In this document: positions 1 to 49,604 of the stretch, piece by piece | How the letters are laid out: every line of letters begins with the position of its first letter | Position numbering within the stretch: the first letter of the stretch is position 1 | Virus record (IMG/VR): IMGVR_UViG_3300045988_158846 | Location: 1-49,604 of that record | Length of the DNA: 49,604 bases | From: a virus | Direction: 5' to 3' (one strand) | The notes under the pieces: generated by a model | The model's input: the letters and a program-made list of their open reading frames with translations, nothing else | Told to the model about the DNA's origin: nothing | Databases searched by the model: none | Position numbers and translations under genes: made by a program

Positions 1-72
1 TATCAAATTTTTTTTAATTTGTCAAGCCGGTTGGGAATTTTTTTTATAATTTTTTTCCCAACCGGCGTGGGC

Positions 73-387
73 TTATTTCATTATCTGTGAAAATTCTTCT
101 GTGTGTCCGCAACTATCGCAAGTATAGTAATAGTCTTTTGAACCGCGATAATTTGTAGCACTTGAAAATTGATACTGACCACCGCATTCACAATATCCAT
201 TATTCCAGCGGTCATGATTGCTTTCTTGTTCTTTGTACAATAGAGTTGCAACGCCAAAACCAATAGCAATCGCAATCAGAACAGCAACAACTCTGCCGTG
301 CAAAGTTTCAGGTGCAACAATGGCAATCATCAGAGGAAGAATGGTCAAAACTAACCAAGCAAAATAAAATCCAGGATTTGTAAGCAT
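73..387 (-). CDS. small membrane protein with C-terminal CxC..CxxC zinc-ribbon-like motif (104 aa)
   Basis: ORF track; two hydrophobic helices in the N-terminal half; C-terminal half has CEC...CDSC Cys pairs; TAA stop. Confidence 0.5.
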   Translation of the reverse strand: MLTNPGFYFAWLVLTILPLMIAIVAPETLHGRVVAVLIAIAIGFGVATLLYKEQESNHDRWNNGYCECGGQYQFSSATNYRGSKDYYYTCDSCGHTEEFSQIMK

Positions 388-399
388 TTTATATTCTCC

Positions 400-717
400 T
401 TACAGCCAAATAGTTCCCTGACCACCAGCAGGCGGATTCAGGTTATCGCAGATAATTTCTGCTTCGCCCTCTCCATCTTTGTCTTCGTATTCAACATGGA
501 ATGTCAAATCTCCAACATTATCCAGATAATCCTGAATAGCGGCGATAATTGCGGCCATGTATTTTGCTTCTTTCTCTTGGTCTAACTGGTTAATTCTTTT
601 CTGTGCTAATGCAATCAGGGTCTGCAATTCTTCGGGCTTCTTCTTGTTTATGTAGTTGTGCAAGTCCTGCAAATTCATTGCTTCGACGATAGCGGCGTCC
701 ATAATCATTTTTATCAA
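400..717 (-). CDS. hypothetical acidic protein (105 aa)
   Basis: ORF track; preceded on the minus strand by an extended -10 promoter (TGTATAAT) and RBS AAGGAA; TAA stop. Confidence 0.5.
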   Translation of the reverse strand: MIKMIMDAAIVEAMNLQDLHNYINKKKPEELQTLIALAQKRINQLDQEKEAKYMAAIIAAIQDYLDNVGDLTFHVEYEDKDGEGEAEIICDNLNPPAGGQGTIWL

Positions 718-740
718 TTCCTTTCTTAATTTGTATCTTA

Positions 741-769
741 ATTATACACGATTTCAGGATTTTTGTCTA
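741..769 (-). promoter_or_regulatory. sigma70-like promoter (-35 TAGACA, 17-bp spacer, extended -10 TGTATAAT) for gene 400..717
   Basis: minus-strand reading 'tagacaaaaatcctgaaatcgtgtataat' immediately upstream of RBS and ATG. Confidence 0.45.
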
Positions 770-814
770 TTGGCAGAATAACCAAATTTGTGAATAAAAA
801 ATTGTGCAATGTGC

Positions 815-856
815 TAAAAATCTAAAAATCCTCGCGGCTGGACGTGGCCGCGAGGC
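815..856 (-). terminator. rho-independent terminator (GC hairpin cctcgcggc/gccgcgagg plus U-tract on minus strand)
   Basis: perfect 9-bp GC stem at 829..855 followed on the minus strand by TTTTTAGATTTTT; member of a repeated terminator family (also 2079..2121 and 4395..4421). Confidence 0.6.
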
Positions 857-892
857 TCAAAAAAATTAAGGGGAATTTTCCCCTTAATTATC

Positions 893-1062
893 ATCTGTAT
901 AATCATCAGGCTCGCAATCGCCCCACATGCTGTAGAAATCATCGCAATCATTCATCGGGTCTTCCAGAGTGCAAACGCAGGTTTCTTTCTGGCCATTGAT
1001 TGTGGTTTCATTTTTGAAGTAGGGGCAATCCCAACCATTTACTGGACAGTGGAAATGTTTCA
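893..1062 (-). CDS. Cys-rich mini-protein (56 aa; CP..C...CVC..C)
   Basis: own reading of the minus strand (MKHFHCPVNGWDCPYFKNETTINGQKETCVCTLEDPMNDCDDFYSMWGDCEPDDYTDDN); RBS AAAGGAAAGGA 8 nt upstream; below ORF-track size cutoff. Confidence 0.4.
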
Positions 1063-1092
1063 TGGTATCAATTCCTTTCCTTTGATAAACCT

Positions 1093-1121
1093 ATTGTATC
1101 ATAATAGGGCTTGTTTGTCAA
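1093..1121 (-). promoter_or_regulatory. consensus promoter TTGACA-17-TACAAT for gene 893..1062; -35 box sits inside the 11-bp palindrome 1103..1129
   Basis: minus strand reads 'ttgacaaacaagccctattatgatacaat'; perfect 17-bp spacer. Confidence 0.55.
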
Positions 1122-1130
1122 GCCCTATTT

Positions 1131-1352
1131 TTATTTTTGCCACAAAATCTTGAAGAGGGAGCTCAGAGCCATACGCATAGCAAAGATTTCCATGTATCCA
1201 AACTGCGGCAGGTTGAAATGCCATGCAAAGATATTCCAGCCCCACCAGATGAATGCGGCAGAGGCAAACCAGCCTGCGATTGCTACAATGACAGCACCAA
1301 TAATTGTACTTGCACTCTGGCCCTCAAACTTTTTGAAATCCATTTTTATCAA
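1131..1352 (-). CDS. small membrane protein (73 aa, two predicted TM helices, Trp-rich)
   Basis: ORF track; hydrophobic stretches IIGAVIVAIAGWFASAAFIWWGW; TAA stop. Confidence 0.45.
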   Translation of the reverse strand: MIKMDFKKFEGQSASTIIGAVIVAIAGWFASAAFIWWGWNIFAWHFNLPQFGYMEIFAMRMALSSLFKILWQK

Positions 1353-1389
1353 TTCCTTTCCTTATTATGGTAGGCTATTAAACCTACCA

Positions 1390-1803
1390 TTATTTAACCA
1401 TCGGGCAAACAGTCATTCCATTGTCTTTCATCCAGCAAATGAAATCTTCTGCGGGGAGTTCTTCGGATAATCTCTTGAAACTTAAATCAAAATCCAGCGG
1501 CTTATAAACTGTTTCGCGGAAAATTGGATAGCTGATTTTTTCCGGCTTGTAATCTTCGCCTTTCCAGTATTTCATGTTTTCAATGTGGATTTTCTTGATT
1601 CTTCTGTCAAAAACGCCACGCTTGATTGAACCATTGATGTATCTACTGACGATTTTAACCGCAAGGTCTGTTGTATCTTTGACTTCTTCTCTTGTATCTC
1701 TTGGAGTTTCAGGACAATAAACAAGTTGCGTACTCCAATTCAGAATAGGCTCTTGGCCGTCGTTCATGTTCATGTAAATGCGTTTCCAGTACAGATTTTT
1801 CAT
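1390..1803 (-). CDS. hypothetical protein (137 aa)
   Basis: ORF track; start overlaps the stop of upstream mini-gene (ATGA overlap); TAA stop. Confidence 0.5.
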   Translation of the reverse strand: MKNLYWKRIYMNMNDGQEPILNWSTQLVYCPETPRDTREEVKDTTDLAVKIVSRYINGSIKRGVFDRRIKKIHIENMKYWKGEDYKPEKISYPIFRETVYKPLDFDLSFKRLSEELPAEDFICWMKDNGMTVCPMVK

Positions 1804-1973
1804 TTTTCATTCTCCTTTAACCAATCAATAATCTTTTCACCACATTCGATGCAGTCAATGCCATAGATATCTTCATCATCTCGACACTTGAACATCAGAG
1901 GACAACAAGCACAATCATCAAAAGTCTCGACCCATTGCTCAATGCAGTATTTCAGTTTTTCGTCAGTGTTCAT
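1800..1973 (-). CDS. Cys-rich mini-protein (57 aa; CACC...C..C..C)
   Basis: own reading (MNTDEKLKYCIEQWVETFDDCACCPLMFKCRDDEDIYGIDCIECGEKIIDWLKENEK); RBS AAGGGAGG; translationally coupled to 1390..1803. Confidence 0.4.
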   Translation of the reverse strand: MNTDEKLKYCIEQWVETFDDCACCPLMFKCRDDEDIYGIDCIECGEKIIDWLKENEK

Positions 1974-2004
1974 TAGGTGTTTCCTCCCTTAACCTTGTAC
2001 CAAT

Positions 2005-2033
2005 AGTATAACAGGTATCGGGAAAATTGTCAA
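2005..2033 (-). promoter_or_regulatory. consensus promoter TTGACA-17-TATACT
   Basis: minus strand 'ttgacaattttcccgatacctgttatact' directly upstream of RBS AAGGGAGG and ATG at 1973. Confidence 0.6.
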
Positions 2034-2078
2034 CTGTCATTTTGCACAAAATTTGCGGGTAAAAATTGTGAAAAGTGC

Positions 2079-2121
2079 TGAAAATCTAAAATGCCTGCCG
2101 CGGCGTGGGATCGCGGCAGGC
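2079..2121 (-). terminator. rho-independent terminator; hairpin gcctgccgcggcgtgggatcgcggcaggc plus U-tract
   Basis: 29-nt hairpin with GC stem, followed on the minus strand by ATTTTAGATTTT; core 'ccgcggcgtgggatcgcgg' is repeated at 4395..4421. Confidence 0.65.
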
Positions 2122-2194
2122 TCAAATCAATTTTCCATTTAATTCCAATAGACAAGTAAGAAAATGGGAACCCAAATCTGGATTCCCAAATTTT

Positions 2195-2458
2195 TCAATA
2201 TTCCTGCAAATCTTCCATAATAAGGCCGCCGTTAATGGTATCAATACTATGGAGTTTATGGCCACTTTCTCCAATTCCTTCCAGGGCCTTACAAACATCA
2301 TTGTAAAAATCATCCGAATTTTCATCAAAATAATCATACAAATGATCGCTCAGTACTTCTCCCCAAGGAATATCGCCATAATCTTCCATTGGCTTCCACT
2401 TGTCATCAATTTCCACTTCTACGGGAACGATTTTTTCAACATAGGCTACAACTTTCAT
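2195..2458 (-). CDS. hypothetical acidic protein (87 aa)
   Basis: ORF track; TGA stop; sits between terminator 2079..2121 and upstream genes. Confidence 0.5.
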   Translation of the reverse strand: MKVVAYVEKIVPVEVEIDDKWKPMEDYGDIPWGEVLSDHLYDYFDENSDDFYNDVCKALEGIGESGHKLHSIDTINGGLIMEDLQEY

Positions 2459-2537
2459 TTTTTACCAATCCTTTCAGCCCAAGGCAATCAAAATTTTAAT
2501 GTCCGTTGCTTCTTCCAGCAAAATGTCAAGCTGTTCG

Positions 2538-2732
2538 TCATTCATTTGATTCTTCTCCCCAAGTGATAATTTTTGTGTAGGTCTTTACTCCGAACATGAG
2601 TCTTTTCATGTCCAAAATAAATGAATCGGCATCACGTTCTGTGCGGAAATCTAATTCATTGCTATAATACACTTTTTTTTCATCATAGCCTGAATATTTG
2701 ACAGTAATTTTTTTAGGAATCATCATCTTCAT
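2538..2732 (-). CDS. hypothetical protein (about 64 aa; start at internal Met MKMMIPKK)
   Basis: ORF track ORF trimmed to a Met whose ATG overlaps the 3' end of the upstream gene 2713..2931; TGA stop. Confidence 0.35.
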   Translation of the reverse strand: MKMMIPKKITVKYSGYDEKKVYYSNELDFRTERDADSFILDMKRLMFGVKTYTKIITWGEESNE

Positions 2733-2931
2733 CGTCTCCCCAAATGGCAACAGCCAAAGTATAACAGTCATACCGCAAATCAGATTGAATCTTAAACAGT
2801 TTATCACTTAATTCTTGTGCTTGTGTAAAATCATAAGGGTCTGAGATATTTTTCTTTGCACGGTAAACTTTTCCAGATAATTTTTCAATCTGATTTGCCA
2901 AGTCGGTAAGCTCTTTGAGAATCTCTTTCAT
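2713..2931 (-). CDS. hypothetical protein (72 aa, acidic C-terminus DDEDDDS)
   Basis: ORF track; TAA stop. Confidence 0.45.
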   Translation of the reverse strand: MKEILKELTDLANQIEKLSGKVYRAKKNISDPYDFTQAQELSDKLFKIQSDLRYDCYTLAVAIWGDDEDDDS

Positions 2932-2934
2932 AAT

Positions 2935-3108
2935 TTATTTCTCCCTTACCCAAGAAATAGTTTTTGTAATTCGGTTGACATCTGTTCTATTTTTGATTTT
3001 GTTAATAAAACGGTCTGCTTCTTCCTCTGTATCAAAAATCAATTCTTCAAAATAATTTACGTTCCAGAAATTTACACCAGCGTAATAAACTGTAATTTTC
3101 ATTTCCAT
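2935..3108 (-). CDS. hypothetical mini-protein (57 aa)
   Basis: own reading (MEMKITVYYAGVNFWNVNYFEELIFDTEEEADRFINKIKNRTDVNRITKTISWVREK); fills the gap between neighbouring genes; TAA stop. Confidence 0.35.
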   Translation of the reverse strand: MEMKITVYYAGVNFWNVNYFEELIFDTEEEADRFINKIKNRTDVNRITKTISWVREK

Positions 3109-3135
3109 TTTTATTTCCCCTTATTTGGATGGGCT

Positions 3136-3609
3136 TTATTCAAGCCCATCCAAAATTTCTTTCAGCACATCAAGGATATTTGTGGTCGTGGGGTCAATCG
3201 CCCCGCCCAAGTTCCAATCCCGACGCACTCTTGCATCATCATCAAAAATCAGGGCTTCTTCATCTGCGGCAAGTCGTGCGGCTTCAATCTTATGCTTCGG
3301 CGTTCCATAAGCTACACATCTTAGAGTATCAAATGGAAAACCATATTCTTTCAGCCAAGCCCGTTTTGCTTTTCTGACTTCATCATCATACTGCTTGTTC
3401 GGCTCTTTAGACAGCCAAGTGATAACTGCAACATTGACGCCGCAATTCTGCAAGCTACGGAGCAGACAGGCAAGTTCTGCCATATCAACCAGCGGTTCGG
3501 CGGTCTGATAGGGTGTAGGGTCATAGGCTCGAATTTTGTCAAGCCAATCTTCAACCCCATAGAGGTCAACCAGAGTTCCATCAAGATCGAAGCACAATTC
3601 CTTAATCAT
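3136..3609 (-). CDS. HAD-superfamily phosphatase (5'(3')-nucleotidase-like), 157 aa
   Basis: N-terminal motif I FDLDGTLVD (DxDGT) typical of haloacid dehalogenase-like hydrolases; size and context as in phage nucleotidases; TAA stop inside hairpin 3127..3151. Confidence 0.7.
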   Translation of the reverse strand: MIKELCFDLDGTLVDLYGVEDWLDKIRAYDPTPYQTAEPLVDMAELACLLRSLQNCGVNVAVITWLSKEPNKQYDDEVRKAKRAWLKEYGFPFDTLRCVAYGTPKHKIEAARLAADEEALIFDDDARVRRDWNLGGAIDPTTTNILDVLKEILDGLE

Positions 3610-3642
3610 TTTATCATTTCCTTTCTCTTTTGGAGTATCTTT

Positions 3643-3671
3643 ATTATAACAGGTTCAACCAGATTTGTCAA
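3643..3671 (-). promoter_or_regulatory. consensus promoter TTGACA-17-TATAAT for the HAD phosphatase gene
   Basis: minus strand 'ttgacaaatctggttgaacctgttataat', then RBS AGAGAAAGGAAA and ATG at 3609. Confidence 0.6.
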
Positions 3672-3832
3672 GTGTTTTCTTCAAATTCTTTTTGATTTCT
3701 TTTAAGCAATTCTTCAAGAATTGCTTTCCGAATATCTCTACCGTATTTACTTATATAAGGGGCGTCAAATGTATCAAATGATAACCGCAACATATCAATC
3801 AATTCAGCCGTAGTAGCTTTTTTAATTTCCAT
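3668..3832 (-). CDS. hypothetical mini-protein (about 54 aa from Met MEIKK; longer alternative start at 3877 overlaps upstream gene)
   Basis: ORF track ORF 3668..3877; TGA stop. Confidence 0.3.
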   Translation of the reverse strand: MEIKKATTAELIDMLRLSFDTFDAPYISKYGRDIRKAILEELLKRNQKEFEENT

Positions 3833-3833
3833 T

Positions 3834-4218
3834 TTACACCAGCTTGATATTTTTATAGTTTTTAATGACGCAGGCACTTGCGAATGGCATAATTGACATA
3901 TCTTTTACACCATTATTTACACTGATTTGGATATTTTTTCCATGGGCATAAGCATATCCAATTTCCCAAGCAGTCCCAGAATCAGAATACAGACCATCAT
4001 ATACAACAAACAAGATATCGCATTCTTGAATTGCGGCAACATCCATTTTGAAAACTTCTCTTGCCCAATCCTCTTGCGACATATCCCAAGCGTTCGGGAC
4101 TGTGTGTTCTTGCGGAACATATACATCATGCCCAAGCCGCCGGAAATCAGCCGCATATGAATCAATTCTTGATTTAGTTTCGGGACGGAAAAATGCACCC
4201 GCCATGTAAATTTTCATT
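3834..4218 (-). CDS. nucleoside 2-deoxyribosyltransferase-like protein (127 aa from MKIYMAG)
   Basis: N-terminal MKIYMAGAFF and SDSGTAWEIGYAYAHGK match the hallmark motifs of the nucleoside 2-deoxyribosyltransferase / Rcl family (catalytic Glu in the WEIGY context); RBS AAGGAAA; ORF-track start at 4313 judged too long. Confidence 0.6.
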
Positions 4219-4247
4219 TTTATCATTTCCTTTCCTTTTGTACCCTT

Positions 4248-4276
4248 ATTATAGCACAGGGTAAGCCAAATGTCAA
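4248..4276 (-). promoter_or_regulatory. consensus promoter TTGACA-17-TATAAT for the NDT-like gene
   Basis: minus strand 'ttgacatttggcttaccctgtgctataat'. Confidence 0.6.
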
Positions 4277-4394
4277 GACATAAAATGGAAAATGCTTTCG
4301 TCAAATTGCACAAACATTTTGGGAAAAATTTCCAAGGGTTGGGCTGGAAGGATTTGGAAAACTTTTTTACGTTAGCACTTTAATTTGCGAAATT

Positions 4395-4421
4395 CCGGCC
4401 GCGGCGTGGGATCGCGGCCGG
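4395..4421 (-). terminator. GC hairpin ccggccgcggcgtgggatcgcggccgg (terminator-family repeat; weak U-tract)
   Basis: shares the 19-nt core ccgcggcgtgggatcgcgg with hairpin 2093..2121; flanking conserved motif 'gtgct/tagcac' as at 815 and 2079. Confidence 0.45.
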
Positions 4422-4606
4422 CTCAAATGAATTCCCAAATTATGGGATTGCCAAAATTTTCCGCATTTGATTTTTCAACTGGAAAATTATAGAATTAAAA
4501 CAGAAATAAAAAATTATTTTTTTTATATAAAAAATTATATTATTTTTTTCTATAATTTTCAAATAAGAATTTCCTCCCAAAATATGGGAGGAAACTCAAA
4601 TTGTTT

Positions 4607-4816
4607 TTAGAATTTATAATGCGGAATTTCGGAAGAATCAAGAACTCTTGCTACAGGTTCATCATTTTCGACTAACATATAGTCTTTCCCGCAATGCTTC
4701 TGAATATGGGATTCAGCTTCTGAGCGGCACGAAGCCTCCACAAAAAACAGACGCGGCCAGTCTTTCGTAGGGAGGAAGTTAATTACCAGATACTTCCATG
4801 TTTTATATCCTTCCAT
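4607..4816 (-). CDS. hypothetical protein (69 aa)
   Basis: ORF track; TAA stop, followed by hairpin ttcctccca/tgggaggaa (4571..4595). Confidence 0.45.
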   Translation of the reverse strand: MEGYKTWKYLVINFLPTKDWPRLFFVEASCRSEAESHIQKHCGKDYMLVENDEPVARVLDSSEIPHYKF

Positions 4817-4819
4817 TTT

Positions 4820-5056
4820 TTACCACTCCTTAATATTTAATGTAGCTTCTACGGCATAGACTTTTGCATCATCGGGGAAACAGTCAAATTCTCCGGTAGC
4901 CAAATCAATCGCATTGATTTCATCACCTTCATTGTCAATACATTCTGTTTTCATATGAATTGTGTCTGTTCTTGGGTCGCGGAAAACAGTTCCAACTTCC
5001 AAGGAAGCGAAATGTCTAAATTCTTTTTTCTGTGCAAATTCAATTTTCATTTTCAT
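4820..5056 (-). CDS. hypothetical protein (78 aa)
   Basis: ORF track; RBS AGAAAGGAAAAATG; TAA stop. Confidence 0.45.
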   Translation of the reverse strand: MKMKIEFAQKKEFRHFASLEVGTVFRDPRTDTIHMKTECIDNEGDEINAIDLATGEFDCFPDDAKVYAVEATLNIKEW

Positions 5057-5065
5057 TTTTCCTTT

Positions 5066-5434
5066 CTATCTTTTAACTAATTTTTTTGCCATGTTCTTCT
5101 GAATTGCTTCATATACCACTTTCGGCATTTGCATTTGCCCATTATGTCTGAAAATGGCTGTTGCTTTGTTCATGTTGACATAATACAATGTGATTAGAAA
5201 TTCCATTCGGCTATCTGTAATCAAAATCACACCTGTGTTTGTAATAATCTGCCATTTGTCTTCATATCTGAATTTTGCTACAGGTTCGCCGATTCCTGTA
5301 TTCATTTGAATTTCAACATATCTGTCTAAGCGGTCATCCTTGATATGCTGACTAACTTGCAATTTTGTGATATCCATTTCTAATTTCCTCCTTTTGGAAG
5401 AGGGCTTTTCAGCCCTCATTCCTATCATCTTCAA
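5066..5434 (-). CDS. hypothetical protein (122 aa); apparent stop codon is TAG
   Basis: ORF track; stop = reverse complement of 5066..5068 (cta) = TAG; the TAG is in frame with the ATG of the downstream gene 4820..5056. Confidence 0.5.
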   Translation of the reverse strand: MKMIGMRAEKPSSKRRKLEMDITKLQVSQHIKDDRLDRYVEIQMNTGIGEPVAKFRYEDKWQIITNTGVILITDSRMEFLITLYYVNMNKATAIFRHNGQMQMPKVVYEAIQKNMAKKLVKR

Positions 5435-5609
5435 TGTAGCGATTCAGAAATTCTTCGCAGGTTTCCGCGGTTTCATCCATATGACAAGCGGAATAGAACG
5501 GGCAGGTGGCACAGTCGCTATGACCTGTAATAAGGTTGATAAGCATTTCCTTATCGAGAATTTCATTTGCAAAAGTAGACATTTTCATTTTCATTTCCCC
5601 CTTAATCAA
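5409..5609 (-). CDS. Cys-rich mini-protein (66 aa; C.TC....C, C)
   Basis: ORF track; TGA stop overlapping the start of 5066..5434. Confidence 0.4.
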   Translation of the reverse strand: MIKGEMKMKMSTFANEILDKEMLINLITGHSDCATCPFYSACHMDETAETCEEFLNRYIEDDRNEG

Positions 5610-5742
5610 TATAAGTAGACATTAGACAAACCCATTCGCGGCTCTCATACTTCGGGCTTCTCTCCCTAGCGTCTGCTAGGGAGTAGCCATATGCAGTCTC
5701 AGTTTCGCCCGTGTTGACGTTGTACATCTCAAATTCAAACAT
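5602..5742 (-). CDS. hypothetical mini-protein (46 aa from MFEFEMYN)
   Basis: strong RBS GAGGAGGA 6 nt upstream of this internal Met; the 5' extension of the ORF-track ORF overlaps the neighbouring gene out of frame. Confidence 0.35.
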   Translation of the reverse strand: MFEFEMYNVNTGETETAYGYSLADARERSPKYESREWVCLMSTYID

Positions 5743-5746
5743 GATG

Positions 5747-5923
5747 TTAGTCCTCCTCGATGCAACCGCAGACTGTGTACCACAGACCCATATACTCGTC
5801 ATAGTTGCGGGCATATGTGTTGCAGAAATCATTGATAGATTCCGTACTGAAATCATGGTCATTATCAATCCATTCGTTCAGCAGTTCAGCGATTCTTTCA
5901 GTAGTCATTTTTTGTATCTCCAT
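5747..5923 (-). CDS. hypothetical mini-protein (58 aa, ends CGCIEED)
   Basis: own reading (MEIQKMTTERIAELLNEWIDNDHDFSTESINDFCNTYARNYDEYMGLWYTVCGCIEED); downstream of promoter 5957..5985. Confidence 0.35.
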   Translation of the reverse strand: MEIQKMTTERIAELLNEWIDNDHDFSTESINDFCNTYARNYDEYMGLWYTVCGCIEED

Positions 5924-5956
5924 TTCATTTTTTATTCGTTCCCTTGGAACAATTAT

Positions 5957-5985
5957 ATATTAGCACACCCTATAGCAAATGTCAA
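5957..5985 (-). promoter_or_regulatory. consensus promoter TTGACA-17-TAATAT
   Basis: minus strand 'ttgacatttgctatagggtgtgctaatat'. Confidence 0.55.
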
Positions 5986-6150
5986 TAGGAAAGTCAAATT
6001 TTTTTATTCGTCAATATGCACAAAGATTCTGGAAATAAATGGTATGGAATTATATGTCATAAGCTGGTAGGATATGGGAAATGGAACATAATGTCAGATA
6101 TGGTAAAATTTGACTGGAAATATTCGGAATTGGTATTAAATGGAAAATGC

Positions 6151-6196
6151 GGGGCGCGGCGAGCCTGCTGTGGATATAGCAATTTCGCCGCGCCCC
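6151..6196 (-). terminator. GC hairpin (12-bp stem ggggcgcggcga/tcgccgcgcccc, 22-nt loop); probable terminator of gene 6299..6619
   Basis: perfect 12-bp GC stem; located 100 bp downstream of the minus-strand gene end. Confidence 0.4.
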
Positions 6197-6298
6197 GGTC
6201 AGGCACTTCATTTGATTAAAGTGCTAATGATGTAAAGAAGATGATTTGAAAAATGGACTGGAAACTGTTTCCAATTTCCAGCCCTTGGGATTTCAGGA

Positions 6299-6619
6299 TT
6301 AGACCGCCTGGTGTGCCAGATTATTCCAATCGTAAATGATGCCCTGAAGATGCTCACTTGCAACTTCTCTTGCTTGCCGCCGCGTATAGGTATGTTCGGT
6401 CAGGCTGACATAATACTTTCCATCTTTGAAACGAATCTGGCAGCTCTTTCCAAAATTTCGAGTCAAATGCTTCATCCATTCAACTGCTTTTTCTGGAGTG
6501 TCAAGGATAACTGTGGCGGTATTCACTTGAAAACCGCCCTTGTACTTTTTGATATTGCCGTTCTTAAGGTTCAGGGTATCGCCATCCTGCATTTTCCGAA
6601 TAGTTCTCACGTTAATCAT
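6299..6619 (-). CDS. hypothetical protein, paralog A of a tandem duplicate pair (106 aa)
   Basis: ORF track; N-terminus MINVRTIRKMQDGDTLNLKNGNIKKYKGGFQV aligns with MINIRTIKKLADGDGLTLKNGKIKRYKSGYQV of 6642..6953. Confidence 0.55.
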   Translation of the reverse strand: MINVRTIRKMQDGDTLNLKNGNIKKYKGGFQVNTATVILDTPEKAVEWMKHLTRNFGKSCQIRFKDGKYYVSLTEHTYTRRQAREVASEHLQGIIYDWNNLAHQAV

Positions 6620-6641
6620 TTTTTATTTCTCCTCTCAAATA

Positions 6642-6953
6642 TTAAATATAAAGGCAGGCAGGATTTCCACGCCATCTGTAAATTGAAAGCTGGTTACATT
6701 TCTTGCCAATTTCAACTGCCTCGCGTTTAGTGGAAACTCGTTTGGAAATGTCAATGTAATATCTGCCATTCTCAACCCAAACGCCGCATGTGCCCTTAAA
6801 CTCTCGAACCGCCTGTATTGCCATTTCAGGGCTTATGACTTCAACTCCATTAGTGGCCACCTGGTAGCCACTCTTGTACCTCTTGATTTTTCCATTCTTA
6901 AGGGTCAGACCATCGCCGTCAGCCAGCTTTTTGATTGTGCGAATGTTAATCAT
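6642..6953 (-). CDS. hypothetical protein, paralog B of the tandem duplicate pair (103 aa)
   Basis: ORF track; clear similarity to 6299..6619 over the first ~60 residues. Confidence 0.55.
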   Translation of the reverse strand: MINIRTIKKLADGDGLTLKNGKIKRYKSGYQVATNGVEVISPEMAIQAVREFKGTCGVWVENGRYYIDISKRVSTKREAVEIGKKCNQLSIYRWRGNPACLYI

Positions 6954-6968
6954 ATAAGATTCTCCTTT

Positions 6969-7139
6969 TCAAATTTCACTTGTAAGAACAGCACACATTT
7001 CACCGTTCATATGCTTATAGACATTGTACTCGATGCCCTTAAAGGAATCAGTATAGAGATAATTCCAATAGATACCATATACATAAGAGAATGGCTTTAC
7101 TGGCAAGATGCCATCCAACAGGGTCTTGATGGTTTCCAT
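6969..7139 (-). CDS. hypothetical mini-protein (56 aa)
   Basis: own reading (METIKTLLDGILPVKPFSYVYGIYWNYLYTDSFKGIEYNVYKHMNGEMCAVLTSEI); start 1 nt after the stop of the upstream gene. Confidence 0.35.
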   Translation of the reverse strand: METIKTLLDGILPVKPFSYVYGIYWNYLYTDSFKGIEYNVYKHMNGEMCAVLTSEI

Positions 7140-7140
7140 T

Positions 7141-7293
7141 TTAATCCTCCATCATCACGAAGAAATTCCAGCTACTGTATTCAGGTCTGCCGCCAGCAGG
7201 GTTATTATGGCGGACCACCTGACAAAATGAAACAGAAATCCAGAGCATAATGATAATGCCGGACAGAGTTAACGCAAGTTTGAGATTTTTCAT
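7141..7293 (-). CDS. small membrane mini-protein (50 aa)
   Basis: own reading (MKNLKLALTLSGIIIMLWISVSFCQVVRHNNPAGGRPEYSSWNFFVMMED); N-terminal hydrophobic helix. Confidence 0.35.
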   Translation of the reverse strand: MKNLKLALTLSGIIIMLWISVSFCQVVRHNNPAGGRPEYSSWNFFVMMED

Positions 7294-7361
7294 TTTGAAA
7301 TTTTCCTTTCGACTTTTGGATTCATGTGCTCGGTTGAATTGTCAGAGAGCGGTAGAGGGAC

Positions 7362-7661
7362 TCAAATGTCCCTCACCACTAACGTCAGGTGGTCTGCCGT
7401 ATGCTCGATTGCCTGTACAATCTGATAGCTTGTGAAATGGTAAGTTGTCAGCAGGCCAGAAGTAAATACCGCAGACCGACTGCCGAACTCTACAATTTCC
7501 AGCTCCTGCATGATGTAGAGCTTTTCTTCGAGTTCACGGTAGAAGGCAGGCTGCCAAGGGCAGTTGAATGTGCTGGATAATTGCCATCTGCAATAATCAG
7601 TTTGAACATTGTTCTTATCAAGAAAACGGATTTCAGCATAGGGATTTCGTGCAGTTGCCAT
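7362..7661 (-). CDS. hypothetical protein (99 aa)
   Basis: ORF track; TGA stop. Confidence 0.45.
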   Translation of the reverse strand: MATARNPYAEIRFLDKNNVQTDYCRWQLSSTFNCPWQPAFYRELEEKLYIMQELEIVEFGSRSAVFTSGLLTTYHFTSYQIVQAIEHTADHLTLVVRDI

Positions 7662-7695
7662 ATTGTATCATCCTTTCTATTGGAAGCCAAGGGTT

Positions 7696-7884
7696 TTAAC
7701 CCTTGGCTCTGTAGATTTCTTTGCCTTTGGTGAACTGGCTCATGACTTCACCAGTCTCCATGTCAATGACATCTCTGTCATTCCGTGCCCATAAGCTGTA
7801 GGCATGTGCCATGGCTCGTGCTGCGGTCAGGCTATGGTAGATTGTGCCATACTGACCAGTCGTATGATTATAGATAGAGTACAT
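7696..7884 (-). CDS. hypothetical protein (62 aa from MYSIYNH; longer ORF-track start less likely)
   Basis: RBS AAAGGGGA 6 nt upstream of this Met; TAA stop inside palindrome gccaagggtt/aacccttggc (7685..7707). Confidence 0.4.
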   Translation of the reverse strand: MYSIYNHTTGQYGTIYHSLTAARAMAHAYSLWARNDRDVIDMETGEVMSQFTKGKEIYRAKG

Positions 7885-7919
7885 GATGTTATCCCCTTTC
7901 TGATGTTCTGGTTGAGCTA

Positions 7920-8279
7920 TTAGCTCAACCAGATCTGTTTGCTCGTTGCGATAGACCAGCGACGCCGACTTGCTGCCAGCCGCTCGACTTCCCACTTGAC
8001 CCATTCAGAGCAACCGCATTCGTCCATATCAGCGAAAATACGCTCCAGCTCCATATGGTCGCTCTTCATTGAGTGCTCGGTATAGTTTGCCTTAGCAATC
8101 TGCCGTGCAATATAGTCCTTCTGGTCCAGCAGCTTGTGGAAGGTGGCCTTGCCATCAGGCTTAGAGAAATTAACCCTGTTCATGGCGTCGTTGATGTGAA
8201 GGATAGTGTTCATCATCGCTTCCTTCCGGATTGCTCTTCGGTTGATACGGTTCATAGTTTTACCTCCATATATTGTCAA
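7920..8279 (-). CDS. hypothetical protein (119 aa)
   Basis: ORF track; TAA stop. Confidence 0.5.
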   Translation of the reverse strand: MTIYGGKTMNRINRRAIRKEAMMNTILHINDAMNRVNFSKPDGKATFHKLLDQKDYIARQIAKANYTEHSMKSDHMELERIFADMDECGCSEWVKWEVERLAASRRRWSIATSKQIWLS

Positions 8280-8309
8280 AAGTGTTGTTAGGTGTACAGG
8301 TGAAGAAGC

Positions 8310-8714
8310 TTATGCTTCTTCACCATATAGCAGGTCATGCAGTTTGTAGAAGAAGTCTTCGAGCATATGTTCAAAGATATCTGTCCATTCCTCGGCTTCT
8401 TCTTGCAGGTCTGTCAGCTTTTCATAGGCGGCTTCCCATTCTACGCAGGGATTCCCAGCCTCGGCGTCCGGTCGATAGTCGATATGCTCAAGGTCATATT
8501 CAGCACTATCGATAGCCCAAGTCAGGTTATCCCATGCGTCGATATTCTTTGCCGCATACTCATGATACTTATCCAGCATCCCATCATAGTCGAAGCTACT
8601 GCCAAGCATATGGTACCGCTTGACATATGCTATCAAGTCCTGTGCCTGCTCTGCTAACTCTGCCTTGATAGCCTTTTGTTTGTCCTGTTCGCTTGTTTTA
8701 ATTGTATATACCAT
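8310..8714 (-). CDS. hypothetical acidic protein (134 aa); first gene of the leftward early array
   Basis: ORF track; TAA stop within palindrome tgaagaagc/gcttcttca (8300..8322). Confidence 0.5.
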   Translation of the reverse strand: MVYTIKTSEQDKQKAIKAELAEQAQDLIAYVKRYHMLGSSFDYDGMLDKYHEYAAKNIDAWDNLTWAIDSAEYDLEHIDYRPDAEAGNPCVEWEAAYEKLTDLQEEAEEWTDIFEHMLEDFFYKLHDLLYGEEA

Positions 8715-8740
8715 AATTATATCAATCCTTTACATATTAT

Positions 8741-9100
8741 TTGACTGTTAGTTGTCAGCTGTCCGTGTCGCTATTTGCCGTAGGCGTTGGACTGCCCTAC
8801 AGCTTGCACCGCACCTTCCATGTTCTACCATTGCGTCCGCGGTGCGGTGCAGACGCTTGGCTTAAATTTACTTTTCAAGGTGCAAGCGGTTCGGTGCTGT
8901 CCGCGTCTGCCGGTCATTTTACGTCATTCAAGAGAACTTGCTGTGTTTGTCTCTGTCCTCTTGACATTTTGAATTGTACCACACGCGGTTCTGTTTGTCA
9001 AGAACTTTTTTTCATTTTTTCTTGACTTTTTTTCGCTTGCCTTGCGGCTTGCTTTTCGTTGTCCCGTGGGTCACTTTCTGATTCTAATTATAGCGGCTAT
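8741..9100. other. GC-rich (~55% GC) structured non-coding region between the two arms; candidate ncRNA, origin or packaging site
   Basis: no credible ORF (plus-strand ORFs 8741..9025 and 8787..8972 have no RBS and atypical composition); long hairpin 8805..8851 (11-bp stem tgcaccgcacc/ggtgcggtgca); repeated gtcaagaact at 8997 and 9110. Confidence 0.35.
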
Positions 9101-9251
9101 TTCTGAAAAGTCAAGAACTAATTTTGAAAAAATCGAATTATTTTTTTAGGGGGTTAGTCGTATCTAACTTGCTTCACTTGAATAAAGCAAGACAATAGAC
9201 TTTGATCCTTTAGTCAAATGAAGTGGGGGGGCGGTGTTTCGTGAAAAAAAA

Positions 9252-9337
9252 ATGGAAAAAATGGAAAAATCTTCCTGCCTGGAAAAATAATTTCTAAACC
9301 CATTTTCAATTCTAAAAAACGAAGATAATTTCTAAAC
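9252..9337. repeat. iteron-like direct repeats: (a)atggaaaaa x2 plus tggaaaaa, and 13-nt ataatttctaaac x2 (9287..9299, 9325..9337)
   Basis: seen directly in sequence; AT-rich non-coding stretch next to G-rich tract aagtgggggggcgg (9221..9236). Confidence 0.45.
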
Positions 9338-9354
9338 TAGAATACGGATAAATT

Positions 9355-9390
9355 TATAAAAAAAAATAAGCGGGAAAATAATTTCCCGCT
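9355..9390 (-). terminator. rho-independent terminator of the leftward regulatory operon (hairpin gcgggaaaataatttcccgc plus 10-nt U-tract)
   Basis: perfect hairpin 9370..9389 followed on the minus strand by TTATTTTTTTTTT. Confidence 0.65.
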
Positions 9391-9423
9391 TTAATATTAT
9401 TCTTTAATCACTCGATATCCATT

Positions 9424-9666
9424 CTATTCCAAGGTTTCTTTTGCAAGAGCTACGGCATCACTGGCTTCAGGACATTCAATACATAAAAAAGTTTTACCAT
9501 CTACTTCGTCAATATAAAATTCATAATTATGACCATTTACCATATGCAATTCTTCACGAAGTTTAGAAGGAATCATTAAACGTCCAACTGTATCGAGTTT
9601 TCTTGTATAAGCTGTTTTCAGCATTAAACTCACTCCTTTCTTTTTAATTGGGAGAGTGCGAGCCAT
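9424..9666 (-). CDS. AbrB/MazE/SpoVT-family DNA-binding protein (80 aa); apparent stop codon TAG
   Basis: GRLMIPSKLREEL matches the swapped-hairpin AbrB-type DNA-binding motif (GRVVIP.E.R..L); stop = reverse complement of 9424..9426 (cta) = TAG. Confidence 0.55.
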   Translation of the reverse strand: MARTLPIKKKGVSLMLKTAYTRKLDTVGRLMIPSKLREELHMVNGHNYEFYIDEVDGKTFLCIECPEASDAVALAKETLE

Positions 9667-9744
9667 CCCACAGATTTTATAACTTATTTTACAAAATTTT
9701 TTATCTCATGTCAAAAATTTTTTTTAACAAAATCTTAACATAAA

Positions 9745-10182
9745 TTAGTCAAAAGGAACAATACCTTCATTAGGGTCAATTACTCCTCGTTCTTGATGGA
9801 ACCGATAATTAGTATATCCATTTTTAAACTTATAAACTTCTACTTCAGGTATAATATATTGGTCTTCTTTATCTACAATTTTAGAACCAAGAGTAATACC
9901 GATTGGATCGCCTTCTTCTTCATATTTAGATAAATCAATAGACATTAAATCTTTTTTGTTTTTAATAACATGGACTATTCCAGGCCCAATATATTTTTCT
10001 TCTAGCCCTTTATTATATTCAATATATTTCTTATCGCTTTTAAAATTCATAAAATCTTCAAGCGCTTTAGTATAATCTTTATAGATTTTTGCTTCAATAA
10101 TTTTATCATAAATAAATCTGGCCGCGCATCCTAATCCAAGTACCGCACCACTACCTAAAAGAAGCCCATGAACAAACTTCAT
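9745..10182 (-). CDS. membrane-anchored protein (145 aa from MKFVHG; N-terminal TM helix)
   Basis: RBS GAGGGAAG upstream of the second Met; hydrophobic LLLGSGAVLGLGCAA; TAA stop. Confidence 0.45.
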   Translation of the reverse strand: MKFVHGLLLGSGAVLGLGCAARFIYDKIIEAKIYKDYTKALEDFMNFKSDKKYIEYNKGLEEKYIGPGIVHVIKNKKDLMSIDLSKYEEEGDPIGITLGSKIVDKEDQYIIPEVEVYKFKNGYTNYRFHQERGVIDPNEGIVPFD

Positions 10183-10217
10183 TAAATCACTTCCCTCAAT
10201 TTTCAAATATAATATAT

Positions 10218-10373
10218 TTACTTTTTCTTACGCTCTTTGGTAGGATTATAAGCTCCTTGCTGTTTAGGGTTTTCGCCCCACATAATTTGATAAATAGCTC
10301 TTGTTGCACTATTAGTCGCTCTACGTTTAGCTTTAGAAGCCATACTGCCTAAAATACCACGAGGTTTTCTCAT
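10218..10373 (-). CDS. small basic protein (51 aa, Lys/Arg-rich)
   Basis: own reading (MRKPRGILGSMASKAKRRATNSATRAIYQIMWGENPKQQGAYNPTKERKKK); first gene downstream of leftward promoter 10403..10432. Confidence 0.4.
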   Translation of the reverse strand: MRKPRGILGSMASKAKRRATNSATRAIYQIMWGENPKQQGAYNPTKERKKK

Positions 10374-10402
10374 AAAATTATCTCCTTTAATTTTATATAA
10401 AT

Positions 10403-10432
10403 ATTATATAAAAATTTTCTATAATTGTCAAT
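10403..10432 (-). promoter_or_regulatory. leftward consensus promoter TTGACA-17-TATAAT (divergent partner of 10486..10514)
   Basis: minus strand 'ttgacaattatagaaaatttttatataat' followed by RBS AAAGGAGA and ATG 10373. Confidence 0.6.
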
Positions 10433-10485
10433 TTTACATTTTATATAATTTTTTTACCAAATACCGTAAAAATTTTTGGCCTTGG

Positions 10486-10514
10486 TTGACTTTGCAAATT
10501 TTTTGTGTTATAAT
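10486..10514 (+). promoter_or_regulatory. rightward consensus promoter TTGACT-17-TATAAT heading the structural module; same extended motif as 26934..26962
   Basis: 'ttgactttgcaaattttttgtgttataat'; motif ttgactttg.aaatttttt.tgttataat is shared with the second copy. Confidence 0.6.
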
Positions 10515-10542
10515 TTTTTTAGAAGGATTGGAGGTATTAATC

Positions 10543-11607
10543 TTGATAAAATTAGATTATACTCTTGAAACTCCTGAAGAAAGAAATGAATTAGTAAAAA
10601 AAATCTTAGAAGAAAATCCAAATCCTAATGAAAAGTATTTAGAAATTCTTGCAGATTATCTAATTCTATGTATGGAGAAACAAGAAAAAAAAGAAAAGAA
10701 AATATTAACTGATAATAGATTAATGACAGTTAATAAGCGTGAAACTTCATTTGAAGGTCTTGTTTCCCAGTTAGAGAATGGTGAAGATGGTATATATAAT
10801 TTAATTAATAGTGATAAAAATATGATATTTTAGCCAAAAGTTACAATTACAAAAAAAGATTTAGAAGAAATTCCGAGCTTAAAACAATTAAAAGACGCTA
10901 TTACAACTTGGGAAGCAAAAATGAAAGTAGTGAGTGGTAAAGATGCTTTCACTATAAAAAAAGCCTTAATAGAAATGCGTAAAGACCAATATGTTATTAA
11001 AAATGCTTATCGGAAGCCAATAGTACCAGTAAAACTTACACGGTCCAAATATAAAATTAAGTTAGATGAAGATGTAAAAATATTTGATGATGATGGATAT
11101 CCAATTCCAGAAGGCGTCTCATTGATGAACCCTGAAATTTGCTCTTGCATTTTATGCAATTATTCTCGGTTAAAAGAAGACAGTTGGGACCGTTTTGAAG
11201 ATGATACTTGGTATCTCATCTATGATTTTGAAAATATTTGTGATGAGGCTTTGGCTGAATATCCTATGTTAATGCGTATTGTAGAATGTAAAATTGATGG
11301 ATTACAAAATATAGAAATTCAAAAAATTTTACAAGAAGAATTTAATATTACTCATAGTTTAGAATATATATCAAGTTTATTCCGCAATAAAATACCAAAG
11401 CTTATTGCCGATAAAGCTGTTGATAAATATTTAGAGTGGTATTATACAACTCAAGAAAAAGGCAAATATAAAAAATGTAGTCGATGTGGGCAAATCAAAT
11501 TAGCTCACAATAAATATTTTTCCTATAACAAAACAAGTAAAGATGGATTTTATAGTATATGTAAAAAATGCCGAAATAGTTCTCGCAAAGAAAAAATGAA
11601 ATCCTAA
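10543..11607 (+). CDS. hypothetical protein with C-terminal zinc-ribbon (CSRCG...CKKC), ~354 aa, TTG start, one in-frame TAG at 10831
   Basis: ORF-track ORFs 10486..10833 and 10921..11607 are in the same frame and joined by a single TAG; RBS GGAGG 8 nt before TTG. Confidence 0.45.
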
Positions 11608-11625
11608 AGAAAGGAGAAATATTGA

Positions 11626-12840
11626 TTGTCCAGCGAAGGTAAACAATATTATTGTGAAAAATGTAATAAAACTATGGATGGAACTTAGTTTTATACATCT
11701 AATAATTTAGATAAATATCCTAATGATGGTAAATTACCAAAATGCAAGAAATGTATAACAATGCATGTGGATAATTGGAATCCGGATACTTATTTATGGA
11801 TATTGCAAGAATGTGATGTTCCTTACATTCCTGAATAGTGGAATTAGTTAATGGGTAAATTTGCGAAAGATAGAGCGAAAGTCACTGGAATGACAATATT
11901 GGGTCGCTATCTCTCTGCAATGAAATTAAATCAATGGAAAGATTATAGATGGAAAGATAGTCAATTCTTGCAAGATTTACAAAACAAAAAAATAGAAGAA
12001 ACAATGAAGCAATAGGGGTATGATATTCAAGATATTACTACTGCTATTCAACGAGCTTCATTCTCTTTGCCGTCAGAAGAATTAAAAGAGCCGCCTCCTC
12101 CCACCCCTCCTCCCTTAGATTTTGGGAATTCTGGGGAAGATTATTTTAAAGATAAATTAGATTTTGATGTTCCTGACTTAGGTGCAGAGCTGACAGACGA
12201 AGATAAACGATATCTTTATTTAAAATGGGGAAAAGGCTATAGTCCCGATGAATGGGTACGCCTAGAGCAATTATTCAATGAAATGATGCAATCTTATGAT
12301 ATTCAATCGGCAGGTCATATTGATACATTAAAACTGGCCTGTAAGACATCACTAAAATCTAATTAGCTATTGGATATAGGTGATGTAGATGGCGCACAAA
12401 AGATGATTAAAATGTATGATTCCTTAATGAAATCGGGCAAATTTACTGCTGCTTAGAATAAAGAAGAATCTGGTGATTTCGTTGATTCTGTTGGTGAATT
12501 AATAGAAATGTGTGAGAAACAAGGATATATCGAAAGATATTATATTGATACTCCAAATGATAAAGTAGATTTTACAATTAAAGATATGTAGAAATATACT
12601 CGTACTTTAATTGAGCGAGAAACTAATCTTGGCAATATGATTGATTAGGCATTAAAACAAAACGCTAAAGAAGATAAAGAAGCCAAAGAAAACGTCGAAG
12701 ATACAATTGTTGATGATGTTGATATGTCTATTGAAGATATTGAAAAAACTTTGGAAGATAAAGATATTGAAGACTTTGGCGAATTTTTAGATAACGAGAC
12801 AGAGTTAGATATAGATGCTTTCTCTGACAGAGAAAATTAA
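11626..12840 (+). CDS. hypothetical protein with N-terminal CxxC...CxxC zinc-ribbon and acidic C-terminal half (~404 aa), 11 in-frame TAG codons; possible small terminase / packaging partner
   Basis: continuous frame from TTG 11626 (RBS AAAGGAG) to TAA 12838, containing ORF-track ORF 12067..12366; stop overlaps the terminase start. Confidence 0.45.
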
Positions 12841-14591
12841 TGGCATTACAAGACTTGCTTGACCTATCTACTAGTAGAAAAAAGATAGGTCTTTCTGAAG
12901 AACGTATTAATGCTGTAATTCCAATCATCCGTAAATATACTGCCTTTTGGCGTGAATATCCAGATTTATTTGTAGATTTTTTAGTGCGAGGAACGCGCAC
13001 AGAACCAAAAGAAGGAGAGTTTAAATTCTTTTTCTATTAGCGCGTTTTCTTACGCTGTGTTATGCGTTATCAATACGTTTATGCAGTTTTCCCTCGTGCT
13101 TATTCTAAATCATTCTTGTCAGTTATGGCATTGATGGTCAGATGTATTCTTTATCCTGGAGTCCATTTATTTGTTACTTCTGGTGGTAAGGAACAGGGTG
13201 CGAGCATCTTACACGATAAAGTTAATGAAATTTGTGATTTAATTCCCAGTTTTAAACGTGAAATTGATTGGGGTCGTGGCAAGAGCCAAGAGAGCAAGGA
13301 TAAAGTTCGCTATGTATTTAAAAATGGTTCTGTCCTTGATAACTTAGCAGCAAGAGAAAGCACCCGTGGCCAGCGTCGTCATGGTGGTTTGATGGAAGAA
13401 TGTGTAGGTATTGATGATTAGATTTTGCGTGAAGTCATTATACCAGTTATGGCAATTCCTCGTAGAGCTAAAGATGGTACAACCCATGAAGAAGAAGCAG
13501 TTAATAAATCTCAGATTTATATTACTACTGCTGGTTATAAAAATACATATCCTTATGATAGATTGATCGGCCTATTAGTTCGTATGATTACGCAGCCTGA
13601 TAGATGTATGGTATTAGGTGGTACGTGGCGAACTCCTGTCGCTGTTGGATTACAATAGAAAACATTTATTACTGACCAAAAGAATGAAGGAACTTATAAT
13701 GAAGCTTCTTTTGAACGTGAATATGAATCAATTTGGTCTGGTACTGTTGAAGATGCTTTCTTTAATGCCGAAATATTTAATAGAAATAGAATATTGAATT
13801 AGCCTGAGTATGAAGCTTCTGGCCGTTCAAGCAAGTTATCTTATTATATATTAAGTGTTGATGTAGGCCGTAGAGTATGTGATACTGTTATTTGCGTATT
13901 TAAAGTAACACCGCAACCACATGGTGAACCGATTAAAAGCTTAGTTAATATTTATACTATGAATGATACTCATTTTGAGGATTAGGCTATTAAACTTAAA
14001 AAATTATATTATAAATATAAAGCTCGTAGAATTGTAATAGATGCTAATGGACTTGGTGTTGGTTTAATTGATTTTATGGTTAAGCCATAGATTAATCCTG
14101 AAACTTCTGAAATAATTCCTGATTTTGGAGTTTATGGTGGAACTTAGGATGATGCGATTTAGGAATATAAAAAGTATAAAACTAATAGTACAGAATTAGA
14201 TGTTTTATATCTAATGAAAGCTAATGCACCAATTAATACTGAAGCTCATAGCATTACTTAGTCAGTACTAAATTCTGGCAAAATTAAATTTTTAATAGAT
14301 GAACGAATGGCTAAATAGAAATTATTAACTACTAAAGTTGGTTAGAATATGACCACAGAAGCGCGGTCTGATTATTTAAGACCATTTAGTTTAACTACTT
14401 CATTACGTGAAGAGATTATGAATTTGCGTGAAGAAAATGAAGGTTTAAATATTATTTTAAAACAAGCTAATAAAAGTATTAAAAAAGATAAATTTTCTGC
14501 ATTAGAATATGGATTATATTATATAAAAAAAATAGAAGAAGATAAAAAGAAGAAAAAATTCCGGGCTGCTGATTGGATGTTTATGAATTAA
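12840..14591 (+). CDS. terL: terminase large subunit, T4 gp17-like (583 aa), 12 in-frame TAG codons
   Basis: ATPase motifs in T4 gp17 order: Y-[TAG]-R adenine-binding position, Walker A (RAYSKS), ILHDKVNEICDLIP (cf. gp17 [13 protein letters not shown]), Walker B/catalytic (GGLMEEC, cf. IYIEDC), coupling motif (IYITTAGY, cf. IIITTTPNG), nuclease-domain Asp cluster (ILSVDVGRR); frames of ORF-track pieces 12840, 13062, 13425 and 14349 join through TAGs. Confidence 0.85.
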
Positions 14592-14600
14592 GCCGGGCAA

Positions 14601-14644
14601 CTCTTATTATTCTTTTAAATTAATTTTTAAAAGAATAATAAGAG
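14601..14644 (+). terminator. 17-bp perfect palindrome (ctcttattattctttta/taaaagaataataagag) after terL; probable terminator
   Basis: seen directly; followed by AATTTATTTG. Confidence 0.5.
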
Positions 14645-14679
14645 GAATTTATTTGTAGATAAGAAAGGAGACTTAATAT

Positions 14680-15036
14680 ATGGATGCCAGTCGTGCGGAA
14701 ATTAAGATTAGAGAAATCTTAGAGGAAGCCGGCCTGAATTTTAAAATGGAGTATATATTTCCAGATTTAAAAACACATAATGGTCGTCCTTTACGTTTTG
14801 ATTTTGTTATATTTGATGATGATAATAATATTGATTTTTTAATTGAATATCAAGGTAAATAGCATTATGAAGCCAGTAATAAGTTTGGCGGAAAACGTGG
14901 TTTATATCAATAGCAATATAACGATAATCAAAAACGTAGATTCTGTGCTTTACATGATTTACATTTAATAGAAATTCCTTATACAGAAGAAAATTTAATT
15001 TCTTACGATTATATAATGCGAAAGGCTGGATATTAA
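14680..15036 (+). CDS. small PD-(D/E)XK-type nuclease-like protein (DUF559/Vsr-like), 118 aa, 2 in-frame TAGs
   Basis: motif FDFVIFDDD...IDFLIEYQGK[TAG]HY resembles the D...E.K core of Vsr/DUF559 endonucleases; lies between terL and portal where homing endonucleases are common. Confidence 0.4.
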
Positions 15037-15053
15037 TTGAAAGAAGGTGAAGT

Positions 15054-16742
15054 ATGGAATTAGAAAAAGAAGAATTAACCAGAAATGAATAGATACATAA
15101 AAAAGGTTTCGATATAACCGGCGGAACACGAGAGTATTCTGCGGTTGGGCCTACTGATTATAAAAAAATTAAAGTAGGAGTAAAAACACTTGATGATGCT
15201 GTTTTAAACCTTGGTTCATTTAGATGGGATACATATGGGCGTCGTAACGAAAAATATAGCCGTGAACGCATTTATACTAAACCAATGGTTATGGATGCTT
15301 TAATTCGTAATGATGTTTAGGAGTTACGCCGAATATCGCGTTTCTTTTTTAGAGTAAGTGGTATTTATCAAAGAGTATGTAATTATTTTGCAAATATGTA
15401 TCGCTATGACTGGGCTATTGCTATTTAGTCAAATAATACCGATGGAACTACAGTCAAGGATATTAATGAAACTAAAGCAGTAAAAGATTTCTGGCGAATT
15501 TTAAATTATTTAGATAATTCTTATATTAAGAAAATTTGTGGCGATATGGCTCTTGAAGTTATTAAATGCGGAGCTTATTATGCTTATATTGTTCCATCAA
15601 GTACTGGTCTAATTTTACAGTAGCTTCCTATTGATTATTGCCGTTCAAGATATTCTGTAGGTAATTTACCTGCTATTGAATTTGATATGAGATATTTTGA
15701 TACTTTTATAGATACTAATTACCGTAATAGAGTATTAAAATTATTCCCTGACGAATTTACAGTAGGTTATCGTCTTTATAGAGCTGGTAAGCTTTTACCA
15801 GATGTGGCTGGTGATAATAGTGGTAGTTGGTATTTATTAGACCCACAAAGCACAATTAAGTTTGCTTTAAATGGTACTAATGATATTCCATTATTTGTAA
15901 ATGCTATTCCAGCAATTTTGGATTTAGATGCCGCACAAGATTTAGACCGCCGCAAGTAGATGCAAAAATTATTAAAGATTTTAGTTTAGAAATTACCGCT
16001 TGATAAAAATGGTGATTTGATTTTTGATATTGATGAAGCTCGTGATATTCATAATAATGCTGTTGAAATGTTGCGTAGAGCTGTAGGTGTTGATGTATTA
16101 ACTACTTTTGCCGATGTAGATGCTATTGATACTTCTGATAAAAATACTTCTGCTACTACAGATGAATTAGAGCGTGTCGAACGAACTGTATATAATGCAT
16201 TTGGCGTTTCGCGCAATTTGTTTAATACAGATGGCAATATTGCATTGGAAAAGTCCATCTTAGATGATGAATCTACTATGCGCAATTTAATTTTGCAATT
16301 CAACATATTTTTTGATAGAATATTATCAGTCCTGAATGTTCAGAAAAAATATAATTATAAGTTCTATATGTTAGAAACTACACAATATAATTATAAAGAT
16401 TTATCTAAGATGTATAAAGAGCAGACTTAGATTGGTTTCTCTAAAATGCTACCTTAGATTGCTCTTGGACAATCATAGAGTTTTATTCTTAATACAGCTC
16501 ATTTTGAAAATGAAGTTCTACATTTAAGTGAAGTTATGATACCGCCTCTTATGAGTTCTACATTAAATGGTGAAGATATTTTGGGTAAAAAAGATTAGAA
16601 TAGTTCTAACACTTCTCAAAATAAAACAAGTGGAAATACCACTACTGTAAAAACAGAAACAAAAGAGAGTGGTCGGCCAGAAAAAGCTAATGATGAAAAG
16701 AGTGAAAAAACAATCGCTAATCGTCAAGCGGCTGGTAAATAA
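15054..16742 (+). CDS. putative portal protein (562 aa), ~11 in-frame TAG codons
   Basis: position immediately downstream of terL, size, acidic/Ser-Thr-rich C-terminal tail; ORF-track pieces 15687..15959 and 16017..16430 are in one frame. Confidence 0.5.
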
Positions 16743-16754
16743 GGAGGATTTATA

Positions 16755-18317
16755 GTGAGACATACAAGTGTTAAGTTAGATACTCCTGTTGAGTTTATTA
16801 ATATCACTAAAATCAATCCTTTAATTTCTAAATGTTAGATTAAAGTTTGTTATGTTGGTGATAAACCAAATCGCAATAGAAGTGTTATAACAAAAGAAGT
16901 TGCTAAAGATTTAGCGCAAAGTTTACCAGGTAGTCCTATCGTTGGTTATTTTAATGAAGCCAATGGTGATTATGAAGAACATAATCGTGTTATTGATATT
17001 TCTAATGGTAAATTTGATATTAAAGATACTACTGTTCCTTATGGTTTTGTAGACTTGGGAGCTAAAGTATGGTTTTAGAAATTTTTAGATGATGGAAAAA
17101 ACGAGCATGAATATTTAATGACTGAAGGCTATATCTGGACAGACATCTATCCAGAAAGTAAACGTATTATTGAAAAAGGTAATAATCAATCTATGGAATT
17201 AGATGATGAAAAAATTAATGCGTATTGGTCGAAAGATAAGAATGGAATGCCCGAATTTTTTATTATAAATGAAGCAATAATTAAGAAACTTTGTATTCTT
17301 GGAGAAGATTGTGAACCTTGCTTCGAAGGAGCTAATATTACTGCACCTACGATGCATTTCTCATTTAGTGATAAATTTAATGAGCAATTATTCTCTATGA
17401 TGAAAGATTTAAAAGAATTATTAGAAGGTAAAGGAGGAACAAAAGTGTTCACAAGATACAATGTGGAGATTGGTGATTCCATTTGGACTTCTCTTTATTC
17501 TTACATTAAGGGCTTCGGTGCTGGTAATGCAGTGATTGAAGAAGTTTGCGAAGACAATGGTAATTTATTTGCTGTTGTCAAGGAAGATGATAAGTTCGTT
17601 CGTTTAGATTTTTCTATGGAGAATGACACTTTCACTCCTGGTGAAATTTCTGGATTAACTGATTATTCTGTTTCTGAAAACCCTCAATTCGATCCTGAAA
17701 AAGTTGCAGAATTTGCGAAAAAAAAGGACGAAAAAGATAAAGACAATAAAGAGAATAATGATAATAATAAGAAAGATTCTTCTGAAGAACAGCCAAAAGA
17801 TGGCGAAAAGAAGGATGGTTCTGAAAATAAACCTGCTGATACTTCTGATGAAGAAGGAAAGCCAACTAAAGATGATGAAGAAGAAAAAAAGAAAAAGAAA
17901 GCTAAGTATTCTTTAGAAGATGTAGTTGAATATGGTTTATTAAAAGATGAGTATGCCGCTCTTGAAACTAAATATAATGAATTAGTTGAAAAGCAGACAC
18001 AGCTCGAACAAGAACTTGCTTCTCTTACTTAGTTTAAAACTGAGGCAGAAAGAGAAAAGAAGCAAGAAATGATTAATAGTTTCTATATGTTATCTGATGA
18101 TGATAAGAAAGATGTTGTTGCTAATATTGATACTTATTCATTAGATGATATTGAAGCAAAGCTTTCTATTATCTGTGTTCGCAATAAGGTCAATTTCGAT
18201 ACTAATGAAAAGAAAGAAAATGACCCACTTACATATAATATTAATAATGATGTAAATGAAGATAGCATTCCTGCTTGGATTAAGGCAGTATAGGATGTTG
18301 CGAAAACTATGGAATAA
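16755..18317 (+). CDS. putative scaffolding protein (possibly protease-scaffold fusion), 520 aa, GTG start, 4 in-frame TAGs
   Basis: Lys/Glu/Asp-rich low-complexity and coiled-coil C-terminal half (EEKKKKKAKYSLEDVVEYGLLKDEYAALETKYNELVEKQTQLEQELASL) between portal and capsid genes; RBS AAGGAGG. Confidence 0.45.
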
Positions 18318-18341
18318 TAAATTTTTAAGGAGGAAAACCTA

Positions 18342-19118
18342 ATGCTTTTAAAAGATATGCTTAAAGACCTAAGCGGCGTATCTGCTGTTAAGGGCGGCTA
18401 CGTTGAATATGGCTATGGTCAGGTTGAGCCTAATCATTTAAGTGCTCAGCGCACTGGTCAGATTTATGCTCAATTACCTGCTAACAGAAATATCCAGCTT
18501 CTTGAAAATGGCCAGTTTGTTAAGTATGACTATGCTGCTGGTGAGCTTGGTGAAGTTGATTTCACTGGTAAGGGCGAATGGATGTTAGTTTATAATGAAA
18601 TCAAACTTTATCGTGAGGAACAAGCTGATTGTGAATTTGCTATGCGCAAGGATGATTATCAGGCTCGTTTCTATAGCCCATACGATGGCAAGCAGGAAAT
18701 TGGTACACGCCAGGCTCGTTATCTAAATGGTAAGGATGCCGAAGGTAATACTTCTATTACTATTACAGACAGCCAAGGTGTACAACATACTTATGAATAT
18801 GACGATGTTACTGCTGGTCCTGATATTCGTGAACTCTTCTATGAAGAAGATCCTTTACACTTTGATGGTCCTTATCAGCCACGTAAAATGCCTGCGGGCA
18901 CAAACATGGTTCCTCGTGTTTTCAAGACCAATGTTGGTGATATTTTTACGACTAATACTATTGCTGAAGCTACTCTTGTAGTTGGCGATATTTTAAGTCC
19001 TCGTGCTGCTGACGGTATGCTTTCTAAGACCGGTGATGGCTCTATCCAGTGGTAGGTTGTCAAGGTTTATGAAATGCCTGACCATCAGAAGGGCGTTAAG
19101 ATTATGCGAATCGCGTAA
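18342..19118 (+). CDS. head-associated hypothetical protein (258 aa), one in-frame TAG
   Basis: ORF track 18342..19055 extended through TAG 19053 to TAA 19116; RBS AAGGAGG. Confidence 0.45.
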
Positions 19119-19135
19119 GAAAGGAGAGAAGAAAA

Positions 19136-20272
19136 ATGTTAGATAGAAAAAATCTTGTTCAATTAATGAAGACTGTCGCTAAGGCTGATCCTTCTGCTCC
19201 TACTGCTTACAGCTTTAATGGCGAAAGCCTTTCTTATGATGCTCTTAATGAAACTCTCCGCAGAGAATTAAATGAACTAGCTGGAACTTATTCTCTATAT
19301 CGTGATAATAAGAACCTTATTTTCTCAATGATTGAAGAAACCATTGATGAAGTTCTTCCTAAGAAAGTTGAAGAGCAATATAATCAGTTTGCTGAAGTTA
19401 AGACGTTTAAACAGGGTGACAAGCCTATTTTCCGTAGAAAGTTCAGCAACAATACTCGTGCAAAGCAATTCATCACTCGTGTCGGCCTAGCTGGTATCTA
19501 TGAAGTATTTAAGCTTGGTAAGACTGAAGAAAGCTTTGAAGTCCGTACAAGCGCTATCGGCGGAGCTGCTCAAATTGGATTTGAGGAATTCCTTGATGGC
19601 CGTGTCGATTTTGGTGTTGTTACTCAGATCGTCATGGAAGGTATGGATGAACTTATCTATAAAGAGATTGCTGGTGCTTTAAAGGCTTCTGTTAACCAGT
19701 TACCTCCTGCTAACCGTTTAGTTGCTAATGGTTTTGATGAACCCGGTTTTGATAAGTTACTTATGATTGCTTCTGCTTATGGTACTCCTACTATTTATTG
19801 CACTTATGAATTTGCTGTTCGTATGATTCCGAAGGATGCTTGGCGTTATACTGAAGCTATGAAAAATGAGCTTTGGAATACTGGTCGTCTTGCTTCCTAT
19901 AAGGGCTATAAAGTTGTTATTCTTGAGCAGGGCTTTGAAGATGCTACTAATGAAAAGAAAGTCATTGACCCAGGTTATGCTTGGATTATTCCTACTGGTG
20001 CTGATAGTAAGCCTGTAAAGGTTGCTATGGAAGGCAATACCATTGTTGATGAATATACCAATTATGATCGTAGTCGTGAAATTCAGGTTTATAAGAAAGT
20101 TGGCGTTATTGCTATGTTAGCTAATAACATCTGCTGCTATTGTGATACTGAACTTCTTGGTGATATGAAGACATGGCATCTTGATGGCGTAACTGGTAAG
20201 GTCCGTGACTATGCTGGTCAGATTACTGGTTCTCATGATACTATTGATGGCGGTAATGAAGATAAGCCGTAA
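19136..20272 (+). CDS. putative major capsid protein (378 aa), no TAG codons
   Basis: size and position after portal/scaffold; followed by strong terminator; RBS GAAAGGAGAG; TAG-free despite recoded neighbours. Confidence 0.5.
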   Translation: MLDRKNLVQLMKTVAKADPSAPTAYSFNGESLSYDALNETLRRELNELAGTYSLYRDNKNLIFSMIEETIDEVLPKKVEEQYNQFAEVKTFKQGDKPIFRRKFSNNTRAKQFITRVGLAGIYEVFKLGKTEESFEVRTSAIGGAAQIGFEEFLDGRVDFGVVTQIVMEGMDELIYKEIAGALKASVNQLPPANRLVANGFDEPGFDKLLMIASAYGTPTIYCTYEFAVRMIPKDAWRYTEAMKNELWNTGRLASYKGYKVVILEQGFEDATNEKKVIDPGYAWIIPTGADSKPVKVAMEGNTIVDEYTNYDRSREIQVYKKVGVIAMLANNICCYCDTELLGDMKTWHLDGVTGKVRDYAGQITGSHDTIDGGNEDKP

Positions 20273-20317
20273 TTGATATTAACTAAAAATTAATATATAA
20301 TATTTTTAGGGGAGAAT

Positions 20318-20350
20318 GGGGAAATCCCCTTCTCCCCTATTTTGTTTTAT
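20318..20350 (+). terminator. rho-independent terminator (aggggagaa...ttctcccct hairpin plus U-tract)
   Basis: perfect 9-bp stem enclosing a second GC stem, followed by ATTTTGTTTT. Confidence 0.65.
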
Positions 20351-20373
20351 GAGTAAAAGGAGAATAAAAAAAA

Positions 20374-20940
20374 ATGAGTAAAAAAATTTTAATAGTTACT
20401 AATAGAAGTGCTGGAATGGTTGTTTATACTATTCCTGAAGAAGGTATCCGCAGAGAATTTACACCTGGAGAAACTAAAAAAATTCCTTTTGAGGAATTAG
20501 AGAAACTTGCCTATCTTAGCGGAGGCCGCACTTTAATGGAAAACTTCTTAAAGATTGTGGATACTGAAACTACAGAAGAATTAGGTATTCATACAGAACC
20601 TGAATATTATTTAGACGACGCTGGAGTTATTAAGCTTCTTACCGAAGGGACTCTTGATGAATTCCTTGACTGCCTTGATTTTGCTCCTATTGGAGTTATT
20701 GATATGATTAAGAGTTATGCTGTATCTCTTCCTATGAGTGATTACAATAAGCGTAAGGCTCTTAAGGATAAAACTGGATTTGACCTTGATCGAGCATTAG
20801 CCAATAAGGAAGCTGAAGCTGCAGAGGATGAACAAATTACTCCAAAAGCTCCTGAACGTAGAGTAAAGACCGAAACTAAGTCTACAACGCCTCCTGGTCG
20901 TAGAACTACTCCTCGTTATAACGTTGTAAAAGAAGGTTAA
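20374..20940 (+). CDS. hypothetical virion protein (188 aa), no TAG
   Basis: ORF track; RBS AAAAGGAGAA; Pro/Thr-rich basic C-terminus. Confidence 0.5.
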   Translation: MSKKILIVTNRSAGMVVYTIPEEGIRREFTPGETKKIPFEELEKLAYLSGGRTLMENFLKIVDTETTEELGIHTEPEYYLDDAGVIKLLTEGTLDEFLDCLDFAPIGVIDMIKSYAVSLPMSDYNKRKALKDKTGFDLDRALANKEAEAAEDEQITPKAPERRVKTETKSTTPPGRRTTPRYNVVKEG

Positions 20941-20962
20941 TTATAAATAAGGAGGGTTTTAT

Positions 20963-21574
20963 ATGACATATTTTTATAAGATTTATGAACGCTTTTTAGG
21001 CAAAGTAACAGATGATATGTATTTAGAACTTACTCCTCATGATACATTTTTAGATTTACGTCAATTGCTTGTTGATAGCATCCCTGGATTTGAATTTCCG
21101 CGTAAAAAATTAGATTATGTTTTAGTTGATGAAGATGCTCCTGATTTTATAAAAGGGGAAATTGATGGCGGAAATATTGATATACCATTAGGCGGAGATT
21201 TATCTGAAGAAGTAGCTGGCAGTAACATTGATATAGATAATGCTTTTTAGGAGATATTTTCTGAAGAAAATACCTCCTATTTTAATGCCGATTTGGATGA
21301 TGAAGAAATTAATATCTTGGCTTTGATTATGGTTGAAGCTTGGGTAGAGCGTCAATTGGCCTCTATTGAAGTAACAAGAATGAAATATTCTGGTACAGAT
21401 TTTAAATTTACTTCATAGGCAAATCATATGTAGAAATTGTTATCATTGAGAACAGAAGTAAGACGTTAGGCCTTTCATATGCAGAGATTATATAAGCGTC
21501 GTAAAACTGATGATAATGGATATATTAAATCTAACTGGTCTGTTCTAAGGGAGGTAAGTGCCCTTGATGACTAA
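20963..21574 (+). CDS. putative head-tail connector/adaptor protein (203 aa), 4 in-frame TAGs
   Basis: ORF track 20963..21250 extended through TAGs to TAA 21572; position between capsid and tail genes. Confidence 0.4.
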
Positions 21575-21860
21575 ATATAATTTTAATATAGATAATGATT
21601 TAATTAATACTAATATTAATAGATTAACTAATTAGATATGGAAATTAATTCCTATGCGTGAAAATGAAGAAGATTGGTTATCTTAGTTAAATACTGTAAT
21701 TATTGAATTAACTGGTCTTGGGGAAATTTTTAATGATAGTTAGTATTTAATTCTTTTAAGTAAATTAGAAGGACTAAAAAATATTGAAATTGAATTTCCT
21801 ATTTATAGAAAGACAGTGTTTGAAGCTATTACTTTATTAAGGGGGCTTCACATTGAATAA
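21567..21860 (+). CDS. hypothetical protein (97 aa), 3 in-frame TAGs
   Basis: ATG overlapping the previous stop; continuous frame to TAA 21858. Confidence 0.35.
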
Positions 21861-22848
21861 AAATGAATATTTAGATGCAATGTATAACCGTATTCCAAAA
21901 GCCAATATGCTTACAAGATATTTATATGGCGATGGAGTAACAGGACAGCAAGAACGAATGATAAGAGATAAACGTAAAACATTAAGTAGAGCTTTACTTT
22001 ATTCTTATCAAGCTGCCTTGGTAAAAAAATTATATGATGATAAAGATACTATTGAACGTCGTGCATTAATTAATCCTGATAAAATAAAATAGGATTACGA
22101 TGAAAAAATTATTTCAATTGGTTTTGAAAGTAATTTTAAAACTGGGGATATTTTTTAGTGGTTAGGTACAAATACTTATTGGTTAATTTATTTACAGGAT
22201 TTAACTGAATTAGCTTATTTTCGTGGTAATATAAGACGTTGTTCTTATGAAATTGCCTGGGAAGATGAAAATAAAAATTATCATAAAACTTATATTGCTT
22301 TGCGTGGTCCTGTTGAAACTAAAATTAATTATATTCAAAAGCATGAAATTAGTATAGATACCCCTAATCATTCTTTAAATATATTATTACCTTATAATGA
22401 TGATAATGTAAAATTATGTTAGCGTTATAATAAATTTTATTTATAGAATGACCCTAATAAAACATGTTGGCGTATTGAAGCTACTGATTTGTATTCTACT
22501 CCTGGAATAATTGAAATTAATGCTGTCGAGTATTATTCTAATGAAACCGCTGATGATATTGATAATGGTATTGTCAATGGTTTAATATAGCCGGTTCAAG
22601 ATCCTAATTCGGGTAAGGAGAATGGCATTATAGGAGATACTTTTATTAAGCCTAAAGTAGTATATGAATATAAATATGATGGAATTAACTCTGGCGAATG
22701 GACTTGGGATAAAAAATTACCATTAACAGTTAAAGTAAATGAAGAAACAAATACTTTAAAATTACGATGGGAAACTACATATTGTGGCTAGTTTGATTTA
22801 TTCTACGGGCCAGAATGTAAAACCATTGTAGTTGAATCTTTATTTTAA
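21853..22848 (+). CDS. hypothetical structural protein (331 aa), TTG start, ~6 in-frame TAGs
   Basis: ORF track 21853..22092 extended in frame to TAA 22846; RBS AAGGGGG. Confidence 0.4.
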
Positions 22849-22869
22849 AGATGAAGGAGAAATCGGAGA

Positions 22870-23460
22870 ATGAAAATTGATAATGTAAAAAATCCAGAGT
22901 CAGCATTTTTAGCCCAAGAAAAAGATATGAGAATTATAGTTGATCGTATGGCCGCGAATCAACGTTTGCGTAAATTACTTTATTATACTACTCCTGATGC
23001 GTTAAAAAAACCAGAAGTAAGTGATTAGAATTTCGCAAAAATGTTTGGCAAGAATATAAGGAATTTACCAAAATTATATATAGATAAAGATGTTTTAAAT
23101 TATATCGTTATTAGTTTTGATAATTTTACTCCTAATGGAGATAATCCTGAATTTAGAGATAATACTATTGAATTTGATATTATTTGTCATTATAATTAGT
23201 GGCAATTAGCTGATTCTTTTTAGTTAAGACCTTATAGAATTGCTGCTGAACTTGATAGTATGTTAGATAAAAAACATTTAACTGGAATTGGGCAACTTAA
23301 TTTCGTCGGAGCATAGCAAATTATATTAACTGATGAATTTGCTGGACTTTGTTTATTATATGATACAATACACGGAGGAGAAGATAAAAAATTTATGCCA
23401 AATCCTGCTGATGAACAAATGTTTATCGAGGATTATTTTAAAATGCCTAAGATGAATTAA
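22870..23460 (+). CDS. hypothetical protein, possible tail completion/terminator (196 aa), 4 in-frame TAGs
   Basis: RBS AAGGAGAAATCGGAGA; continuous frame to TAA 23458. Confidence 0.35.
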
Positions 23461-24194
23461 TGGATTATAAACTTAGTTTAATGTGCGGGACAGATTTACC
23501 TGTTCCAGAAATTCCATTAACTCTCCATTAGCCTAAGATAAAGGAAATAGCATTAATTGGCGAAAAAGAATTTTTTACTGGTGCTTAGTGTCTTTGTATT
23601 AATAAAAATAGTATAACAAATCAGGACAAGAATGATTTGGATACTACTACCAATTTTTAGATATTTATGATGGTAATGCTATAGAAAGATAATAATGAAC
23701 GGCGTAAAGCTGCGCAATAGGTTCTATCATTACTATTCCCAAATTCAAAGTCTACATTTACTCCCAGATCTATTATTATTCAGTATAATGAGAGCGATAT
23801 TTAGATTAATATTGATAATAATAACTTTGAATTATTTTAGTAGGTAGCAAGACAAATTTTTTGTTTTGATACTAATAAAAATGGGCAAGATAATTATAAT
23901 CCTGCTAATAAGAAAGCTCAAGAAATAGCTAATAAATTAATGAAAGGGCGTCAAAGGGTCGCTGAACTTAAAGGGGTTACCGATTCAAGCATTTTGAGCC
24001 AATACGTTTCTACATTGACTATTGGATTAGATTCAATGTCATTAGAAGATTGTATGAATTTAACATTGTATTAGTTATACGATTTAATAGAAAGATTTTC
24101 TCTTTATACTAATTGGGATATTGATGTAAAGAGTAGATTAGCAGGAGCCAAGTCAGATAAAAAACCTGATAATTGGATGAAAAACATTCATTAA
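23460..24194 (+). CDS. hypothetical protein (244 aa), ~10 in-frame TAGs
   Basis: ATG overlaps the previous TAA; continuous frame to TAA 24192. Confidence 0.35.
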
Positions 24195-24273
24195 TTTTGT
24201 ATAAATCGCTTTACTAATTTTTGTAGCGAGTTATATAAATAAAATTTAAATTTTATTAAGGAGGAAATAACCT

Positions 24274-25437
24274 ATGAAATTTGGTGTTCGTGAGATATGC
24301 GATGTCGTATTAAAAGCTCGTGCTCCTATGAAGGTTGGTAATAAAGTTTTCTATGCGAACGAACCAGTTCTTTATTTCGATACATTAAAGACTTCTAGCC
24401 TTGAAGGTGCTTCTACGACCGTATATGCACAAGGCGGACGCGGCAATGCTCGTTTAGTAGCTTGGGACGGCGACCGTACTTTAACATTCACTATGGAAGA
24501 TGCTCTTATTTCTGCAGAAGGATTTATGATTCTTTCTGGTGCTGGTCTAATTGAGGCTTCTTCTAATAATACTATTAAACAGCATGTTACTGAAAAATCT
24601 ACTGCTGTTGAATTAGACCAGGATAAGAAGAGTGTTAATATTTATACTACTTCTCTTCCTTATGAGAATGTTAATGAAAAAGGCGAATATGTTGATGATG
24701 CTGATCATTATATTTATGCTATGTTAGTAAAGAATGATGAGCCTACAACTGAACCTTACTTACCTCGTATTGAGCGTTATGAAAATGACCATAAACCTGT
24801 TATGTACCATTTAGTTGATGGTGTTTATACTAAGTATGAAAACACTGCTGCTGGTGATGTTGCTCGAAAAGCTGGTACTGTTATTTATTATTGCTTACAG
24901 ATTAAAGCAATTACTAAAACTATTTCAGCTCCTACTACTGAGAATCCAGATGCTACTAAAGAAGTAACTATTTATGATTTAGCTGATACGACTGAAGCTT
25001 ATTTAGGTTCTGATGGTAAAGAGCATTTTGTTGATGATCATCAGATTGCTAACTTTGAAAATGGCACAGTTCTTCTTGATTATTATATTGAGAAGGTAAG
25101 TAAGGTAAAGCAGATTGAGATTACTGCTGAATCCTTTGGTGGTAACTTCTATCTTGAAGCTTCTACCTTATTCCGTACTCAGGATGGTGTTGACCTTCCT
25201 GCTGAATTCATAATTCCTAACTGCAAGATTCAGTCTAACTTTACTTTCAGTATGGCTGCGACTGGTGATCCTTCAACTTTCACTTTCACTCTTGATGCAT
25301 TCCCTGGAACTACTCGTTTTAATCCTGCTAAGAAAGTTCTTGCAGCTATCCAGATCATTGAAGATGCAGTCGATTCTTCTCTATATCGTACTCGTACAAT
25401 TCATGATCCCACTCATGATAGCTATTTTGATATTTAA
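24274..25437 (+). CDS. putative major tail protein (tube or sheath), 387 aa, no TAG codons
   Basis: ORF track; RBS AAGGAGGAAATAACCT; tandem TAATAA stop and downstream strong terminator; position upstream of chaperone and tape measure genes. Confidence 0.5.
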   Translation: MKFGVREICDVVLKARAPMKVGNKVFYANEPVLYFDTLKTSSLEGASTTVYAQGGRGNARLVAWDGDRTLTFTMEDALISAEGFMILSGAGLIEASSNNTIKQHVTEKSTAVELDQDKKSVNIYTTSLPYENVNEKGEYVDDADHYIYAMLVKNDEPTTEPYLPRIERYENDHKPVMYHLVDGVYTKYENTAAGDVARKAGTVIYYCLQIKAITKTISAPTTENPDATKEVTIYDLADTTEAYLGSDGKEHFVDDHQIANFENGTVLLDYYIEKVSKVKQIEITAESFGGNFYLEASTLFRTQDGVDLPAEFIIPNCKIQSNFTFSMAATGDPSTFTFTLDAFPGTTRFNPAKKVLAAIQIIEDAVDSSLYRTRTIHDPTHDSYFDI

Positions 25438-25438
25438 T

Positions 25439-25606
25439 AATGGTTATCAATTCGACAGCTCCAAAACCTATTAAAAAAAATCAAGAGCAGAAGAAAGTTA
25501 TAATTGAAGAATCTAAGAAAAATGTAAAAAAGATTATAAAATCTAAAGATGCTCCTCTTACCGAAGATGAGCTAATTGAAAAAATCATTAAAGGAGAGGG
25601 TTAATC
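25439..25606 (+). CDS. small Lys-rich protein (55 aa)
   Basis: own reading (MVINSTAPKPIKKNQEQKKVIIEESKKNVKKIIKSKDAPLTEDELIEKIIKGEG); its 3' end forms the stem of terminator 25591..25623. Confidence 0.3.
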
Positions 25607-25623
25607 CCTCTCCTTTTTTTTAT
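25591..25623 (+). terminator. rho-independent terminator (aaggagaggg ttaa tccctctcctt plus 9-nt U-tract)
   Basis: seen directly. Confidence 0.65.
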
Positions 25624-25645
25624 TATGTGAAAAAGGAGATATAAT

Positions 25646-26926
25646 ATGGCAAAATTAACAAATGTTTAGAAAAATTAGTTAATTTATTATAAGCCAAAAG
25701 GCCGACAATATAAAAATGAAGAAATTACTCCTAAATACTTGAGTAATTTATTAAGTTCTTATAGAGAATTAATGCGTCCTAATAAAACTTTGGAGAAAGA
25801 AACTAATGATGCTAAATTATTGGAACAAGTATTAAATGGAATTAAATAGTACCAAAATAATTAGATAGATTCCAAAAATTATTCATTAGAAGATATAGTG
25901 GCAGATGCTGCATTAAATAATTTATTATTAAATTTGAAAGAAGTCAATCCACATCTATTTGAAGGAGCCGGATTAATTACCAGTAGTACAAATAAAGCAG
26001 CTTAGGGTGCGATGTTAGAAGATTTTATGAATGAATTTATTACTACAGTTAATGCTGCTTTTCAAGGTATTAATTTTGATTCTGGAGATATGATTTATAG
26101 AACTGGTGGGATGCTTGATGCTATAAATAATAAAAATTTAATATAGGATATTGGTAATGATGTAATGTAGTAGACAATTGATAAATTTAATAAAGTTATA
26201 AATACTGCTGCTTTTAAAAGTGGAAAAATTATAGATAAAGGCGGCGATAGTACTACCAGTAGACAAAAATATATTAGAAAAGGTACTTTTGTGCCGGTCG
26301 ATATTACTACAAATTAGATTGACAGTAAAGCTATTAAAGTAGATAATGCTGGATTAAACTATGATATAACTATTACAGCACAAGCAACTATGCTAGAAAA
26401 AGTAGTTAGTGCTTTATCTTAGGCTACATTCACCGATAAAAACTATTTAAGTACAAAAGAATTACATTTAGGACATACTAATCCTGTCAGAGTGTTTATG
26501 ACTGTTGCTGATGGAGATAGTTCTTATAAATTATATAGATATGCTCGTATGTTAAATTGTATGGCTAATCATCATGGAACGCATAATTCTCCTGAATTAT
26601 TTTATCGTATTCGTGCTATTTATGAATTAACTGGCGGAAAGCAAAAAGTTGAATAGAGTTATTTAACATCCAGTAATTAGAGTAGGCTGGGTGATTTAAT
26701 TACTGGGGCTGGTCATGCGAAATATTTAGTAGTTAATAATCCATAGGCCGGTGGATTTTTAAAAGTCATTCCCACTGCTGAATTAGTAAAAGATATTGAA
26801 TATAATCTTTATTATAATTAGAAACTTACATCTGGGGAATTTCTTAATTCTACTAAGACTGGTTCTATGTCTATGGAGCAGTCTCTATATAGTGATATTA
26901 GTTTAAAATTTAGTAGAATATTATAA
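25646..26926 (+). CDS. hypothetical tail protein (426 aa), ~14 in-frame TAGs
   Basis: RBS AAAAGGAGAT; continuous frame to TAA 26924. Confidence 0.4.
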
Positions 26927-26933
26927 AAAATTT

Positions 26934-26962
26934 TTGACTTTGGAAATTTTTTTTGTTATAAT
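26934..26962 (+). promoter_or_regulatory. consensus promoter TTGACT-17-TATAAT (second copy of the extended late-promoter motif)
   Basis: 'ttgactttggaaattttttttgttataat', about 75 nt upstream of the chaperone gene. Confidence 0.6.
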
Positions 26963-27038
26963 ATATTTGTAAAAAAATGAAAATTAAAAAATTTATCTAA
27001 ATAATTTTTTAAAATATAATAAAGAAGGAGGCGAGGTA

Positions 27039-27566
27039 ATGGCAAAATTGGCATTTTCCAAGCTTACACTTCAAAAAAACTCTTAGGTAAAAGAATGGAG
27101 TTTTAATGAGCAATCTATTGAAGTAAAGCAGTATTTGTCTATTAAGGAAAGAATGGATATTGCTTAGTCGGTCATTCAACAAGTCATTGATTTTAATAAT
27201 GAATTTTTGAATGAATTTGCTTTCCATATGTATATGGATTTAGCAATAGTATTTAATTATACAAATTTATCTTTTACTGATAAGCAGAAAGAAGATTTGT
27301 ATAAACTTTATGATTTACTTGTTGGATCAGGACTCATGAAAGAATTAAAGAAACAAGTAAATTGTAATCAAACTGATGATTTAGAAGTCTATACTTATGA
27401 AATGCTTAATGGATATTATAAATATCATAATAGTGTTTATGGGATTATGGATACTATAAATCAGAATTATTCTAATTTAAATTTAGATGTTAATGAGCTA
27501 CAAGATAAGATTTCTAATCCTGAGAGTCTATCTTTAGTAAAAGATATTTTAACCAAGATGGGTTAA
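27039..27566 (+). CDS. putative tail assembly chaperone (175 aa), 2 in-frame TAGs
   Basis: position immediately upstream of the tape measure gene; RBS AAGGAGG; ORF track 27207..27566 extended upstream through TAGs. Confidence 0.4.
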
Positions 27567-27603
27567 AATATTATAATTAATTTCTAATTTAAATAGGAAT
27601 ATT

Positions 27604-27636
27604 AAAAGGCGAGAGGCTTTGTTCCTCTCGCCTTTT
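27604..27636 (+). terminator. rho-independent terminator (aaaaggcgagagg...cctctcgcctttt)
   Basis: 12-bp GC stem followed by CTTT; between chaperone and tape measure genes. Confidence 0.55.
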
Positions 27637-27680
27637 CTTTATATATATAGAAATTTATAATGAGAGAAAGGAGCTATTTT

Positions 27681-30600
27681 ATGGCTAATAACAGTGCTAA
27701 TTATAATGTTAATATGCGATTTACAGCTGATACAGGTCAGGCTAAATAGCAATTACGAGATTTACAAAGTTCATTAGATACTTTAATGAATTAGATAGCA
27801 ACAAAAAATGTTAAATTTTTTGATGTTAATGCCACTAAAAAAGAAATAGATGAAGCCTCAGCGGCGGTTTAGGAATTAAAAATTGCTTTAGATTAGGCGA
27901 CTAATGTTAATACTGGGCGTTTAGATTTATCAAAATTTTCAAAGAGTTTAAGTTAGAGTGGCTATACTCTTTAGGATTTTGCTACGCATTTAGAGAACTT
28001 AGGTCCAACAGGTGATAAAGCATTTGTTGCATTAGCATAGTCTGTTATTAATGCTGAAGTTCCTTTAAAAAGAACTAATGCTTTATTAGATAATTTTAAA
28101 AAGACATTAGCTAATACAGCCAAATGGCAAATTTCATCTAACTTAATGCATGGAGTATAGGGTTCTTTATAGAAAGCTTACTATTATGCAGAAGATTTAA
28201 ATAGATCATTAAATGATATTCGTATAGTTACTGGATAGAGTAATGATTAGATGGCTGAGTTTGCTGAAAAAGCTAATAAGGCTGCTCAAGCATTAAGTAC
28301 AACTACTACTAATTATACTAATGCTTCTTTAATTTATTATCAATAGGGTTTAAGTGATAAAGAAGTTGCTGATCGTACTGAAGTTACTATTAAAATGGCT
28401 AACGCCGCAGGTGAAAGTGCTTCTAAAGTATCTGATTAGTTAACTGCTGTTTGGAATAACTTCTATGATGGTAGCAAATCTCTGGAGTATTATGCAGATG
28501 TAATGACTAAACTTGGTGCGTATACTGCTTCTAGTACTGATGAAATTTCAGAAGGTATATAGAAATTCGCATCTGTTGCTAATACTATTGGTCTTAGTTA
28601 TGAATATGCTACATCTGCATTAGCTACATTAACTGCTAAAACACGTGAAAGTGCGAATACAGTAGGTAATAGCCTTAAAACCTTATTTGCTCGTATTTAG
28701 GGTCTGACTCTTGGAGAGACTCTTGAAGATGGCACTGATTTAAATAAATATTCTAAAGCCCTTGAAAAAGTTGGCATTAGTATTAAAGACCAATAGGGTG
28801 AGTTAAAGGATATGAATACTATCCTTGATGAAATGATGAATAAGTGGGATAGTTTAAGTCGTGCTGAATAGGTAGCCTTAGCTCAGACTGTTGGTGGTGT
28901 TCGTCAGTATACTCAATTAGTTAATCTTATGGAAAATAAAGATTATTTTAAAGAGTTAGTTGGAGTAGCTAAGACTTCTGAAGGCACATTACAAGAGCAA
29001 GCTGATATTTATGCTGAAAGTTGGGAAGCTTCTAAAAAGCGTGTATAGGCTTCTCTGGAAGAAATTTATAAACAATTAGTTAACGATAAATTTTTTATTG
29101 GGTTAAATGATACATTAAGTGATACAATAAATCTTACAAGTAAATTAATTGATTCATTAGGTGGATTGCCTGGGATATTAAGTGTTGTTTCCGCTTTAAT
29201 GTTAAAGAGTTTTGGTCCTGATATTGTAAATAACATGTAGCGTATAGCTTCTAATTTATTTATTGATAGTGGAGCTGCTTAGAATCAGGCGGCTGTTATG
29301 AAAAAATAGATGTTAGAAGCTTTAAATGCTTTTAACCCTAAAGCTGACCCTCAAGATATGGGAGCTGTTGAATTTTAGACTAAAAGTTTAATTGATGCTA
29401 CTTAGCAATCTTATGATTTACAAATGGCTTCTAGTAAATTAAATGAAATAGATTTATAGAGATTAAAAACTTTAAAGTCTATTTCTGATTAGTATGCTTA
29501 GATTGCTATTAGAGCTAAAGAAGCGGCTGATGCTCAAACCACTCAAGTAATTGAAGCAAGACAAACTGGATTGGCTGCTATAAGATAGTTATCTAAGAAA
29601 AAAGGCGGCGGGGATAAGGGAGTCTTAGCAGCTGAAAAAGTCTTAGATAGTGGTTAGAAAGTTATATCTAATTTTAATGGATTAATGAATTTAGATGTAA
29701 CTAAAGGGACAAAAACCAAAGATTTAGTATAGCAAGTTCAAAGCCTAAAATTAGTAGGTGATGAATATAAAAAACTAAATGGTTTAGCTAATAAATATTC
29801 TCAAACTTAGAGTAAGACTGTAGCAACATCATTTAGAAATGAACTAAAGAATCTATAGAAAGAATATTGGTCTGGTGGAAAAGCTATAGAACAATTAACT
29901 AAGCAAACTGATGCATATATAGACAGTTAGGTAAAAGCTAAAAATATTAGCCAAAGTGCTGGAGATATAATTAAAACTATTATGAATGTTCTTAATGGTT
30001 AGGCTATAAAATAGGGAGAAGCGGCTAGGGCCACTAGAGAACATAGTAAAGCTATTGACGAATTTAATAATACATTAGCCCGTAGCCAAGGAGCTGTAGC
30101 TACTTTCTCTCAAGGTTTAGTTACATCAGCCCAAGGAGCTACATCTATATTAATAGCAATTAATAGCATCAAAAGTGCTTTAGAAACTTTAAATAACGAA
30201 GATTTAAGTTTTGGCGATAAATTTTTATCTATGATGACTTCAATAAGTATTGCTATTCCTGCTTTGATCAGTGGATTTAATTCTTTAGCTACAGGTATTC
30301 CATAGATGGCTAATAATTTTAAACTATTGGGCAATAATTTGGTATAGCTGGCTTTAGGAGTTAGTGAATTAAAAGGAGCTAATATTGATGAAGCTATTCA
30401 AGGGTTAGAGAGTAGTGGAATAAAAGCCAAAATTTTAGAAAGTATGAGGTAGGCCATTAAGAATACTACTACAGAGACAACTCACTTAGCTGGAGCTGAA
30501 TTAGCAGCCGCATAGTCTTCCGCAGCTATGTCCGCTGGGTTTAAAGCTTTATTGGGGAGTATTGCTCCTGTGGCAATAGGATTAGCTGCTGTGGGAGTGG

Positions 30601-33600
30601 CTATTGCTGGCCTTATTGCTTATCATAATTGGAAAGAAACTTTTAGTGTTGAAGCTTAGATTGAAAGGTCTAAACAATCTTTATCAGAATTTGAATCTAT
30701 TTTATCTGAGACTAAGACAAAAGCTGAATAGTTAAAATCTGTTTTTAATAATTATCAAGAAGTGACAGATGCTTTAGATAAATGTACTGTAGGGACGAAA
30801 GAATGGCGAGATTAGTTAGCTAAAGCTAATGAAGAGGCTCTTAATATTTTAGATACTTATCCTGAATTAAAAAATATAGAAGGAGCTTGGTCTAAAAATA
30901 GCAGTGGTCAAATTATTATCGATGAAAATGCTTTAAATCAAGTTCAAGACATTTATGATTAGCGGGTAGCTGCTGTAGATTATGCGATAGATTATTAGAA
31001 AGCAAAATTGCAATAGTTAAATGTTCAGCAATTGGGAGAAAATTTTGCTGAGAGTAATTTACTTGGAGTAATGCAAAATCATGGTACAGCTTTTCCTAGC
31101 TTGACTATAGATACTTTAGGTCGATTAATTGCCGAGAATATTGATTTATTTAAAGATGCTGATGTACAAGAATTTGCTAATGGCTTAGAAACGGTATTTG
31201 ATAAGGCTGGTATATTATTTAATAATCCAGAAGATTTAAATGGTTAGAAACAAGAATTTGAAATGTTAGCTTACTAGATTTTAAATGATAGTGAAATAAC
31301 TGACGGACTTGATTAGTTAGTTAGTGCTTTATTGGATAATACTGATGCTACAATACAAGCTTCTAAAGAAAGTAAAATTCAATAGGGGCTTGGGAAAGAA
31401 ACTATGGAATCTGGCGAAGTCACATTTACTTCTAATTTCATGGATGCTGCTATTGATGAAAAAGTTAGCAAAATTTTAAAAAATAATAAATTTAATTGGA
31501 CTTATACTGATCCTACTACTGGAAAAGAATACACTGAAGCCATTGGTTAGACAGGAATTAATAAAAATGATAATAATGTAGTATTAAATGATATATGGAA
31601 ACGTTATTCTTAGATTGCTGGTTTTGATTATGAATTAGATAAAAATTCAGTATAGGGAACTGGAGCCAATAGAGCATTTAGATATAGAGATGCTGATAAT
31701 GAAGTACAAACAGTATCTTTTGAAACTGTAGCAAAAGCTTTAGCTACAGTAGAAGTTTATGCTAATGCTTTAGAAGATAGTTATGAAAAAGCAACAAATT
31801 TTTAGGGATATTTAGATGGTACTGGGAATAATACTTATTTAAAAGATGAACAATTTAAAGGTGCATCTTCTGACACTGGCAAAAGTATTTTAGAATTCTT
31901 AGGAAATAAGGGAGACTTATCTGGTTTAAATAAAACTTAGTTAGAAAATTATAATAGAGCAATTCAAAATCTTGATGAAAATACTTTTAATAATTTAATG
32001 TCTAATGCTCTAGGATATGGTAATTATACTGAATTAGATGATGCATAGTTAAAATAGTTCACTAACCAATTAACTAATTTATATAGCGAAGTTGGCGTAA
32101 CAAGTTTTGATGCTTTTAAAAGAGCTTTTGGTAATGAAGTAAAAAGTGATAATGGTTAGTCTGAAAAAATTTTAGCAGATAATTTTTTTGCTCATTTATT
32201 AGAAGCAGCTAATACTTAGATTGCTGGTTTTGATTAGTTTGCTGTCAATATATAGTCTAAATTATCAAATTTAGTTAAAGATGTTTTTAAGACTGCTGGA
32301 TATGATGGTGTAAATGCTTTAGTTGAAGCTATTAATGCTAGCGGGTCTGATATTACATTAGATCAATTAGATTAGATTGAAAATATATTTAAAACATCTT
32401 CATCAATTGATGATTTTATTAAATAGTTAGAAAAGTTAGGAGTAGTAACTGATGAAAGTAAAGATGCTTGGGTTGAATATTATAATAAATTAATTGAAGC
32501 TGGAAATAATTTACCTATTACTTAGTTTGAGAATTTTAGACAAGTTTTATCAGACATTTTTTCTTTATTAAATGGTAAAATAGGTTCTGTTATTTCTCAA
32601 GAGGATATAGATAAATTAGAAAAATTTGGAATTGATTGGCAAAAATACTTTGTTTAGACTGGACCAGATAAATATACTTAGACTCAAGAATATTCTACTG
32701 ATGATAAAAATAAATTTTTACAGGGTTCTATTAAAACTATTGAAGAAAATGGGCAGATGGCTCAAGAAAAAGAAGAAGCTTGGAATAATTTTAAATATAC
32801 TGATAGCCAAGATAATGAATAGACTTTTGATAGCTCTATTGAAGCTATGAAAAATGGTTCATTGAAAGATTCTAGCGGAAGATTATTAGATGAAGCTATT
32901 CATATTTTTGGCGGAGTAGATAATTTAGCACAATTTACTTCATTAAATAAAGATAAATTTGATAAAGAAGCTTATTTAGCAATGAGTGAAAGTGAAAAGG
33001 CAGATTTATTATAGATTATATCTGATGCTTTTACTTAGAATAAAGATTATGTTAATCAAGTATAGTCTAGTAAATAGGAGTTTTATTCTAATGCTAATTC
33101 TGTAAAAGAATTAAGTTAGATGGATGGATTTAACATAGGAGATGAAGCAAGTTAGAAAGGATTGCGAGCTTGGGCAGCCAATAATCAAGACATTGAAGGG
33201 GTAGTTAAAGCTTTAAGTAAATTAAATTTAGAATTAGAAAAAGCTAAAGATGATCCAATTAAAGCTAAAAAAGCATATGAAGAATTCTTTAAATCATTAA
33301 GAGATGCAGAAGTTAAAGAAACTATTGATGAAATTAAAGATATTAAAAAAAATATTCAAGAATTAGAAAAAGATGGAAAAGATTCCACTTCTGAAATTAA
33401 CAAATTATATACTAAGGTTAAAGAGTTATTTAATTTAAGCGATTCTGATTTAGAAAAAAATAAAGGATTAGTTGATAAGTTTTTATTTGGTAATGCAGAA
33501 GAATCTCAAAACGCTGGAGAAGAATTAGAAAAAATTAAACAACAAGGAAAAGATATAGGAACTGCTTATGGAAATGCAATTGTTGGAGCGGCTCAAAGTG

Positions 33601-36600
33601 TTGCTAATACACATATAGATTTTTCTTAGATGTAGGCCGATGCAGTTTCTAAATTTAATCAGATAAAAACTATGCTTGAATAGGACAGTCAATTTCAATT
33701 AACTGGTCAAATGTCAATAGATACATCATAGGCTATTGGAGCTTTAGCACCTGTAGATGGTACTATTCAAGAAATGTGTGGATACGTCAATGCTCTTGGT
33801 CGAGTGGGTATTCATTTTAATACAGCACAATTAAAATAGCTATTTTCTACAATGGCTAAAATACAGCAACTTATGCAATAGGGACCTGGTGGGGCAATGC
33901 AAGCTGCTGCTTTAAGTAATCAATTGCAAAATAGAATTTCAGTATGGTCTTAGAATTCTGTAGTTCCTAAAAGTAATAGAGATTATACCACGACTGTAGA
34001 TGGAGATTCTACCGGAGGGGGAGGAGGAGGAGGTTCTGAATCTAAATCCGCCAATGATATTGGTAAAGAAATCCAAGATGAATTATTAAAGACCAAAGAA
34101 AAGAAACGTGAACGTCTTGAAGCTTTACGTGATGGAGCTAATCCAGAAGATTCTGCTAAATATATCCAAGAAGAAATAAAGTTATTAGAAGAAGAACAAG
34201 ATATTCTTGAAGATTAGATTAAATCTTGGAAAAAGTTATTAAAACTTAAAGTAGAAGAATTTAACAAAGAACATCCTGAGTTTGAAATTAAGCTTACTGA
34301 TGATGGTGAAATTGCTAATGCTTCTGAGCTATGGGGCAAAGTTTGGGCTTAGTATCAAAAAAATCTTGAAGATGGCATGAGTGAAGAAGATCTGAATGAA
34401 TGGTTTACTAAAATCAAAGATAGCCTTGATGGTCCTATGGGTATCCAATAGAACATTGATGAAAATGTCGCTCTTATTGCTCAGAAAGAAAAAGAAGCTG
34501 CTGAACTTGAACTTGAAGCTATTACAAAATAGATTGACTGGAAAGTTAAGTAGATTGATTTTTAGATTAAACGTCTTAACTATTATCAAGAAAAACTTCT
34601 TAAATAGGCTCATGGTAATAAACAAACTATTGAAGCAATGCTTGAAGGATTTGCTTACCAAGAGCAAGAAATGTTATAGCTCTTTGATAAAGGTGCCACA
34701 TTACGCTAGGGTATTGATTAGTTAAATGCTGCGAAAGCTAAATATCCAGGCTATGAGTAGATGTTTGATGAACAAATACTTGAATACCAAAGTGATCTAA
34801 TTGACGTCAATGAGGCTATTCTAGATTTACGTAATGATATTGAAGATCTGGTCTAGAACGTTTTAGATTTAGCCCTTGATGAAATTGATAAGTAGATAGA
34901 ACGTCTTGATACTTATACATCAATGCTTGATCATCTTAATAATATTATTGATTTATCTGGCCGTTCAATGCTTGATATGGGATTAAAAACTTAGATTGGT
35001 GCTACTAAAGTAGAAACAATGTTAGGTAAAATGAAATCCTTAAAAGGTCAAATGGATGGTTTGACTAAAGCTACTAAAGAAGCATAGGCGGCACTTGCTG
35101 ATCGTTAGGCTGATGGAGATACATCTTCTGTAAAATTCTGGGAAAATCAAGTTGAAGTATTAAAGCAAGAAACTGAAAAAGCTTCTGATGAATTTTTAGC
35201 TTCTTGGGAAGAAACTCTTGAAGCCGCTTAGGATTTATTTGAAATGCGTGTTGAAATGGCTGTTAATATATTAAGCAATGCTTTATCACCGTTTGAAACT
35301 CTTGAAGATTTCCAAGATAAATATGAAAAAGCAAAAACTATTAATGAGCAATACCTTGATGATGCTGACCGTTTATATGAGTTGAATAAATTAAATCGTT
35401 AGCTAAATTTATAGTTAGCTGATGCTAATGACCTTTTAGCTAAACAAAAACTTAGAGACATTTAGCAAGAAATTCACGATCTTCAGGCCGATGGCGTCCA
35501 GATGAGCCAATATGACCTTGAATACTTATAGAAAAAATATGATCTACAGCTTGCTGAGATCGCTCTTATGGAGCAGCAAAATTCAAAAACTTCAATGCGC
35601 TTAGTACGTGATGCCGCAGGTAACTGGACTTATGCTTATGATGCCGATGAAGAAAAAATTGAAGACGCTACATAGAAATATGAAGATGCTGTTCATGAAT
35701 TAGGATCACTTAGTAAAGATTATATTAATGATGTAAGTGAATAGTTAATTTAGAATCAAATTGATTTTAAGGAAGCATTGCAAGATCTTGATAAGAATTC
35801 TGCCGATTATTCAAATTAGTTATTATCATTACAAGAATATTATGTTGAAAGACAAAGATATTTACTTGATGAATTAAATAAAGGTGTAACAAATAGTGGG
35901 TTAACATTCCATGATACTCTTTATGGCCAAATGACTGATTTGTATGATTATAATGATGCTTATATGCAATTTGTTAATAATTCTAATACTACAATTAGTG
36001 AATTACAAACTAATTATAAGGATTGGCAAAAAGTGGTTGAAACAGCAATGGGAGTAGCTGGTACTTCTTGGGATAACTTTGGTACTGATATGGGTGGTAC
36101 CCTTGATAGTCTTGAAGAACATATCCAAAAATTATGTGATGAAATTGAAGAGCTTGTCAATGTATTAATGCAATACATTTCTCAATCTATTGGAATGGTT
36201 CTTGATTGGGAATAGAAATATTCTAAACGAACTGATTAGGAATTAGCTAAAAATGAACAATATATTGATGGTAATTTTGCTTCATCTGGTGGTGGAGCAG
36301 CTTATGATATTGGAGTTGACTATAGCGCTGCAATTATTTCTTTAAGTAAAAATGGCGGTACATATACTGATGAAAGTGGCCGTACTTGGACTACTAATGA
36401 TATCAATACTTTAAAAGATATTCGTAATTTAAAATTATCTGATATGGCGTAGGAAGGTTCATAGATTTTAAAGAATGGTTCTTCTACAGATTATTGGTCT
36501 GAAGCAGAAAAAAAGGATATTACAACTAATAAAAATGAACAATGGTTAGAAAAAGTCTTAGGTAATGGTGCTGCCTCTGGCGCTTATACAGGTGATTGGG

Positions 36601-36953
36601 CTAATGGTCAAGGATTTGGACCGGACAATGGCAGAATTATTAAAGTTCATCCTAAAGAATTAATTCTTAACCAAAAGGATACTTCTAATATACTTCGTGC
36701 AGTTGATATTGTCCGTAATATGAATGACTGGGTTGATAAGCAAGTTTAGTCAATGGTTAATTATGGATAGACTAAATTAGGTAATTTAATTGATAAAGCC
36801 ACTCCTCCTGTTTATGAAACTCAACCAATTAAGCAAGAAGTCACCATCCAAGCTGATTTCCCAGGAGTAACTGATCATTATGAAATTGAAGAAGCATTAT
36901 CTAATCTTAGTAATAATGCTGCTCAATATATAAGTGCTAATAAATCTAAATGA
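27681..36953 (+). CDS. tail tape measure protein, ~3090 aa, roughly 130 in-frame TAG codons, ends TGA
   Basis: single frame (all TAG-free ORF-track pieces 31032, 33162, 35931 share frame 0 with ATG 27681); no in-frame TAA/TGA where read; long alpha-helical/coiled-coil composition typical of TMPs; poly-Gly tract at 34010..34035; RBS AGAAAGGAG. Confidence 0.8.
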
Positions 36954-36978
36954 GGAGGATTAATTTCCTCCTCATTTT
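36948..36978 (+). terminator. rho-independent terminator (aaatgaggagg...cctcctcatttt) overlapping the TMP stop codon
   Basis: seen directly. Confidence 0.55.
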
Positions 36979-36998
36979 GAGGAGAGAAAGGAGTTAAT

Positions 36999-39900
36999 AT
37001 GGCTTATAATAGAAAAGAAGAATATTTAGCTGTTGTAAAATAGCCTAAATAGATTACTAATGAATTATTAGAGACTATTGATTATATCGCGCGAGCGCGT
37101 GATGCCGAGTTATCGTTTGATAAAACTATAATTGCTGAAATTGTAAGCCTTAATAATGCAGATACTGGTGAGTATTTTGTTGAATATCAAAAAGGTAAAT
37201 TTAGAGCTTATGCACCTATTGGAATTAATTATACTTATTCTAAAGGAACTAACGTTTATGTAAAAATTCCAGGCGGAGATTTTACATAGAAAAAAACAAT
37301 AGAAGGAAAAGTCTCAGCATCTTCTTACACAGAAGAAGAGTATGAAGATTTATCTCAATAGGTTATTGAAGTAAATGAAATTCATAGTGATGGTAATGAA
37401 TATGGTATTTTAGCATATGCGCCAGAAGGCAATACTTATTATGAAAAAGTAATTTATAGTAATGAAAAATTAGAGGACAATTCTATTTTTACCAGTTTGA
37501 TTAGTACCTATCCAAATATTATGATTTCCGCAAATTTTAGGACTTAGTTTTATGGCACTATGGTTGCTGGTAATTATGGTTTAAAGATAGAATTTGAAGA
37601 AAAAGATACTGGAGTTATTTTTACTCGCCGTTTAGATATTACTAATTTTTCAGGTAGTATTTATAACTATGAAGTATTTTCACCTTAGTATGCTATTTAT
37701 AATTTTCAAGGAATTAATTTACTTGGTGTAAGAAAAATTACATTTTTCCAAGAACGGTTTATTGATTATGATAAAGTATATAATAGCAAGAATGAATTAA
37801 TTCAAACTTATAATGAAGATCCAAATATTTTTTGTAAAAATATAAAACTTTGTTTTGTAGATTTACAAGATACAACAAAAGATTTGTATTATGTAGGTAT
37901 AAGTGCGCCTCAAGGCTTATCATTAATATATGATACAGACTCTATTGTTTTAAAAGGTGTATTTTATTATGCTAATAAAGATATATTAGATAAAAAAAAT
38001 TGTGTTTGTTATTGGTATAAACAAAATCCTGCTGTTTTATCTGGTGATGAAAAATATGATAAAATTGCAGGCCCAGGATGGGAATTAATTAATGATAAAA
38101 CAAAAGTTAATTTTAATGAACTAACTGTTTCTGGAAAAGATGTTTATCAATAGATGAGGTATAAATTAGTAGTAATTTATAATTCTTCAGTTACATTAAG
38201 TAAAGATGTAAGAGTTGTGAAATATTATAATGAACGTTTTACAATAATTCGTAATGATGTAAGTGATACAGAAGTTAAATTAGAAATAGTTGATGGACGT
38301 GAAAAAACTGAAACGGCAGATTGGTATGTTGATCTCATGGATGGTTCATACGTTGCTTTAGATAAAAATGTCAGTTCTATTGATGTATCTAAATATTTAG
38401 ATTATGGTACTGTAATGTTTTATACAGTTAGTTTGTTAGAAGACGGCAAATATGTACCTTGTGAATATAAGTTAACTAATTATTAGTCTGATATTCCAGT
38501 ACGAGTAATATTTAATGGTAATGATACTTTTTAGTATGATAAAAATAATAGTATTACTGTGGATCAGTCAGAATCAGAAATGATTATTACTCCTACTATT
38601 ACAGTTAATAAAGATAATGTAGGTATTAAAACGGTTACTTGGTATTCACCTGATGGAGGTTAGTTATTTGAATATGCTACTACTAAAATAACTAATTCAA
38701 TGATTTCTAGGCTATGGGTTAATCCTAAAGATAATTCAGTACATTTTAATATCCGACAAAAACGTATTGCTAATTATACTAATAATACATTAATTTTAAA
38801 AGTTATTACATTAACTGATAAAGAATATTATTTTAATAAAACTATTTATTTTAGTAAATAGGGTGAATATGATTTAAATGGTAGAGATTATACATTTATA
38901 ATTAAATAGTGTGATGAAAATGGGAATGAAGTTTCTAAACGACCATTAAATAAAATTGGAGATAATTATAGTCCTATTTATTTTAAAGCTGAATTGCGGC
39001 TTGATGGAGAAATTATTACTGTTGATACTAAATATAAAGATGAAGAAGGAAATGTATTAGGTAGTTATAATTTAAATTTAAAACGTACTGATATCCATGT
39101 TTCTAGTGAAAAATTAACGGATACTATATATAAAGTAAATAATTTTACTGAAGACAAGCAAGGACAGTATTTTATTAAGTTTAGTCTTACTGTTGGTATT
39201 AAAGGAAAGACTGAAGGAACTAAAGTATTAAATTATTGGTAGCCTATAATGGTTAGTGAGAATATTGATATTAATAATATAAAAGAAATAAATATTCCTG
39301 ATCGAATTACTTATGATAGTTCTGGCACAGCAAGTTATCATTCATTAAAAGCTATTTCATTTATATATTATTATAATAAACGAGATACTTAGCTTATTAA
39401 TTCTTAGACTTATTCTATGACTTCTAATTTATTTTTATATCCTTTAGAAGAAAATAAGAAAAAAACCAGAGAATACAAATTAGTTCCTACTTCTACTTTT
39501 GGAGGAGCTTATTTTGCTAAAGAAACTGACACTGTAAATACCTCTCCAATGGGTGCTATTTATATTGCTATTCCTGGTAACAGATGGGAAAGCAGTACTA
39601 AAAGATATTTAATTTATCCAATAGTAATGTTAATAGAACGAGATGGAAATGTTAGCAATGTAGAAGAAGAAGATGACGGTACTAATATTACAGTAATAGA
39701 TGAAGAAAACCCAGAATTTACTAAACCTATGAAACCTAGTTTTTCTCATTAGGGTGGTAAATATGATTAGATAGCCAGATCTTAGGAAAATGAATAGAAA
39801 AAATACTTGGGTGGAAAAACTTATATAGGAGATACTTGGGAAAAACGCCGTAAAATTCCTATCACTAATCCTGTAGAACCCACAAACCCTTCAATACGAA

Positions 39901-40211
39901 AAGTACGATCTTTAACAAATGAAATAGATACTAGCGGTTATGTATCTGGATTATATCAATATGACAATGATGATATTCCTACTAATATTTTACGAGCAGA
40001 TGGATTAGTTAAATTAGGAGGAGATAAATTAACTATTGATATTGATGGTAATTTAACTTTAAATGAAAAAACTCCAAGCAATATTTTAACTATAGCAAGA
40101 TTGTTAAATGAATTAACCTCTAATATAGAGTTTAGATAGGAATTAACTAATAATATAGTTCCTCCACCTGAGAAAACTATTAAAATACGTGATTGGTATA
40201 TTGAAGAATGA
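36999..40211 (+). CDS. large tail protein (~1070 aa; distal tail/baseplate candidate), many in-frame TAGs, ends TGA
   Basis: ORF-track pieces 37884, 38154, 38994, 39417 and 39807 all lie in frame 0 with ATG 36999 (RBS AGAAAGGAG). Confidence 0.6.
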
Positions 40212-40240
40212 TGGATTTTTATCCATCATTCTTTTTTTTT
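40205..40240 (+). terminator. rho-independent terminator (gaatgatggattttt atccatcattc plus T9)
   Basis: seen directly; overlaps stop codon of 36999..40211. Confidence 0.6.
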
Positions 40241-40317
40241 ATTTGGACCAAAATAGTATGTTTACAATATATAATTTTTAAAAATTAATAGAAATAAGAG
40301 TTAAAGGAGGTCAATAA

Positions 40318-43300
40318 ATGGCAACATCTACAATAAATGTAAATAGAGTATATCCGCCAATTGTGAATAGTTCAATACCAGCGTATTTAGCTACTGCGGA
40401 ATCTTTAAATATAAATTTTTCTTTGCCTAAATCATTGAACTATGATGATGTAAAAAATATTTCAATAAAATTTAGCCAATAGTCAAATAATAAAAGTGTT
40501 GTAAATACAGATATTTATTATGATGGAATTATTTATATGGAAAAGCCTACTACCTCTACTAATGGAATATATACAGTTACTGTAAAAAATTCTGATATCA
40601 AATTAGGAGATACCGTTGGTTGGGTTTCCAATACTTTTTATAAAATTCAAATTCGATTTGGATATAGTAAATTAGATTATGAAAAAAATAAAATTTCATT
40701 TTTTAAATGGAAAAAAACACAAACTTTAATAAATGGATTTTCAGAATGGTCTAATGTTATAATTACTAAGGCAATAGAAGAACCTATTGTAAATATTTTA
40801 AATAATAAAGAAATAACTAATCTTGATGTTGGTTTTATATTAACTAAAAGTGAAAATGTAGAAACTACAAGATTCCCTAAATTTCAAGGCGGTTATCATT
40901 GTGCGGCTGAAGAGCCTATGGATAAATATCGTTTTAGATTATATGAAGGAGCTTATAATAGTTTAAATTAGCCAACTCTTGATCCTTATTTATCTAGCGG
41001 ATGGCTATAGTTTAATGGAGGCGGCCAAGATTATTACACAGGATTGGTTGAATATAGTTTTAATAGATAGTTAGACTATTTAGGTCATAAAACTTATTCT
41101 GTCATTTTAGATGTAATAACTGCTAATGGTTATTAGAAGTCTTCTGAATTTTATAATTTTACAATTACTGAAAGTTATTTAAAATAGTTAGAATCTTTAG
41201 TATTTATTATTAAGGATAATACTGGAGATACTACAATTTAGCAAAGACTATTTAATACAAATGAAGTTAGCTTTGAAACTTATAAGAGTTATTTTAATAT
41301 TGAAGGTGAAAACCCTACTTATCTTAGAGGATACTTTGATAATTGTATTGAGAATGGAATAAATTATCAAGCTGGTGATATTGTTTATAGAACAGGCATT
41401 GTTGGTATAGATGCCAAAGAACATATTTTATCTCGTAATACCAGAGTAAAAGCAGTTGAAAATTTTAGTCATAATATTCGTTCTGATGAGAATGCTAGTT
41501 TAGAAATTTATATAAAAAATAATCCTTATAAAGTAACAGAACATACCACTGATACTACTATTACTGGTGAAAAAATAGAATACGATAAAGTAATTTTAAA
41601 ATATCAACCTCTTGATGGAACTTTTATTTTATCTAGGGCTTGTGAAAAAGATAATTACACTCAATGGGAAGACATTGCTCAATTTGATTGGTATAATGAA
41701 TCTAACTATGATAAGGAATTAACATTATTATATGAAGATTTTACCATTGAAAGTGGAGTTAAATATAAATATGCTTTACAAAAGAAAAATTTAACTGGTC
41801 TTAGAAGTGCTCCTAAATATGAAGCGTCTGATATTGATACTTCACCAGCTCACTGGTCTAATTTTTAGTATAGTTATATTTATAATAATGGTATTCAAGT
41901 TCGTTTAAATTTTGACTGTAAAATAAATAGTTATAAACATACTACTTTATTTTAGAAATAGGATAGTTTAAATTCTAAATATCCCATTATATTGCGGAAT
42001 GGTCTTGCACATTATGCCGAATTTTAGTTAGGTGCTAAAATTTCTTTACTCAGTGATGAAGATTCTTCTTTCTTAATGCGCAATGATACCAAGGGTGGTT
42101 ATTATCACAGTTGGTATGGTGATATAGTTATTTCTAAAGATAAATATATGGAAAATTTTACACGAGATTTACAAACGCCTTATAATGATAAGTTAACATT
42201 AGGCCAATATACAAGTATTGATGCTTCTGTATTTAATACTTCACCAACTAATAATAATATTTATATGGAACGTATTTATCGTCATTGGGTAGAAGAATTC
42301 CTTAATGATGGTGGATATAAATTATTTAAATCAGCCACTGAGGGTAATCATATTATTACTTTAACCAATGTCTCTTGGACTCCGCAAGCTTCTTTAGGAA
42401 GAATAATTTATGATTTTAATTCTACAGCTTATGAAGTAGCAGAGTTTAATTGTGATAATATTAAATTATATAATATTAATCCTTTAACGACTTTATCTAA
42501 TAATTCTAAATTGGCTATACAAGATGCTAGTACTAAGAATAAAGTAATTATTGGTTAGGTAGCTAGAACATTTAATGGTCAATTAGATAAAGAAGTAAAT
42601 GGAAATTCTTTAAAAATTATTTCTAATCCTAAATTTAATAAAAAATATGATAATATTTATGAAGCTATTAAATTATAGGAAGAAGTTGAAATTAGTGAAG
42701 AAAAAAAATATACATTAATGAAAGTTCGTGCAATTTGGATTGAGTAGTATCCTAAGTTAAGTTTAAAAAATAGGATTGAGTATTTAAAACATCAAAATGG
42801 TTTATCTATGATTGAATAGTTAGAAAATGCTGTTGAATTATTACGTTGTGAATAGTTATTAAAAGAATATGAAAAAAATCAAACTAATATAATAACTATG
42901 ATAATTAATGGTAAAGAAATTTCGATGATGCCTAGTCGTATATACCATATTGATGATATGAATTTACAATCTATGTATTTAAAATTTACTCGACCTGTTT
43001 TAATTAATTATATAGCTGAAATAGAAGAAGAAGATTATTTACAAATGGTAACAGTAGCAACACGAGAATTTGTTCAATGGGGGCAAATAGGAGGAATATT
43101 TACTGATACTAAAGATATATTAGATAATCATTAGTTTTTTAGAAATGATGATAGTAATATAGTTAATGAAAATTATAATTATAGTTTGTATTCTACTCGA
43201 AATATTATGGAAGTATTGAAAGAAAAGATACATACTTCTATTTTAAATGATTATAGTGAAGAAAAAATAAATTCTTCTTTTGAAATTTTATATAATAAAA

Positions 43301-43737
43301 TAAATGAGTTTTTAGATAAAATAGATGATGACACAAATTCTATTGAAGATTTGTTAATTGAAGGAACTGAATTATTAGAAGAATATCGTCCGCTATCTGG
43401 ATTAGTTTTAAATGACTAGACTGATGCTTGGATGAACGGTTCAAATCAATTGGTAGTTTATAATTTTAATGGTATTGAAAGCCTTGAAATTGAAGCTGAC
43501 GCCAATACAGATATTGTATTTGGTAGAAACAATGAAATTGATAGTAGTACTGGTTCTGTCTCTCCAGCCAATGAGGATAATCATATTCGAGTTGGACCAA
43601 CAAATAAAATAGTATTAAATCCTTTAAAAAGCACAATTAAATCATTAGAGTTTGCTCGTCCTTCTTATGCTATTATTAATTACAAAGCTGTTTCTTCCTT
43701 AGAACTAAAAGGATATATTAATACAAATGAGGAGTAA
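40318..43737 (+). CDS. large tail protein (~1139 aa; tail hub / receptor-binding candidate), many in-frame TAGs
   Basis: ORF-track pieces 40537, 42076, 42898, 43186 and 43432 share frame with ATG 40318 (RBS AAAGGAGG); ends TAA. Confidence 0.6.
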
Positions 43738-43742
43738 ATAAT

Positions 43743-46700
43743 ATGAGAGAATATTTGACTGATTCAAAATTCTTATCTATGTTAGATGAGATGCGTATAA
43801 AAAATCATTACGCCAAAATTACTGTATTATCATTTGTAGATGAAAAACCTTTGCGTGAAATTTAGGGAATAGCTACGGCTGGATCTATTACTGTTAACGG
43901 GCAAGCGGCATTACGTCGCACGATAAGCTTAACAGTAAGTGGAATAGAAAATGAAAATGATATTAATAATATTGAAAATATAATTTCAATAAATAAAAAA
44001 GTAAAGATAGAAGTAGGGCTTGAAAATCCATTTGAAGATTATAAAAATTATGGAGATATTATCTGGTTCCCTCTGGGTACTTATGTAATTAATCAAGCTA
44101 CTACCTCTACTACTGCTTCTTCAGCAAATATTTCTATTTCAGGCAAAGATAAAATGTGTATGCTTGATGGAACTTGCGGAGGTACATTACCTTCGGCAGT
44201 TACTTTTCATGAAACATAGTATGAAGATGATAATGGAGATATTTCCATAGAGCAAGTACCTATGTTTACTATTATTAAAGAATGTGTAACACATTTTGGT
44301 AAAGAGCCAGAATAGAATGTTATAATTAATGATGTGGATATGACAGCTAAACTTAGTACAAAATATGTAGGTCAAAACCCTATATGGTTTTCAAAAGATT
44401 ATAAAAGTTTTGTAATTAGTGAAAATGCGCCCGAAGATGAAAATTTTTTATAGCATAAATTTATTTATGGACAAGATGTTGGATATCAAGAAACAGATTT
44501 TACTTACCCCGGAGAATTAGTCTTTTCTGCGGGAGATACAGTAACTTCTGTTCTTGATAAAATTATTGAATCTTTAGGCAATTATGAATATTTTTACGAT
44601 TTAGATGGTCATTTTGTATTTTAGCAGAAAAAGAATTATTTAAATTATTATTATACTCCAATTACTTAGATTAATGATAATTATTATATTAAAGCTTTTT
44701 CTGATAGTAAGTATTATTATACTTTTATTGATGCTAAAGATGCTTTATCTTATTATAATAGCCCTAAATATGAAAATATAAAAAATGATTTTATTGTTTG
44801 GGGTGATAAAACAAATGCTAATGGGGTTACCAAGACTATTCAATATCATTTAGCTATTGATGAAAAACCACAAATTGATTTAGCTAATTAGTATATGTGG
44901 GATATCACCAGAGGCAATGGAGATCATGCTTATTATTTATTTGAATATGAAAAAAATAATTATAACTAGACTCCGGAAAAAAAAGCTATTGAAATAATTT
45001 ATACTGAAAATCATAGTGAAATTACTGATAGCTCAATAGAAACAGCCATCAAAAAAGATATAATGGATAATATTTTATAGAATTATTCTTTTTACAATGG
45101 TGATCAGTTTATCTTATATTATAAGGTTATTTTTTCTGACTAGATAAGATATTATAAAGTAGCGTTATTAAATAAAGAAATTATTGATTTTAAATATCTT
45201 GAAGATTTAACTGACATTATTGATTTTACTTATTTAGCTTTTGGAGTTTATCCTAAGAAAGACGAAGAAGATGTATCAGATGATAGCAGTTCTTCTGATG
45301 ACGAGCCAATAGGTTATCCTGATAGACCTAATGCTCCTGATTTAGACCCAGGCTTTGGCATCCCTGATTCTTGGCATAGAGGTACTTAGAGAGACAAACA
45401 AAATTAGCTAGATCCTGATTTTAGTGTAGATCCAGATGGATCTTCTAAACCTCCTAATGATTCTGATGATAAAAAAGATGATACTACAAAAGTAAAAAAC
45501 AAAGAATTTTATTTAGTATAGAAAAGAATTATAGATAATGTTGATGTTTTAGGATATTATAATAAAAAGGGCGAATGGATATAGATTTTTGAATTATCAG
45601 AAAAATTAAATTTAACTAATATAAATAATTTAATAAATAAAGTAAAATAGAATTATTATCTAAAAATTATAAAAGATATAAATTTTGATGAAATTAATAA
45701 AGAATATGATTTTAATTTTATTAATCAAAATAATGTTTTATTAGTTTCAAGCACTGGTCTATTAATTTATAAATTAAATTCTTATGATTCTAAAGGTAAT
45801 AAACAAGAATACAATTATAGCATTCCTGATAATTATTCTGCTATTAAAGATTCAGAAAATAAAATATTAATATCAGAAGAAGAACATAAAGAATTAGTTA
45901 AAGTTTTATTAGAATATTATAAAACGAATAAAGATGATCTAATAGATGATATTACTTTAATTTATAACTATACAGATATAAATGATATTCCTAGCGGTAA
46001 TCCATCAGGCGATGGTCCAATAGGCTATCCTGACAAACCCAATACTCCTGATTTAGATCCTGGGTTTGGTGTTCCTGATTCTTGGCATAAAAATACTAAT
46101 TCTATTAAATCATAGAGCTAGCTAGACCCTTACTTTGGAGTAAGCTCTAAAGGAGAAACTTCTTCAGATACTAAAAAAGATAATAATTCATCTAGTTCTG
46201 ATAATAAAAAAGGTAGTGACTTGCTTCTTCCATTTTTAGACCCAGTAGAAGGAAAAAAAGATTAGCTAAAAGTTTTAAAAGATTAGGAAGATATAATAAA
46301 AAAGATTTTTATTTTACGAGATAATGGAAATTATACTTTAAATGAAATAATTGAAGAAATTACAAATGCTTATAATTCTAATGTTATTGATTTTTCAATT
46401 TTACCAGAAAATAGTAAAATAAAAATTATTACTTATACTCCAAAAGAGCCAGAATTTGATTATGAAGATAATTTTTATTTTACGTTAATTGGCACTCCTT
46501 GTCATGAATGGCGCGAAGAATTATTTAGATAGGCTTTATTAAATAGCGAAAATGGGTCTCAAAAAGGAAACTATGATGATGAACTATTAGCTAAAATTAA
46601 TAATGAATATTTATGGCGCAAACAGTTATTTGATCCATAGAATGAAACTTGGCATGAAGAATGGAATAATCAAATTGATTTAGCTAATTCAGATAAAGAA

Positions 46701-47246
46701 AAAATAGATACTTGGGATGGATGGAATCCGGCAATTTACATTGATCCTAGTTTAATAACTTATTGGTTAGATTTTATTGATGTTGATTAGTTAGTATCAA
46801 AATATTCTGTTAATAAGATAGGCCGACGTACTAAAGCATTAACTAAAACTAATATGAGCCTATTATATAAATTAAATGTACCTGATATTATTTTCTTCGA
46901 GAATACCGGCGAAGCAGATTTAATTTAGAAAATTGAAGAATACACGCTAGAAGGACAAGCCTATTGCGCTTTAAAACCTGGGCAAATGAAATTGTTTAGT
47001 TCTAGTGGAACAGGTAGTACGGCTTTTGATTATATAAGAGAAATGCTATATTAGTATTTAATTTATAATTTAACTGTTACTATTAATTGCGCGCCTAGAT
47101 ATTATTTAGAGCCTAATAATTTAATTTATATAGATGATAAAAAAAGTAATATTAAAGGTGAATTTGTTATAACTCAATATACCCTTCCTTTAATTTATAA
47201 TGGAAATATGTCGATTACAACAAATGAAGCTTTAACAAGAGTATAA
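43743..47246 (+). CDS. large tail fibre-like protein (~1167 aa) with internal duplicated module, many in-frame TAGs
   Basis: continuous frame from ATG 43743 to TAA 47244; repeated segments PIGYPD(R/K)PN(A/T)PDLDPGFG(I/V)PDSWH at 45305..45380 and 46016..46095. Confidence 0.55.
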
Positions 47247-47256
47247 GGAGGTAACA

Positions 47257-47958
47257 ATGAGTATTGAATTAAAATAGATTGTTTATAATCTTGAAGATTA
47301 TGGAGGATCTGGTGGATTAATTTCAACTAATAAAAATAACCATAATGAATTAATATACAGTATGGTTTATTAGAACAATGAGAATGATGCTACAGAAAAC
47401 ACTTTAGTAGGAGATTTAGGCTTAACTGAATATATGAACAATCGTATTAATATTTTTGATAAAAATATTTTAGTTAATTATACCAATGTGAAAAAGATAG
47501 GTATTTAGGCTTCCCCTGGAACTAAGTTTACTTTTTCTGAATCAATTACTCCAAATGCTGGATAGTGGTTAATGGTAGGACGTACTGGTATTTATGAATT
47601 AAATGATGATATAGTAATTAAATCATTAAGATTTTAGCGTCCTAAAAATTATATTCTAAATAAAGAGCTTAGTTAGGAATTATAGTCTAATGGGACAGCA
47701 ATTATGAAATAGGCTAGAGATGAATTTTTAACTAAAGTAACTGAATTAACTAAAAGCCAAGGTACAGTTCCTGATCGGACTGAAACAGGTAACGATTATT
47801 GGATACAATATAATCAATTGCATTAGGAATATGTTACAAAATATAGAAGTGGATTAGGCCTTTACTTAAAGGGCAAGGCCGGAGTCTATGTTGATGGATC
47901 TGAAGATGATTTATATAATATTATTATTGATTTTACTTATGGAGAAGAGGAGGGATAA
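47257..47958 (+). CDS. hypothetical tail protein (233 aa), ~10 in-frame TAGs
   Basis: RBS AAGGAGG; continuous frame to TAA 47956. Confidence 0.45.
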
Positions 47959-47961
47959 TTA

Positions 47962-49604
47962 ATGTATAGCTTTTATGGTGGACAAAAAGGGCAAGATTTT
48001 AAAATAACAAGAATATTTTCTAATCGTGCCATAGATATGGTTGGAGATTTACAAATGCGTTGGACTTCGCCAGTAAATGTAGGAGATTATATATTTATTA
48101 ATTATGGTGATCCTTCATTTATGAATGAAGAAAATTCTAATTATAATACTAATTTATAGATAGATTTAAAGACCAGCGGCAAATCTTTTACAAATTCTTT
48201 GTGGCAAAAAATTTATGTAGATAGAAATTTAACAGTATCTCCTGATTTTCCTGAAAATGATAATAATATTTATGTTTTCTTAAATTTAGATGAAAGTGAT
48301 ACTGAAGAATATGGAAACTCTTTACAAGAAATATCAGATATTGAAAGTGAAGAGTGTTTTGGTTTTGGATATAGATTAATCGCTTGTGTTACAGGTGTCA
48401 CTCCTCGAATTTAGGTATTCCATTAGACAATAGATATTGAAGATGGAGATCCTTATGTTACTTTAGATTTAACTAATCCTGATACTCCTAAAATTAAATT
48501 TTATCTATAGCGTGGATAGCGTATTGAAGATGTTTACAGAAATATTGTAGGGTCTTAGGAAGAGCCTAATGCTTATTTATATACTGATGGTAGAGCTTAT
48601 ATAGACAAAAATGGCGAAACAAAAATTGCTACTTTAACTAAACCTTAGTTAGTTTTTGATTTACCAAAAGCTCCTACTTTTTACTATGGTATGTTATTTG
48701 GCACAGGGCCATTAAATTTTTATCATAATTTTGGTACATTATCTAGCCGAGAATATTATTTAAATAAAGATACTTATAAGATTTATAAAAAAGAAATACA
48801 ATTAATATCAAAAATTAGTGATTTTTTGTATAGATTTTTACTAAATGATAAAGTAACCTATATCTTAGATGAAGAAAGTAAAGACCCTAAAACTGGAATT
48901 TATAGTAATCTTAAATTTAAAGATACTAAACATTTTTATTATGTAGTAGATAATAAATTTTTTAAATAGGGTAGTTAGTTAAATAGTTCTTTTATTTATA
49001 CTTAGTAGGAAAATTAGAATGTACTTTTTAATCCATTATCAAATGATGAAATAGAAATAACAAAATCTAAAGAATAGAAAATTTTAAAATTTTATAAAGA
49101 ACTGCAAGAGGATTATTAGTTATCAGTAAGGCCTTATGAATATTATAAAGAAGATGGAACAATAGGTATTAAGGCTCAATATATGTGGACTAATGATGAT
49201 GCTCAAACTGTTGGAGATGAAGTATATACTTATTTATTATCAGCTTCTATTTTTAAAACTTTTCCAAATTCATTATATCCTTTAGGAACTATAATTAATG
49301 ATTTAATAGAAAAATTATTTAGCATTATTGTAGAAGATAAAAATAAAAAAGTTTCGGTAAAAGAAAATTATACTGATATTTTTTACTCATTTGAAACTTA
49401 TAATATCGCTGATTATTTAGTTGGTGTATTAGCGCAAGGTTCTTATTTGAATGAGCATTATTATGATGTATCTAAAGCTTATAAAGCAGATTTCTATGTA
49501 AATGAGCCTACGGGTAAATTTTATATTTTAACGAATTTAAATAAATTTTATATTGAAGGCAAATATATTGGAGCTATTACTGCTCCTGCTCCTTTAGCTG
49601 TAAC
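47962..49604 (+). CDS. hypothetical tail protein, 3' end beyond window (>547 aa), many in-frame TAGs
   Basis: ORF-track pieces 47962, 48199 and 48691 share one frame; RBS GAGGAGGGA. Confidence 0.45.

Follow-up and report, generated by a model that had tools for sequence, protein, structure and literature searches.

A variable, probably early gene region in a TAG-recoded Firmicutes-type siphovirus and its stem-loop/promoter modules, likely sites of cassette exchange

Gene-shuffling modules are known for T4-like phages, and no literature report of them was found for the lineage considered here. The described examples are the promoter-early stem-loops (PeSLs) of the T4-like myoviruses RB49/phi1, T4/PST and KVP40/nt-1 (PMC2839356, PMC4122927). 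PeSLs are small composite terminator/promoter motifs in which a stem-loop and an AT-rich stretch accompany an early promoter of near-consensus sigma-70 type; they are repeated many times in regions dense with small genes that lack known relatives, their sequence is lineage-specific, and close relatives differ by insertions, deletions and replacements bounded by the motifs. The same features are found in the left arm of the virus record IMGVR_UViG_3300045988_158846 (here the window, the whole stretch of 49,604 nucleotides that was analysed), whose modules are the PeSL kind of predicted regulatory cassette in an unrelated Firmicutes-type siphovirus. The two nevertheless differ in lineage and host phylum, the window phage being siphovirus-like, of Firmicutes type and TAG-recoded, and in several aspects of design. 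The window motif is longer (~130 nt) and includes a conserved spacer with an inverted TTGCACAA/TTGTGCAA pair, it has a covarying 9-bp GC helix with a partly conserved 9-nt loop in place of G-run/C-run or A3G3/C3T3 stems, the -35 box is found within the hairpin in a second design, and repeated ribosome-binding leaders double as junctions in the window lineage. Terminator activity and mini-circle formation have been shown by experiment for PeSLs, whereas terminator activity of the window modules is predicted.

Two further systems are close in other respects. The host-takeover module of Bacillus phage SPO1 (genes 37-60; PMC6873191; Stewart et al. 1998, cited therein) sits in the terminal redundancy and resembles the left arm in that ~25 small early genes of a Firmicutes phage are grouped into short operons whose host-type promoters and ribosome-binding sites are strong (PMC6873191); neither a repeated composite module nor module-mediated shuffling is described for SPO1 in the literature examined. 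The TAG-recoded gut siphoviruses of the 'Phassvirus' group, represented by phAss-1, whose predicted host belongs to the Clostridia (PMC10607447), share with the window phage a large siphovirus-type genome, a tape-measure-sized ORF of ~3100 amino acids and TAG recoding in structural genes. The terminases of the two are related at 41% identity, a distant relationship, and the phAss-1 report makes no mention of promoters, terminators, repeats or a standard-code early region (PMC10607447). Along with phAss-1, the nearest terminases are those of Geobacillus, Enterococcus and SPbeta-like phages, a Firmicutes-type affiliation that fits the sigma-A-type, TG-extended promoters and strong ribosome-binding sites described below. 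The window phage is a large Firmicutes-type siphovirus with TAG-recoded late genes.

The left arm (73..8714) carries 28 ORFs of 23-157 codons on the minus strand, in agreement with the first-pass annotation, which had noted about 28 small genes on one strand. These ORFs cover 81% of the region, are read in the standard genetic code, form about seven transcription units and are nearly all preceded by strong Shine-Dalgarno sequences. A recognisable family was found for just two of the 28, a nucleoside 2-deoxyribosyltransferase gene (3834-4217, minus strand) and a gene for a HAD-type nucleotidase-like protein (3136-3609, minus strand). TAG is a sense codon in the structural/late genes, with 256 in-frame occurrences in 11,630 codons of the right (structural) arm versus none in the 2301 codons of the left arm, where TAG is used once as a stop. 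Recoding has been proposed to confine translation to late genes (bioRxiv 10.1101/2021.08.26.457843), and a left arm without in-frame TAG fits this proposal. The left-arm genes of this gut phage are probably early, and host-type consensus promoters, the lack of known relatives for the small genes and coding sequence free of in-frame TAG together make an immediate-early, host-takeover role plausible. Unlike in the SPO1 module, no window protein is similar to known takeover proteins, and takeover is backed by no protein function.

Predicted promoters are concentrated on the strand of these genes. Ten sites matching at least 11 of 12 consensus positions occur on the minus strand of 1-10500 and none on the plus strand, while 500 dinucleotide-preserving shuffles of this interval gave a mean of 0.21 (sd 0.47, maximum 3). 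All seven promoters listed in the first-pass annotation exist, although its description of them as exact is true of only three (12/12; 3643, 4248 and 10403); those at 741, 1093 and 2005 match at 11 of 12 positions and that at 5957 at 10 of 12, all on the minus strand. The site at 10403, which had been assigned to the other arm, is on the minus strand like the others and lies within a divergent control region. Further minus-strand sites of 11/12, absent from that list, are found at 4534, 8973, 9087 and 9686. A TG extension precedes the -10 box in seven of 11 sites scoring at least 11/12 and in the 10/12 site at 5957, and only one of the 12 sites of at least 10/12 is intragenic (2217-2244, itself 10/12). 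Transcription of the first unit, which is also the longest (genes 8714 to 6299), would begin at the two promoters at 8973-9001 and 9087-9114 and pass through a 250-nt untranslated leader. The promoter-like TTGAAA-17-TATAAT at 4534..4562 (minus strand) is part of an AT-rich, palindromic and well conserved stretch; no gene separates it from hairpin C (below), which lies ~110 nt downstream.

The type-1 modules span ~130 nt. They combine TTTGAGCC and a hairpin (stem of 9 bp, loop of 9 nt) with a T tract and a conserved spacer that lead to a -35/-10 promoter, behind which lies a leader that carries a ribosome-binding site. Three copies are present in the window, all on the minus strand. Module A (692..885; profile E-value 5e-42) comprises TTTGAGCC at 854-861, a hairpin at 830-855 (-19.5 kcal/mol, z -5.1), the T tract and spacer at 770-829, and the promoter TAGACA-17-TATAAT at 741-769, followed by the ribosome-binding leader to the start codon at 708. 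Module B (1957..2154; 5e-53) has TTTGAGCC at 2119-2126, a hairpin at 2093-2121 (-22.4 kcal/mol, z -4.3), TTGTGCA in the spacer (2043-2049) and the promoter TTGACA-17-TATACT at 2005-2033, followed by the leader to the start codon at 1973. Module C (4216..4441; 4e-13) has a longer spacer, with TTTGAGCC at 4420-4427, a hairpin at 4395-4421 (-20.3 kcal/mol, z -2.6) with a poor T tract (AATTTCG) behind it, TTGTGCA at 4307-4313, and the exact promoter at 4248-4276, which precedes the leader to the start codon at 4217. The identical hairpin core reported earlier for B and C as 19 nt is real and measures 21 nt, inside a 53-nt repeat of 85% identity; when 1-8714 was shuffled 200 times, the longest exact repeat averaged 13.3 nt and was at most 17 nt. 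The shared flank gtgctNaaaatctaaaa, by contrast, which had been ascribed to several hairpins, is present at two only (811 and 2075), and similarity reaches beyond the hairpin cores, from hairpin through promoter.

Intergenic region D (5924..6298, minus strand) holds a gene-proximal terminator (6255-6284), a long GC hairpin (6150-6197; -37 kcal/mol, z -5.5), TTGTGCA at 6017-6023 and the promoter TTGACA-17-TAATAT at 5957-5985, and the flanks of its long hairpin (6129-6148 and ATTAAAGTGCTAA) match those of modules B and C in inverted orientation. The leader AAGGAAAGGAATTGATAAAAATG, with its ribosome-binding site and start codon, is found on the minus strand at 706..731, 1341-1366, 3602-3625 and 4215-4240.

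The module family extends across related phages. A profile built from copies A and B recovered the third window copy together with two to five copies in each of L078-L084 (10-20 kb examined per contig), and at least seven copies are present in each of two other contigs, L095 and L092, within 12 kb and 6 kb. A second profile, made from 18 copies, matched 47 of 85 sequences (the window and 84 loci), and in the loci that could be oriented by their terminase gene nearly all matches, including all strong ones, are on the strand opposite that gene. The modules are probably paralogous copies of one ancestral element that has been kept across the clade, and at least two designs exist, type 1 with a hairpin, a 60-110-nt spacer and a promoter, and type 2 with a hairpin that contains the -35 box.

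The left arm is, in our judgement, quite likely a variable, probably early gene region in which recombining stem-loop/promoter modules exchange cassettes. Small genes, mostly without known relatives, would be packed into short transcription units, each bounded by a composite module whose stem-loop would terminate or attenuate transcription arriving from upstream, while the near-consensus promoter next to it, of sigma-A/sigma-70 type and in many cases TG-extended with AT-rich sequence in front, would restart it via host RNA polymerase, followed by a standard leader with a strong ribosome-binding site. Since the same 20-130-nt regulatory sequences recur every 0.3-2.5 kb, what is presumably general homologous recombination between modules, within one genome or between co-infecting relatives, would delete, insert, replace or reorder gene cassettes, each of which would still be correctly expressed.

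Comparison with related phages, as the first-pass annotation had proposed in order to look for cassette gain or loss, revealed such gain and loss together with chimeric modules and shuffled gene order. When the halves of each module were compared with copies A and B, L078_13266 was found to match A in its hairpin half (89%) and B in its promoter half (96%), L081_12351 likewise switches from A (83%) to B (93%), and L081_11371 from B (82%) to A (88%), so that all four hairpin-promoter combinations exist. The genes behind one promoter type vary from genome to genome, and w708 and w1803 each stand behind more than one type of module. The end points of insertions and deletions of single genes lie in modules, in promoters or in repeated ribosome-binding leaders. 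A 635-nt block with two genes and two modules is missing from L083, with its junction in a repeated ribosome-binding leader, and insertions and deletions relative to L083 terminate in AAGGAAAGGAATTGATAAAAATG; gene 3108 is likewise missing, with a junction in this kind of leader, from L130, the closest relative (94.5% identical over 2.9 kb). The extra gene x13 lies between two promoters in L130 and L079, while the window and L084 have a single promoter at this position, which in the window (3643..3671, minus strand, exact TTGACA-17-TATAAT, upstream of gene 3609-3136) therefore looks like a hybrid formed by recombination between the two. The earlier picture of repeated promoter-gene-terminator units with recombination at repeats thus holds, except that terminator hairpins are not the only crossover sites, which include the spacer, promoters (as in the excision of the x13 cassette from promoter to promoter) and the repeated leader as well. 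Copies A and B are only 53-63% identical, depending on the segment compared, so efficient recombination between them inside the window genome is doubtful, and it is more plausible that relatives exchange sequence where their orthologous copies are nearly identical.

Gene adjacency is broken at 22 of 30 module junctions versus 67 of 134 others (odds ratio 2.75, p = 0.025; the genomes are related and the counts not independent). Half of the junctions without a module are thus broken as well, and many insertions and deletions fall there, so modules are not the sole exchange points. This variability counts in favour of an unlikely alternative, in which module likeness reflects only shared machinery (RNA polymerase, a transcription factor binding the spacer at TTGCACAA ... 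TTGTGCAA, the needs of termination), modules have no special part in gene exchange, and mosaicism stems from illegitimate recombination and a selection filter. The conserved spacer motifs are indeed arranged as an inverted repeat immediately ahead of the -35 box, and an AbrB/MraZ-type DNA-binding protein, 100% conserved in four relatives, is encoded beside the region. Shared machinery is, however, difficult to reconcile with ~130 nt of similarity that includes positions without obvious function, with crossovers inside the element in chimeric modules, with insertion/deletion junctions exactly in repeated regulatory sequence, with the inverted recurrence of the B and C flanks around hairpin D, or with a loop variant that, within a genome, shifts together in copies B and C (CCCACGC for the window and CCAACGC for L084).

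The structure of the type-1 hairpin is under selection, as its stems covary strongly. Among 33 distinct copies, 97.6% of stem cells are paired versus 68% in shuffles, eight of nine stem pairs show compensatory changes (among hairpin C orthologues, CCGGCCGCG/CGCGGCCGG versus CCAGCCGCG/CGCGGCTGG), and the covariation score of 0.686 versus 0.167, reached by none of 500 shuffles, collapses once the 3' partner is displaced by one, two or three columns. Terminator activity is predicted for these hairpins, yet it may be redundant, because a canonical terminator is present 10-70 nt upstream of each. An AT/GGGAA-type, short-loop, gene-proximal terminator hairpin lies at 864..889, directly in front of hairpin A, and equivalents are found at 2165-2188, 4567-4597 and 6255-6284, all on the minus strand. 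The 9-nt loops of hairpins B and C are atypical of efficient intrinsic terminators, and a simple terminator scan flagged only hairpin A. It is accordingly conceivable, if rather improbable, and compatible with cassette exchange, that the hairpin is mainly a specific protein-recognition element, for instance for an antitermination, RNA-processing or stability factor or a recombination-initiating nuclease, and not a plain intrinsic terminator. The fixed geometry of 9-bp stem and 9-nt loop despite complete stem turnover, the loop consensus nACGnnCnn (ACG in 26 of 33 loops), three (nearly) invariant stem pairs, the conserved 5' flank TTyGrGC, and a consensus promoter that directly abuts the hairpin in more distant relatives would all suit such a role; the conserved positions may, however, simply descend from a single ancestral copy, a T tract follows most copies in gene direction, and neither a candidate binding protein nor an Rfam match was found.

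The type-2 module (1059..1136, minus strand) comprises a hairpin at 1103-1129 with an 11-bp stem and a 5-nt loop and, at 1093-1098, a -10 box TACAAT, after which a ribosome-binding leader runs to the start codon at 1063. The -35 box TTGACA (1116-1121) falls within stem and loop, a classical position for an operator, and the first-pass annotation had suggested that a repressor acting at this palindrome controls the promoter. That proposal is very improbable, as the palindrome is one of a clade-wide family of at least 19 distinct copies whose arms differ but remain complementary (mean perfect stem 9.2 bp versus 2.8 bp with the 3' part shuffled), which argues for a selected stem-loop and not a sequence-specific operator; several arm variants occur together within one genome, and sequence is conserved only in the part tied to the -35 box (GGGCTTGACA). 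Hardly credible at all is a dedicated site-specific mover, whether integron-like (attC hairpins and an integrase) or MITE/REP-like (a transposase): imperfect GC-rich palindromes that fold as hairpins do flank single-gene cassettes, as in integrons, and one copy is inverted, but the hairpins lack the R/L box architecture of attC, each cassette has its own promoter unlike those of integrons, crossovers fall at variable points (in spacer, promoter or leader), neither target-site duplications nor terminal inverted repeats were visible by eye at the junctions inspected, and a scan of 40 proteins (30 from the window, namely 28 of the arm plus 10373 and 9624, and 10 larger ones from relatives, with 5742 and 2545, both small and of the arm, and 10182 left out) yielded no integrase, transposase, HUH nuclease or homing endonuclease. 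At the extreme left of the window (1..72, minus strand), a further hairpin (28-69) directly abuts a -35 box TTGACA (22-27) whose -10 box is off the window's end; relatives show TTGACA-17-TATAAT here, and positions 1-67 are 100% identical in L082, a relative that is otherwise divergent.

The GC hairpins A (830-855), B (2093-2121) and C (4395-4421) of the left arm are parts of one composite element of about 130 nt, the type-1 module, which is read on the coding (minus) strand. The module begins with TTTGAGCC, followed by a GC stem of 9-10 bp with a loop of 8-9 nt and, in copies A and B, by the T tract ATTTTTAGATTTTT. The conserved spacer that comes next (AGCAC..TTGCACAATTTTTT...AAATTTTGTGCA) includes an inverted pair of motifs, TTGCACAA...TTGTGCAA, and is AT-rich upstream of the -35 box, where AATTTTTT and AAATTTT runs are kept across copies. 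The last parts are the -35 box, 17 nt, the -10 box and a leader with a strong ribosome-binding site at its end. Nothing is missing from copies A (692-885) and B (1957-2154); in copy C (4216-4441) the spacer is longer and the T tract poor. The window's three copies all lie inside 692-4441, and the 39-kb structural arm has no copy. The predicted folds of the GC hairpins are stable (-19.5 to -37 kcal/mol, z-scores -2.6 to -5.5), and the hairpins stand out as islands of about 90% GC. In a scan for intrinsic terminators, defined by a GC-rich stem, a loop of 3-8 nt and at least five T immediately downstream, hairpin A passes, B misses on its 9-nt loop only, and C misses on both loop and T tract. An ordinary short-loop terminator closing the upstream gene sits 10-70 nt upstream of every type-1 hairpin.

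The first-pass annotation described positions 1-8714 as repeated promoter-gene-terminator cassettes, with a 19-nt core common to hairpins B and C and a flanking motif conserved at several hairpins. The identity of the two cores stands, yet the shared stretch is 21 nt long rather than 19 and is embedded in a 53-nt repeat of 85% identity; the longest exact repeat in shuffled sequence never exceeded 17 nt. The flank, gtgctNaaaatctaaaa, accompanies just two of the hairpins, and a search allowing up to three mismatches returned just these two exact copies, which is not above chance for the pattern alone. The real signal is the full 130-nt module and not the flank motif. Enrichment of TTGTGCA in the window was likewise rejected (six occurrences against 5.7 expected), this heptamer being notable only for its fixed intergenic position. 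When the cores and flanks were compared with what independent terminators would give, they proved far more alike, as homologous copies of one element. A further region, D (5924-6298), has the type-1 layout but a longer and different hairpin, whose flanks match the B flank (19/20 nt) and the C flank (13/13 nt), both inverted. The matching segments are 6129-6148 and 6205-6225 in D, the 5′ flank of B at 2130-2149 and the 3′ flank of C at 4365-4380; this arrangement suggests either an inversion or a hairpin element inserted in reverse.

The type-1 hairpin is selected as a structure. In a nearly gapless alignment of 33 distinct copies, 97.6% of the cells in the stem are paired, against 68% in shuffled alignments, and compensatory changes occur at eight of the nine stem pairs (79 cells), a signal that disappears if the 3′ side is displaced by one to three columns. 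Orthologues of hairpin C in close relatives show double changes from G-C to A-T. The exact 19-nt core has no match in IMG/VR, where the relatives hold the orthologous hairpin with compensatory differences.

Some parts of the hairpin hardly vary, namely pairs 11-37, 16-32 and 17-31 and a loop fixed at 9 nt, positions 2-4 of which are ACG in most copies; 26/33 loops include an ACG. This conservation may reflect either common descent or recognition by a factor. The fixed 9-bp stem and 9-nt loop, the loop sequence nACGnnCnn, the 5′ flank TTyGrGC and three C-G pairs that are invariant or nearly so are what would point to a dedicated recognition element, read by some factor of the phage or its host, beyond a terminator inherited by duplication, a reading that we consider improbable. 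Such a factor could set read-through among early cassettes, for example through antitermination or RNA processing that switches during infection; alternatively, it could start exchanges at the DNA level. The clade of TAG-recoded Firmicutes phages would then own a purpose-built system of cassette exchange or timing and not passive recombination of repeats. The loop variant also shifts in parallel in copies B and C: it is CCCACGC in the window (2093-2121 and 4395-4421) and CCAACGC in both copies of the related loci L084 (11328-11402 and 9137-9358), L080 and L078, which hints at gene conversion among copies or at co-variation with a loop-reading factor.

Two other designs join a hairpin to a promoter. 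In the type-2 module (1059-1136) the -35 box lies within an 11-bp stem-loop, and at the left edge of the window a hairpin (28-69) stands directly against a -35 box whose -10 box falls past position 1, so that the window is an arbitrary slice with its left end cutting a promoter. Window positions 1-67, comprising this hairpin and -35 box, are 100% identical in the related locus L082, where the flanking DNA is just 72-80% identical. Relatives both close and distant share the type-2 design, and a locus often holds two or three copies of it. Operator control through the palindrome at 1103-1129, which had been proposed from the position of the -35 box inside it, is not borne out. The arms vary among copies (ATAGGGC, AAAGGGC, AAGGGGC, TAGGGG, AGAGGGC and others), the 5′ arms differ in all 19 copies compared while remaining complementary to their partners, and a perfect stem of at least 8 bp persists in 13/19. 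The mean perfect stem is 9.2 bp, as against 2.8 bp with the 3′ part shuffled, and the only fixed bases are those linked to the -35 box. These values come from a count of arm complementarity with a shuffle control; a MAFFT alignment was unfit for pair counts, since variable loop length shifts the 3′ arms. The type-2 pattern is thus that of a selected stem-loop and not of an operator for one repressor. On the coding strand the stem-loop has an A run before it and few T after it, so its strongest terminator-like reading is antisense.

The promoters named in the first-pass annotation are all present, three as exact TTGACA-17-TATAAT and the rest with one or two mismatches; the site at 10403, which had been assigned to the other arm, is on the same strand as the remaining promoters. 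Sites matching at least 11 of the 12 consensus positions within 1-10500 number ten on the minus strand and none on the plus strand; the chance expectation, from 500 shuffles that preserve dinucleotides, is 0.21 ± 0.47 sites, and no shuffle had more than 3. Most of the sites carry a TG extension ahead of the -10 box, a feature typical of Firmicutes promoters. Six of the eight promoters listed as parts directly precede a gene, the exceptions being 4534-4562 and 9087-9114.

The window covers part of a large phage genome whose genes form two divergent arms. All genes from about 10.3 kb to the right end are carried on the plus strand and can be read only with TAG as a sense codon; taken as glutamine, it yields the large terminase (12840-14591, plus strand), the portal protein (15054-16742, plus strand) and further virion structural proteins. 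An ORF of 3097 amino acids (27660-36953, plus strand) has 109 in-frame TAG codons and is probably the tape measure protein, by its size match to phAss-1, a gut siphovirus that is TAG-recoded, has tape measure proteins of about 3150 amino acids and is predicted to infect Clostridia (PMC10607447). The nearest terminases of deposited phages are those of an unannotated human faecal phage (61%), Geobacillus phage E3 (48%), Enterococcus phages (45%) and phAss-1 (41%), followed by SPbeta-like phages, which places the phage outside the T4-like myoviruses. The right arm (10294-49604) has 256 in-frame TAG codons among 11630 (2.2%) and never uses TAG as a stop, whereas the left arm (73-8714) has none among 2301 codons and uses TAG as a stop once, in gene 5377-5066. 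Beyond the small-gene arm, the AbrB-like gene at 9624-9424 likewise terminates in TAG. A tRNA scan of the whole window found none, and no suppressor tRNA is encoded within it. The GC content is 36-47% in the small-gene arm (1-10000), climbing toward 8-9 kb, and 23-40% in 10000-49604, where most 1-kb windows are below 34%. A megablast search of 1-9000 against 50,697 phage records gave no match, and Rfam gave nothing credible, either over the whole window at the gathering threshold or over 1-10600 at E <= 1.

Relatives were collected from IMG/VR with the terminase, which retrieved 77 related loci of 51-98% identity, and with an early gene, which retrieved seven loci reaching past the left end of the window; gene 3609-3136 worked as a query, while gene 1803-1390 led to no confirmed locus. 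Scanning metagenomes for the 21-nt core brought in closer relatives, with about nine true-relative loci amid many unrelated GC-rich contigs. A profile of the type-1 module finds two to five copies in each close relative and matches 47 of 85 sequences (the window and 84 loci), and two contigs hold at least seven copies within 6-12 kb. In loci that could be oriented by their terminase, nearly all of the matches, and every strong one, are on the strand opposite the terminase. Distant relatives, with terminases about 76% identical, carry in addition a full TTGACA-17-TATAAT promoter that abuts the module hairpin on its 5′ side (L013, L016-L018, L024, L026, L028-L030, L048, L058, L061 and L066; for example L029:2684-2825, minus strand). 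The predicted transcription start of this promoter is at or inside the stem, giving an arrangement of promoter, hairpin and promoter; the counterpart in the window, TTGGAA-17-TTGAGC at 2121-2149, is degenerate.

Recombination at the modules is indicated by chimeric copies. In L078, the hairpin and spacer of one module are 89% identical to window copy A and its promoter and leader 96% identical to copy B, and L081 holds one A|B and one B|A chimera; all four combinations of hairpin and promoter therefore exist. Gene order is shuffled as well: the B-type promoter stands before gene 1973 in some genomes and before gene 1803 in others, and gene 708 follows a type-1 module, a type-2 module or, in one genome, no module. 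A block of 635 nt with genes 1343 and 1063 and their modules is missing from L083; the junction falls within the leader AAGGAAAGGAATTGATAAAAATG, of 23-26 nt, a direct repeat at 706-731 and 1341-1366 in the window. In the closest relative, L130 (94.5% identity over 2.9 kb), gene 3108 is missing, with the junction within a repeated ribosome-binding leader. L130 also has an additional gene, x13, between two promoters at a position where the window and L084 have one promoter, which looks like a recombinant of the two. Gene adjacency is broken at 22/30 module junctions and at 67/134 junctions elsewhere (odds ratio 2.75, p = 0.025), a modest enrichment in a test weakened by the relatedness and hence non-independence of the genomes, and many of the rearrangements in this comparison occur without modules.

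A reading of the modules as integron attC sites was set aside, as no tyrosine-recombinase integrase domain was found in the scanned proteins and most promoters directly precede genes, where integron cassettes are promoterless. Domains of integrases, transposases, homing endonucleases and other recombinases were all absent from the proteins scanned (30 of the window and 10 larger ones of relatives), so that general homologous recombination is the economical mechanism of exchange.

The closest parallel is with the promoter-early stem-loops (PeSLs) of T4-like phages, composite terminator/promoter motifs that recur in variable regions where many genes have no known relatives (PMC2839356, PMC4122927). 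PeSL sequences vary among T4 sub-lineages, and PeSL therefore denotes a kind of element and not a sequence family. As in PeSLs, a sigma-70-like promoter is joined to an adjacent stem-loop in modules A, B and C, the type-2 module and the left-edge element; the stretch upstream of the -35 box is AT-rich; many copies occupy a variable region of small genes, with two to at least seven in the equivalent arm of relatives; and insertions, deletions and replacements bounded by modules occur in the clade together with chimeric modules. In RB49 and phi1, reporter assays showed that PeSL stem-loops are effective terminators and that their promoters are active, and recombination of neighbouring motifs gives rise to packageable mini-circles, whereas the terminator and promoter activities of the present modules are predicted in silico, from stable hairpins and a T tract that follows A and B and is weak after C. 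The lineage and the host phylum are also unrelated, and several features set the clade apart: a covarying 9/9/9 hairpin, a conserved spacer containing an inverted motif pair, the type-2 design and ribosome-binding leaders that serve as junctions. By architectural and comparative criteria the modules are the same kind of element as PeSLs, and shared ancestry is not claimed. For phAss-1, the nearest named group, the published description is silent on promoters, terminators and repeats (PMC10607447).

The elements that the two PeSL papers describe (PMC2839356, PMC4122927) all come from T4-like myoviruses of Gram-negative hosts, and the window belongs to an uncultured, TAG-recoded gut lineage of Firmicutes type. 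Since the parallels extend in detail to a composite stem-loop/promoter repeat, chimeric copies and single-gene cassettes won or lost at repeats, this suggests that the exchange of self-expressing cassettes via their own regulatory signals is a general, independently evolved form of variation in the accessory early genes of large lytic phages. The window offers a clean case that extends a mechanism hitherto tied to T4-like phages, although a specialist would not be very surprised by it. In metagenomic contigs from this clade, the module profile can serve as a practical marker of the variable early arm, and the modules make up a set of predicted strong natural promoters and terminators for gut Firmicutes.

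The left arm (73-8714) is transcribed leftward and consists of 28 minus-strand genes of 23-157 codons, which cover 81% of it and nearly all of which are preceded by a strong Shine-Dalgarno sequence. Among the 27 left-arm proteins scanned, 25 had no family assignment; the two with recognisable families are a nucleoside 2-deoxyribosyltransferase and a HAD-type nucleotidase-like protein. Genes 3832, 1343 and 1063 have no counterpart among the seven IMG/VR relatives. The absence of in-frame TAG, together with the host-type promoters, fits expression of this arm early, before a code switch, in line with a proposal made for recoded phages (bioRxiv 10.1101/2021.08.26.457843). The two arms differ sharply in code use, which makes the clade a clean case in which to ask if recoding separates early from late translation. 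With just two recognisable proteins, a role in host takeover would be an analogy with the SPO1 module (PMC6873191), the likeness being in small, putatively early genes that are served by strong promoters of host type and by strong ribosome-binding sites. In SPO1 itself, the products of the module shut down host functions and its genes are placed within the terminal redundancy.

The AbrB-like protein encoded at 9424-9624 (minus strand), which has 66 amino acids and a DNA-binding domain of MraZ/AbrB type (E 1.9e-5), may regulate the early promoters. Its gene has its own consensus promoter at 9686-9714. Four relatives encode the protein with 100% identity, and variable cassettes of L078, L080 and L084 contain longer paralogues (about 150 amino acids, MazE/AbrB domain).

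Several further elements of this side of the window are structured. From the promoter at 8973-9001 to gene 8714 runs a GC-rich untranslated leader of 250 nt (8715-8966, minus strand), 166 nt of which are 88.6% identical in L082 and L075, while the downstream protein is only 35% identical. The consensus structure of the leader comprises several stems, and compensatory changes occur at two pairs; it matches nothing in Rfam and is possibly a novel small RNA or cis-regulatory leader. The region 4440-4606 (minus strand) holds a very AT-rich palindromic stretch (4502-4551) with the promoter-like site 4534-4562 and is nearly invariant in L001 and L059, where the DNA around it is about 92% identical; this site, with hairpin C as the end, could produce a transcript of about 130 nt without an ORF. 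Within operons, several genes have a stem-loop that overlaps the stop codon and directly adjoins the ribosome-binding site of the following gene (3124-3154, 1366-1389, 5398-5420, 7684-7707, 7907-7933 and 8299-8330). Read in gene direction, these stem-loops lack a T tract, and several of them score in the terminator scan as terminators of the opposite strand.

Follow-up and report, generated by a model that had tools for sequence, protein, structure and literature searches.

In a phage whose late genes read TAG as glutamine, is a TAG that seems to close a leftward gene a stop, a sense codon, or a switch between the two? Two genes raise this question in the window, the whole 49,604-nt stretch of IMG/VR virus record IMGVR_UViG_3300045988_158846 that we analysed. 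An earlier note on this DNA had proposed that two genetic codes coexist in one element, and that one of two TAG-ending leftward genes is joined in frame to its neighbor so that suppression would produce a fusion protein. Our preferred explanation, to which we assign a probability of roughly 0.8 as a whole, is that the phage is recoded, that the TAG in the regulator gene is a Gln codon, and that the TAG at the gene junction is a true stop whose frame is unselected.

Two arms with different use of TAG

The window takes in the divergent control region, together with the arm on either side of it, from a ~188-kb tailed phage that reads TAG as Gln (code 15). Profile matches and TAG counts identify the rightward arm (11626..49604, plus strand) as a recoded late/structural region encoding terminase, portal, a 3090-aa tape measure, a 1070-aa fibre and other proteins. 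Upon decoding TAG as sense, plus-strand ORFs of at least 150 aa increased from 3,643 to 13,611 aa in total; one 3,115-codon frame, for example, holds 110 TAGs. The late plus-strand genes contain 271 in-frame TAGs versus 325 CAA or CAG codons (45% of Gln codons), a count that includes one TAG in the first rightward gene (10543..11607), and none of these genes ends on TAG; the 22 complete late genes stop on TAA (20) or TGA (2). Where relatives lack TAG in the aligned TAG columns of three late proteins, they have CAA or CAG in 87 of 116 cells. The base following a sense TAG is most commonly A (104/271), and because both TAGs flagged by the earlier note also precede A, base context cannot tell them apart.

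The leftward early arm (73..8714, minus strand; GC 0.41) carries 25 small genes with no in-frame TAG against 71 CAA or CAG codons (2,216 codons in total; P = 2e-19 for zero TAGs at the late-gene rate). These genes stop on TAA (18), TGA (6) or TAG (1), and the single TAG stop is no excess (P(≤1) = 0.09 if TAG made up 15% of stops). Both halves of the two-code proposal were therefore confirmed, namely a TAG-free, standard-code early arm and a late arm that uses TAG as sense. We infer the early and late timing of the arms from their promoters and gene content. As we picture it, the leftward early genes would be written for translation by the unmodified host, which could read them because they hold no TAG codons, and the rightward late genes would spell ~45% of their glutamines as TAG.

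Suppression of TAG would presumably rely on a phage-encoded tRNA(CUA). A search of the window detected none, and ~118 kb walked in relatives yielded no tRNA of any kind. The family has a tRNA array downstream of a radical-SAM gene, and the sampled part of it holds 12-13 tRNAs, with neither a CUA anticodon nor an NTCTARN anticodon loop followed by a T-loop. As a control, ARAGORN detected tRNA(CTA) on phAss-1.

Since GC content steps from 0.41 to 0.30 near 8.7 kb, we considered if a GC-richer, TAG-free arm and an AT-rich, recoded arm could be two genomes misjoined during assembly. This has a negligible chance of being correct: many assemblies made independently, from differing samples and by differing pipelines, show this junction with an unchanged gene order (contigs of 104-189 kb from IMG/VR, ENA and Logan), and on the synteny of these contigs we rejected misassembly as the source of the GC step. 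Nucleotide searches of GenBank phages returned no match to either arm. Rfam searches of the whole window at gathering scores returned no match, and a search of 8600..9450 at E up to 1 gave chance-level matches only.

The control region and the TAG of its AbrB/SpoVT-type regulator

Sigma-70-type promoters of the control region lie at minus-strand positions 9114, 9001, 9714 and 10431 and at plus-strand position 10486. Two of these stand in tandem (9114..9087 and 9001..8973; 11/12 matches each) and, together with the leader of the early arm, occupy a segment (8973..9114, minus strand) with no ORF under the standard code. The leftward genes 9745..10185 and 10218..10373 both stop on TAA. In the other direction, the promoter at 10486..10514 (plus strand) precedes the first rightward gene (10543..11607, plus strand; 354 aa), whose product matches PHROG 5767, labeled 'sigma factor' (E = 1e-52), with no Pfam sigma domain; the best PDB match to its AF2 model (pLDDT 66.6) by Foldseek had an E-value of 0.26. 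The single TAG of this gene (10831..10833, codon 97) is found at other positions in more distant lineages. Both putative regulators, this one and the AbrB/SpoVT-type protein described below, flank divergent host-type promoters.

The earlier note had described the second of these as an AbrB-family regulator at 9424..9666 that ends on TAG. Under the standard code the ORF does end on TAG (9426..9424), but the frame continues for 8 conserved codons to a TAA (9399..9397). The start is ATG 9624, which is preceded by AAAGGAG; relatives do not preserve an in-frame counterpart of the upstream ATG at 9666. From this start, and from TAG/CAG alternation and a third-position pattern of variation beyond the TAG, we redrew the gene as 9397..9624 (minus strand; 75 codons), with the TAG as Gln codon 67. 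Of 22 distinct coding sequences, 19 have TAG and 3 have CAG at codon 67, and the frame past it is open to a TAA in all 22, giving products of 75-77 aa. Variable sites fall 1/1/7 at codon positions 1/2/3 in codons 68-75, and 19/13/51 in codons 1-66. These patterns show that the TAG is an ordinary recoded Gln codon and that the 75-aa form is under selection. The statement that only two small minus-strand genes stop on TAG is thus correct as a count of TAG ends among credible leftward genes under the standard code, but one of the two is an internal codon.

Sequence comparisons point to an AbrB/SpoVT-type, putatively DNA-binding protein. When compared with PDB sequences, residues 2-52 matched the SpoVT, AbrB and Abh N-terminal domains at E-values ranging from 9e-4 to 4e-3 (SpoVT 2ro5, 9e-4; AbrB 1z0r, 3.5e-3); Pfam MraZ scores 24.6 bits (cut-off 23), and PHROG 4681 also matches. 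A tblastn search found no homologue in GenBank phages, and no evident toxin partner gene adjoins the regulator. The gene is preceded by a sigma-70-type promoter (9686..9714, minus strand; TTGACA-17-TAAAAT, 11/12 matches) that is conserved in relatives, and directly past its TAA lies a conserved intrinsic terminator (9368..9391, minus strand) with a 10-bp stem, 5 GC pairs and a T run, which shows compensatory changes in the most diverged close relative. With a promoter and a terminator to itself, the gene forms a self-contained unit.

An unsuppressed TAG would give a 66-aa form of this regulator and a suppressed one the full 75-aa form, and the shorter form could have a role of its own. We therefore asked if the TAG might be a switch: before suppression, only the 66-aa product would be made, which is short of the final predicted strand, and the 75-aa product would follow once TAG is suppressed. 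If the two differed in oligomerisation or DNA binding, the activity of the regulator would signal which code is in force, and the protein could, for example, shut off nearby early promoters. A near-consensus host-type promoter precedes the gene, a separate terminator follows it, and its neighbors are TAG-free genes that look immediate-early, so its TAG is not a trivially 'late' codon. Moreover, the TAG falls after a complete AbrB-type domain and, in a low-confidence single-chain AF2 model (pLDDT 62.8), at the end of a C-terminal helix just before the final strand. It is also kept in close relatives and in three of four lineages. The remaining sister lineage, however, has CAG at codon 67 and is itself recoded, indicating that the TAG is dispensable. 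In neighboring genes TAG interchanges rapidly and freely with CAA or CAG among relatives, yet ~9 of 40 TAG columns are invariant anyway, making the conservation at codon 67 unremarkable; for the same reason we dropped the idea that the TAGs of the regulator and the first rightward gene are specially conserved. Finally, codon 67 is the sole Gln of the protein, and its position is thus without statistical weight. We consider a switch of this kind unlikely. An extension of it takes in the putative sigma-labeled regulator as well: with one TAG in each gene, full-length forms of both would appear only after suppression. It seems rather unlikely that the code switch lies upstream of the transcription switch, with the 66- and 75-aa forms acting differently on the early promoters, but if regulators were gated by suppression there would be a testable link between code change and transcription timing.

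The junction TAG between two early genes

In contrast to the regulator's TAG, the TAG at 5068..5066 is the true stop of an early gene. ORF 5066..5434 (minus strand) ends on it, as the earlier note had said, but the gene itself is 5066..5377, with an ATG at 5377 preceded by the ribosome-binding site AAAGGAGG; every homologue begins there, with MDITKLQV. The product (MDITKLQV...KKLVKR) had no Pfam or PHROG match in profile searches. It is 103 rather than the proposed 122 aa long, and a read-through product would accordingly be 185 aa rather than 203 aa. The in-frame linkage itself is as described: K-R-TAG-K-G-K-ATG continues into ORF 4820..5056 with no change of frame. These letters form a cassette, TAG-AAAGGAAAAAT-ATG (5054..5068, minus strand), that combines the upstream stop, a Shine-Dalgarno site and the downstream ATG and that all relatives share. 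A second ATG (5050..5048, minus strand) lies in the start region of the downstream gene.

The downstream gene (4820..5056, minus strand; 78 aa) is an independent early gene with its own conserved AAAGGA ribosome-binding site and ATG. Its product matches PHROGs 7431, 6570, 7832 and 8365 end to end (profiles of 72-79 aa) and thus appears to belong to stand-alone phage families of that length.

Comparison of relatives revealed three architectures at the junction. The TAG is in frame with the next gene in the first (A). In clade B, a 1-nt shift places the upstream stop at ...KHRKEK-TAA and the downstream frame at +2 (four large IMG/VR contigs and ten 90% protein clusters), and the letters of the cassette's TAG persist out of frame. 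In clade C, the genes meet in an ATGA overlap with a TGA stop. Of 14 distinct junction variants, 10 retain the in-frame TAG, among them that of the most diverged close relative (L005; 77% identity), and the cassette is found even where the upstream allele has diverged strongly (L045). In no relative is the junction TAG exchanged for a sense codon at the DNA level, and every catalogue 'fusion' checked in this way has TAG at the junction, never CAA or CAG. The in-frame linkage is hence found in most relatives but absent in two lineages, in which both genes survive but the downstream ORF no longer shares the frame of the upstream stop. Different frames and TAA or TGA stops in relatives are what the earlier note had named as evidence that would refute its fusion.

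Could the linkage nevertheless be a designed conditional read-through, yielding two proteins early and a functional 185-aa fusion once TAG is decoded? The retention of the in-frame TAG and its 12-nt spacer in 10 of 14 variants, L005 and L045 among them, speaks for such a design, and in P0012/L386 the frame is preserved by a 3-nt insertion. However, 3-nt indels are typical of any coding C-terminus, and the spacer is the ribosome-binding site of the downstream gene, so that its conservation is expected anyway. Both genes persist in clades B and C, but in differing frames and with TAA or TGA closing the upstream one; the TAG has given way to a sense codon in no lineage; and the downstream protein is of a stand-alone 72-79-aa family. 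The fusion proposed by the earlier note thus fails the comparison with relatives, and we regard it as quite improbable, though in the lineages that keep the in-frame TAG selection for a read-through product could still act. Another reading treats the junction TAG as a Gln codon and 4820..5377 as one 185-aa gene, which is the annotation produced when gene callers apply code 15 to a whole contig; in public catalogues, P0007-P0013 and P0026 are indeed fusions of 184-186 aa. The evidence against the designed fusion applies here too. In addition, the rest of the early arm has 0 TAG among 71 Gln codons, a strong Shine-Dalgarno site and ATG directly follow the TAG, and in the L042 and L044 contigs, which share this architecture, two genes of 103 and 76 aa are called, leaving a single gene very improbable.

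The in-frame position of the junction TAG is instead probably an accident that is explained by the conserved ribosome-binding-site cassette. By chance alone, a neighboring gene is in frame with a prior of 1/3. The TAG is part of a conserved stop/ribosome-binding-site/start cassette and would remain in frame with the next gene because the cassette is kept intact, the frame relation itself being unselected. After TAG suppression, some 185-aa fusion may arise as a by-product.

Comparison with known systems and annotation

Sequence similarity suggests that this phage is a distant relative of the phAss-1 group of gut phages, the proposed Phassvirus group (Babkin et al. 2023, PMC10607447; NCBI 'Caudoviricetes code 15 clade'). 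Both decode TAG as Gln in terminase, portal, tape measure and fibre genes, with a tape measure of ~3100 aa and a fibre of 1070 aa, and they share a large genome, a minus-strand block of small genes, gut origin and Firmicutes-style ribosome-binding sites. In contrast, the portals are only 38% identical, the genome is ~188 kb here versus 136 kb, and the search of GenBank phages found no homologue of the AbrB-type regulator. phAss-1 has 33-36 tRNAs, including tRNA(CUA), in one array, whereas here the array lies elsewhere and CUA was not seen in its sampled part.

The literature already describes a layout of standard-code early and recoded late genes in other phages with TAG recoding (Borges et al., bioRxiv 10.1101/2021.08.26.457843; Peters et al. 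2022, PMC9523058; PMC10607447). The present genome resembles the model of the first two studies in three ways: its structural and late genes are recoded but its early genes lack TAG, TAA is the favored stop, and GC is low. Unlike that model, the TAG share of Gln climbs gradually along the leftward arm, from 0% through 3-5% to 9-30%, rather than splitting into two states, and two putative regulators at divergent promoters carry one TAG each. Standard-code early genes beside a TAG-as-Gln late region therefore match the published picture of recoded gut phages and add little to it.

Residues 2-52 of the regulator appear to form the swapped-hairpin domain of AbrB, SpoVT, MazE and MraZ proteins, as the above-cut-off Pfam MraZ match suggests, but the 75-aa protein differs from these in a lineage-specific C-terminal helix and strand that hold the recoded Gln.

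Programmed stop-codon read-through is exemplified by the A1 protein of Qbeta, made by read-through of the coat-protein UGA. As in such cases, the early-gene junction has a stop followed by an open frame and would give a longer product if decoded. Here, however, what would be the 'extension' is an entire gene that carries its own signals for initiation, two lineages have lost the frame relation, and read-through would stem from a genome-wide code change rather than from a local signal.

For annotation, applying a single genetic code to each contig produces wrong genes both ways. Under code 11 the regulator is cut short and the first rightward gene is split, and code 15 merges the two early genes into a 185-aa protein that appears in public-catalogue clusters with hundreds of member sequences.

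TAG usage in the early and late arms

When TAG was read as sense, plus-strand ORFs of 150 aa or more rose from 3,643 to 13,611 aa across the window, and no other stop reassignment gave a strand-consistent gain of this kind there. From 10.5 kb to the window's end the plus strand forms a single block of long frames rich in in-frame TAGs, one of which (27606..36953) spans 3,115 codons including 110 TAGs. PHROG matches on this strand identified a large terminase (12840..14591), a portal (15054..16742), a virion structural protein (24274..25437) and a gene labeled 'sigma factor' (10543..11607). The 3090-aa and 1070-aa proteins encoded here fit the published tape measure and fibre of phAss-1, a group of gut phages that read TAG as Gln (PMC10607447), and the portals share 38% identity. 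Among GenBank phages no nucleotide-level match was found; its close relatives come from IMG/VR, ENA and Logan, as contigs of 104-189 kb. Misassembly of the two arms was ruled out because these contigs have the same gene order as the window. The phage is a fresh lineage of an already known phage type.

We curated 25 leftward genes in the early arm (73..8714), all preceded by AAGGAG-type ribosome sites. Their 2,216 codons include 71 CAA/CAG and no TAG, and they stop on TAA (18), TGA (6) or TAG (1). By comparison, 23 rightward genes of the late arm (10543..49604) hold 271 TAG vs 325 CAA/CAG codons, with TAA (20) or TGA (2) and never TAG as the stop of the 22 that are complete. At the late-gene rate, the probability of finding no TAG among 71 early Gln codons is 2e-19. 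Sequence comparison assigns TAG to Gln in late genes, since, when three late proteins are aligned with relatives, 87 of the 116 other cells in TAG-holding columns are CAA or CAG. The earlier note's reading of two codes in one element is therefore right, though an early-standard, late-recoded layout had already been published (bioRxiv 10.1101/2021.08.26.457843; PMC9523058).

Along the leftward arm of a relative, the TAG share of Gln codons was 0% in the first ~15 kb, 3-5% in the next 25 kb and 9-22% beyond this 3-5% zone, with 6-31% per 5-kb bin (19% overall) in the distal replication block. This gradation, drawn from L002, L139, L144, L230 and L135 (IMGVR_UViG_3300045988_164317), points to a second code used in a graded rather than two-state manner along that arm.

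The arms also differ sharply in composition (GC 0.41 and GC3 0.43 in early genes; GC 0.30 and GC3 0.17 in late genes); the early set may follow the codon usage of the host, with the late set relying on the phage's own tRNAs. Three late genes lack TAG altogether (19136..20272, 20374..20940 and 24274..25437); their GC of 0.37-0.39 is above that of their neighbors, and one of them matches a PHROG virion structural protein family. Another late gene, 18342..19118, has a single TAG and a GC of 0.42. If these genes encode the most abundant virion proteins, this suggests that TAG decoding is costly at high expression. The early arm itself encodes a nucleoside 2-deoxyribosyltransferase (3834..4223; Pfam PF05014, E 2e-21), a 5'-3' deoxyribonucleotidase-like protein (3136..3609) and a tandem pair of paralogs of 106 and 103 aa, ~42% identical (6299..6619 and 6642..6953), whose copy number differs between relatives. 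Farther along, relatives carry a SAM synthetase, a radical-SAM enzyme and an anaerobic ribonucleotide reductase.

The AbrB-type regulator and its TAG codon

Under the standard code the regulator ORF is 9424..9666, and the earlier note had it end on the TAG at 9426..9424. The true start is ATG 9624, which is preceded by AAAGGAG; indels in relatives put the upstream ATG out of frame. Past the TAG, the frame continues as N-G-Y-R-V-I-K-E to a TAA at 9399..9397. In a comparison of relatives covering 22 distinct coding sequences, codon 67 was TAG in 19 and CAG in three, all three from the P0004 protein lineage, which is itself recoded, as the gene adjoining its regulator contains TAGs. The frame was open until the TAA in 22/22, giving products of 75-77 aa. 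Variable sites at codon positions 1, 2 and 3 numbered 1, 1 and 7 in codons 68-75 and 19, 13 and 51 in codons 1-66, with synonymous changes including GGA/GGG/GGT, GTA/GTG, AAA/AAG, TAT/TAC and TCT/TCA/TCC. That the tail is conserved mainly outside third positions, in a frame that is always open, means that it is translated and under purifying selection, within TAG-bearing lineages too. The gene is 9397..9624, its TAG is a sense codon, and the proposed stop was a misreading. The gene is flanked 5' by a sigma-70-type promoter (9714..9686, minus strand; 11/12 matches) and 3' by an intrinsic terminator (9391..9368, minus strand).

The product matched Pfam MraZ (24.6 bits; cut-off 23), PHROG 4681 and, in PDB, the N-terminal domains of SpoVT and AbrB (E 9e-4 to 4e-3); by these matches it is AbrB/SpoVT-like across residues 2-52. 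In a low-confidence model (pLDDT 62.8), codon 67 ends the C-terminal helix and a final strand follows. One catalog entry (P0001; window 9397..9666) gives the regulator as 89 aa, called from the non-conserved upstream ATG.

Could such TAGs have a gating role? Promoters of host type are clustered on both strands between 8.97 and 10.5 kb; the nearest genes leftward of the cluster are TAG-free, and the AbrB-type gene and the first rightward gene, 10543..11607, have one TAG each. In the latter, the TAG at 10831..10833 splits the gene into two ORFs under code 11 (the standard code), and the corresponding Q97 is invariant in 24 homologs. Its codon is TAG in the window's family and the P0083 lineage, and CAA/CAG in the P0074 lineage, which instead has TAG at codon 212. 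TAG exchanges with CAA/CAG even between 98%-identical proteins, and ~9/40 TAG columns are invariant across the compared relatives anyway, so the regulators' TAGs are probably not special. A gating role for them is unlikely. The 'sigma factor' label comes from PHROG alone: Pfam found no sigma domain in the product, and searching by fold, from a model of mediocre quality, gave no match with E below 0.26. The gene's family is very large, databases holding 6,471 of its proteins at an E-value limit of 1e-5, and the product carries a C-terminal Cys-rich, zinc-ribbon-like motif (CSRCG...CKKC).

The TAG between two early genes

The junction TAG (5068..5066, minus strand) separates an upstream gene, which starts at ATG 5377 and encodes 103 aa, from 4820..5056. 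It reads ...KKLVKR-TAG-AAA-GGA-AAA-ATG-AAA-ATG..., with both genes in the same frame. The earlier observation of this in-frame arrangement stood, while its gene boundaries needed correction. Three architectures were found. In architecture A (the window, L001, L005, L039-L045, L386 and L387; 10 distinct junction sequences), the in-frame TAG lies in an identical cassette, TAGAAAGGAAAAAT, which in L045 follows a strongly diverged upstream allele. Architecture B has one base fewer ahead of the cassette, which gives the upstream gene a ...KHRKEK-TAA end and places the downstream ATG in frame +2; it occurs in four IMG/VR contigs (137-188 kb) and in ten protein clusters at 90% (P0014-P0023). In architecture C (L046-L049, P0027) the genes overlap at ATGA, and the stop is TGA.

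A designed fusion, as had been proposed, is not supported, since in two lineages the genes lie in different frames and the upstream stop is TAA (B) or TGA (C), the outcome that the earlier note had named as refuting it. The 12-nt spacer is the ribosome-binding site of the downstream gene, whose product matches four PHROGs of 72-79 aa end to end. Because of these features, the in-frame relation is best read as dispensable and carried along by a conserved stop/RBS/start cassette. In the catalog 'fusions' read at the DNA level the junction codon was always TAG and in none CAA or CAG, the reverse of the TAG/CAG exchange in the regulator. Some 185-aa read-through product is likely in architecture A late in infection, as a by-product. 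Whole-contig calling under code 15 (TAG as Gln) has produced erroneous 184-186-aa 'fusions' of the two early genes (P0007-P0013, P0026; window 4820..5377).

Control region and tRNA genes

From this layout, leftward genes would be expressed first, by the host's RNA polymerase and its unmodified ribosomes; a suppressor would then become available and allow full-length TAG-bearing proteins. The 680 nt at 8715..9396 (minus strand) hold no credible ORF and have two tandem near-consensus promoters sharing the motif TTCTTGAC. A GC-rich leader of ~260 nt there has a somewhat stronger predicted fold than its shuffled versions (z = -2.3), and the region has no Rfam match.

Searches turned up no suppressor, and no tRNA was found in the window or across ~118 kb walked in relatives. 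In L306, L308 and L309 the family's array, of 12-13 tRNAs, lies ~55 kb into the leftward arm; its sampled part showed no CUA anticodon, in a search that left ~60 kb uncovered. As a control, ARAGORN recovered 33 tRNAs in phAss-1, tRNA(CTA) among them. The family array (L306:13082..18959 in OIXL01000006.1; also L308 and L309) is downstream of a radical-SAM gene. More distant relatives have their array at another position, and one of them, L233, has a tRNA(CTA). ARAGORN also called a tRNA-Trp(CCA) directly after tRNA-Ser(GCT) in each family array (L306:18872..18959, L308:10336..10423 and L309:20154..20238). Their length is 85-88 nt, the variable arm is long and a G precedes the 3' CCA; the best Rfam match, tRNA-Sec, falls short of the gathering score. 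A Ser-type body with a Trp anticodon would be unusual.

Follow-up and report, generated by a model that had tools for sequence, protein, structure and literature searches.

Reassignment of a stop codon in recoded phages is thought to time late gene expression, and large Bacillota phages of the SPO1 type have host-takeover, or early-gene, modules. Two studies of recoded phages with code blocks (Borges et al., bioRxiv 10.1101/2021.08.26.457843; Mgcod, bioRxiv 10.1101/2022.06.29.495998) describe large gut phages of low overall GC, with close relatives that use the standard code, in which in-frame TAG codons occur in structural and late genes and an early-gene block is readable in both codes; the code-block architecture of stop-codon-recoded phages is also credited to Ivanova et al. 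(2014) in work that cites it. In the Mgcod study (10.1101/2022.06.29.495998) the suppressor tRNA (Sup-CUA) is usually located 5' on the recoded strand. A text search of both preprints (10.1101/2021.08.26.457843 and 10.1101/2022.06.29.495998) finds GC discussed only for whole genomes or prophage edges, and neither describes a compositional split between code blocks. The phage analysed here shares all of the general traits listed above. It differs from these phages in that its code boundary lies at a terminator/promoter junction, 1.2 kb off the strand switch, in that this boundary coincides with a GC3 step of about 26 points, and in that no Sup-CUA tRNA was found where its recoded strand begins.

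The window studied is a stretch of 49,604 nucleotides from an IMG/VR virus record, and it probably belongs to a large gut phage (~140-190 kb) that infects Bacillota-type hosts and translates TAG as glutamine across most of its genome. Judged by the large terminase, the closest cultured phages are Geobacillus virus E3 (48%), Enterococcus phages of about 135-142 kb (45%) and SPbeta-like phages; no close DNA relative was found among cultured phages. Positions 8715-9423 form a non-coding gap, in agreement with the stretch devoid of credible ORFs that an earlier sequence-only reading had marked at this junction. We regard this gap as the likely upstream control region of a higher-GC early-gene island, placed at its border with the TAG=Gln genome.

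Window composition displays a sharp GC step between 8.7 and 9.4 kb. The right arm (9101-49604) has a GC content of 29.9%, close to the 29% first proposed, while the left arm (1-8700) reaches 39.9%, with 38.1% over 1-6000 and 43.9% over 6001-8714; the break itself is real, and the 45% that had been given for the left side does not hold throughout, being approached in the nearest 2.7 kb. The value of 55% given for 8741-9100 was also too high, as we measured 47.5% there and 52.7% only for 8741-8960. The difference between the arms is mainly synonymous, with a GC3 of 0.434 in the genes of the island, on the left, versus 0.175 on the right, and of 0.187 in the AbrB-like and 153-aa genes next to the junction. 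The GC break is the edge of both the early-gene island and the recoded compartment, so that the GC boundary and the code boundary are the same, and the strand switch lies about 1.2 kb away. Most of about 45 related contigs show the step at the same place. Its mean size is 6.9 points in 33 recoded relatives versus 1.7 points in seven standard-code relatives, and across relatives it follows the density of in-frame TAG with a Spearman rho of 0.60, a statistic that ignores phylogeny. Three relatives (L016, L040 and L041) are exceptions to the relation between GC step and recoding. Low GC is also found in three genes beside the island that are driven by early promoters (153-aa, AbrB-like and sigma), and thus being early cannot by itself explain the high GC of the island.

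The right arm reads TAG as glutamine, in the manner of genetic code 15, and it is this amber recoding that gives the boundary its meaning. We counted 268 in-frame TAGs in 21 right-arm ORFs; stop-to-stop ORFs of at least 150 aa sum to 14,483 aa with TAG as sense versus 4,156 aa in the standard code, and one ORF of 3,115 codons appears when TAG is read as sense. In nine standard-code relatives, 175 of 312 aligned TAG positions are occupied by Gln, followed by Lys (29) and Glu (28). No in-frame TAG is present in 18 island ORFs, and the stops of 21 examined left-arm ORFs are TAA (15), TGA (five) and TAG (one), which corrects the earlier view that both arms avoid TAG stops: on the right TAG is a sense codon, and on the left it serves once as a stop. 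The early island can be translated in the standard code of the host. Recoding of TGA in the left arm was considered, given that reading it as sense lengthens ORFs, and discarded: the extensions overlap in differing frames and the gaps hold ordinary small ORFs with ribosome-binding sites. A search of the 49.6-kb window, and of 34 related 20-kb loci up to 10 kb from the junction, found no suppressor tRNA and no other tRNA or tmRNA, so that the machinery of the code switch is unseen in the sequence searched; about 100-140 kb of the genome lies outside it. The GC-rich element at the junction was also dismissed as a suppressor tRNA, since it has no tRNA match and the CUA in its 8754-8745 loop is CUG in L009.

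On the recoded side, a short leftward operon opens with a 153-aa protein (9745..10206, minus strand) behind a promoter at 10431-10403 that matches the consensus at 12 of 12 positions, and continues with the AbrB-like gene described below. In the opposite direction, a phage sigma-factor-like gene (10486..11607, plus strand; promoter 10486-10514) carries a single in-frame TAG at 10834-10836. Its match to the sigma factor family PHROG 5767 (E 1e-52) spans this TAG, and 46 relatives have Gln at this position while 26 have TAG. The TAG-recoded structural and packaging block follows on the plus strand (11674..49604) and holds the virion proteins, with the large terminase at 12840-14591, the portal at 15054-16742 and an ORF of 3,098 aa at 27660-36953.

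The part of the early-gene island contained in the window (1..8714, minus strand) is made up of about 23 short ORFs (50-160 aa); it is rich in intrinsic terminators and in sigma-70-type promoters close to the consensus, and bipartite TGGNA-N5-TGGNA sites are scattered densely through it. Of the promoters, 10 near-consensus ones lie on the coding strand in 1-10.5 kb versus five in the 39-kb right arm. The island spans about 14-15 kb in relatives, and at its far edge, seen in L146-L149, GC drops to 26-30% and convergent recoded genes begin. Its gene content comprises small unknown proteins, a nucleoside 2-deoxyribosyltransferase and a nucleotidase-like protein, and Pfam and PHROG searches with the island proteins mostly gave no match. 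Composition is heterogeneous from gene to gene (GC 0.31-0.49, GC3 0.23-0.62). The leftward operon begins with a 134-aa acidic protein (8310..8714, minus strand) preceded by the ribosome-binding site AAAGGA and with no family match; its AF2 model is a low-confidence three-helix bundle (pLDDT 69), and homologues follow the leader in 17 of 17 variants. By analogy, the island would resemble the early modules of SPO1-type phages, in which small genes of unknown function are likewise clustered with several strong host-type promoters and terminators, and which likewise adjoin later genes under the control of phage sigma factors.

The junction itself can be divided into several elements, described here from right to left. 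The intrinsic terminator of the AbrB-like operon (9368..9391, minus strand) combines a 10-bp stem with a T run after it and is conserved in relatives. Next to it, 9284..9360 is occupied by an AT-rich array of degenerate tandem units, each 25-38 nt long, AATAATTTC[TAAACnCATTT]TCAATTTnAnAAAACG, with two units in the window and up to four or five in relatives. The segment from G tract to terminator varies from 152 to 211 nt among variants. The array contains the 13-nt direct repeat noted earlier, ATAATTTCTAAAC at 9287 and 9325, whose exact copies in the window are found only at the junction, which disqualifies it as a phage-wide promoter motif; GTTCTTGAC, tried as a dispersed motif, showed no enrichment. 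A candidate operator, O1 (9253..9284, plus strand), lies about 140 bp upstream of the promoter P1 and comprises TGGAA-AAAA-TGGAA at 9253-9266 and a third TGGAA at 9280-9284. It includes the tandem repeat that had been recognised from the letters, ATGGAAAAA twice at 9252 and 9261, and is present in most variants and replaced in L005 and L138. The conserved non-coding block that follows (9143..9235) has short hairpins and ends with a G tract of seven residues (9225-9231), not the eight that had been counted; its core, ACTT(C/T)ATTT..TAAAG..AAAG plus the G run, is kept even in L009 and L010.

Two promoters of the sigma-70/sigma-A type, P1 (TTGACT-16-TATAAT, 9087..9114) and P2 (TTGACA-17-TACAAT with an extended -10 TG, 8973..9001), are predicted on the minus strand, each with 11 of 12 consensus positions. 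Their boxes are conserved in eight relatives and oriented toward the genes, and in these alignments the -35 box of P2 is invariant and its -10 box nearly so; distant relatives also have P2-like cassettes in their left arms. The repeat pair reported by the sequence-only reading does exist, as GTCAAGAACT at 8997 and 9110 with no further copies in the window, and its interpretation as iteron-like fails: GTCAAGAAC is the reverse complement of the -35 boxes of the two minus-strand promoters, the P1 box lying inside the second copy and the P2 box inside the other, and the tandem ATGGAAAAA forms the TGGAA-N4-TGGAA site of AbrB type.

Downstream of the predicted P2 start (~8966), a structured 5' leader RNA of about 250 nt (8715..8968, minus strand) would extend to the start codon of the first gene. 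Its helices comprise a 5' hairpin (8964-8958 / 8934-8928), a small helix (8904-8901 / 8889-8886), a long hairpin (8861-8794) and further helices at 8792-8761 and 8757-8742, all on the minus strand. The long hairpin contains the 11-bp stem proposed at 8805-8851, a perfect inverted repeat of 8805-8815 and 8841-8851. Mean column identity is 93% over 161 nt in 17 variants, though the downstream protein diverges, and the alignment shows compensatory and G.U changes, including the path from C-G to U-G to U-A. In total 94.3% of cells are paired and four pairs carry double changes, among close relatives that give modest power, and the covariation score was reached by none of 500 shuffles. Cells are paired at 98.9% as minus-strand RNA versus 94.1% as plus-strand RNA, and the fold has a z-score of -2.8. 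Rfam 15 gave no match in the window at the gathering score and only meaningless fragments at E <= 10 over 8715-8968, and a covariance model of the leader, run against 45 sources, found it only in the window's own subclade. The suggestion of a structured non-coding RNA locus holds in so far as a structured RNA with minus-strand covariation makes up part of the GC-rich stretch, and it fails to find a known family in Rfam. The GC-rich stretch, which is contiguous with a ribosome-binding site, qualifies as a probable cis-acting structured mRNA leader.

The gene adjoining the junction on the right (9397..9624, minus strand, low GC, start ATG at 9624) appears to encode a regulator of the AbrB/SpoVT (swapped-hairpin) type, on evidence that is weak but consistent. 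Its best Pfam match is MraZ, at a weak 24.4 bits against a cut-off of 23, and a PHROG match is to an antitoxin-like family. MraZ consists of two swapped-hairpin repeats in about 150 aa and binds TGGGN direct repeats with a 10-bp period in the mra promoter; the phage sites have this period in common with it, but only 27 residues of the phage protein match, in one swapped-hairpin half, so that it is not an MraZ. Searching the PDB with phmmer retrieved SpoVT (2RO5, E 1.1e-3), AbrB (1YFB, E 2.7e-3) and Abh (2FY9, E 0.024), while tblastn against cultured phages gave no match. The DNA-binding domains of the transition-state regulators AbrB, Abh and SpoVT (PMC3738160, PMC3025583) align with the N-terminal RK(L/V)D..GR..IP..LR motif of the phage protein, which differs from them in being phage-encoded, in its length of just 66-75 aa, in its other C-terminal part and in a recoded TAG before a conserved tail. 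Read in the standard code, this TAG (9424-9426) ends the protein at 66 aa, and after suppression the protein reaches 75 aa and ends at the TAA at 9397-9399; L009 has CAA/CAG at this position and keeps the tail NGY(R/K)VIKE.

The AbrB consensus consists of two TGGNA halves, which may take any orientation and are separated by 4-5 bp (PMC3738160). The operators of AbrB, Abh and SpoVT are TGGNA pairs with such spacers in direct, inverted or everted arrangement, often several per region (PMC3738160, PMC3025583), and the bipartite TGGNA sites of this phage, which share these arrangements, match the consensus and are putative operators. The window contains 32 bipartite sites versus 3.7 +/- 1.8 in shuffles, with a peak at spacer 5 (19 observed versus about two expected) that is the top outlier of 3,328 pattern-by-spacer combinations (z = 12.2). 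The phage sites differ from AbrB operators in their uniformity, 19 of 20 having the 5-bp spacer. Twelve of the 20 are intergenic, eight of them with the -35 box of a near-consensus promoter 13-146 bp downstream. A second candidate operator at the junction, O2 (TGGTA-GAACA-TGGAA, 8816..8830, minus strand), lies in the long hairpin's loop, with P2 about 150 nt upstream, and is invariant in 17 of 17 variants. The enrichment extends to relatives of the window's subclade. It does not cleanly co-occur with the AbrB-like gene, for L043 and L051 are enriched and have no such gene in the 20 kb examined, and L058-L078 encode a similar domain without the enrichment; the binder could be a host protein.

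The window is one genome and not an assembly chimera. Positions 8000-10500 are collinear in five IMG/VR contigs of 107-188 kb at 77-89% identity, and together with at least eight independent ENA assemblies these cross the junction collinearly (at least 14 independent assemblies in all); the separate high-coverage assemblies of L135 and L134 (207x and 1215x) carry the same leader variant. The sequence-only reading had left the choice between a mosaic phage and a chimera and pointed to related contigs as the check: these contain the junction with the same flanking genes, their arms are not confined to separate contigs, and it is the mosaic phage that emerges, the left arm being the more mosaic (patchy identity of 74-93% to close relatives, with gaps, versus full-length identity of 90-98% on the right). 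The same layout, sought in distant relatives through ORF-free gaps, was uninformative. An artificial joining of unrelated elements of ~40% and ~30% GC at 8.7-9.4 kb has the abrupt change in GC and GC3 as its sole support, and we give it virtually no credence, since the junction recurs in assemblies from other samples, both flanks are phage-like and the GC step is a family trait. The roles of origin and packaging site that had been proposed for the junction are unsupported. Reading the AT-rich units at 9284-9360 as the iterons of a replication origin with an adjacent unwinding element is improbable: the direct repeats, their variable copy number, the very AT-rich DNA and a nearby minimum of the cumulative GC skew (~10.4 kb) speak for it, but this inflection sits at the coding-strand switch 1 kb away and not at the repeats, DnaA-like boxes are not enriched (13 versus 17 expected), neither an initiator nor a replication gene lies beside the array, its units are degenerate and differ in length, and the remaining supposed iterons are promoter boxes and TGGNA sites. 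Early small-gene modules lie within the terminal redundancies of some large Bacillota phages, such as SPO1 and Twort-like phages, and the junction could likewise be a terminal-repeat boundary or packaging start in a linear genome with the early island at its end. In favour of this, the terminase genes are found 2.3-3.4 kb further right, and of 80 related contigs 16 have an end in the 1.5 kb upstream of the sigma gene. These ends fall at the divergent promoter region or the AbrB-like gene and not at 8.7-9.4 kb, strain variation that breaks assemblies explains them equally well, and many long contigs run straight through; this reading, too, is improbable. One of the 16 contigs, L069, starts with Illumina adapter sequence.

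Two further alternatives concern the leader and the island. In AT-rich genomes GC-rich structured islands are often RNA genes, and 8720-8890 could be a free-standing gene for a processed regulatory or structural RNA, as its conservation far above that of the downstream protein and its minus-strand-specific covariation would allow. We hold this to be unlikely, because no terminator precedes the ribosome-binding site and start codon 25 nt downstream, the element has no Rfam family and is always linked to the same first gene, and a DNA operator would account just as well for its invariant loop. More plausible, and still doubtful, is that the high GC of the island stems not from a code-linked constraint but from continual horizontal gain of small accessory genes from a higher-GC pool in hosts or other phages, with the junction as a conserved promoter cassette beside a recombination-prone region. 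This is compatible with the control-region reading and rivals it only on the cause of the high GC. The heterogeneous GC and GC3 of the island genes, the patchy identity of the left arm, the low GC of the early-promoter-driven genes outside the island, the clustering of relatives' contig ends just right of it and the retrieval of the 134-aa first gene in only four IMG/VR relatives in a close search all favour such gene flux. Against it, very many diverged relatives have a raised-GC island in this same position, and a GC step whose size tracks TAG recoding is not predicted unless recoded lineages have higher-GC hosts.

In the control-region reading that we prefer, the 153-aa/AbrB-type operon would end at the terminator (9391-9368) and be followed leftwards by the length-variable AT-rich array, the TGGAA-N4-TGGAA site, the conserved block with the G7 tract, and the tandem P1 and P2, firing leftwards; the P2 transcript would open with the leader, bearing TGGTA-N5-TGGAA in its main hairpin loop, and run into the first early gene. 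Host RNA polymerase would transcribe the island straight after infection, and the AbrB-type protein, for which the adjacent phage gene is the most economical candidate, would then bind the two sites bracketing P1 and P2 as well as about 18 other TGGNA sites near internal promoters, modulating early transcription with repression as its most likely effect. Without suppression the AbrB-like protein loses nine conserved residues and the sigma factor is cut at residue ~116; with an in-frame TAG at a conserved Gln in both genes, their full-length forms could be made only after amber suppression begins, and the code switch would couple early shut-off with late turn-on.

Standard-code gene callers and composition-based detectors of chimeras or prophage boundaries would mishandle such a genome, as its GC step could pass for a misassembly or an integration site and its right arm seems gene-poor under the standard code. 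Tentatively, the junction may act as the pivot of a developmental switch gated by the code, in which the island is kept host-like and in the standard code with about 20 AbrB-type operators, and suppression completes both the repressor that would silence it and the sigma factor for the AT-rich recoded genes; the GC split, growing with recoding, would then be the signature of two translation regimes. The locus offers testable parts for the wiring of recoded phages: a sharp boundary of code and composition, two suppression-dependent regulators, a dense and highly specific array of AbrB-type sites over early genes, and a conserved leader RNA.

GC content falls from about 50% to about 30% within 8.9-9.2 kb in finer-scale bins, and in 1-kb bins it ranges from 38 to 47% left of about 9.0 kb and from 23 to 40% right of it, bearing out the sharp step described in the sequence-only reading. 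The contrast between the arms stands, with softer values than those first quoted: 39.9% for 1-8700, 43.9% for 6001-8714, 47.5% for 8741-9100 and 29.9% for 9101-49604. The 11-bp inverted repeat (8805-8815/8841-8851), the two copies of GTCAAGAACT, the tandem ATGGAAAAA and the 13-nt direct repeat were all found in the window, and the reported G8 tract is in fact G7. As claimed, 8715-9423 holds no credible ORF, and its alignment with relatives displays 1-nt indels all along its length.

A search with both genes flanking the junction found them together, at equal spacing, on the same four IMG/VR contigs, and by DNA comparison five contigs, 107-188 kb in length, match 8000-10500 collinearly at 77-89% identity (8235-10500 only in the 3300012662 contig). 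A pattern for the non-coding core matched 12 further ENA assemblies and one MAG contig, at least eight of which span both arms; the contig names of two matches state 207x and 1215x coverage. The junction is thus a real, conserved feature, and the suggestion that the window might be an assembly chimera is refuted by this collinearity in five IMG/VR contigs and at least eight others, which carry both arms joined. One contig with the junction, of 37.8 kb (L145, CAMELE010000019.1), is binned in the MAG "uncultured Mollicutes bacterium", which may hint at the host or be an artefact of binning. In 16 of the 80 related contigs an end falls no more than 1.5 kb upstream of the sigma gene; among these are the starts of L061, L067, L013, L042, L083 and L084, and that of L069, whose positions 1-23 are an Illumina adapter (CCTACACGACGCTCTTCCGATCT) fused to phage DNA near the sigma gene start. 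Such ends may mark a physical end of the genome or else a break in assembly at the variable island's edge.

Under the standard code, just 17 ORFs of at least 100 aa are found in the 37 kb right of 12 kb; with TAG as sense, an unbroken plus-strand series of long ORFs appears, the largest of 3,115 codons. The in-frame TAGs (268 across 21 ORFs) are similar in number to CAA, and in alignments with nine standard-code relatives the TAG position corresponds to Gln in 175 of 312 cases. Together with PHROG matches to a sigma factor, large terminase, portal and virion proteins, this establishes that the window belongs to a large amber-recoded phage, of a kind already described (Borges et al., bioRxiv 10.1101/2021.08.26.457843; Mgcod authors, bioRxiv 10.1101/2022.06.29.495998). 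Among cultured phages, the nearest large terminases are found in those of Bacillota, with Geobacillus virus E3 at 48%, Enterococcus phages of ~135-142 kb at 45%, and SPbeta-like phages. The earlier remark that both arms avoid TAG stops had caught a visible trace of recoding, but the right arm reads TAG as sense. The whole right arm, 10486-49604 (plus strand), is amber-recoded and looks nearly gene-free to a standard-code gene caller. Three virion genes (19136-20272, 20374-20940 and 24274-25437), whose products are presumably abundant, contain no TAG and have a raised GC fraction of 0.37-0.39; their neighbours contain 4-14 TAGs each, and the giant ORF 27660-36953 contains 109.

The arms differ largely at synonymous positions, GC3 being 0.434 in 18 ORFs of the island (the higher-GC, minus-strand block of small early genes left of the junction) versus 0.175 for the right arm. 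At 9424-10206 lie two minus-strand genes with a GC3 of 0.187, which therefore belong compositionally to the right side; since the coding strand flips only at 10.2-10.5 kb, the GC boundary differs from the strand switch. The gene adjoining the junction encodes an AbrB/SpoVT/Abh-type N-terminal domain and shows, at 9397-9426 (minus strand), an apparent TAG stop followed by eight conserved in-frame codons and a TAA. The related locus L009 has CAA/CAG at the TAG position, and the following residues are conserved as NGY(R/K)VIKE (NGYRVIKE in the window), so that the apparent stop is an in-frame Gln codon and two isoforms, of 66 aa before and 75 aa after the code switch, are predicted. This recoded codon, together with island ORFs that contain no in-frame TAG, places the GC boundary exactly at the code boundary.

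Followed leftward through relatives, the higher-GC block is ~14-15 kb long, and at its far edge GC falls to 26-30% where convergent genes needing TAG as sense start. Identity to relatives is 74-93% and partial in the island, and 90-98% and full-length in the core, which points to faster and patchier evolution of the island. Its sole TAG stop (5054-5068, minus strand) ends ORF 5066-5434 in frame with the next ORF, 4820-5056, and falls in the RBS region of the latter; suppression would fuse both proteins. Two minus-strand island genes suggest early manipulation of the nucleotide pool: 3834-4235 encodes a nucleoside 2-deoxyribosyltransferase (Pfam E 2e-21), and 3136-3609 encodes a 5'-3' deoxyribonucleotidase-like protein.

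Read along the minus strand, the junction begins with an intrinsic terminator (9391-9368), which ends an operon begun by a 12/12 consensus promoter at 10431. There follow a degenerate AT-rich tandem array with units of 25-38 nt, shortest in the window and reaching 4-5 units in relatives; TGGAA-AAAA-TGGAA at 9253-9266, with a third TGGAA at 9280; and a conserved non-coding block at 9143-9235, ending in G7. This block (TTTTTTTAGGGGG ... ACTTCATTTGACTAAAGGATCAAAG on the minus strand ... G7) persists even in relatives with different flanks. Two promoters conserved in alignments with relatives come next, P1 (9114-9087, TTGACT-16-TATAAT) and P2 (9001-8973, TTGACA-17-TGgTACAAT), and a leader of ~250 nt runs to an RBS and the ATG at 8714. 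Also on the minus strand, the island has a further seven near-consensus promoters, together with several terminators; its promoter density is ~1 per kb, compared with 0.13 per kb for the right arm. The supposed iteron-like repeat gtcaagaact is the reverse complement of the P1 and P2 -35 regions. A replication origin at the junction is improbable, a pac site or terminal-repeat boundary is very improbable, and a free small RNA made from the GC-rich element is unlikely; each of these readings lacks positive support.

The 161-nt leader core shows 93% identity per column across 17 distinct variants, and the protein encoded downstream diverges much more (its L009 homologue, of 128 aa, is visibly diverged); in L009 the core is 88.5% identical versus 68-72% for the flanking genes. 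A manually defined five-helix structure is 94.3% paired, with double changes at four pairs and a C-G to U-G to U-A series, and its covariation score was reached by 0 of 500 shuffles. Considering the 28 G.U cells, the fold is 98.9% paired as the minus strand versus 94.1% as the plus strand. In another variant group the 5' hairpin is swapped for different, still complementary arms. The single-sequence fold has a z of -2.8; an Rfam search gave no match, and a covariance model of the leader matched only within the window's own subclade.

The invariant loop of the leader's main hairpin is TGGTA-GAACA-TGGAA. Both this site and TGGAA-AAAA-TGGAA upstream of P1 fit the AbrB consensus, a bipartite TGGNA with a 4-5 bp spacer in any orientation (PMC3738160), and are candidate operators (O2, 8816-8830, and O1, 9253-9284). 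The window contains 32 bipartite TGGNA sites versus 3.7 +/- 1.8 in shuffles, with 20 of them within 2133-9266. Spacers in 1-9423 show a single peak, at 5 bp, with 19 pairs (~2 expected); all other lengths between 0 and 20 have 1-6 each. An unbiased scan over 3,328 combinations of four-base pattern and spacer ranked TGGNA at 5 bp as the top outlier (z = 12.2; runner-up 5.9). Of the 20 sites, 12 lie between genes, and for eight of those the -35 box of a near-consensus promoter follows 13-146 bp downstream. Islands in the window's subclade show the enrichment as well, at 14-20 sites per 8.5 kb; so do three other related contigs (L043, L051 and L080), but many other relatives examined do not. Small AbrB-like genes are common in the phage family, and the AbrB-like protein is 100% identical among contigs whose DNA differs by 11-15%. 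The presence of such a gene, searched in 20 kb per relative, does not cleanly follow the enrichment, and the binder may therefore be a host AbrB-family protein.

A GC step lies 1-3 kb upstream of the sigma gene in most of ~45 related contigs, averaging 1.7 points in relatives with the right arm intact in the standard code (n=7) versus 6.9 points in TAG-recoded ones (n=33; Mann-Whitney p = 0.001). Step size rises with the density of in-frame TAGs (Spearman 0.60, uncorrected for phylogeny), with L016, L040 and L041 as exceptions. L040 and L041 are recoded yet have no GC step, and contain 1-kb stretches at 18-20% GC about -5 to -3 kb and +4 kb from the sigma gene. A text search of Borges et al. 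and the Mgcod paper found no mention of a within-genome GC split. The raised island GC may reflect adaptation of pre-switch genes to host translation, which agrees with the recoding correlation but not with the low GC of the three early-promoter genes outside the island. It may also reflect gene flux from a higher-GC pool, which agrees with the heterogeneity and patchiness of the island; the two causes are compatible and can both operate.

The sigma-like gene (10486-11607) likewise has one in-frame TAG, at 10834-10836, at a conserved Gln position; 26 relatives have TAG there and 46 have CAA/CAG. The match to PHROG sigma factors runs across this codon, so the full-length protein needs suppression. 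The boundary, recoding, conservation, promoter and terminator motifs, RNA covariation and site enrichment are observed; beyond them we infer a scheme in which host RNA polymerase would fire P1, P2 and the internal island promoters early, after which an AbrB-type protein would bind O1, O2 and the island sites and modulate those promoters, probably by repression. Given one TAG at a conserved Gln in each regulator, the full-length AbrB-like protein and sigma factor would appear only once suppression begins, and their dependence on it would tie early shut-off and late turn-on to the code switch. The feature is of a known kind, a boundary between early and late code blocks in a recoded phage, here at an ordinary terminator-promoter region, and this junction contributes several new, testable details.

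Follow-up and report, generated by a model that had tools for sequence, protein, structure and literature searches.

The open reading frame at positions 12840..14591 of the viral DNA analysed here (IMG/VR record IMGVR_UViG_3300045988_158846, 49,604 nucleotides, called the window throughout) very probably encodes the terminase large subunit (TerL), an ATPase and nuclease, of an uncultured ~189 kb phage with an SPbeta-type virion module, whose late genes are written in genetic code 15 (TAG -> Gln) so that UAG is read as Gln. The reading is supported by the UAG codon at 13038-13040, which specifies the Gln of a [Y/F]-Q-R adenine-recognition motif and is the counterpart of Q143 in the phage T4 terminase gp17. 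Profile alignment, the columns of homologous terminases and the codons used by relatives all bear on this assignment, and a tabulation of TAG positions across the window extends it to the late genes in general.

The terminase gene

The TerL frame, present in the window with the TAG at 13038..13040 as the initial annotation had it, begins with an ATG that overlaps the TAA of the upstream ORF (TAATG); its features are collected in Table 1. The product matches the terminase large subunit family phrog_2 (E 6e-17). Annotated TerLs from cultured phages of Firmicutes share 24-46% identity with it across at least 89% of its length, and 117 phage records align with at least 80% of the query (22-46% identity). 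On the basis of these sequence comparisons it is placed in the TerL clade of the SPbeta YonF, Geobacillus E3 and Enterococcus EF1 type. A public protein (P0001) is the same as the window TerL with Q at the 11 TAGs as the sole difference, and the same full-length gene occurs in >100 independent assemblies. In a scan of IMG/VR a conserved 32-mer of TerL matched a record of 188,474 bp (IMGVR_UViG_3300045988_152007).

Table 1. Positions in the window of the late block, the TerL gene and the motifs and TAG codons within it
Feature	Position	Strand	Description
Late (packaging and virion) block	10294..49604	+	Open only if TAG is read through; 273 in-frame TAGs in 12,721 codons
TerL ORF	12840..14591	+	583 sense codons, 11 in-frame TAGs, stop TAA at 14589-14591
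Predicted adenine-recognition motif Y66-[TAG67]-R68	13035..13043	+	Y66 13035-13037, TAG 13038-13040, R68 13041-13043; assigned by hhalign, homologue columns and relatives' codons
Walker A / P-loop P85-R-A-Y-S-K90-S91	13092..13112	+	K90-S91 on gp17 K166-T167 and R86 on R162 (hhalign)
Walker B and catalytic Glu L184-M-E186-E187	13389..13400	+	On gp17 Y-I-D255-E256 (hhalign)
ATPase coupling motif (motif III) I226-Y-I-T-T-A-G232	13515..13535	+	On gp17 IIITTTP (hhalign)
RNase H-like nuclease domain	13860..14489	+	Invariant acidic D341 (13860-13862), D401 (14040-14042) and D550 (14487-14489)
Second TAG, aa 382, H-F-E-D-[TAG]-A	13983..13985	+	Invariant Gln column, nuclease domain
Other nine TAGs	13419..14345	+	13419, 13656, 13800, 14088, 14145, 14160, 14259, 14316, 14343; all in variable columns

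The relationship to gp17 is remote. When the window TerL and seven standard-code homologues were aligned by hhalign with gp17 and six T4-like TerLs, the probability was 97.7% (E 1.7e-12) at 17% identity; TerL matched no Pfam family at E values up to 1, and searches of PDB chains with phmmer and with the family profile gave no gp17 match, the best being the G20c nuclease (E 0.11) and T7 gp19 (E 0.34). Only the profile-profile comparison thus connects the two proteins, and the initial description of the protein as clearly gp17-like is overstated. AlphaFold2, supplied with an alignment of 18 sequences that are 84-99% identical, returned an unusable model of TerL (mean pLDDT 34).

The hhalign register nevertheless places the motifs of the two enzymes upon one another (Table 1). 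Among diverse family representatives covering the positions, R86 (85/85) and K90 (86/86) of the P-loop are invariant, as is the catalytic E187 (105/105), and position 186 is E or D. The pairing of IYITTAG(Y) with gp17 IIITTTP(NG), made in the initial annotation, is recovered by hhalign; the gp17 Walker B reading IYIEDC given there is erroneous, the true one being IYIDEC. The catalytic acidic residues of the gp17 nuclease are D401, E458 and D542. Window D341 falls on the first and window D401 on the second of these, and D550 lies outside the aligned range; all three window residues occupy invariant columns of the homologue alignment.

The TAG at 13038 and the adenine-recognition motif

The peptide context of the TAG at 13038 is FKFFFY-[TAG]-RVFLRCVMRYQYVYAVFPRAYSKS, in which K90 and S91 of the P-loop lie at TAG+23 and TAG+24, the spacing that the initial annotation had reported. 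The gp17 segment and Y-Q spacing on which that annotation had relied are both sound: the segment matches PDB chains at 100% (3ezk_A, residues 141-211), with Y142, Q143, K166 and T167 and a distance of +23. A profile alignment against gp17-family terminases, which it had proposed as a check, sets Y66-TAG67-R68 on gp17 Y142-Q143-R144 and K90-S91 on K166-T167, so that the TAG stands on Q143.

Homologues outside the T4 group agree with this register. The column of residue 67 holds Gln in 7/7 cultured code-11 homologues, and in 80 of the 81 representatives that cover it in a set of 150 diverse family members; judged from these columns, the motif Gln is conserved in the TerL family as strongly as the P-loop Lys. 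Among 19 covering relatives the codon opposite 13038 is TAG in 4, CAA in 14 and CAG in 1, and nothing else is found. In gp17 the Gln of the motif is required, the Q143A protein serving as an inactive subunit (PMC8589836). TAG thus lies at a site where related packaging enzymes have a conserved and essential Gln, and for this reason it is very probably read as Gln here as well. The earlier suggestion that a TAG at the invariant Gln position is likely Gln is therefore supported by the gp17 register, the seven homologues and the relatives' codons, and Q67 is predicted, from its gp17 counterpart, to be the adenine-recognition residue of the window TerL.

Other TAG codons of the terminase

The TAG at aa 382 lies in a second Gln column: Q is found there in 7/7 standard-code homologues and in 117/121 representatives, all 20 relatives compared have TAG, CAA or CAG at this codon, and the position aligns with a Q of the thermophilic-phage nuclease domain 5tge. 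Of the 42 columns that are invariant among the seven standard-code homologues, only two are Gln; the 11 TAGs of the window TerL fall on both of these and on none of the other 40, and the chance that 11 random positions would include both Gln columns is about 3e-4.

The remaining TAG columns, 9 of 11, are variable and each is uninformative by itself; at these positions relatives have TAG, CAA, CAG or codons for residues that are polar or charged, E, D, K and S among them. The sum of TAG, CAA and CAG codons in the window TerL is 22, and the TerL of the unrecoded relative MT836163 likewise has 22 CAA plus CAG codons.

Identity of TAG across the window

Tabulating the homologous residue at every TAG, also proposed at the outset, was carried out for 106 TAG positions of the window, with Geobacillus E3 and Enterococcus H1 as the aligned homologues. 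Gln is the commonest partner (24% against a background of 4.4%, a 5.6-fold enrichment) and the maximum-likelihood identity of TAG; Ser trails it by 31.9 ln units, Glu by 39.6, Lys by 58.8, and Tyr, Trp and Leu by >125 each. Window TAG behaves in such alignments much as the ordinary Gln codons do: against the standard-code MT836163, Gln stands opposite 42% of TAG, 43% of CAA and 62% of CAG codons, and against Enterococcus H1 opposite 23%, 23% and 28%, respectively. For window residues other than Gln, the frequency of a facing Gln is put at no more than 7.3% for any of them, and a separate figure of no more than 12% is given for Glu.

Codon exchange among closer relatives points the same way. 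Relatives that are 85% identical at the amino-acid level have TAG opposite window TAG 25-34 times, CAA or CAG 22-28 times and another codon 6-10 times; in the relative L025, the counts are TAG 34, CAA 21, CAG 1 and other codons 6. As judged from these aligned codons, TAG is evidently interchangeable with CAA and CAG. The Gln content of the late genes, 4.4% in homologues, is 4.7% when TAG is counted and 2.6% when it is left out, and TAG makes up 45% of late-gene Gln codons. Gln as the residue inserted at TAG is thus a reading supported by homology together with codon exchange.

Decoding of TAG as another amino acid, with Glu the most plausible and Ser, Lys, Tyr, Trp, Leu or pyrrolysine as further candidates, is very unlikely. 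Glu was third best in the likelihood comparison, a tRNA with anticodon CUA could retain Glu where the host forms its Gln-tRNA by transamidation, several variable TAG columns have E, D, K or S in homologues, and the suppressor tRNA of Phass-1, whose anticodon CTA was verified, receives the default label 'Pyl' from ARAGORN. Glu, Ser, Lys, Tyr, Trp and Leu, however, all fall well short of Gln in likelihood, and both invariant columns that lie under TAG are Gln, one of them at the motif where gp17 requires it. TAG moreover exchanges chiefly with CAA, which is two mutations away, rather than with the single-step neighbors GAG, AAG, TAT, TGG, TTG and TCG, and the low frequency with which Gln faces window Glu contrasts with the 23-42% seen for TAG.

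The late block and the early genes

The distribution of TAG over the window follows gene class. Early genes, on the opposite strand, have 2 in-frame TAGs in 1,881 codons against the 273 of the late block, where 23 consecutive plus-strand ORFs show the same pattern of interruption by TAG only, and where a single ORF has 110 TAGs. With TAG read through, ORFs of at least 100 codons add up to 57.9 kb, against 25.6 kb without. The ORFs of the window are collinear with the SPbeta-type module of relatives (YonG, TerL/YonF, portal, YonD, YonB, YomW, YomV, YomU), in which Pfam identifies, in order, YonG_N, YonD_N, YonB, YomW, YomV_2nd and YomU_Tube; the window portal matches phrog_2739. A Pfam scan of TerL and 17 neighboring proteins, with a Pfam version that is without the newer SPbeta families, returned nothing useful, megablast of 25 kb of the window against a phage collection gave no nucleotide-level match, and the literature on the roles of YonB and YomU yielded nothing usable.

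It may be asked whether the TAGs are true stops and the terminase a decayed or fragmented gene, or an artefact of sequencing or assembly. The ORF does fall into pieces under code 11, the GenBank record of Phass-1 splits TerL into three CDSs, and PHROGs families of 'unknown function' match only parts of the window TerL; against this, the 583-codon frame is broken by TAG alone and ends at TAA, conservation extends to all the catalytic motifs 3' of the first TAG, which are intact, and the gene is full length in the >100 independent assemblies. The other late ORFs are alike in this respect, and TAG positions are either kept or exchanged for CAA or CAG. True stops have next to no probability on this evidence, and the conservation data rule out the terminase as a decayed gene or artefact.

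Nor is it credible, save at the very margin, that the host itself reads TAG as Gln and that the phage merely mirrors the host code. The avoidance of in-frame TAG in early genes is what is expected if these are translated under the standard code, the close relatives MT836163 and L060 are unrecoded, and the hosts predicted for code-15 phages by Borges et al. use the standard code (bioRxiv 10.1101/2021.08.26.457843). The presence of relatives in MAG bins, one of them labelled Mollicutes, could favor a recoded host; the labels conflict with one another (Mollicutes, Treponema, Bacteroidales, Clostridium and others), and since they are mutually inconsistent they reflect mis-binning rather than hosts. 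Host inference from MAG labels was dropped because of these contradictions.

Decoding of UAG

With UAG acting as a stop, synthesis of TerL would halt after 66 residues and leave a peptide without a P-loop, so an active terminase would require efficient decoding of UAG as Gln. The demand is greater still elsewhere in the late block. Full-length yield of the 110-UAG ORF would be 33% at a per-codon read-through of 99%, 0.35% at 95% and about 1e-5 at 90%, and read-through must therefore approach completeness at each codon.

ARAGORN found no tRNA in the window, in the 10-kb flank on either side or in the TerL loci of 15 relatives, a search that covered ~70 kb of the ~189-kb genome. Rfam at the gathering threshold gave no RNA family, a search of IMG/VR with the anticodon arm of Phass-1 hit 21 contigs, all outside the window phage's group, and a 35-mer from the right end of the window had no match in IMG/VR. 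The decoder would most likely be a phage tRNA with anticodon CUA, encoded outside the window and charged through the host Gln pathway. Such a tRNA would act once early genes were expressed, and for this reason the code switch would gate the synthesis of late proteins, as in the model of Borges et al. The CUA tRNA of Phass-1 was considered as a derivative of that phage's own tRNA-Gln genes and no clear derivation was found, only a weak 1-72 pair and G73 being shared.

The failure to find a tRNA in the ~70 kb examined could also be taken to mean that there is no dedicated decoder, and that a near-cognate host tRNA reads UAG inefficiently, UAG being a leaky attenuator. Only about 40% of TAG-recoded genomes have yielded a suppressor tRNA (Borges et al., bioRxiv 10.1101/2021.08.26.457843), and no tRNA-Sup-CTA is detectable in two recoded members of the phAss-1 family-level group (PMC10607447). 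This account is nonetheless most improbable: it must carry a ribosome through 110 TAGs in one ORF and 273 in the late block, where even 95% per codon leaves almost no full-length product, it must accommodate TAG as nearly half of late-gene Gln codons, and the tRNA search took in a minority of the genome, the Phass-1 array itself being ~70-90 kb from TerL. A distinct possibility, unlikely though better placed than leaky read-through, is that the lineage of the window phage may carry no recognisable suppressor tRNA and that its >270 late UAGs would be read as Gln near-completely by another route, the candidates being a tRNA of non-canonical form, a host tRNA that is hijacked or edited, and inactivation of release factor 1. 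A CUA tRNA of the phage is still the preferred decoder.

Significance

That late genes of gut phages recode TAG as Gln is already known, as is the derivation of this from terminase alignments, and because both have been published the present analysis does not change existing knowledge. The same terminase-alignment logic was used by Borges et al. and in the phAss-1 paper (bioRxiv 10.1101/2021.08.26.457843; PMC10607447). What the window offers is a clean internal proof, since the recoded stop falls on a catalytically essential residue and recoded stops occupy both of the sole invariant Gln columns. In practice the window and the ~189 kb phage group need translation with code 15, for the standard code shatters the terminase, portal, tape-measure and tail genes into "hypothetical" fragments. 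The GenBank record of Phass-1 already shows such fragmentation, and so, probably, do the three PHROG 'unknown function' families that match only parts of TerL.

Comparison with known systems

A close published parallel is phAss-1, of the proposed Phassvirus group (Babkin et al. 2023, PMC10607447; the NCBI 'Caudoviricetes code 15 clade'). Its TerL becomes whole once TAG is recoded as Gln, and the positions concerned coincide with conserved Gln columns of other TerLs (PMC10607447). Like the window phage, phAss-1 is a siphovirus-type phage of the human gut in which TAG breaks the TerL, portal, tape-measure and tail genes, and its tape-measure protein of about 3,150 aa compares with a 3,116-codon ORF in the window. 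The phAss-1 TerL is 40% identical to that of the window and has CAG at the motif position. The two differ in genome length (136 kb against ~189 kb) and in tRNA content, phAss-1 having an array of 33-36 tRNAs that includes CUA suppressors, unlike the ~70 kb of the window phage genome that was searched.

Code-15 phages more generally (crAss-like, Lak and others) share with the window phage an enrichment of in-frame TAG in late and structural genes, a best alignment of TAG with Gln in terminases, and a patchy occurrence of recoding within clades; suppressor tRNAs are often, though not always, detectable in them (bioRxiv 10.1101/2021.08.26.457843). The window phage nevertheless represents a lineage separate from the crAss-like and Lak phages, with its SPbeta-type virion module and relatives infecting Firmicutes. 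In crAss-like phages decoding of TAG as Gln was proved by metaproteomics (Peters et al. 2022, PMC9523058), whereas in the window phage it is deduced from sequence.

With T4 gp17 the window TerL shares the same Y-Q-R tripeptide and the same +23 spacing to the Walker A Lys. The remaining ATPase motifs correspond as SRQLGKT to PRAYSKS, YIDE to LMEE and IIITTTP to IYITTAG, and the window enzyme differs in having Ser in place of the classical Gly before the P-loop Lys and an E-E rather than a D-E pair in Walker B.

The window TerL also resembles the YonF-type TerLs of Bacillus SPbeta, Geobacillus E3, Enterococcus EF1/H1, the Lactococcus 949 group, Sundance and Tsamsa-like phages, with which homology extends over the full length and the set of motifs is shared. 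Their gene neighborhoods correspond as well, a YonG-like gene lying upstream and the portal, YonD, YonB, YomW, YomV and YomU genes downstream. The cultured YonF-type phages use the standard code and have CAA at the motif Gln, whereas TAG takes this place in the window phage and in many of the relatives known from metagenomes.

The terminase gene and its register with T4 gp17

The large terminase (TerL) frame starts at an ATG overlapping the TAA of the preceding open reading frame (TAATG), and in the standard code it would stop after 66 residues, ahead of the P-loop. Its first TAG stands in the context FKFFFY-TAG-RVFLRCVMRYQYVYAVFPRAYSKS. The initial annotation had assigned this TAG to the conserved Gln of the gp17-type Tyr-Gln adenine-binding motif, and the window sequence indeed reads Y-TAG-R with Lys and Ser 23 and 24 codons beyond the TAG. 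The gp17 segment quoted there matches the deposited gp17 chains exactly, apart from Walker B, which reads IYIDEC and not IYIEDC. The segment is numbered 141-211 in 3ezk_A, so that the motif residues are Y142, Q143, K166 and T167, and Lys again follows Gln by 23.

Profile alignment by hhalign of window TerL plus seven standard-code homologues against gp17 plus six divergent T4-like TerLs (97.7% probability, E 1.7e-12, 349 columns) bears out the proposed register, placing TAG 67 on gp17 Q143. The flanking Y66 and R68 fall on Y142 and R144, R86 on R162, K90-S91 on K166-T167, M-E-E-C on I-D-E-C, IYITTAG on IIITTTP, D341 on D401, and D401 on E458. To call the protein clearly gp17-like was nevertheless an overstatement; direct sequence searches of solved structures did not retrieve gp17, and their only matches, all weak, were with the nuclease domain of a thermophilic phage and with T7 gp19. 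The adenine-binding motif of the gp17 ATPase structure is described in reviews (PMC9958956), and gp17 Q143A serves as an inactive motor subunit (PMC8589836).

A Pfam search of TerL found no match; in PHROGs it matches phrog_2, terminase large subunit (E 6e-17). A translated search of annotated phages gave 117 near-full-length homologues, all from cultured phages using the standard code, including Geobacillus E3 (46% identity), Enterococcus H1/EF1 (44%), SPbeta YonF (24%), Brevibacillus Sundance, Bacillus Tsamsa-like phages and the Lactococcus 949 group. In metagenomic relatives TerL lies in an SPbeta-type module (YonG, then portal, YonD, YonB, YomW, YomV, YomU) with which the window frames are collinear. 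By these homologues and this synteny the protein is a YonF-type TerL.

Three PHROGs families of unknown function (phrog_15503, phrog_24618, phrog_26582) outscore phrog_2 against this protein, each covering only its N-terminal, C-terminal or middle-to-C-terminal part; they look like families of terminase fragments, derived from standard-code annotation of recoded phages or from split genes. In Enterococcus phage EF1 (MF001358 76748-79712) the TerL homology is split into three segments separated by an annotated HNH homing endonuclease, and a mobile element seems to break up the gene.

Coordinates of features in the window
Feature	Position	Strand	Description
Bidirectional terminator-like hairpin	9368-9391		near strand switch
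Promoter-like site	10403-10431	-	perfect TTGACA-17-TATAAT, at - to + gene switch
Promoter-like site	10486-10514	+	11/12 match, extended TG, at - to + gene switch
TerL ORF	ATG 12840, TAA 14589-14591	+	frame broken by TAG alone, 11 times
TerL in-frame TAGs	13038, 13419, 13656, 13800, 13983, 14088, 14145, 14160, 14259, 14316, 14343	+	read from sequence
Inverted repeat	14601-14644		perfect 19 bp, AT-rich, 6-nt loop; starts 10 nt past TerL stop, then T-rich tail
118-aa ORF	14680-15036		2 TAGs; between TerL and portal gene
Tape-measure-like ORF	27606-36953	+	3,116 codons, 110 in-frame TAGs

Residues and codons opposite TAG

As predicted, Gln is the commonest partner of TAG in homologues of TerL and the other late proteins. 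In a MAFFT alignment with seven standard-code TerLs, TAG 67 and TAG 382 face Gln in 7/7, and the remaining nine fall in variable columns with E, D, K, S or Q. Forty-two columns are invariant among the seven; window TAG occupies both of the invariant Gln columns and none of the other 40 (chance P ~3e-4). An exhaustive search gave 1,533 family representatives, and among the best 150 of these column 67 is Q in 80/81 covering sequences, comparable to P-loop-region R86 (85/85) and K90 (86/86), and column 382 is Q in 117/121; some of these Q residues may themselves be translated TAGs, and no competing residue was seen.

Late-frame translations in which each TAG was written as X were aligned with the E3 and H1 virion modules; 106 TAG positions gave 131 comparisons, with Gln opposite in 24% against a 4.4% background. 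A likelihood test using substitution frequencies from these alignments also prefers Gln, which leads Ser by 31.9 ln units, Glu by 39.6 and each of Tyr, Trp and Leu by >125. In three standard-code phages Gln stands opposite any other window residue in at most 12% of cases, and by this measure window TAG behaves quantitatively like CAA.

Gln opposite window Gln codons and TAG in standard-code phages
Phage	TAG	CAA	CAG
MT836163	42%	43%	62%
Enterococcus H1	23%	23%	28%
Geobacillus E3	29%	12%	40%

Comparison at the codon level does not rely on database translations. In relatives of ~85% amino-acid identity the counterparts of window TAGs are TAG (25-34), CAA/CAG (22-28) and other codons (6-10). Since CAA, two mutations from TAG, is far commoner opposite it than all single-step neighbours together, the exchange has the hallmark of synonymous change. 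Opposite 13038, the 19 covering relatives (24-98% identity) have TAG 4 times, CAA 14 times, CAG once and nothing else; at column 382 all 20 have TAG, CAA or CAG. TAG, CAA and CAG in window TerL sum to 22, equal to CAA plus CAG in the unrecoded TerL of MT836163, and late-protein Gln is 4.7% with TAG counted and 2.6% without it, against 4.4% in homologues. The gp17 register, the homologue Gln columns and the codon exchange thus support the claim that TAG 13038 is the conserved Gln, and there is strong sequence evidence that the TAG-as-Gln reading of the window is correct.

Recoding is patchy within the TerL clade: MT836163 and relative L060 have no in-frame TerL TAGs and L061 has 3 (61-68% TerL identity), whereas other relatives (64-98%) have 6-12.

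TAG distribution and genome layout

Reading through TAG more than doubles long-ORF length and yields 23 consecutive + strand frames from ~10.3 kb to the window end. In-frame TAG makes up 2/1,881 codons in the opposite-strand early genes versus 273/12,721 in the late genes, where it is 45% of Gln codons. The frame at 27606-36953 aligns in parts with the H1 tail protein and the E3 tape-measure protein and is a putative tape-measure gene; its TAG content implies that near-complete UAG decoding is needed, 99% decoding per codon giving by computation 33% full-length chains.

Among the late genes 19136-20272, 20374-20940, 24274-25437 and 18342-19118, three lack TAG and the fourth has only one. For Gln they favour CAG, a codon that the other late genes, relying on TAG and CAA, hardly use, and the pattern is kept in three diverged relatives. 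By synteny two lie at the YonB and YomU tail-tube positions, and the gene at the tube position matches the virion structural protein family phrog_2729. This suggests selection against TAG in the most abundant virion proteins, and the TAG-poor genes probably encode the major capsid and tube proteins.

The inverted repeat after TerL is a predicted terminator-like hairpin separating it from the 118-aa frame, which every close relative carries at the equivalent site, is 49% identical to an H1 gene and matches DUF2726 weakly, below the Pfam threshold. Promoter-like sites around the strand switch do not exceed shuffled expectation in number.

Scaffold_126 of ENA ERZ28573464 (188,689 bp; loci L027, L031) carries the window's left end at ~178 kb and its right end at ~39 kb; the window thus spans the scaffold ends, making the genome, of ~189 kb, circular or circularly permuted. 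Small genes come next to the right of the window on this scaffold, and beyond them a - strand block encodes dUTPase, NrdG, NrdD, guanylate kinase and a DNA polymerase III alpha-like protein. Close relatives (L058-L065), some of them on contigs of 164-176 kb, occur in GTDB within MAGs bearing the labels Mollicutes, Acutalibacteraceae, Bacteroidales, Treponema, Clostridium and Muribaculaceae; mis-binning of phage contigs with bacterial genomes is the likeliest explanation.

The predicted decoder and comparison with known code-15 phages

In the model of Borges et al., which the TAG pattern fits, a phage-encoded suppressor tRNA would switch the code and gate late-gene translation. A tRNA search that covered ~70 of the ~189 kb of the genome (the window and 10 kb beyond each end) and the TerL neighbourhoods of 15 relatives found none; an Rfam search for RNA families found nothing. 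Since the nearest complete code-15 relative, Phass-1 (phAss-1, OQ749652), has its tRNA array, including a CUA tRNA, 70-90 kb from TerL, a similarly distant decoder is plausible here.

The Phass-1 tRNA with anticodon CTA (L034 19745-19821) has U1-A72 and G73, and its tRNA-Gln(CTG) and tRNA-Gln(TTG) have A1-U72 and G73; overall, the suppressor resembles these tRNA-Gln genes no more than it does the rest, scoring highest against Asn and His tRNAs (~73%). NCBI taxonomy contains a 'Caudoviricetes code 15 clade' in which Phass-1 is filed, yet its GenBank coding sequences are called in the standard code and its TerL (L003; OQ749652 23189-24934) is annotated as three 'hypothetical protein' fragments.

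Borges et al. (bioRxiv 10.1101/2021.08.26.457843) assigned codes from terminase alignments with stops written as X, TAG aligning best with Gln, and Peters et al. (PMC9523058) gave proteomic confirmation of TAG-to-Gln in crAss-like phages. In phAss-1 (PMC10607447), which has tRNA-Sup-CTA genes, the homologous TerL was restored by reading TAG as Gln, with recoded residues on conserved Gln positions, and the tape measure has 3,149 aa versus 3,116 codons in the window. Public protein collections already include window TerL itself, with all 11 TAGs given as Q. Both TAG-to-Gln recoding and its inference from terminase alignments are therefore already published, and the window adds another case, not a discovery.

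Follow-up and report, generated by a model that had tools for sequence, protein, structure and literature searches.

Translational selection most probably explains why TAG, which serves as a glutamine codon in the late genes of this phage, is nearly absent from the genes for its most abundant virion proteins: TAG would be a poor synonymous codon that is purged from high-copy virion genes. We assign this reading a probability of roughly 75%. The window, the whole 49,604-nt stretch of virus IMGVR_UViG_3300045988_158846:1-49604, is the late module of a long-tailed gut phage with TAG reassigned to Gln, and its phage relatives include phAss-1, the Enterococcus EF1 phage and the Bacillus Tsamsa phage. 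Four of its genes are depleted of TAG, namely the candidates for the major capsid protein (MCP) and the major tail (tail tube) protein together with the genes that precede and follow the capsid gene (Table 1), whereas TAG makes up 49% of the Gln codons (271/554; 0.489) in 18 other late genes. The sequence-only reading had taken the pattern for a code-based mechanism of expression timing or dosage. That was an overstatement, as the codon bias of these genes predates recoding and is predictive of how much TAG each gene uses.

Table 1. Late-module genes and terminator-like hairpins, in order of position.
Feature	Coordinates	Strand	Details
Sigma-factor-like regulator, first gene of the rightward module	10543..11607	+	phrog_5767; one in-frame TAG at 10831
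Terminase large subunit (TerL), TAG-rich comparator	12840..14591	+	PHROG terminase large subunit; 11 TAG/22 Gln
Portal protein, TAG-rich comparator	15054..16742	+	phrog_2739 portal, E 8.6e-75; 10 TAG/22 Gln
Scaffold-position gene (role from position only)	16755..18317	+	phrog_3313, unknown function; 4 TAG/13 Gln
Head-module gene before capsid gene	18342..19118	+	1 TAG (at 19053), 4 CAA, 11 CAG
Major capsid protein (MCP) candidate	19136..20272	+	379 codons; 0 TAG, 4 CAA, 7 CAG
Terminator-like hairpin after capsid gene	20307..20350	+	14 bp, G+C-rich, plus T tract
Gene after capsid gene	20374..20940	+	phrog_30998, unknown function; 0 TAG, single Gln codon
TAG-rich neighbour directly upstream of tail gene	23460..24194	+	9 TAG/17 Gln
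Major tail (tail tube) protein candidate	24274..25437	+	388 codons; 0 TAG, 1 CAA, 8 CAG
Terminator-like hairpin after tail gene	25590..25625	+	11 bp plus T run; in 46% of distinct relatives
Tail-chaperone-position gene (role from position only)	27039..27566	+	phrog_30570, unknown function; 2 TAG/12 Gln
Third strong terminator-like hairpin, just before TMP gene	27604..27645	+	13 bp; in 100% of distinct relatives
Tape-measure protein (TMP)	27681..36953	+	3091 codons, 109 in-frame TAG = 47% of Gln

This phage genome reads TAG as sense. Long open reading frames cover 56 kb with TAG as sense and 25 kb under the standard code, and Gln is the majority residue in standard-code relatives at 36 of 63 window TAG sites when TAG is masked during alignment. 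The PHROG match of the sigma-factor-like gene also extends across its TAG. The genome falls into two parts: leftward genes, presumably the early ones, fit the standard code, with no in-frame TAG in the 19 leftward ORFs taken as genes (1-10227), whereas the structural module needs TAG as Gln and the rightward module holds 272 in-frame TAGs. In the leftward part, longer readings bridged by TAG are still possible at 4820-5443 and 9397-9705. The window and ~9 kb to its left contained no suppressor tRNA gene, and none was recovered from contigs of the closest relatives. Genes for tRNA(CTA) sit in tRNA arrays of six recoded relatives of the clade and of phAss-1, and one further contig (119030), outside the comparison set, also carries tRNA(CTA). 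The reader of TAG in the window phage is probably a phage-encoded tRNA with anticodon CTA. The host presumably still terminates at TAG, and decoding would therefore need a phage tRNA that competes with host release factor 1.

A recount of every late gene bore out the absence of TAG from the MCP and tail candidates (0/11 and 0/9 Gln codons) and the description of the gene before the capsid gene as mostly TAG-free, its single TAG lying among 16 Gln codons. The gene after the capsid gene does lack TAG, as had been claimed, but this state is uninformative and carries no weight, because the gene has only one Gln codon. The flanking genes are indeed TAG-bearing, although at counts slightly below those first reported (11 rather than 12 in TerL, 10 rather than 11 in the portal gene, 9 rather than 10 in 23460..24194 and 109 rather than 130 in the TMP gene). 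Density varies among genes from one TAG every 26 codons to one every 130 instead of 1 per ~20 to 50, and the overall frequency is 2.4% of codons (271/11122) instead of ~3%.

The depletion is real: TAG is scarce when set against its synonymous codons, and the effect is frame-specific. A plain binomial fits TAG use in the 18 other late genes with no overdispersion; against their 271/554, the four genes have 1 TAG in 37 Gln codons (joint P = 5.9e-10), with single-gene P values of 6e-4 for the MCP candidate, 2.4e-3 for the tail candidate and 3.5e-4 for the gene before the capsid gene. The ratio of TAG to CAG is 1:26 in the four genes and 271:38 in the other late genes (Fisher P = 3e-20). The four genes hold 0.27 in-frame TAGs per kb, a 30-fold reduction from the 8.1 per kb elsewhere, whereas their out-of-frame TAG is only 2-fold lower. 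An earlier estimate put the chance of zero TAG in the MCP and tail candidates far below 1e-6; recalculation gave 6e-9 per codon and 1.5e-6 given the number of Gln codons. Tallies of TAG density and of CAA, CAG and TAG use in each gene confirmed the depletion.

The same exemption recurs in related genomes. Our comparison set comprised 80 loci, 58 from recoded and 22 from standard-code relatives; because these relatives are phylogenetically non-independent, pooling inflates the apparent number of separate events, even though the TAGs counted lay in many distinct columns. In the recoded relatives, TAG accounts for 1.0% of Gln codons in the capsid gene (7/696), 1.8% in the tail gene (8/455), 2.9% (0.029) in homologues of the gene before the capsid gene and 1.9% (6/323) in homologues of the gene after it. 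The corresponding range for 12 other gene families in the 58 loci is 14–64%, with fractions of 0.22 for the scaffold-position gene, 0.14 for the chaperone-position gene and 0.54 for homologues of 23460..24194. Complete freedom from TAG is not a conserved property, however, as 7 of 58 capsid genes and 6 of 47 tail genes in these relatives carry at least one TAG. These TAGs occupy only 6 alignment columns in the capsid gene and 4 in the tail gene, almost all of them singletons with a mean frequency of 0.02–0.03, whereas the portal and TerL genes have 65 and 53 TAG columns at a frequency of ~0.15. Rare singletons of this kind are a pattern of purifying selection, which the alignments indicate is upheld across related genomes despite continuing mutational input. 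In phAss-1, which belongs to a different genus, the capsid gene has 0 TAG, 15 CAG and 0 CAA, and the tail gene has 0 TAG and 12 CAG. Together, the frame specificity and the recurrence in 58 recoded relatives and phAss-1 uphold the proposal that selection disfavors dependence on TAG decoding where a protein must be made in hundreds of copies.

TAG is not the only codon affected. Judged by codon composition, the four genes have the broad bias typical of highly expressed genes, with fractions of 0.83 for GCT, 0.65 for CGT and 0.80 for CCT; relative to the other late genes, AAG is enriched (0.61 versus 0.16) and ATA (0.04 versus 0.27) and AGA (0.15 versus 0.37) are reduced. Their G+C content is 0.37–0.42, against 0.26–0.33 in the other late genes. 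No codon shifts more in absolute terms than TAG itself (0.03 versus 0.49 of Gln). In the 22 standard-code relatives, the same genes have a CAG/(CAA+CAG) fraction of 0.5–0.72, compared with 0.16–0.36 elsewhere, as well as higher G+C, and ATA is avoided in their capsid and tail genes at least as strongly as TAG (log-odds -4.2). A bias score built from non-Gln codons and trained solely on standard-code relatives predicts the TAG/Gln fraction of gene families in the recoded relatives (Spearman rho -0.95, P = 3e-8), and does so with all four depleted genes removed (rho -0.88, P = 1.5e-4). TAG depletion thus goes hand in hand with bias at codons unrelated to it. That TAG is avoided in the very genes that are biased under the standard code argues that it would be a poor synonymous codon under translational selection.

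Several features suggest that the four genes are highly expressed. The MCP candidate has homologues that carry the annotation major capsid protein in the Bacillus phages Thrax1, Thrax3 and Kirov and in nr entry DAG86643.1, and the surrounding gene order agrees with that of Tsamsa, as do the position and size of the TMP gene with Tsamsa gp226. Neither an HK97 fold for the MCP candidate nor a tail-tube fold for the tail candidate was confirmed; for the former, the AlphaFold model has low confidence (pLDDT 45.5) and a 55-sequence profile gave no PDB hit. The capsid and tail-tube proteins are candidates identified by gene order and by the annotation of homologues. For the gene before the capsid gene, neither a family nor a PDB match was found, and for the gene after it no PDB match. 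The products of both are predicted to have high copy numbers. The capsid and tail genes and the two neighbour genes have strong ribosome-binding sites. The hairpin after the capsid gene (region MFE -29.5 kcal/mol, z -3.9) is kept in 93% of distinct relatives. The strongest terminators had been said to follow the two TAG-free genes; hairpins do follow both, but an equal third follows the chaperone-position gene. The 13 remaining late genes in the comparison showed no conserved terminator-like hairpin downstream. High expression of the four genes is thus suggested by their functions, by arithmetic on copy number, by their ribosome-binding sites and by the terminators kept in relatives.

Under translational selection, TAG would be slower or less reliable than CAG or CAA as a Gln codon. 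In most late genes it may drift to about half of Gln codons under A+T pressure, mainly through CAG-to-TAG changes, whereas in genes whose products are needed at several hundred copies per virion, selection would retain CAG and purge new TAGs. The genes so selected would be those for capsid and tail tube and the gene before the capsid gene, and in relatives also the gene after it. The same selection would favor NNC, CGT, GCT and CTT and disfavor ATA, AGA, AGG and GGG. We infer that the cost of TAG is kinetic, arises via termination, or both.

One alternative is that TAGs are placed adaptively in low-copy genes, where a few percent of termination at each TAG throttles yield, so that TAG number sets virion stoichiometry and the abundant genes are those left unthrottled. 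With ~95% read-through per TAG, the 109 TAGs of the TMP gene would lower its yield ~270-fold, near the expected TMP:capsid ratio, and the TAG/Gln fraction is lowest in the genes with the highest expected copy need and takes middle values in the genes at the scaffold and chaperone positions. However, the fraction is homogeneous among the 18 other window genes, and TAG number therefore tracks gene length and Gln content rather than copy number; the portal protein, present at 12 copies in each virion, has the same TAG fraction as the long proteins of the tail. Furthermore, TAG columns are poorly conserved, as expected from drift rather than from tuned sites. We consider such adaptive placement quite unlikely. 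A selected rheostat in which slightly incomplete read-through at each TAG either sets yield or delays it until the suppressor saturates, with late transcription also tied to the suppressor via the TAG-bearing sigma-like gene at 10543-11607, is likewise an unlikely arrangement.

Alternatively, TAG-free genes could be translated before the suppressor builds up, so that capsid and tail subunits precede the TAG-bearing assembly proteins. A model in which recoding times late genes already exists (Borges et al. preprint), and the leftward, presumably early genes are free of TAG. The capsid gene follows TAG-bearing genes at gaps of 17–24 nt with no terminator upstream; co-transcription with them would let it be translated without the suppressor. 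However, the identical codon bias occurs in standard-code relatives, where code-based timing is impossible, TAG use is graded with codon bias and forms no on/off class, and some relatives tolerate single TAGs. Capsid subunits would also have nothing to assemble on without the TAG-bearing portal and scaffold. The putative regulator that opens the rightward module, preceded by a consensus promoter at 10486-10514, matches phrog_5767 'sigma factor' over residues 31-346 only with TAG read as Gln (E 1.3e-52), and no Pfam sigma domain was found in its product. Its homologues have 1–7 TAGs each in 47/47 recoded relatives and none in 22/22 standard-code relatives, and if it drives late transcription, none of the four genes would be early. 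Timing is needed for no observation made here, and we regard it as improbable.

A further possibility is that truncated subunits released by termination at TAG co-assemble and poison lattices, with speed and ribosome cost being secondary. The affected proteins would build large homopolymeric lattices, and the shift in TAG exceeds that of any other codon. Yet ATA, which cannot truncate a protein, is avoided at least as strongly in the capsid and tail genes of standard-code relatives, and the graded correlation also holds in non-lattice genes, which makes poisoning a distinctly improbable primary cause. Such poisoning is compatible with translational selection, of which it would be a sub-mechanism. 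Recent import of the four genes from a standard-code relative, with TAG yet to accumulate, is very remote: their higher G+C, the existence of standard-code relatives with 82% identical capsid proteins, and a window tail gene only ~70% identical to those of the closest relatives, which indicates some mosaicism, are in its favor, but the pattern spans 58 recoded genomes of deep divergence (other genes ~50–60% identical) and phAss-1, so that repeated, gene-specific imports would be needed, while the bias score grades without a break from the four genes to the other late genes and their codon usage is nearer to those other genes (r 0.70) than to the G+C-richer leftward genes (r 0.49).

In bacteria and phages, the codon usage of strongly expressed genes is shaped by classical translational selection (e.g. 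Sharp et al. 2005). Both the capsid gene and the tail gene conform to it in favoring the C-ending two-fold codons AAC, ATC, TTC and TAC as well as CGT, GCT and CTT, and in avoiding ATA, AGG, CGG and GGG; the difference is that the synonymous set here includes a former stop codon. Reassigned stop codons are also under-used in highly expressed genes of the ciliate Oligohymenophorea sp. PL0344 (PMC10553269) and the rhizarian exLh (PMC5304391), which the authors attribute to less efficient decoding or to stronger selection for canonical codons. As in those eukaryotes, the former stop is widely used as sense and is rarest in the genes with the highest, here presumed, expression. In the window phage it makes up 49% of Gln codons in ordinary late genes and 0–6% in the capsid, tail-tube and neighbouring genes, and its use tracks general codon bias. 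Unlike them, the present case is a virus whose highly expressed class, as deduced here, consists of a few virion genes rather than ribosomal protein genes.

Late-gene stop-codon recoding is well described in gut phages (Ivanova 2014; Yutin 2021, PMC7886860; Borges 10.1101/2021.08.26.457843; Peters 2022, PMC9523058), and those studies emphasise that recoded stops are concentrated in structural and lysis genes, where they would act as a timer; capsid genes go unmentioned in the Borges preprint. The window phage shares with these phages a bipartite genome, tRNA(CTA) in relatives and close standard-code relatives, but our focus is on depletion of TAG inside the late module, through a bias that predates recoding. 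It falls in one broad family with phAss-1 and the proposed Phassvirus group (PMC10607447, OQ749652), having a 49% identical capsid protein and a matching gene order and TAG-to-Gln reassignment; phAss-1 carries Sup-CTA tRNAs. The phAss-1 paper (PMC10607447) notes that among marker proteins TerL and TMP contain TAG, and neither analyses nor discusses a capsid or tail exemption; we found that its capsid gene, tail gene and both neighbours are exempt. phAss-1 differs from the window phage in its higher G+C and lighter recoding, and TAG is also absent from its scaffold-position gene. For an amber-reassigned crAss-like phage, a 2026 preprint remarks of the capsid gene that it 'shows no alternative codon usage' and proposes a pressure to fit host translational preferences (bioRxiv 10.64898/2026.08.21.746148); that work concerns one genome from an unrelated viral order and includes no statistics, tail gene, standard-code comparison or gradient.

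In summary, the pattern follows a rule known from eukaryotes with variant codes and noted once before for a crAss-like capsid gene. If TAG density were instead a rheostat, TAGs would fix virion stoichiometry, with the capsid and tube genes carrying no TAG, the portal gene about 10 and the tape-measure gene about 110.

Our results show a recoded phage stop codon that appears to behave as an ordinary, poor synonymous codon, the use of which falls smoothly with the expression level inferred for each gene. The sequence-only reading had claimed that abundant virion genes are free of TAG among recoded neighbours and that this is not a matter of chance, and both low Gln content and chance are indeed rejected by tests conditional on the number of Gln codons. 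With gene starts chosen by ribosome-binding site, the 22 late genes of the window comprise 12337 codons and 272 TAGs. In the 18 late genes other than the capsid candidate, the tail candidate and the two neighbours of the capsid gene (hereafter the four genes), TAG makes up 271 of 554 Gln codons (0.489), and a beta-binomial fit to these 18 genes collapses to a plain binomial, indicating no gene-to-gene overdispersion. Given this rate, P is 6e-4 for the capsid candidate, 2.4e-3 for the tail candidate, 3.5e-4 for the upstream neighbour and 5.9e-10 for the four genes jointly; a per-codon calculation for the capsid and tail candidates together gives 6e-9. The TAG:CAG ratio is 1:26 in the four genes and 271:38 in the other late genes (Fisher P = 3e-20). 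In the four genes, TAG is depleted 30-fold in frame but just 2-fold out of frame, the latter matching their lower A+T content, so the effect relates to decoding and not to a DNA motif. The TAG counts first reported for genes around the four were slightly high, and recounts are given in the table.

Coordinates of features in the window, with codon counts and terminator strength
Feature	Coordinates (strand)	TAG/CAA/CAG or TAG	Remark
Leftward small genes	1-10227		
Leftward ORF	4820-5443 (-)		lengthens if one TAG is read through
Two same-frame ORFs with TAG between	4820-5056 and 5066-5434		
Leftward ORF	9397-9705 (-)		lengthens if one TAG is read through
Divergent promoter, perfect 12/12	10431-10403 (-)		
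Consensus sigma-70-type promoter	10486-10514 (+)		
Rightward module	10500-49604		
Sigma-like gene	10543-11607 (+)		first gene of module
TerL	12840..14591	TAG 11	
HNH/homing-endonuclease-like gene	14680-15036 (+)	TAG 2	between TerL and portal
Portal	15054..16742	TAG 10	
Scaffold-position gene	16755..18317		
Upstream neighbour of capsid gene	18342..19118	1/4/11	
Capsid candidate	19136..20272	0/4/7	
Hairpin + T tract	20307-20350		after capsid gene; strong
Downstream neighbour of capsid gene	20374..20940	0/1/0	single Gln, uninformative
Late gene before tail candidate	23460..24194	TAG 9	
Tail candidate	24274..25437	0/1/8	
Hairpin + T tract	25590-25625		after tail gene; strong
426-codon gene	25646-26926 (+)		between tail-gene terminator and chaperone-position gene
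Chaperone-position gene	27039..27566		
Hairpin + T tract	27604-27645		after chaperone-position gene; as strong as those after capsid and tail genes
Tape-measure gene (TMP)	27681..36953	TAG 109	

The depletion extends across the clade. With the capsid protein as query, IMG/VR yielded 80 loci at 72-99% identity, 58 recoded and 22 standard-code, in which orthologues were assigned by BLAST of ORFs with TAG read as sense. In the recoded loci, TAG accounts for 7 of 696 Gln codons in the capsid gene (1.0%; 51 of 58 TAG-free) and 8 of 455 in the tail gene (1.8%; 41 of 47 TAG-free), pooled counts that are not independent because the loci share ancestry. The corresponding values are 2.9% and 1.9% for homologues of the upstream and downstream neighbours, and 14-64% for the other twelve families, seven of which are never TAG-free. 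Alignment columns containing TAG number six in the capsid gene (five singletons) and four in the tail gene (all singletons), with a mean frequency of 0.02-0.03; portal has 65 and TerL 53, at a frequency of about 0.15. New TAGs thus do arise in the capsid and tail genes and fail to persist. Sequence conservation was rejected as a cause, since, at 51-55% identity, the tail gene and both neighbours match the TAG-rich genes in divergence. phAss-1 (OQ749652, proposed Phassvirus group), a published TAG-to-Gln phage with Sup-CTA tRNAs (PMC10607447) in a separate genus, resembles the window: its capsid gene has 0 TAG, 15 CAG and 0 CAA, its tail gene has 0 TAG and 12 CAG, and no TAG is present in either neighbour or in the scaffold-position gene, whereas its other late genes have 1-25 TAG.

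Gln is not alone in this respect, as the four genes differ from the other late genes at many amino acids. Their codon fractions are higher for GCT (0.83 versus 0.62), CGT (0.65 versus 0.37), CTT (0.51 versus 0.14), AAG (0.61 versus 0.16) and TTC (0.44 versus 0.13), and lower for ATA (0.04 versus 0.27), AGA (0.15 versus 0.37) and GGA (0.13 versus 0.37), a pattern that is the classical signature of translational selection. A likeness to the G+C-richer leftward (early) genes was considered and rejected, the RSCU correlation being 0.49 with those genes versus 0.70 with the remaining late genes. In the 22 standard-code relatives, CAG/(CAA+CAG) is 0.5-0.72 in the four genes versus 0.16-0.36 elsewhere, G+C is higher, and avoidance of ATA in the capsid and tail genes is at least as strong as avoidance of TAG in recoded relatives. 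A log-odds codon score that excludes Gln, trained on capsid and tail versus bulk genes in standard-code relatives only and applied to recoded ones, predicts TAG/Gln over 16 orthologue families with rho = -0.95 (P = 3e-8), and with rho = -0.88 (P = 1.5e-4) once all four depleted genes are removed. The scaffold-position and chaperone-position genes are intermediate for both quantities.

These observations bear on the proposal that the TAG-free genes are translated before suppressor activity builds up. We consider such timing improbable, as it is not required to explain a bias that is graded, that exists in the absence of recoding and that allows an occasional TAG. The tight linkage of TAG-free with TAG-containing genes cuts both ways on this point and was not counted as evidence. 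With its single TAG, at 10831, read as Gln, and only then, the sigma-like gene is a one-protein match to PHROG 5767 'sigma factor' (E 1.3e-52); it has no Pfam sigma domain, and it carries 1-7 TAGs in 47 of 47 recoded relatives and none in 22 of 22 standard-code relatives. It lies behind the sigma-70-type promoter, which faces the perfect divergent one, and a promoter scan (94 sites versus 101 expected by chance) is informative only at this pair, at 10.4-10.5 kb. If the putative sigma-like protein drives late transcription, the TAG-free late genes would await suppression too, contrary to the timing proposal, and late transcription itself would depend on suppression.

Our preferred reading is that TAG would be a legitimate but inferior Gln codon. 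Under weak selection and A+T pressure, it would drift to about half of Gln codons, CAG to TAG being the sole single-step synonymous route; in keeping with this route, CAG has dwindled in ordinary late genes (38 CAG versus 271 TAG) and been kept in the four (26 versus 1). For products needed in very many copies, selection would purge poor codons, TAG among them. High copy numbers are inferred here: a 3091-residue tape measure would imply a tail of about 450 nm with several hundred tube subunits, and related contigs of 157-189 kb would call for many hundreds of capsid subunits. That a gene carries 109 TAGs at all implies almost complete read-through late in infection, since by calculation about a third of TMP chains would be finished at 99% per site and about 0.4% at 95%. 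Near-complete read-through in turn implies a small penalty per TAG, and small penalties would be visible only in the most expressed genes, matching the observed pattern. An adaptive rheostat, with the number of TAGs in low-copy genes throttling yield, is no more probable than timing, given that TAG/Gln is homogeneous among low-copy genes and TAG sites are poorly conserved. Poisoning by truncated subunits may contribute to the removal of TAG, but it leaves the parallel avoidance of ATA unexplained and is marginally less probable still. Recent import of TAG-free genes from standard-code phages is very improbable, as gene-specific transfers would have to have recurred throughout the clade.

Long-ORF coverage is 56 kb when TAG is read as sense and 25 kb when it is a stop. 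The leftward small genes contain no in-frame TAG and have a G+C of 0.37-0.43, and from about 10.5 kb to the end runs a single rightward module with a G+C of 0.26-0.33 and strong Shine-Dalgarno sites. The compositional split at the divergent promoters is sharp (GC3 0.39 leftward, 0.16 rightward). The leftward genes use CTG frequently and include some for nucleoside deoxyribosyltransferase-like and deoxyribonucleotidase-like proteins; the two same-frame ORFs could be two TAG-ended genes or one recoded gene. PHROG matches in the rightward module include TerL, HNH endonuclease, portal and 'virion structural proteins'. For the capsid candidate, identity is 49% to a phAss-1 ORF, 41% to Enterococcus EF1-like phages, and 25-26% to ORFs of the Bacillus phages Thrax1, Thrax3 and Kirov that carry the annotation 'major capsid protein'. 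One capsid homologue stems from a Bacilli MAG, and Eubacteriales are suggested as hosts in the phAss-1 paper. Its structure model has a pLDDT of 45 from a shallow input alignment (at least 80% identity, 90%-cluster database), and a diverse profile of 55 sequences, drawn from a representative library, had no hit in the PDB. Matches to the tail candidate in Tsamsa-like Bacillus phages are annotated 'major tail protein' or 'tail tube protein', and Tsamsa has the same gene order as the window, including a 3123-aa tape measure (3091 codons in the window). The two neighbours match only unknown-function families in PHROGs, nothing in Pfam and nothing in profile searches against PDB sequences. In the closest relatives (loci L001, L002, L004 and L046), capsid proteins are 94-99% identical and tail proteins, with 1-2 TAG, only about 70%. 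The tail gene is therefore exchanged or fast-diverging, mainly in a central inserted beta-domain (residues ~90-290), the only part modelled with confidence.

The sequence-only reading had placed the module's strongest terminators after the TAG-free genes. Strong hairpins do follow the capsid and tail genes, but an equally strong third follows the chaperone-position gene. The share of relatives with a terminator-like structure is 93% after the capsid gene, 46% after the tail gene and 100% after the chaperone-position homologue; it is essentially nil for the other 13 gene families. The hairpin at the junction with TMP, found in 100% of relatives examined, scores as the strongest of the module. 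Low TAG use and intermediate codon bias suggest that the chaperone-position product may also be made in large amounts. The HNH-like gene is present in 80 of 80 relatives at about 82% identity, which makes it a fixed component of the packaging module rather than a mobile insertion. The 426-codon gene has no family match and occurs in only 11 of 80 relatives at about 30% identity; its TAG/Gln of 0.64 is the highest among the relatives' families and is also 0.64 in the window, where two short genes exceed it. It is probably a variable accessory insertion.

At 36 of 63 TAG sites of the window, Gln is the majority residue in standard-code relatives (TAG masked in the alignment), followed by Glu at 7 of 63. 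tRNA arrays that include a tRNA(CTA) gene are present in six recoded clade relatives, in one further contig outside the 80 loci and in phAss-1. The window contains no tRNA genes, and no suppressor tRNA was found in about 9 kb past its left end on contigs with identical proteins. A scan with phAss-1 NrdD, seeking the suppressor tRNA of the window's genome, returned Phassvirus contigs only, and the relatives with an exact 22-mer match for tRNA(CTA) all have 77-78% capsid identity, none of the closest relatives being among them. In one recoded relative (locus L156, IMGVR_UViG_3300045988_110853), a tRNA with anticodon TCA, called tRNA-SeC by ARAGORN, lies at 7726-7805, adjoining the CTA suppressor and tRNAs for AGA and (in locus L147) ATA. 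ATA and AGA are common in ordinary late genes and avoided in capsid and tail genes.

That gut phages recode late genes is established; capsid genes go unmentioned in the preprint of the main survey (10.1101/2021.08.26.457843). Reassigned stops are under-used in highly expressed genes of a ciliate (PMC10553269) and a rhizarian (PMC5304391), and the only such phage remark that we found concerns a TAG-free capsid gene in a crAss-like genome (10.64898/2026.08.21.746148). The window is thus a well-supported new instance of a known rule, and the clade-wide quantitative demonstration for phages appears not to have been published before. An indirect hint in the same direction is that capsid genes of code-15 phages are mostly recognisable under table 11: of 715 code-15 genomes, Cook et al. 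(PMC11210395) identified the gene in 407 using table 11 and in 475 using table 15.

In summary, our findings temper the view of recoding as mainly a regulatory switch. They account for capsid genes of code-15 phages that are often intact under the standard code, and imply that capsid-based markers under-report recoding. TAG depletion offers a cheap, sequence-only predictor of high-copy virion genes lacking annotation, here predicting both neighbours of the capsid gene. For engineering, the 109-TAG gene sets a bound, implying approximately 100% read-through late in infection.
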